This document shows positions 1-20,000 of a stretch of DNA of 20,000 nt, in pieces (position 1 is the first letter of the stretch; each line of letters begins with the position of its first letter). The stretch spans positions 36,941,245 to 36,961,244 of the forward strand of contig OZ234493.1 in assembly GCA_965153455.1 (NCBI GenBank), given 5' to 3'. The translations under genes were made by a program, and so were the position numbers. This DNA comes from Sphagnum compactum (lineage: Eukaryota). The notes under the pieces are model-generated. The model saw only the letters and a program-made list of their open reading frames with translations, searched no databases and had not been told where the DNA came from.

Positions 1-237
1 AAACTTTGAGGTCTATGACAAGTGAATGATCTTCACTTGTTAGTCATACAAGCTAGATTTGGTATTCTTTGATTCATCTATTATTGTCATCTTGTTAAAC
101 TTAATCTTTTCGACTAATTATTGCCTTTGTTTAACTACTGTAATTTGTATATTGCATTTCTCTTATTTCATGTACAGTCTAATAATTTCCAAGAAAGGTA
201 TGAAGAATTGTGTTGACTCATTTCATTTTCTTTGCAG

Positions 238-536
238 AAATATCTAGTGCATGATTTAAATCCCACCTGCAATTCCAATAATCCAAACTTCACCATCATT
301 TTTTTTCATGGGATTGTTTTTGGCACGAATGATGCGTGGAAGGAAACATGGACAACACGTCCCACCAATGATAGAGAAGAGTGCATATGTTGGCCAGAAA
401 AGTGGCTACCTGAAGACTTGAACAACAATGTTCGAATTTTATCATTGTCCTATGATTCTCACATTGTGGCAAGTGTTCACGATGATGTGACTGAAATTGG
501 CAAAAACCTCATCCAAAGTTTGATTGTAAATTCAAG
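238..536 (+). CDS. NLR exon: N-terminal part of SERAC1/PGAP1-like alpha/beta-hydrolase domain
   Basis: Motifs IIFFHGI (oxyanion-hole strand), CWPEKWLPEDL and RILSLSYD are typical of SERAC1-like hydrolases. Polypyrimidine tract plus AG at 236-237, GT at 537. Confidence 0.85.
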
Positions 537-3500
537 GTGTGAAAATCTCCTCTATTTATAAACACATTAATTACTATTCCTTGTGTACATTGAAGCTAAT
601 TTTTTACATCTTTAGAATTTCTTACATGTTTTGCACGAGTTAATTGTTCATGTGTATTAGTACTGCGATACACACCAACAAGTTTCAATTTTCTTAAATT
701 GTTAGATTCATGTAGGAGAACATAAAATGGGGCTTGAATGAAAATGTTCTTGTTTGAGGATAATAGCAAAGTCTATGTTCATATTATAAATTCATGGTAG
801 AACTAGTTTGGTTTTTATGGCAATTTTTAGTTCGTGTTTTTTGAAGTTTTATCTTTGCTAATGCAATTGAATTAAATTAAATTAATACATGTGTAGATAA
901 TTTTCATCCATTTCATTGCAAAAAAACTTATTTAAAAACATATATACATATACAATTTTAAATTTTCAACTATATTTCCAACGGAACAAATAGAAGATGA
1001 GTTGTACATTAACAAAAGAATGTACACACTTACATACTTGTGCATAATAATTGTTTTACCAAAACATGGTTGTCACATTTTCTAGGTAGATTAAAGGAAT
1101 CAATAAATGAAAAATGACGTAGGACAAATAAATCAATTATGAACTTATGGCTTAAGTCATGTGTGAATTGGAAAATTGCCCCAAGTATAATAGGATGAAT
1201 TTGTACATGTTAATACAATGTTGATATGGGATTTTGGTGCATTGTTGAATATTTTGTAGTTATCAATCCCTTTGGAATGGACCAGTGGCATTAATTGCTT
1301 ATAGTTTTGGAGGTCTTGTACTCAAAAGCTTGGTGGTTGAAGCTCGCAAACGTGTATATCAAAGGCTCACAAATGGTTTGGATGATGAAATACAAAAATG
1401 TTGTAAAACATTTTTGAACAATGTCAAAGGTGTAGTATTTTATGGTGTACCACATTCTGGTGCTGACAATTTATTAAAATATTTCGAATGGCAATGTCAA
1501 CAAATCAAGACGTCCAACAAACATTTTGCCCAACTTGGTTTTGCAAGAAATTTAGAACCTTTCAATAAACAAATGCAGTCCCTTTCAAAGGAGTTTAAAG
1601 ATGCCGTTCATGAAGACTTCAACATTTATGAATTCGGTGAAGGATTACCAATCAACAAGAATTGGGTAAAATTTTCATTGTGTCACATTGAAAATTATCC
1701 AACTTGGTTCATTAATTAAACATTTTTTGTATTGTCAAAACTTGTGTGGGATGATGTATTCAATACTTCTAAATATGTCAATGTGGTGAATGGGTCATGT
1801 GTTTTATGAACTTTGTTTCATGAATTACTATCGATGGAAATGAAATGTGATTGATTTCAAACATTAGGAAATAGGTTTAAATTTTCCTTTCATCAAATCA
1901 ATTCCACATAAATATTTTAAAGGAAATCATAACATCATTAAAACATGTAAGATTCCTAAGATTAAAAACCAATAACTTTGTGATGTATTTATATAAGTTG
2001 TTTGCCAAAGGGTTGAAGGAAATTGCTTGTATAAAATATTCCATTATTATTCAAACATCAATAGTTATTAAGTTATTGTTTCCACTACCATTTGGTTTAT
2101 AAGTTAAATGATAAGTGAACAAACAAATCAATGAGTTTCATTAACTTAATTTTTTGCACGTGCAGGGAATTTTAGTGCCATATGTCTCAGCTACTCAGTT
2201 GTCAAACAACAACCATTACAAAATTGAGGATGCTAATCACTTGACAATTTGCAAGCCACTAAGCAAGGATCATTCAAGTTATTCTTTATTGTTAAATTGT
2301 TTAAAAATATATATGCAGGTAAAAACATCAAATCTAATTTTTCTGATTTCATATATGTTCATGTAATTTGAAACACATTAGGTCATAGCACACTTGATGT
2401 GTATCACATATGCAATATCATATATATTGATTATCAAATAAGAAATATAGCATAATGACCTATATTTTGTGAATTTTGACAGAAAAATATAGAGCTTCCG
2501 CCTTTGCCATGTCATGAGGTGGCGTTGATTGACAAAGCAAAAGACATAAACATTTTGTTACAAAAGGAATCTATTGTTGGTTTGGTTGGAATGGGTGGGA
2601 TTGGGAAAACCACTTTGTGCAAAAAATTCTATCATTTGTTCCACAACCAATATGAGAAATCTAGTTTTTTGGAGAACGTGAATTCAAAGGACAATATCAA
2701 TGATGTCATAAAACAACTCTTGCATGATTTATGTGACAAAAATTTATGCAAAGATGAAAATGTGAATAAAGAAAACCTCGACAAAATTAAGCAATGTATG
2801 ATATCGAAAAAAGTGTTAGTGGTGGTGGATAATGTTGGTAAGGCGGAATACCTTACACTTTTGCCAATTCCCATTGATAAAGCTGCCAAAAATCTAGCTT
2901 CTAAAAGCAAAGTACTTGTGAATTGTCGAAATTGGCAAATTCTAAAATCTCATGTAAATGAGGATGGAAAAGTGGTCATGAAACCTTTGGAGGAAGAGCA
3001 AGCAAGGGAACTTTTTATGTTCCATGCATTCGGTAATGCAAATCATGTTCCAACAAAAAAATTCAACGATATATGTATGAAGATTATAGAAGCTTGTGGG
3101 GGGCTCCCTTTAAGTCTTAAAGTATTGGGTTCTTTTTTATGCAATAACAAAGAATTAGAAATTTGGGAAGGTGCATTGAACACATTGAAAAATGGGCAAA
3201 GTTTGACGGGGGGCATTGATAATGAAGAGCTTTGGAATGTATTGAAGATTTCTTATGACCATTTGGATAAAATACATAAAAACATGTTTTTGGATATTGC
3301 TTGTTTTTTTGGTGGTTTGAAAATAAGTACAATTTATCGAGCGTGGAGTGGAGATTATTTACACCCAGAATTTGGATTACAAAATTTACAAGAGAGATCT
3401 TTAATCGAAAGGGCAGAATGTGGAATCTTGTTCATACATGACCAATTACGAGACATGGGTCAAAATATTGCAAGGGAATTACCAATTATGAATCGATTTG

Positions 3501-6500
3501 TATGGAAATCAAATGAATCAAATTATTTTTTACAAAAAGATGAGGTTGTCATTCTATTTTTTCAATCCTATAATTTTATTTCAATTTCTTATGATTTTTT
3601 TTATGTCTAAAACCAAATGTTTTAGCTTTCAATTTTGATTTTATAAATACATGTTTTTCTACTAAATTTTGGCATAGGATGAAATGCTATTTTGCATTGA
3701 TAACCCTTTTGTTTTCATTTCATGTGATAGGTGTGGGAACATTTGGAGGGCATTTCATTGAAAAATTGTGCCAATTTCCCTTTGTTGTCCAAAATCAACT
3801 CAAAGGGATTTTCCAACCTTAGGTTGGTTGACCTAACAGAAGCTTCACCAACTATTGTGGAAAATTTTATTGAACAACGAAATTTGAATAATGTTAAATG
3901 GTTATGCCTCAAAAAATGCATGATGGAAAAATTGCCAAGTAATTTGTTTTCCTGTTCACAACTCCGAATGCTCGATTTGGCACAATGTAAAAAATTGGAA
4001 AAACTACCTTCATCTATTGACCAATTGATTGCACTCCAAGAGTTTGACTTGTCAGGGTGTTCCAACTTGAAAGAACTACCTCCATCTATTGGCAAATTGA
4101 ATGCACTCCAAGAGCTTCATTTGTCAGGGTGTTCCAACTTGAAAGAATTACCTCCATCCATTAGCAAATTGAATGCACTCCAAGAGCTTCATTTGTCAGG
4201 GTGTTCCAACTTGAAAGAACTACCTCCATCTATTGGCCAATTGAATGCACTCAAAAAACTTCATTTGTCAGGGTGTTCCAACTTGAAAGAACTACCTCCA
4301 TCTATTGGCGAATTGAATGCACTCCAGAAGCTTGATTTGCAAAGGTGTTCCGAATTGAAAGAACTACCTCCATCTATTGACCAATTAAATGCACTCCAAG
4401 AGCTTCATTTGTCAGGATGTTCCAACTTGAAAGAACTACCTCCATCTATTGGCCAATTGAATGCACTCCAAAAGCTTCATTTCTTAGGGTGTTTCGAGTT
4501 GAAAGAACTACCTCCATCTATCGGCCAATCGAATGCACTCCAGGAACTTGTTTTGTCAAGGTGTTCCAACTTGAAAGAACTACCTCCATCTATTGGCCAA
4601 TTGAATGCACTCCAAAAGCTTTATTTGTCAGGGTGTCCTAAGTTGAAAGAACTACCTCCATCTATTGGCCAATTGAATGCACTCCGAGAGCTTTATTTAT
4701 GGGAATGTTCCAATTTGAAAGAACTACCTCCATTTATTGGCCAATTGAATGCACTCCAAGAGCTTCATTTGTCAGAGTGTTCCAACTTGAAAGAACTACC
4801 TCCATCTATTGGCCAATTGAATGCACTCCAATGCCTTCATTTGTCAGACTGTTCCAACTTGAAAGAACTACCTCCATTTATTGGCCAATTGAATGCACTC
4901 CAAAAGCTTTATTTGTGCGAATGTTCCAACTTGAAAGACCTACCTCCATCTATTGGCCAATTGAATGCACTCCAAAAGCTTCATTTGTTAGGGTGTTCCG
5001 AGTTGAAAGAACTACCTCCATCTATTGGCCAATTGAATGCACTCCAAGAGCTTCGTTTATCAGGGTGTTCCAACTTGAAAGAATTACCTCCATCTATTGG
5101 CCAATTGAATGCACTCCAAGAGCTTCATTTGACAGGGTGTTCCAACTTGAAAGAATTATCTCCATCTATTGGCCAATTGAATGCACTCCAAGAGCTTGAT
5201 TTGTCCGGGTGTTCCAACTTGAAAGAACTACCTCCATCTATTGGCCAATTGAATGCACTCCAAAAGCTTAATTTGTCAGGGTGTTCCAACTTGAAAGAAC
5301 TACCTCCATCTATTGGCCAATTGAATGCACTCCAACTGTTTTATTTGTCATGGCGTTCCAACTTGAAAGAACTACTTCCATTTATTGGCCAATTGAATGC
5401 ACTCCGAGAACTTGTTTTGTGCGAGTGTTCTAATTTGAAAGAACTACCTCCATCTATTGGCCAATTGTATGCACTCCAAAAGCTTTATTTGTGCGAATGT
5501 TCCAACTTGAAAGAACTACCTCCATCTATTCACCAATTGAATGCACTCCAACAGCTTTATTTATTAGGGTGTTCCGAGTTGAAAGAACTACCTCCAACTA
5601 TTGGCCAGTTGAATGCACTCCAAGAGCTTCATTTGTCAGACTGTTCCGAGTTGAAAGAACTGCCTCCATCAATTGGCCAATTGAATGCACTCCAAAAGTT
5701 TCATTTGTGCGAATGTTCCAACTTGAAAGAACTACCTCAATCTATTGGCCAATTGAATGCACTCCAAAAGCTTCATTTGTTAGGGTGTTCCAGCTTGAAA
5801 GAACTGCCTGCATCTATTGGCCAATTGAATGCACTCCAAGAGCTTGATTTGTCCGGGTGTTCCAACTTGAAAGAACTCCCTGCATCTATTGGCCAATTGA
5901 ATGCACTCCAAGAGCTTCATTTGTTAGGGTGTTCCAACTTGAAAGAACTACCTCCATCTATTGGCCAATTGTATGCACTCCAACATCTTCATTTGTCAGG
6001 GTGTTCCAACTTGAAAGAACTACCTCCATTTATAGGCCAATTGAATGCACTTCAAGAGCTTCAATTGTTAGGGTGTTCCGAGTTGAAAGAACTACCTCCA
6101 TCTATTGGCCAATTGAATGCACTCCAAAAGCTTCATTTGTCAGAGTGTTCCAACTTGAAAGAACTACCTCCATCTATTGGCCAATTGAATGCACTCCAAG
6201 AGCTTCATTTGTTAGGGTGTTCCCACTTGAAAGAACTACCTCCATCTATTGGCCAATTGAATGCACTCCAAAAGCTTCATTTGTCAGGGTGTTCCAACTT
6301 GAAAGAACTACCTCCATTTATTGGCCAATTGAATGCACTCGAAGAGCTTTATTTGTTAGGGTGTTCTGAGTTGAAAGAACTACCTCCATCTATTGGCCAA
6401 TTGAATGCACTTCAAGAGCTTCATTTGTCAGAGTGTTCCGAGTTGAAAGAACTACCTCCATCTATTGGCCAATTGAATGCACTCCAAAAGCTTCATTTGT

Positions 6501-9500
6501 TAGGGTGTTCCAACTTGAAAGAACTACCTCCATCTATTGGCCAATTGAATGCACTCCAAGAGCTTCATTTGTCAAAGTGTTCCGAGTTGAAAGAAGTACC
6601 TCCATCTATTGGCCAATTGAATGCACTCCGAGAACTTGTTTTATCCGAGTGTTCCAACTTGAAAGAACTACCTCCATCTGTTGGCCAATTGATTGCACTC
6701 CAAGAGCTTCATTTGTCAGAATGTTTCGAGTTGAAAGAACTACCTCCATCTATTGGCCAATTGAATGCACTCCAAAAGCTTCATTGGTCAGGGTGTTCCA
6801 ACTTGAAGGAACTACCTCCATCTATTGGCCAATTGAATGCACTTCAAGAGCTTCAATTGTTAGGGTGTTCCGAGTTGAAAGAACTACCTCCATCTATTGG
6901 CCAATTGAATGCACTCCAAAAGCTTCATTTGTCAGAGTGTTCCAACTTGAAAGAACTACCTCCATCTATTGGCCAATTGAATGCACTCCAAGAGCTTCAT
7001 TTGTTAGGGTGTTCCCACTTGAAAGAACTACCTCCATCTATTGGCCAATTGAATGCACTCCAAAAGCTTCATTTGTCAGGGTGTTCCAACTTGAAAGAAC
7101 TACCTCCATTTATTGGCCAATTGAATGCACTCGAAGAGCTTTATTTGTTAGGGTGTTCTGAGTTGAAAGAACTACCTCCATCTATTGGCCAATTGAATGC
7201 ACTTCAAGAGCTTCATTTGTCAGAGTGTTCCGAGTTGAAAGAACTACCTCCATCTATTGGCCAATTGAATGCACTCCAAAAGCTTCATTTGTTAGGGTGT
7301 TCCAACTTGAAAGAACTACCTCCATCTATTGGCCAATTGAATGCACTCCAAGAGCTTCATTTGTCAAAGTGTTCCGAGTTGAAAGAAGTACCTCCATCTA
7401 TTGGCCAATTGAATGCACTCCGAGAACTTGTTTTATCCGAGTGTTCCAACTTGAAAGAACTACCTCCATCTGTTGGCCAATTGATTGCACTCCAAGAGCT
7501 TCATTTGTCAGAATGTTTCGAGTTGAAAGAACTACCTCCATCTATTGGCCAATTGAATGCACTCCAAAAGCTTCATTGGTCAGGGTGTTCCAACTTGAAG
7601 GAACTACCTCCATCTATTGGCCAATTGAATGCACTTCAAGAGCTTCAATTGTTAGGGTGTTCCGAGTTGAAAGAACTACCTCCATCTATTGGCCAATTGA
7701 ATGCACTCCAAAAGCTTCATTTGTCAGAGTGTTCCAACTTGAAAGAACTACCTCCATCTATTGGCCAATTGAATGCACTCCAAGAGCTTCATTTGTTAGG
7801 GTGTTCCCACTTGAAAGAACTACCTCCATCTATTGGCCAATTGAATGCACTCCAAAAGCTTCATTTGTCAGGGTGTTCCAACTTGAAAGAACTACCTCCA
7901 TTTATTGGCCAATTGAATGCACTCGAAGAGCTTTATTTGTTAGGGTGTTCTGAGTTGAAAGAACTACCTCCATCTATTGGCCAATTGAATGCACTTCAAG
8001 AGCTTCATTTGTCAGAGTGTTCCGAGTTGAAAGAACTACCTCCATCTATTGGCCAATTGAATGCACTCCAAAAGCTTCATTTGTTAGGGTGTTCCAACTT
8101 GAAAGAACTACCTCCATCTATTGGCCAATTGAATGCACTCCAAGAGCTTCATTTGTCAAAGTGTTCCGAGTTGAAAGAAGTACCTCCATCTATTGGCCAA
8201 TTGAATGCACTCCGAGAACTTGTTTTATCCGAGTGTTCCAACTTGAAAGAACTACCTCCATCTGTTGGCCAATTGATTGCACTCCAAGAGCTTCATTTGT
8301 CAGAATGTTTCGAGTTGAAAGAACTACCTCCATCTATTGGCCAATTGAATGCACTCCAAAAGCTTCATTGGTCAGGGTGTTCCAACTTGAAGGAACTACC
8401 TCCATCTATTGGCCAATTGAATGCACTTCAAGAGCTTCATTTGTTAGGGTGTTTTGAGTTGGACGAACTACCTCCATCTATTGGCCGATTGAATGCACTC
8501 CAAAAGCTTTATTTGTCAGAATGTTCCGAGTTAAAAGAACTACCTCCATCTATTGGCCAATTGAATGCACTCCAAAAGCTTCATTTGTCAGGGTGTTCCA
8601 ACTTGAAAGAACTACCTCCATTTATTGGCCAATTGAATGCACTCGAAAAGCTTTATTTGGTAGGGTGTTCCGATTTGAAAGAACTACCTCCATCTATTGG
8701 CCAATTGAATGCACTCCAAGAGCTTCATTTGTCAGAGTGTTCGGAGTTGAAAGAATTACCTCTATCTATTGGTCAATTGAATGCACTCCAAGAGCTTCAT
8801 TTGTTAGGGTGTTCCAACTTGAAAGAAGTACCTCCATCTATTGGCCAATTGAATGCACTCCAAGAGCTTCATTTGTCAGAGTGTTCCGAGTTGAAAGAAC
8901 TACCTCCATCTATTGGCCAATTGAATGCACTCCGAAAACTTGTTTTGTGCGAGTGTTCCAACTTCAAAGAACTACCTTCATCTATTGGCCAATTGATTGC
9001 ACTCCAAAAACTTTATTTGTGGGAATGTTCCAACTTGAAAGAACTACCTCCATCTATTGGCCAATTGAATGCACTTCAAGAGCTTCATTTGTTAGGGTGT
9101 TCCGAGTTGAAAGAACTACCTCCAGCTATTGGCCAATTGAATGCACTCCAAAAGCTTCATTTGTTAGGGTGTTCCGAGTTGAAAGAACTACCTCCATCTA
9201 TTGGCCAATTGAATGCACTCCAAGAGCTTCATTTGTCAGGATGTTCCAACTTGAAAGAACTACCTCCATCCATTGGCCAATTGAATGCACTCCAAAAGCT
9301 TTATTTGTGGGAATGTTCCAACTTGAAAGAACTACCTCCTTTTATTGGCCAATTGAATGCACTAGAAGAGCTTCATTTGTCAGGGTGTTCCAACTTGAAA
9401 GAACTACCTCCATTTATTGGCCACTTGAATGCACTCCAGGAGCTTTATTTGGTAGGGTGTTCCGAGTTGAATGAACTACCTCCATCTATTGGCCAATTGA

Positions 9501-10405
9501 ATGCACTCCAAGAGCTTCATTTGTTAGAGTGTTCTGAGTTGAAAGAATTACCTCCATCTATTGGCCAATTGAATGCACTCCAAAAGCTTTATTTGTGGGA
9601 ATGTTCCAATTTGAAAGAACTACCTCCATCCATTGGCCAATTGAATGCACTCCAAGAGCTTCATTTGTCAGGGTGTTCCAACTTGAAAGAACTACCTCCA
9701 TTTATTGGCCAATTGAATGCACTCCAAAAGCTTCATTTGTTAGGGTGTTCCAACTTGAAAGAACTACCTGCATCTATTGGCCATTTGAATGCACTCCAAG
9801 AGCTTCATTTGTCAGAATGTTTCGAGTTGAAAGAACTACCTCCATCTATTGGCCAATTGAATGCACTCCAAAAGCTTTATTTGTGGGAATGTTCCGAGTT
9901 AAAAGAACTACCTCCATCTATTGGCCAATTGAATGCACTCCAAAAGCTTCATTTGTCAGGGTGTTCCAACTTGAAAGAATTACCTCCATCTATTGGCCAA
10001 TTGAATGCACTTCAAGAGCTTAATTTGCATAGGGATTCCGAGTTGAAAGAACTACCTTCATCTATTGGCCAATTGAATGCACTCCAAGAGCTTCATTTGT
10101 CATGGTGTTCCAACTTGAAAGAATTACCTCCATCTATTGGCCAATTGAATGCACTCCAAAAGCTTTATTTGTGGGAATGTTCCGAGTTGAAAGAACTACC
10201 TCCATCTATTGGCCAATTGAATGCACTCCAAGAGCTTTATTTGTGCGGGTGTTTCAACTTGAATGAACTACCTACATTTATTGGCCAATTGAATGCACTC
10301 CAAAAGGTTCATTTGTTAAGGTGTTCCAACTTGAAAGAACTACCTGCATCTATTGGCCAATTGAGTGCACTCCAACAGCGTATTTGTCAGAGTGTTCCAA
10401 CTTGA
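238..10405 (+). CDS. Hydrolase-NB-ARC-LRR (HNL-type) NLR immune receptor, spliced: join(238..536,1260..1665,2166..2318,2483..3544,3731..10405); 5' end incomplete, >=2864 aa
   Basis: Five ORF segments join in frame at GT-AG junctions: acceptor tttgcAG|238; AAG|GT 537 to tttgtAG|1260 (phase 2, codon AG+T=Ser); TGG|GT 1666 to tgcAG|2166; CAG|GT 2319 to gacAG|2483; GAG|GT 3545 to gatAG|3731. Domain order is hydrolase, NB-ARC, LRR. No in-frame ATG precedes 238, so the first exon is upstream or unresolved. Confidence 0.9.
1260..1665 (+). CDS. NLR exon: hydrolase core with nucleophile elbow
   Basis: VALIAYSFGGLVLK (Ser codon 1303-1305), GVVFYGVPHSG, IYEFGEG; splice sites are phase-consistent with both neighbours. 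Confidence 0.88.
2166..2318 (+). CDS. NLR exon: hydrolase C-terminus with putative catalytic His
   Basis: GILVPYVSA and DANHLTICKP (His codon 2238-2240); tgcAG acceptor and CAG|GTAAAA donor. Confidence 0.88.
2483..3544 (+). CDS. NLR exon: NB-ARC domain
   Basis: P-loop GMGGIGKT (2588-2611), kinase-2 VLVVVDNV, RNBS-B SKVLVNCR, RNBS-C PLEEEQARELF, GLPL (CGGLPLSL), RNBS-D MFLDIACFF, MHD-type FIHDQLRDMG. Confidence 0.95.
3731..10405 (+). CDS. NLR last exon: giant LRR domain (~90 LRRs, 2224 aa)
   Basis: Uninterrupted ORF of consensus LNALQ[EK]L[HY]L[SL][GE]CS[NE]LKELPPSIGQ. It ends 8 codons after a 1-nt deletion at ~10380 (TGA at 10403-10405). Confidence 0.93.
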   Translation: MWEHLEGISLKNCANFPLLSKINSKGFSNLRLVDLTEASPTIVENFIEQRNLNNVKWLCLKKCMMEKLPSNLFSCSQLRMLDLAQCKKLEKLPSSIDQLIALQEFDLSGCSNLKELPPSIGKLNALQELHLSGCSNLKELPPSISKLNALQELHLSGCSNLKELPPSIGQLNALKKLHLSGCSNLKELPPSIGELNALQKLDLQRCSELKELPPSIDQLNALQELHLSGCSNLKELPPSIGQLNALQKLHFLGCFELKELPPSIGQSNALQELVLSRCSNLKELPPSIGQLNALQKLYLSGCPKLKELPPSIGQLNALRELYLWECSNLKELPPFIGQLNALQELHLSECSNLKELPPSIGQLNALQCLHLSDCSNLKELPPFIGQLNALQKLYLCECSNLKDLPPSIGQLNALQKLHLLGCSELKELPPSIGQLNALQELRLSGCSNLKELPPSIGQLNALQELHLTGCSNLKELSPSIGQLNALQELDLSGCSNLKELPPSIGQLNALQKLNLSGCSNLKELPPSIGQLNALQLFYLSWRSNLKELLPFIGQLNALRELVLCECSNLKELPPSIGQLYALQKLYLCECSNLKELPPSIHQLNALQQLYLLGCSELKELPPTIGQLNALQELHLSDCSELKELPPSIGQLNALQKFHLCECSNLKELPQSIGQLNALQKLHLLGCSSLKELPASIGQLNALQELDLSGCSNLKELPASIGQLNALQELHLLGCSNLKELPPSIGQLYALQHLHLSGCSNLKELPPFIGQLNALQELQLLGCSELKELPPSIGQLNALQKLHLSECSNLKELPPSIGQLNALQELHLLGCSHLKELPPSIGQLNALQKLHLSGCSNLKELPPFIGQLNALEELYLLGCSELKELPPSIGQLNALQELHLSECSELKELPPSIGQLNALQKLHLLGCSNLKELPPSIGQLNALQELHLSKCSELKEVPPSIGQLNALRELVLSECSNLKELPPSVGQLIALQELHLSECFELKELPPSIGQLNALQKLHWSGCSNLKELPPSIGQLNALQELQLLGCSELKELPPSIGQLNALQKLHLSECSNLKELPPSIGQLNALQELHLLGCSHLKELPPSIGQLNALQKLHLSGCSNLKELPPFIGQLNALEELYLLGCSELKELPPSIGQLNALQELHLSECSELKELPPSIGQLNALQKLHLLGCSNLKELPPSIGQLNALQELHLSKCSELKEVPPSIGQLNALRELVLSECSNLKELPPSVGQLIALQELHLSECFELKELPPSIGQLNALQKLHWSGCSNLKELPPSIGQLNALQELQLLGCSELKELPPSIGQLNALQKLHLSECSNLKELPPSIGQLNALQELHLLGCSHLKELPPSIGQLNALQKLHLSGCSNLKELPPFIGQLNALEELYLLGCSELKELPPSIGQLNALQELHLSECSELKELPPSIGQLNALQKLHLLGCSNLKELPPSIGQLNALQELHLSKCSELKEVPPSIGQLNALRELVLSECSNLKELPPSVGQLIALQELHLSECFELKELPPSIGQLNALQKLHWSGCSNLKELPPSIGQLNALQELHLLGCFELDELPPSIGRLNALQKLYLSECSELKELPPSIGQLNALQKLHLSGCSNLKELPPFIGQLNALEKLYLVGCSDLKELPPSIGQLNALQELHLSECSELKELPLSIGQLNALQELHLLGCSNLKEVPPSIGQLNALQELHLSECSELKELPPSIGQLNALRKLVLCECSNFKELPSSIGQLIALQKLYLWECSNLKELPPSIGQLNALQELHLLGCSELKELPPAIGQLNALQKLHLLGCSELKELPPSIGQLNALQELHLSGCSNLKELPPSIGQLNALQKLYLWECSNLKELPPFIGQLNALEELHLSGCSNLKELPPFIGHLNALQELYLVGCSELNELPPSIGQLNALQELHLLECSELKELPPSIGQLNALQKLYLWECSNLKELPPSIGQLNALQELHLSGCSNLKELPPFIGQLNALQKLHLLGCSNLKELPASIGHLNALQELHLSECFELKELPPSIGQLNALQKLYLWECSELKELPPSIGQLNALQKLHLSGCSNLKELPPSIGQLNALQELNLHRDSELKELPSSIGQLNALQELHLSWCSNLKELPPSIGQLNALQKLYLWECSELKELPPSIGQLNALQELYLCGCFNLNELPTFIGQLNALQKVHLLRCSNLKELPASIGQLSALQQRICQSVPT
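4031..10366 (+). repeat. Coding tandem repeat, 88 x 72 bp (24-aa LRR units)
   Basis: gcactc anchors at 4031 and 10367 are 6336 bp = 88 x 72 apart. Near-invariant core ttgaaagaactacctccatctattggccaattgaatgcactc. Confidence 0.97.
6035..8439 (+). repeat. Higher-order repeat: 3 x 792 bp (11 LRR units each)
   Basis: Rare variants recur at a 792-bp offset (e.g. tcccac His, cattgg Trp, tctgtt Val, tcaaag Lys). Shadow-frame ORFs at 6433 and 7225 have identical translations, and the one at 8017 continues the pattern. Confidence 0.93.
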
Positions 10406-11750
10406 AAGAACTACCTCCATCTATTGGCTAATTGAATGCACTTCAAAAGTTTTATTTATGGGAATGTTTCAACTTGAAAGAACTACCTCCATCTATTGGC
10501 CAATTGAATGCACTCCAAAAGCTTCATTTGTCAGGGTGTTCCAACTTGAAAGAACTACCTCCATCTATTGGTTAATTGAATGCATTCCAAGAATTTGATT
10601 TGTCATGGTGTTCCGAGTTGAAAGAACTACCTCCATCTATTGGCCAATTGAATGCACTCCAGGAACTTGATTTGTCAGGATGTTTCGAGTTGAAAGAAGT
10701 ACCTCCATCTATTGGCTAATTGAATGCATTCCAAGAACTTTATTTGTGGGAATGTTCCAACTTGAAAGAACTGCCTCCATGTATTGGCCAATTGAATGCG
10801 CTCCAAGAACTTGTTTTGTGCGAGTGTTTCAACTTGAAAGAATTACCTTCATGTATTGGTCAATTGAAACTCCGAAAGCTTGATTTGGCAAAGTGTCTCA
10901 ACATAACTACCCAACATAACTACCTTCATCTATTGGCCTATTGAATACACTGAAAAAGTTTGATTTGTCATGGTGGTCCAACTTGAAAGAATTATTTTCA
11001 TCTATTGACTGATTGAATGCACTCTGAAAGTTTTATTTGTTAGGGTGTTCCAACTTGAAAGAACTACCATCATGTATTAGCCGATTGAATGCACTTTAAA
11101 AGCTTGATTTGAATGGGTGTTCCGAGTTGAAAAAATTACCGTCATTTATTGGTCAATTGAATACATTCTAAAAATTTGATTTGTTAGGGTGTTGCAACTT
11201 TTAAAAACTACCTTCATGTATTGGCCAATTGAATGGACACCGAAAACTTGATTTGAATGGGTGTTTGAGTTTAAAAAATTATCTTCATCTATTGGTTAAT
11301 TGAATGCATTCCAAGAATTTGATTTGTCAAGGTGTTACAACTTGAAAAAAACTAACTTCATTTATTGACCAATTGAATGCACTCCAATTTTCATTTATAA
11401 AGCTTCTACAACTTAAAAGCATCATCCAAAAAATACATTCATCTATGGGCGAATTGAATGTACTCAAAGTTTTTCATTTGTCATGGTGTTCCAATTTGAA
11501 ATAACTAGTTTCACCTATTGGTCATTGAGTGCACTTGAAAATTTTTATTTGTGTGAATGCTTCAACTTGCAAGAATTATTTGCATGTACATTGGCCAATT
11601 AAATGCATTCCAAAAGTTTTAGTTGTGGGAGCTTAATTTGTATGAGCTTATAGGAAATACTTACGTTTATTGGCCAATTTAATGCATTCAAAGAACTTAA
11701 TTTGTTAAGGTGTTTCAATTTGAGATAATTACTTTCATCCATTGTCGATT
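10367..11750 (+). pseudogene. Out-of-frame, progressively decayed LRR units (~19) downstream of the frameshift
   Basis: The same 72-bp unit continues with caa->taa stops (~10429, ~10573, ~10717), a 3-nt deletion (~10868), a 13-bp duplication (10899-10924) and increasing divergence 3'-ward. Confidence 0.88.
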
Positions 11751-12684
11751 GTATCATTAGTAAAAAACCCTTTTTTTTTCAACCAAACCACTTTCAACTT
11801 GATGTCATCTTCGACTAAATTTCAATTGTATTGTTTTGAATATTAAAAAAAATTATTCACAATTTTCAAGTAAATTGTGAGCCACCTACTCTTTTGGTGG
11901 ACAAATGAAGGCATATCCCAAATATTTTGCAGCTCACAGAATGTTTTTAGCACACCCATGGTCTACAATTGAATTCTAGTCAAATTGTTGATTTGGAAAT
12001 TTACATAGTCTATAGTCAAGCCTTTTTGGGTTATGTGTCCCATGTTCAACTTCTTTGGTTGATTACAAAACATAGTGATGGATGATAGATCACACATTGA
12101 TGGATGACATTGAGATTGGCAGTAATGTCTTCGTTGCAAATGCACATCAAGACTATTTGTCGACTATGACTACAAGTTGAAGGCAAAAAATGAATGTTGA
12201 ATAATCTTACATATTATGTCCACAACTCAGTTGCAAATGTTATTTAGTAAACATGACAACAACCATTGTGCCATGTTCTACAAACATTGGTATATGCATG
12301 GTTCTAGTTTTAAGAAACAAATATTTATTGAGGTTGTCAAAGCCAACAAAATCATAAGGATGAAAATATGTTCTTTTTCTTTGAAAAACCCCCACAACTA
12401 GATATTGAAAACTATCAAGTTATTTGATGATTTGTCAAAAACATTCAAATCCTAGGTTTTACGATAGATGGTGGGCAAAAATGGTTTAGCTTCCAAGAAA
12501 ACATTATTCATGTCAAGATGGGACCTTTCACCCACTTCCCTATTAAAAGACATTTGGTCTCGAGAAAAATTTAACATAATAAAACTAGTTTTCTTTATAG
12601 TTCAATACATGAGAAAATACATATGGACAAGGAGACCTTGATGCCCAAGAAAAGAAATGATCTTTTGATCAATAGAAGCATTGT

Positions 12685-12975
12685 CACTAATGGAAAAAGG
12701 CTAAAATGTAACGAAATGATTTGTGATTACATCCGACTAATTGTCATTTACAACTAACATTGGTTACATTTGTGACTAAAAATCACATCACACATTTTTT
12801 TCTCACATTTATGACTATGTTGCAACTATTTTTAGGTTTTCATTCTTCCAATGAGACAATTTTTCATGTTATTTTCCTCTTAGAAGGCCTTCATATGGCC
12901 CATTAGTTGCAAAAGTGACCAAAAAATGATAATTAATACTTATTTACACATTAAGTTATGTATGTGACTAATTTT
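12685..12975 (+). mobile_element. Possible degraded CACTA-type DNA transposon terminus with subterminal repeats
   Basis: CACTAATGGAAAAA at 12685 resembles CACTA termini and is followed by clustered gacta/caacta/tagttgca motifs in both orientations. No matching right TIR or TSD found. Confidence 0.3.
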
Positions 12976-13049
12976 GTATAGGGTAAATCATGTGTTTTAT
13001 GTCATGGTAACTAACAATTATGTATAGTAAGCCTTATGTATACATCATG

Positions 13050-14130
13050 TACTCCACATTCATAATGGTATATATATATATGTATTATTTTTGTGGATTA
13101 ATTAAACATGGTTTGAAAAAACTATTATTGTATATTGACCTCATATTAAAATATATGTAAAAATGACAATACATCAATCATCCATAGGTGTATAAAAATA
13201 TATATACAATAATTATCATAGAATTATTGTGATTAAATTAATTACCAAAAAAGTATATATATAATCAAATTATTTAGAACTTAAAATCTAAAATTAGAAT
13301 CCATATTTAATCTTTTTACGCTAATCATAATATAGTTCAACTAATTAATGTAATTATCATCATTATTGTCAAATAATATATCTATTATTTATAATTACTT
13401 ATTACAATAAATAATTATTCTTTTAATATAAAAATTTGGAATTTTAATTCTTGAAATTTACAAATGCTAAAAATTAAATTAAAAAAAAATGTAATTGCAC
13501 TTATTAATCATATTGATAATTTATAATTAAAATTAAAATTTACAACTTTTATGGTAATTTTACTATAATGTGAATAATTAATGTACTTGTTGTAATTACA
13601 ATAATTGAATTATAATATATTATTGTTATGTAAAACCGATAATATTTTATTGAAACTAAATAGTTATTATTACAATAGTAGTTTTTACATAAAATTTTAT
13701 TACTTTTACACAATAATAAAAATTATAAAATTATACTAAATTGATTTTAATCAAATTAATTATTTAAAAATAATTTTCTATTTATTTAGTAGTAGTATCA
13801 TAAAAAGATTGTATAATATTTAAGCTATTTATACAATAGAAATTATAATTAAATTCGGATCTATTTTTTTATAATTATATTATAATTAAAATAAAATATG
13901 TAATTATTGTAAAATATTGTGTTTCTAATTTAAAATTACTTCTTTATGGGTAACAATTATTAGCACTACAAAATATTCACGTTTTTATAGTAATCATAAT
14001 TAATTACTATGATTGTAATAATTTAATGAAAGTTCATGACTATATGTTTGTTGTATTTTTTTGAATTTCATCATTATATGCATATTTTTATTCAAATTAA
14101 CAATTTCAATTTGTAAATGTTTTTGTCACT
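13050..14130. other. Extremely AT-rich low-complexity non-coding tract
   Basis: Runs of aatt/tata/atta with very few G/C and no ORFs. Confidence 0.75.
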
Positions 14131-15648
14131 TGATGATTTCACCATATGTTTATGATGTTTGAATACAATACAATATGTAGAAAATAAAATGTCATGAAAA
14201 AATGAATCACCCTATCTTGCAACTACCCCACCTATCATCTTTGTGGATTGTGATTTAGTTGCAATAATTTATTGACAATCTTTTTCGAGCATACCCATCA
14301 CTCTTGGCATATTGGAGAATACACACAACTTTGTCCCATTGTGTTGTTCCTTTTTGTGATGTCATTTTTATTATTTTGTGTTGTCCCGTTGGTGTGCAAT
14401 TTGGGGTTTAAAGTTAGATTCCAAAGATGTTCAAGGAAGGGTGGGCATGAAAATGGAAGCGAATATGGCACAATCACTCCCAATGGAAACACCCAACATT
14501 TTGGTTCAAACATGTAAAATATACTTTTGAATACATTTTGTTGTTTGCATGTTTATGTTATTTATTTCCATTCATTTGTGTGCTTTATTTCAAGATCTAT
14601 GGTATTCAAGAATCAAATTTCCATTGTTCTCTCTTAGTCTTTAATCATGAGGCACATGAATTAGTTTAGTTCAATGAGTCTTAGTTTCCTTTTAAATATC
14701 ATCCTTAATGAATTTCTTACATCCACGTGGTTAAGATCAATTAGTGCACCTTCATAATTTTTGTCACAAGTGTCAAACCACTAACTTTTTTAAGAACCAA
14801 GGTGTGGTTGCAAGAATTAATAATCTTCCATAAGTCTTAGTACAAGACCTTATAATTTTGCAAAATATAGGAAAATTTGGAAGGAAATGAATTAAATCTT
14901 TTTGAATTGGGAATATGAGTCCTTGATTCATAAGAACATTTACTACTTAATAGTTTTTAAAAACTTGGATCCATGATTTAGGATCCTCAATTCTTCATTA
15001 GGACATACAATCTTACGTTAAGAATTGGATTTCTGGATTATATTTTCCACTTTTGTCTTATGAAATCCAATCTTGCATATTGAGCTTAATTATGTGGAGT
15101 ACTTTTATTTTTTGTCACCCCTTTTTGTCAATTCCTTTTATGTCTTTCCTTGTTATTCTCAATTCCCCTGCCTTCTGCCTTACGAGTGTAATGCTTACAT
15201 CATATGTATACGGCATTTACACCTTAAATCCAACAACTCTACGATTCTTGAAAACAATACAAAAGAGAGGGAATGAGATATAAGAAACTAACAAAGAAGA
15301 TCACTCTTACATTCTTTTGTAAAGAGGATATGCTTTTCACGTCATCAGCTACCTCATTTTTTGATTCATAAATCAACAAGTCACATGCACCCGCCAAAAC
15401 ATTAGATAGGGATCAATATTCTTACAACTTCGTAGTAATCTCGCGTTCGTCCCATTTCCAAGATGCAATGTCTATTTCAAAGATGACCAAAATAACTTCT
15501 CAAAAGTGAAAAACATTTTATTGCCCTTATCCCTACAGGGCTACATCTAGCTTATTTTTGTGGAAAAGAAAATGGGACTCTAGAAATGAAGAAGCATTCA
15601 TGGGAAGTAGAAAAACAAGATACTTCTCACCCGATTTAATGTCATCGT

Positions 15649-16281
15649 CTAAACATCTGTGCGGGCGAGGGACCGCCTGCCATCCTGTGCCCCGCCTCGA
15701 TCGAATGCTCCAAATTCCATCCTTGTCAATTCGTGCTCTATTGTCCACCGCCTACCTAAAATCATGTCTGCTCCTTGCAAAAATTATAAAGTCACAAACA
15801 ACAACATACGAAACTCTTGATCTGGGCATTACACTCATAACCTCGCAGGCTGGAGGCTATTTCACCACAAAAAAACCCTGTGTAATAATGCCGGGCTGTT
15901 TTAGTGTAATGCCAAGTTTTTTTCTTCCGACTCTTTTCCACTTTTGGTTACTTTTTTTTTACTACTTTAAACTTTACTAAATTATTTCTTACTGTTCAAG
16001 GGGGCGAGGTGAATTGTTCTCGGGGAGGGGGTGCGCCTTTATTTATTTATTTTCATTTCTTTTACTATTCAAGGGGAGGGGGTGGAGGTTAACGTTTTTT
16101 TTTTCTCCTTCGTTGCACTGCACGGATGACAGAAAGTGGCCCTCTGAAATACGCCGAGCCATTCCTGGTCTGTTTTCAGACCCAAAAAGAAAGCTGTATA
16201 GTAAGAGTGGTAATAGGGGAAGCGAAACAACCTCCCTCTTTCCCCATTATGGACAATTGCCACCCTCGATATATTTAGAGA
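15649..16281 (-). mobile_element. Probable non-autonomous Helitron-like element (~630 bp)
   Basis: The minus strand begins TCTCTAAATATATCG (TC 5' end) and ends with a GC-rich hairpin (plus strand gcgggcg-agggac-cgcctgc, 15661-15680) followed by 8 nt and TTAG (CTRR-like). GC-richer than its flanks. The A|T target is not matched. Confidence 0.45.
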
Positions 16282-16369
16282 CCTGCTATACCCTATCATT
16301 TCTCCGTACCACAGCCTGAGAACTAACTTCTTATCATACATATCTCAAATGGAACCTGAGAAATGGATC

Positions 16370-16417
16370 GGGTTTAGGGTTAGGGTTTAGGGTTTAGGGT
16401 TTAAGGGTTTAGGGTTT
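16370..16417 (+). repeat. Internal (subtelomeric) telomeric tract, ~6-7 TTTAGGG-like units
   Basis: gggtttagggttagggtttagggtttagggtttaagggtttagggttt, in the same orientation as the terminal telomere. Confidence 0.9.
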
Positions 16418-16882
16418 TTGGAGTTTTGAGGTGACCTACCCCCCCATTTTCAAGGGTTGTGAATCCAATGGTGTAAAAACATTTTCATAATCTATCACCA
16501 TTTATGAGATATGGGGGGTATGAAAATTTGGGGTCTCGGGATAAATGAAGGTGTTTAGGGGTAATTATTATGGATTTTGAATGTTTTGAAGTGACCTACC
16601 CCCCCATTTTCAAGTGTTTTGAAGCTAGTGGTGGAAGTATTTTTGCCTAAAAATGTAGGGTTTGGAAGATATTGAAGATTTGGGGTTTTTGGGTTACATG
16701 GGCATTTGGAGCCAATTGCGATTTTGTTTTAGGGATTTGGAGGTGACCTACCCCCCCATTTTCAAGTGTTTTTAACAAGATGGTGCAAAAACATTTTCAT
16801 AATCTATCACCATTTGGAAGATATGGGGGGGTTTGACTTTTCAGTCCCTGGTTGACTTTTCCTGTATGTGCACAGAATTTGA
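16418..16882 (+). repeat. Subtelomeric satellite block, copy 1 (3 units of ~152-160 bp)
   Basis: Anchor gtgacctacccccccattttcaag at 16431, 16591 and 16743. Confidence 0.88.
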
Positions 16883-16939
16883 AGGTTTCCAGGGCAATGT
16901 AAGATGGGCATTTGAAGGTTTCCAGGGCAATGTAAGATG
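16877..16939 (+). repeat. Direct duplication, 30 bp identical, 33-bp period
   Basis: atttgaaggtttccagggcaatgtaagatg at 16877 and 16910. Confidence 0.9.
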
Positions 16940-16991
16940 TAATCCATAAAGTTGCTTGGGTGTAGGGTTTAGTGTTGATGTAGTTATGTGT

Positions 16992-17560
16992 AGTTTTGCC
17001 AAAAATATAGAGTTGTGTCATAATTTTGCCAAATTTGTGGAGTTATGCCAAGTTTTGCGAAAAATATGGAATTATACTAAGTTTTTGCCAAAATTATGGA
17101 AATATGTGAAGTTTTGCCAAATTTATGAAGTTATGCCGAATTTTGCCAAAAATATGGAAATATGTGGAGTTTTGCCAAAAATATATAATTATGTTATAGT
17201 TTTGCCAAATTTATGGAGTTATGCCAAGTTTTGCCAAAAATATGGAATTGTGTTAAGTTTTTGCCAAAATTGTGGAAATATGTGAAGTTTTGCCAAAACT
17301 ATAGAGCTGTGTTTTAGTTTTGCCAAATTTATGGAGTTATGTCAAGTTTCGCTAAAAATATGGACGTGTGTGAAGTTTTGCCAAAAATATAAAGTTATGT
17401 CTTAGTTTTGCCAAAAATATGGAATTATTTGAAGTTTTGCCAAAAATATAAAGTTATATTTTAGTTTTGACAAAAAATGGAATTATATTAAGTTTTGCCA
17501 AAAATATAAAGTTATGTCTTAGTTTTGACAAAAATATGAAATTATTTGAAGTTTTACAAA
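16992..17560 (+). repeat. Subtelomeric minisatellite, ~20 units of ~29-30 bp
   Basis: Recurring agttttgccaaaaatatggaattatg-like unit. Confidence 0.92.
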
Positions 17561-17616
17561 ACAGGGTTTAAGGTTTAAGGTTACATGTGTGTCCCCAGCA
17601 AAATTGGGTTTTTTTT

Positions 17617-18080
17617 TTTGGGTTTTGAGGTGACCTACCCCCCCATTTTCAAGGGTTCTAAAGCCAATGGTGCGATAAAATTCGCTTAATCTATCACCAT
17701 TTGGAAGATATGGGGGGTGTGAAATTTTAGGGGGGCCGGATAGATGAGGGCATAAAAGGTTAATTATGATACATGTTGAAGGTTTTGAAGTGACCTACCC
17801 CCCCATTTTCAAGTGTTTTAAGGCTAGTGGTGGAGTTATTTTTGCTTGAAAGTGTCAGATTTGCAAGATATAGGAGATTTGGTGTTTTTGTGTTTGATGG
17901 GCATTTTCACCTGATCGCGGTGTTGTTTGTGATATTAGGAGGTGGCCTACGCCCCCATTTTCAAGTGCTCTAAATCCAATGATGTAAAAAAATTTGCATA
18001 CACTATCACCATTTGGAAGATATGGGGGGGTTTGACTTTTCAGTCTCTGGTTGACTTTCCCTGTGGTTCACAGAATTTGA
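17617..18080 (+). repeat. Subtelomeric satellite block, copy 2 (diverged duplicate of 16418-16882)
   Basis: Anchors at 17630, 17790 and 17942 (offset 1199 from copy 1, same 160/152 spacing). Shares the 3' end tttgacttttcagt..tggttgacttt..cacagaatttga. Confidence 0.88.
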
Positions 18081-18098
18081 GGGGGGAAGTTTATCCCA

Positions 18099-20000
18099 GG
18101 TTTAGGGTTTAGGGTTTAAGGTTTCAGGGTTTAGGAATTAGGGGTTTAGGGTTTAGGGTTTAGGTTTAGGGTTTAGGGTTTAGGGTTTAGGGTTTAGGTT
18201 TAGGGTTTAGGGTTTAGGGTTTAGGGTTTAAGGGTTCAGGGTTAGGGTTTAGGTTTAGGGTTTAGGGTTTAGGGTTTTAGGGTTTAGGGTTTAGGGTTTA
18301 GGGTTTAGGGTTTTAGGGTTTAGGGTTTAGGGTTTTAGGGTTTAGGGTTTAGGGTTTAGGGTTTAGGGTTTAGGGGTTTAGGGTTTAGGGTTTAGGGTTT
18401 AGGGTTTAGGGTTTAGGGTTTAGGGTTTAGGGTTTTAGGGTTTAGGGTTTAGGGTTTAGGGTTTAGGGTTTAGGGTTTAGGGTTTAGGGTTTAGGGTTTA
18501 GGGTTTAGGGTTTAGGGTTTTTAGGGTTTAGGGTTTAGGGTTTAGGGTTTAGGGTTTAGGGTTTAGGGTTTAGGGTTTAGGGTTTAGGGTTTAGGGTTTA
18601 GGGTTTAGGGTTTAGGGTTTAGGGTTTTAGGGTTTAGGGTTTAGGGTTTAGGGTTTAGGGTTTAGGGTTTAGGGTTTAGGGTTTAGGGTTTAGGGTTTAG
18701 GGTTTAGGGTTTAGGGTTTAGGGTTTAGGGTTTAGGGTTTAGGGTTTAGGGTTTAGGGTTTAGGGTTTAGGGTTTAGGGTTTAGGGTTTAGGGTTTAGGG
18801 TTTAGGGTTTAGGGTTTAGGGTTTAGGGTTTAGGGTTTAGGGTTTAGGGTTTAGGGTTTAGGGTTTAGGGTTTAGGGTTTAGGGTTTAGGGTTTAGGGTT
18901 TAGGGTTTAGGGTTTAGGGTTTAGGGTTTAGGGTTTAGGGTTTAGGGTTTAGGGTTTAGGGTTTAGGGTTTAGGGTTTAGGGTTTAGGGTTTAGGGTTTA
19001 GGGTTTAGGGTTTAGGGTTTAGGGTTTAGGGTTTAGGGTTTAGGGTTTAGGGTTTAGGGTTTAGGGTTTAGGGTTTAGGGTTTAGGGTTTAGGGTTTAGG
19101 GTTTAGGGTTTAGGGTTTAGGGTTTAGGGTTTAGGGTTTAGGGTTTAGGGTTTAGGGTTTAGGGTTTAGGGTTTAGGGTTTAGGGTTTAGGGTTTAGGGT
19201 TTAGGGTTTAGGGTTTAGGGTTTAGGGTTTAGGGTTTAGGGTTTAGGGTTTAGGGTTTAGGGTTTAGGGTTTAGGGTTTAGGGTTTAGGGTTTAGGGTTT
19301 AGGGTTTAGGGTTTAGGGTTTAGGGTTTAGGGTTTAGGGTTTAGGGTTTAGGGTTTAGGGTTTAGGGTTTAGGGTTTAGGGTTTAGGGTTTAGGGTTTAG
19401 GGTTTAGGGTTTAGGGTTTAGGGTTTAGGGTTTAGGGTTTAGGGTTTAGGGTTTAGGGTTTAGGGTTTAGGGTTTAGGGTTTAGGGTTTAGGGTTTAGGG
19501 TTTAGGGTTTAGGGTTTAGGGTTTAGGGTTTAGGGTTTAGGGTTTAGGGTTTAGGGTTTAGGGTTTAGGGTTTAGGGTTTAGGGTTTAGGGTTTAGGGTT
19601 TAGGGTTTAGGGTTTAGGGTTTAGGGTTTAGGGTTTAGGGTTTAGGGTTTAGGGTTTAGGGTTTAGGGTTTAGGGTTTAGGGTTTAGGGTTTAGGGTTTA
19701 GGGTTTAGGGTTTAGGGTTTAGGGTTTAGGGTTTAGGGTTTAGGGTTTAGGGTTTAGGGTTTAGGGTTTAGGGTTTAGGGTTTAGGGTTTAGGGTTTAGG
19801 GTTTAGGGTTTAGGGTTTAGGGTTTAGGGTTTAGGGTTTAGGGTTTAGGGTTTAGGGTTTAGGGTTTAGGGTTTAGGGTTTAGGGTTTAGGGTTTAGGTT
19901 TAGGGTTTAGGGTTTAGGGTTTAGGGTTTAGGGTTTAGGGTTTAGGGTTTAGGGTTTAGGGTTTAGGGTTTAGGTTTAGGGTTTAGGGTTTAGGGTTTAG
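18099..20000 (+). repeat. Telomere, Arabidopsis-type (TTTAGGG)n, ~270 units
   Basis: The G-rich strand runs 5'->3' to the window end. Variant units lie proximally (to ~18630), then the array is near-pure. Confidence 0.99.

Follow-up and report, generated by a model that had tools for sequence, protein, structure and literature searches.

In the HNWD NLRs of Podospora anserina (het-e, het-d, het-r and nwd), the repeats of a single gene are described as 80-100% identical, with variation held to a few codons of the binding surface, a repeat number that is unstable through unequal crossover, and units that cluster mostly by gene (PMC12222747; PMC4986451). The Sphagnum gene reported here, which lies in a window of 20,000 nucleotides of DNA, has a comparable organization in its LRRs. 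The mean identity of its units is 88%, above the value of about 80% used for such arrays, variation is concentrated in five putative surface codons, and the number of units among relatives runs from 1 to 81; identical units are common only to this gene and its closest relative, which resembles the gene-wise clustering of HNWD units. The likeness to the fungal receptors of high internal conservation, drawn in an earlier note on this DNA, is apt, but it is an analogy and not homology. The repeated element is an LRR rather than a WD40, ANK or TPR motif, the nucleotide-binding domain is a plant TNL-like NB-ARC rather than NACHT, the N-terminus is a hydrolase rather than HET, and there are 88 units where HNWD genes have about 10-12. 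Because the LRRs form a solenoid and not a closed propeller, array length is not geometrically capped.

A similar mode of repeat evolution is described for the Hcr2 genes of tomato (Cf-2/Cf-5), whose 24-residue LRRs are encoded by near-identical nucleotide repeats, whose LRR number is altered by intragenic recombination, and whose homologues carry identical LRRs at different positions (PMC7468133). That mode is all that is common to the two, as the Hcr2 products are extracellular, membrane-anchored Solanum RLPs without an NB-ARC domain, whereas the present gene encodes an intracellular moss NLR. The repeat number of Cf-2 is 38, and those of Hcr2 genes in general are in the tens. In the variable lymphocyte receptors of lamprey and hagfish, antigen-receptor diversity likewise comes from recombining LRR modules that differ at concave-face residues; there the receptors are put together somatically, cassettes from the flanks being added to a germline gene that is incomplete by itself. 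The moss gene, in contrast, is present in the assembly as a complete, open and spliced gene, and its only flanking units are those of an in-line, decayed tail.

In domain order the gene corresponds to the bryophyte receptors described as HNL (Xue et al., 2012, PMC3352924) or Hyd-NLR (Chia et al., 2024, PMC11218826), in which an alpha/beta-hydrolase precedes the NB-ARC and the LRRs, introns lie at domain borders, and the NB-ARC is close to that of TIR-NLRs. Xue et al. (2012) report finding no HNL in mosses; Chia et al. (2024) list Sphagnum hydrolase-NLRs, some of them in a separate minor clade. The hydrolase N-terminus, the intact NB-ARC followed by LRRs and the domain-border introns of the present gene all agree with this plan, a match made by architecture and not by tree.

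Gene structure and chromosomal setting

The window holds a hydrolase-NB-ARC-LRR gene whose entire 88-unit array is contained in a single exon (Table 1). When spliced (238-536, 1260-1665, 2166-2318, 2483-3544, 3731-10405), the model comprises 8595 nt, or 2864 stop-free codons, and aligns ungapped to residues 52-800 of the related protein P0003 with 89.2% identity. The predicted protein has about 2,900 residues with 88 repeats. After the first exon, 536/1260 is the only GT/AG pair that keeps the frame, the introns at the hydrolase/NB-ARC border (2319-2482) and the NB-ARC/LRR border (3545-3730) have GT..AG ends, and all splice sites of the modelled gene are intact. The exon corresponding to residues 1-51 of the relatives lies outside the window.

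The NB-ARC motifs are likewise intact, with a P-loop (GMGGIGKT), a Walker B segment (LVVVDN), GGLPL and IHD all within the exon at 2483-3544. A Pfam scan of the single hydrolase exons of the window gave no match; PF05057 (DUF676) was found in all three relatives scanned (P0003, P0009 and P0010) at 22.4-25.1 bits, with a cut-off of 20.3. The earlier note had called the gene a hydrolase-NLR, and this identification is borne out by the identity of the window exons to the N-terminus of P0003 (82-96%), by DUF676 in the relatives and by the NB-ARC and LRR matches to Pfam.

Table 1. Positions of the gene, its repeat array and the neighbouring features in the window
Feature	Position	Strand	Evidence
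Hydrolase exon 1 (first part of N-terminal alpha/beta-hydrolase, DUF676-like)	238..536	+	tblastn, P0003 residues 52-151, 96% identity
Hydrolase exon 2, nucleophile-elbow-like motif AYSFG	1260..1665	+	89% identity to P0003 residues 152-286
Hydrolase exon 3	2166..2318	+	82% identity to P0003 residues 287-337
NB-ARC and Roq1-like winged-helix exon	2483..3544	+	Pfam NB-ARC E 5.8e-33, WHD_ROQ1 E 2.6e-12
Single LRR exon	3731..10405	+	ORF of 2224 codons, no stop; Pfam LRR_14 E 8.8e-48
88 exact 72-bp units, 24 codons each	4031..10366	+	TRF and cutting into 72-mers, all in frame of ORF 3731..10405
Exact 792-bp periodicity, three identical 11-unit blocks (units 29-39, 40-50, 51-61)	6035..8439	+	792/792 identical in all three pairwise comparisons
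Unit 89 with 1-bp deletion shifting the frame, stop codon at 10403-10405	10367..10405	+	Register shift; classed as stop after frameshift
Untranslated tail, about 12 decayed units	10406..11570	+	In the shifted frame, three CAA>TAA stops in the first 7 units; further indels after about 10870
3′ flank, kept at 80-96% in many family loci	11601..15100	.	blastn against 80 loci, no ORF of note
Telomere repeat (GGTTTAG)n, 271 copies, G-rich strand toward window end	18099..20000	+	TRF

The contig reaches a telomere of 1.9 kb, and no gene separates the NLR from it; a search of 11.5-18.1 kb of the window gave no convincing ORF. The conserved 3′ flank matches one related locus at 96% over 2950 bp (L003) and another at 89% over 3526 bp (L013), so that the gene duplicates as a larger segment. 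Telomere repeats were present in 0 of 80 related loci, a count that is uninformative since the contigs concerned rarely reach chromosome ends.

The family to which the gene belongs is transcribed and spliced. GT..AG joints at three modelled introns (1665/2166, 2318/2483 and 3544/3731) are present in two RNA runs, each belonging to a different study, and absent from both DNA runs, the joint 1665/2166 being seen only in the RNA-run contigs X15 and X17; these contigs were placed at ≥90% likeness within a multigene family, so that they speak for the family rather than for this copy specifically, and are silent on a transcript through the array. No sequencing run among those screened matched more than 0.45 of the window's sampled words, and no second allele of the locus was found among them.

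Anatomy of the repeat array

The LRR exon consists of a 76-residue irregular lead-in, a diverged edge unit (3959-4030), the 88 regular units and a frameshifted end. TRF describes a single 72-bp array at 3998-11387, with 102.6 copies, 87% matches, 0% indels and a score of 10511. The count of 88 consecutive units given in the earlier note is correct, all of them being in frame without an indel, although the units are not independent (63 are distinct as DNA and 58 as peptides) and the array as a whole extends beyond them. Within the array, lag-11 and lag-22 runs across the three blocks of 792 bp contain 0 mismatches. The perfection of this triplication shows that slippage or unequal exchange duplicated the block very recently, and, with units 29-61 being three identical blocks, leaves 66 independent units. 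Outside the triplicated block, units differ on average by 8.5 of 72 nt, and the amino-acid identity of their framework is 0.91. Apart from the 11-unit block, the order of units showed no neighbour effect and no higher-order structure, adjacent units being no more alike than distant ones. A weak alternation of E and K at codon 4 (44 of 65 neighbour changes, against 36.4 ± 3.7) was reached by 140 of 5000 shuffles.

The array DNA contains no N and no indel over 6.3 kb of repeat. A run of 89 consecutive units is free of stops and indels, in contrast to the adjoining 12-unit tail, which follows a frameshift and has indels and 7 stops in framework codons. In the shifted frame, three CAA>TAA stops occur within the first 7 tail units, and further indels come after about 10870. 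Per site, the framework of the tail has changed about 2-4 times as much as that of the ORF units.

Distribution of variation within the unit

Among the 72 positions of the unit, 19 are fixed in 88/88 units, 31 have at most one deviating unit and 46 have at most three, a distribution that fits the estimate of about 42 nearly invariant nucleotides made in the earlier note. The variable nucleotides (10, 16, 23, 24, 26, 27, 34 and 36) fall in codons 4, 6, 8, 9 and 12. Here the small, reused codon sets that had been proposed are indeed present: GAG/AAG; CAT/TAT/GTT/GAT; TCA/TTA/TGG/TGC; GGG/GAA/GAG; and AAC/GAG.

An AF2 model of LRR residues 1-460 (pLDDT 93.5) places a beta-strand on unit positions 4-8, and a model of residues 1-1200 (pLDDT 92.0) is an unbroken solenoid; a Foldseek search of the PDB returned generic LRR solenoids only. 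The variable codons 4, 6 and 8 are thus predicted to lie on the beta-strand, with 9 and 12 just after it, and the surface position claimed for the varying residues agrees with this confident model, in which they are on or beside the strand of each repeat. By general LRR geometry, unit positions 4-8 face the concave side.

In the 66 non-redundant units, pN at the five hypervariable codons is 0.317, as compared with 0.048 in the other 19 codons, whose pS is 0.087. The hypervariable pN is thus 3.6 times the framework pS, and the non-synonymous change per site at these codons (0.203) similarly exceeds framework synonymous change (0.047). The earlier note had proposed a per-codon dN/dS comparison; within codons 4, 6, 8, 9 and 12 pN/pS is 0.84 and not >1, so that any case for positive selection depends on setting these codons against the synonymous sites of the framework. 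As judged from these substitution patterns, selection may act on the surface residues. Framework omega is 0.56 in the ORF units and 0.71 in tails.

Mosaicism among units

The earlier note further envisaged that surface codons are shuffled between units, and called for recombination tests among them. All four gametes occur in 119/253 site pairs, a mosaicism of the kind expected from recombination, and a single crossover between two other units suffices to reproduce 18 of 63 units exactly (3/63 in a column-shuffled control). Free combination of codons did not hold up, since the 66 units display 42 signatures where 51.8 ± 2.1 are expected under independence, and the codon pairs 6-8, 8-9 and 8-12 show linkage. 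Private point mutations are found in half of the units as well. Recombination is the probable source of the mosaicism of units, although the four-gamete conflicts might also stem from mutations that recur at a small number of hot sites.

Related loci

All close protein matches are from Sphagnum, with 75-89% identity, and the annotated relatives have at most 23 regular units. Across 80 related moss-metagenome loci, the number of units varies from 1 to 81 and arrays are the rule, with the proviso that unit order and number may be mis-assembled in metagenome contigs. Where an ORF end is present (65 loci), the median is 15 in-frame units and the maximum 49; L001 keeps at least 73 units in frame, and the total in L036 is 81. 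The extreme copy number that had been singled out in this gene, 88 units in the assembly, is thus not unique. Since annotated relatives stop at 23 regular units while genomic arrays reach 81, standard annotation appears to under-report such genes.

L001 is the closest relative, with 1 of 125 four-fold sites differing in unique sequence. Its array has 2 identical units in common with that of the present gene and is collinear with it only at the 5′ edge; a comparison of unit number and order among paralogues had been suggested in the earlier note. In 48 of 66 arrays, the reading frame is closed by a nonsense codon within the array. Many relatives stop early and have long, well-preserved tails (6+56 units in L064 and 1+58 in L075), from which it seems possible that expansion runs without need of the protein. 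The same pattern of variation persists in silent tails as long as 58 units, with omega at 0.49-0.54.

Third-position divergence is 0.008 for the array consensus and 0.21 for the lead-in. At four-fold sites, unique regions differ by 0.078, as against 0.099 between units of different arrays (r = 0.08), and Nei-Gojobori pS is 0.167-0.269 in unique regions as against 0.087 within this array. Unit-to-unit four-fold divergence (0.065-0.10) is about the same as that from gene to gene (0.078), so that much of the similarity among units may be due to youth and not to homogenisation that is still under way. The idea that units are homogenised across the whole family was dropped, its outcome being metric-dependent.

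Origin and maintenance of the array

Probably, the gene encodes an analogue of Podospora HET-E/D and tomato Hcr2, an LRR sensor of high internal conservation whose array evolves through gene conversion and in-register unequal crossover. Within a large and young family of hydrolase-NB-ARC-LRR immune receptors in Sphagnum, it would be the member next to the telomere, with each 72-bp unit specifying one repeat made of a kept leucine/cysteine scaffold and five varying codons. Because the unit is exactly 24 codons long and the scaffold DNA is near-identical, any misaligned pairing preserves the reading frame. Blocks of units could then be gained and lost through replication slippage or unequal crossover, the triplicated block being a fresh example, while within-unit crossovers or short conversion tracts would recombine the surface codons and point mutation would furnish new ones. 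The scaffold would be held by selection, with change on the surface tolerated or favoured. The protein appears to have no C-terminal cap, and would end at the first nonsense codon or frameshift, with later units staying behind as a silent tail. The 88-repeat protein may have an immune function.

Several of these observations would also suit a runaway coding minisatellite that has expanded neutrally in a recombination-prone subtelomere, in which case the 88-repeat ORF would be heading toward pseudogenisation and its surface pattern would derive from shorter functional ancestors. The internal nonsense ends of related arrays, the persistence of the pattern in their tails, the fresh triplication as expansion by blocks, the mild constraint on the framework and the modest unit numbers of annotated relatives all lend themselves to such an account. 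We nevertheless regard it as rather unlikely, given that 89 consecutive units without stop or indel stand beside a decayed 12-unit tail, that NB-ARC motifs and splice sites are all intact, that a second gene, L001, keeps its long array open, and that the 1200-residue solenoid is confidently predicted to be unbroken. The array might, alternatively, be shorter or differently ordered in the plant, with the three 792-bp blocks made by the assembler, as perfectly identical tandem blocks are a classic site of copy-number error. This is improbable: repeats are more often collapsed than expanded by assemblers, the absence of N or indel in the repeat together with the 1.9-kb telomere would be typical of an accurate long-read assembly, independent contigs carry arrays of 50-81 units, and 66 units are left even with two blocks removed.

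The proximity of the array to a silent homologous tail, its subtelomeric site and its non-collinearity with a very close relative are circumstantially in keeping with a programmed or somatic diversification, in which unit order and content would change within one plant with the tail as donor. Nothing in the window suggests dedicated machinery and the complete gene is present in the assembled DNA, which makes such a process very improbable indeed. Conceivably, though with little likelihood, arrays could instead recombine mitotically in the haploid, clonal Sphagnum shoot, with silent tails as donors, and yield new NLR specificities within the lifetime of a plant. Apical-cell lineages would then gain and pass on specificities, exchange would be favoured by the subtelomeric site, and the tail would be a reserve of donor units comparable to the pseudogene donors of other antigen-variation systems.

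Implications for NLR evolution

The specificity of plant NLRs is usually viewed as the outcome of gene duplication, point mutation and paralogue exchange acting on divergent LRRs that number a few tens. Searches of the openly accessible literature turned up no account of near-identical LRR arrays in the NLRs of mosses or other plants. Repeat shuffling of the kind found in fungal receptors and tomato Cf-2 has apparently not been described before for a plant NLR, and here it would extend to an entire family of NLRs in an early-diverging land plant, in which a near-identical scaffold can be lengthened, shortened and reshuffled in frame. If the long proteins do not work, the family provides a clear case of coding minisatellite dynamics that both make and destroy receptors. 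If they do work, they would constitute a natural modular LRR scaffold, and raise the questions of what holds an NLR inactive when its solenoid is three- to four-fold over-length, and of how such a receptor recognises ligands.

Gene model and architecture

The exon 5′ of the array encodes an NB-ARC domain (E 5.8e-33) and a Roq1-type winged helix; in database searches its nearest relatives are without exception Sphagnum proteins (75-89% identity), followed by flowering-plant TIR-NLRs (30-37%). A tblastn search with the best full-length relative, P0003 (1250 aa, named by its source Sphagnum fallax BDL97_01G004100), located five exons in the window. The resulting spliced model of 8595 nt (2864 codons), which is partial at the N terminus (residues 1 to ~51 are encoded by an exon outside the window), contains zero internal stops, aligns with P0003 residues 52-800 as a single ungapped block at 89.2% identity and includes the AYSFG, GMGGIGKT, LVVVDN, GGLPL and IHD motifs. 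Scanned alone against Pfam, the hydrolase exons of the window gave no match. DUF676 (putative serine esterase) is above the Pfam cut-off in the N-terminal part of all three annotated relatives scanned (P0003, P0009 and P0010), and because the window exons align with P0003, the architecture is hydrolase-NB-ARC-LRR. The window gene is thus a member of the hydrolase-NLR class, described as first found in Marchantia (PMC3352924) and later listed for Sphagnum (PMC11218826).

Because a terminal telomere repeat is present and an ORF scan of the window found no convincing ORF between it and the array, the NLR is the last gene before the telomere.

Features of the window
Feature	Position	Strand	Remarks
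Exons of spliced model	238-536, 1260-1665, 2166-2318, 2483-3544, 3731-10405	+	GT..AG borders
LRR ORF	3731..10405	+	2224 codons; frame common to all 88 units of 4031-10366
72-bp array (Tandem Repeats Finder)	3998-11387		one array; 102.6 copies, 0% indels, score 10511
Exact 792-bp periodicity	6035-8439		three-block stretch
Conserved 3′ flank	11601-15100 (3.5 kb)		without ORF
Stretch at 16% G+C	13001-14000		within conserved 3′ flank
Interstitial telomere-like run	16370-16417		6.9 copies; 1.7 kb inward of terminal repeat
Short recurring ORF-like repeats	16797-17042, 17519-17794, 17855-18067	-	
29/59-bp satellite	16978-17555		~20 copies; between interstitial run and terminal telomere repeat
Terminal (GGTTTAG)n, plant-type telomere	18099-20000 (1.9 kb)	G-rich strand toward window end	271 copies

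In RNA, GT..AG joints 1665/2166, 2318/2483 and 3544/3731 occur in both of two moss metatranscriptome runs (two studies) and in neither of two DNA runs, as judged from run contigs of ≥90% likeness to window 1-4030. Because of this distribution, the family is transcribed and spliced as modelled over that region, upstream of the array. The joints belong to the family level and are not assignable to the window copy, given short contigs and a large family; in no public run does the share of words sampled from window 1-4030 exceed 45%. RNA-library contigs also span intron sequence (window 897-1019 and 1908-2157, 94-98% identity). Given this coverage, the libraries also contain unspliced RNA or DNA, and spliced joints alone were counted as evidence.

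Anatomy of the array

Cutting 4031-10366 into 72-mers bears out the earlier note, which had described 88 consecutive exact units, a near-invariant scaffold with focal variation, and small reused codon sets. Of the 72 unit positions, 19 are invariant in 88/88 units, 31 deviate in no more than one unit and 46 in no more than three; the variable nucleotides are mostly 10, 16, 23/24, 26/27 and 34/36, that is, codons 4, 6, 8, 9 and 12, at which the same codon sets were recovered. Three features go beyond the earlier note: a block triplication, the nature of the ORF end with its trailing units, and the telomere-proximal position. Units 29-39, 40-50 and 51-61 are three identical 11-unit blocks (792/792 in all three pairwise comparisons), and no other higher-order period was found across the array. 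Units 40-61 were left out of all statistics, leaving 66 units, 63 of them distinct.

Unit 89, which starts at 10367, has lost one base, and the shifted frame reaches a stop at 10403-10405. About 12 more units lie behind this stop, reaching ~11570, with three CAA>TAA stops in the shifted frame within the first seven and further indels after them. The ORF end of the window gene is not a natural terminus.

An AlphaFold2 model of LRR exon residues 1-460 (alignment of 34 relatives; pLDDT 93.5, pTM 0.88) shows, for every 24 residues, a short strand and a helix of five residues, occupying unit positions 4-8 and 18-22, respectively, in the well-formed repeats. On the predicted strand, codons 4, 6 and 8 interleave with the core leucines at positions 5 and 7; codon 9 directly follows the strand, with codon 12 in the loop beyond. 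Under the standard LxxLxLxxC/N geometry the five codons fall on the concave face, where the earlier note had placed them. A 1200-residue model (46 units) is an unbroken solenoid at pLDDT 92.0, of uncertain overall shape because pTM is 0.58. The Foldseek matches (Leptospira LIC11098, SHOC2, plant receptor kinases and the RPP1 LRR) are all generic LRR solenoids.

Variation and mosaicism among units

Across the 66 non-redundant units, pN and pS are 0.317 and 0.377 at the five hypervariable codons and 0.048 and 0.087 at the other 19. Surface replacement is 3.6-fold scaffold synonymous change, but pN/pS within the variable codons is 0.84, so positive selection there is no more than a suggestion. 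The four-gamete test, proposed earlier, finds all four gametes in 119/253 pairs of informative sites. A single crossover between two other units reproduces 18/63 distinct units exactly, versus 3/63 column-shuffled controls; 32/63 carry a base private to one unit, and adjacent units are no more similar than distant ones. The array appears well mixed, shaped by inter-unit recombination and point mutation. The combinatorial shuffling first proposed is upheld by the mosaics and four-gamete conflicts, but it is not free: five-residue signatures number 42, fewer than the 51.8 +/- 2.1 (minimum 45) obtained with shuffled columns, and codon pairs 6-8, 8-9 and 8-12, and only these, are significantly associated.

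At codon 4 (nucleotide 10), Glu and Lys tend to alternate (44/65 neighbour changes versus 36.4 +/- 3.7; 140/5000 shuffles as high), a faint echo of Cf-2, which has two alternating repeat types.

Unit number and truncation in the family

The 67 annotated Sphagnum relatives carry 0-23 regular units, with identity of 0.82-1.0 in the scaffold and 0.26-0.79 at variable positions; in the length class of 1223-3892 aa, no Sphagnum protein above 1350 aa with such an array was found. One annotated Sphagnum jensenii protein (P0002, 1364 aa) resembles two adjacent family members joined into one: a hydrolase, part of an NB-ARC and the beginning of an LRR region precede a second NB-ARC and LRR, and the C terminus is a frameshifted repeat reading. 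This suggests that gene prediction has trouble with the family.

A metagenome-contig search that used the 100-residue lead-in as query gave 80 loci. Each carries a 72-bp array, and unit counts range from 1 to 81; as metagenome assemblies, these loci may contain errors in unit number and order. The frame closes inside the contig in 65 loci (median 15 in-frame units, maximum 49), and the array leaves the contig end in 15, including L001, with at least 73 in-frame units. The 66 ORF ends of these 65 loci and the window divide into 48 unit-frame nonsense substitutions (14 by CAA>TAA at codon 3, 11 by CAA>TAA at codon 22 and 8 by GAA>TAA at codon 15), four frameshifts including that of the window, and 14 other cases; the C termini of annotated relatives are frameshifted readings of the unit. 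Because ORFs end by nonsense or frameshift inside the unit, the family lacks a C-terminal cap, the first disabling mutation fixing protein length.

Post-stop or out-of-frame tails comprise 0-58 units. Among classes represented by 10 or more distinct units, omega of the scaffold is 0.56 for units in frame and 0.71 for tails, where stops occupy 1.2% of scaffold codons. In L064 (6+56 in-frame and tail units), L075 (1+58) and L006 (5+46), a single CAA>TAA or GAA>TAA after 1-6 units precedes 46-58 intact-looking units (omega 0.49-0.70, 1-6 scaffold stops). The truncation of L064 and L075 is read as recent because their tails are as well kept as open arrays; all three could represent knock-outs of very recent date, alleles, errors of assembly or silent stores of units.

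Unit order was compared, as called for earlier, with that of L001, the closest relative. Across NB-ARC and lead-in, 1/125 four-fold sites differs (Nei-Gojobori pS 0.039 and 0.033). Only 2/73 L001 units have an identical counterpart in the window, and no stretch of at least three units matches with two mismatches or fewer. Global unit alignment costs 531; with shuffled order the cost is 563.5 +/- 7.4, and the difference stems from the first few units. If the L001 contig is right, the array interior would have been remade with hardly any change in the flanks. Each gene has its own variable-codon alphabet: at codon 6, His predominates in the window and L001, and Asp elsewhere.

The scaffold consensus is nearly identical across all loci, third positions included: third-position divergence is 0.008 versus 0.21 in the lead-in (54/80 loci, those with ungapped lead-in alignment and at least eight units). 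Four-fold divergence is 0.078 in unique regions between window and loci (Nei-Gojobori pS 0.167 in NB-ARC, 0.269 in lead-in), 0.099 between units of different arrays and 0.065 within the window array (pS 0.087); unique-region and between-array values are uncorrelated in the four-fold set of 55 loci (r = 0.08). Family-wide unit homogenisation, which the third-position contrast had suggested, was dropped because the four-fold and Nei-Gojobori measures disagree. The family is simply young, and its 3′ flank is conserved too (80-96% identity in many loci, among them L003, L013 and L036); exchange between loci is possible. Because the flank is also conserved, the family spreads in segments larger than the gene. 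Against 76-80 loci, NB-ARC exon and lead-in have pN/pS of ~0.5, four-fold sites differing by ~8%, and lead-in amino-acid identity to the window is only 70-90%; judged from these comparisons, the unique parts evolve fast at the protein level.

A proposed mechanism and its alternatives

The window gene is probably a high-internal-conservation LRR sensor. Because 72 bp make exactly 24 codons and the scaffold DNA hardly differs between units, every misaligned pairing would stay in frame. Unequal crossover or slippage could alter unit number, the 792-bp triplication being a fresh example; intra-unit crossovers or conversion tracts would recombine surface codons, and point mutation would supply further variants. 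Selection would keep the scaffold and tolerate or favour surface change, until a nonsense or frameshift mutation cuts the protein short and leaves a silent tail. The subtelomeric site may raise the exchange rate.

That the array of a dying gene is expanding neutrally, in runaway fashion, is a rather unlikely account. That an assembler miscounted the copies is improbable. A rapid or somatic generator of specificities, as the earlier note envisaged, is an attractive candidate reading, a somatic diversification system being the most improbable of these explanations.

For the proposed sensor, the closest functional analogues would be the Podospora HNWD genes, repeat NLRs (PMC12222747, PMC4986451), and the tomato Hcr2/Cf-2 receptor-like proteins. 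HNWD units are reported to cluster by gene of origin (PMC12222747), which the gene-specific alphabets here resemble, and Hcr2 genes are described as having near-identical 24-residue LRRs that differ in number and move between homologues (PMC7468133). The window gene belongs to neither group, their defining homology features being absent. In the literature searched, no plant NLR with near-identical LRR arrays and no 88-repeat NLR is described, though subscription journals and supplementary tables could contain one. An NLR with 88 near-identical LRR units is of real interest for NLR evolution.
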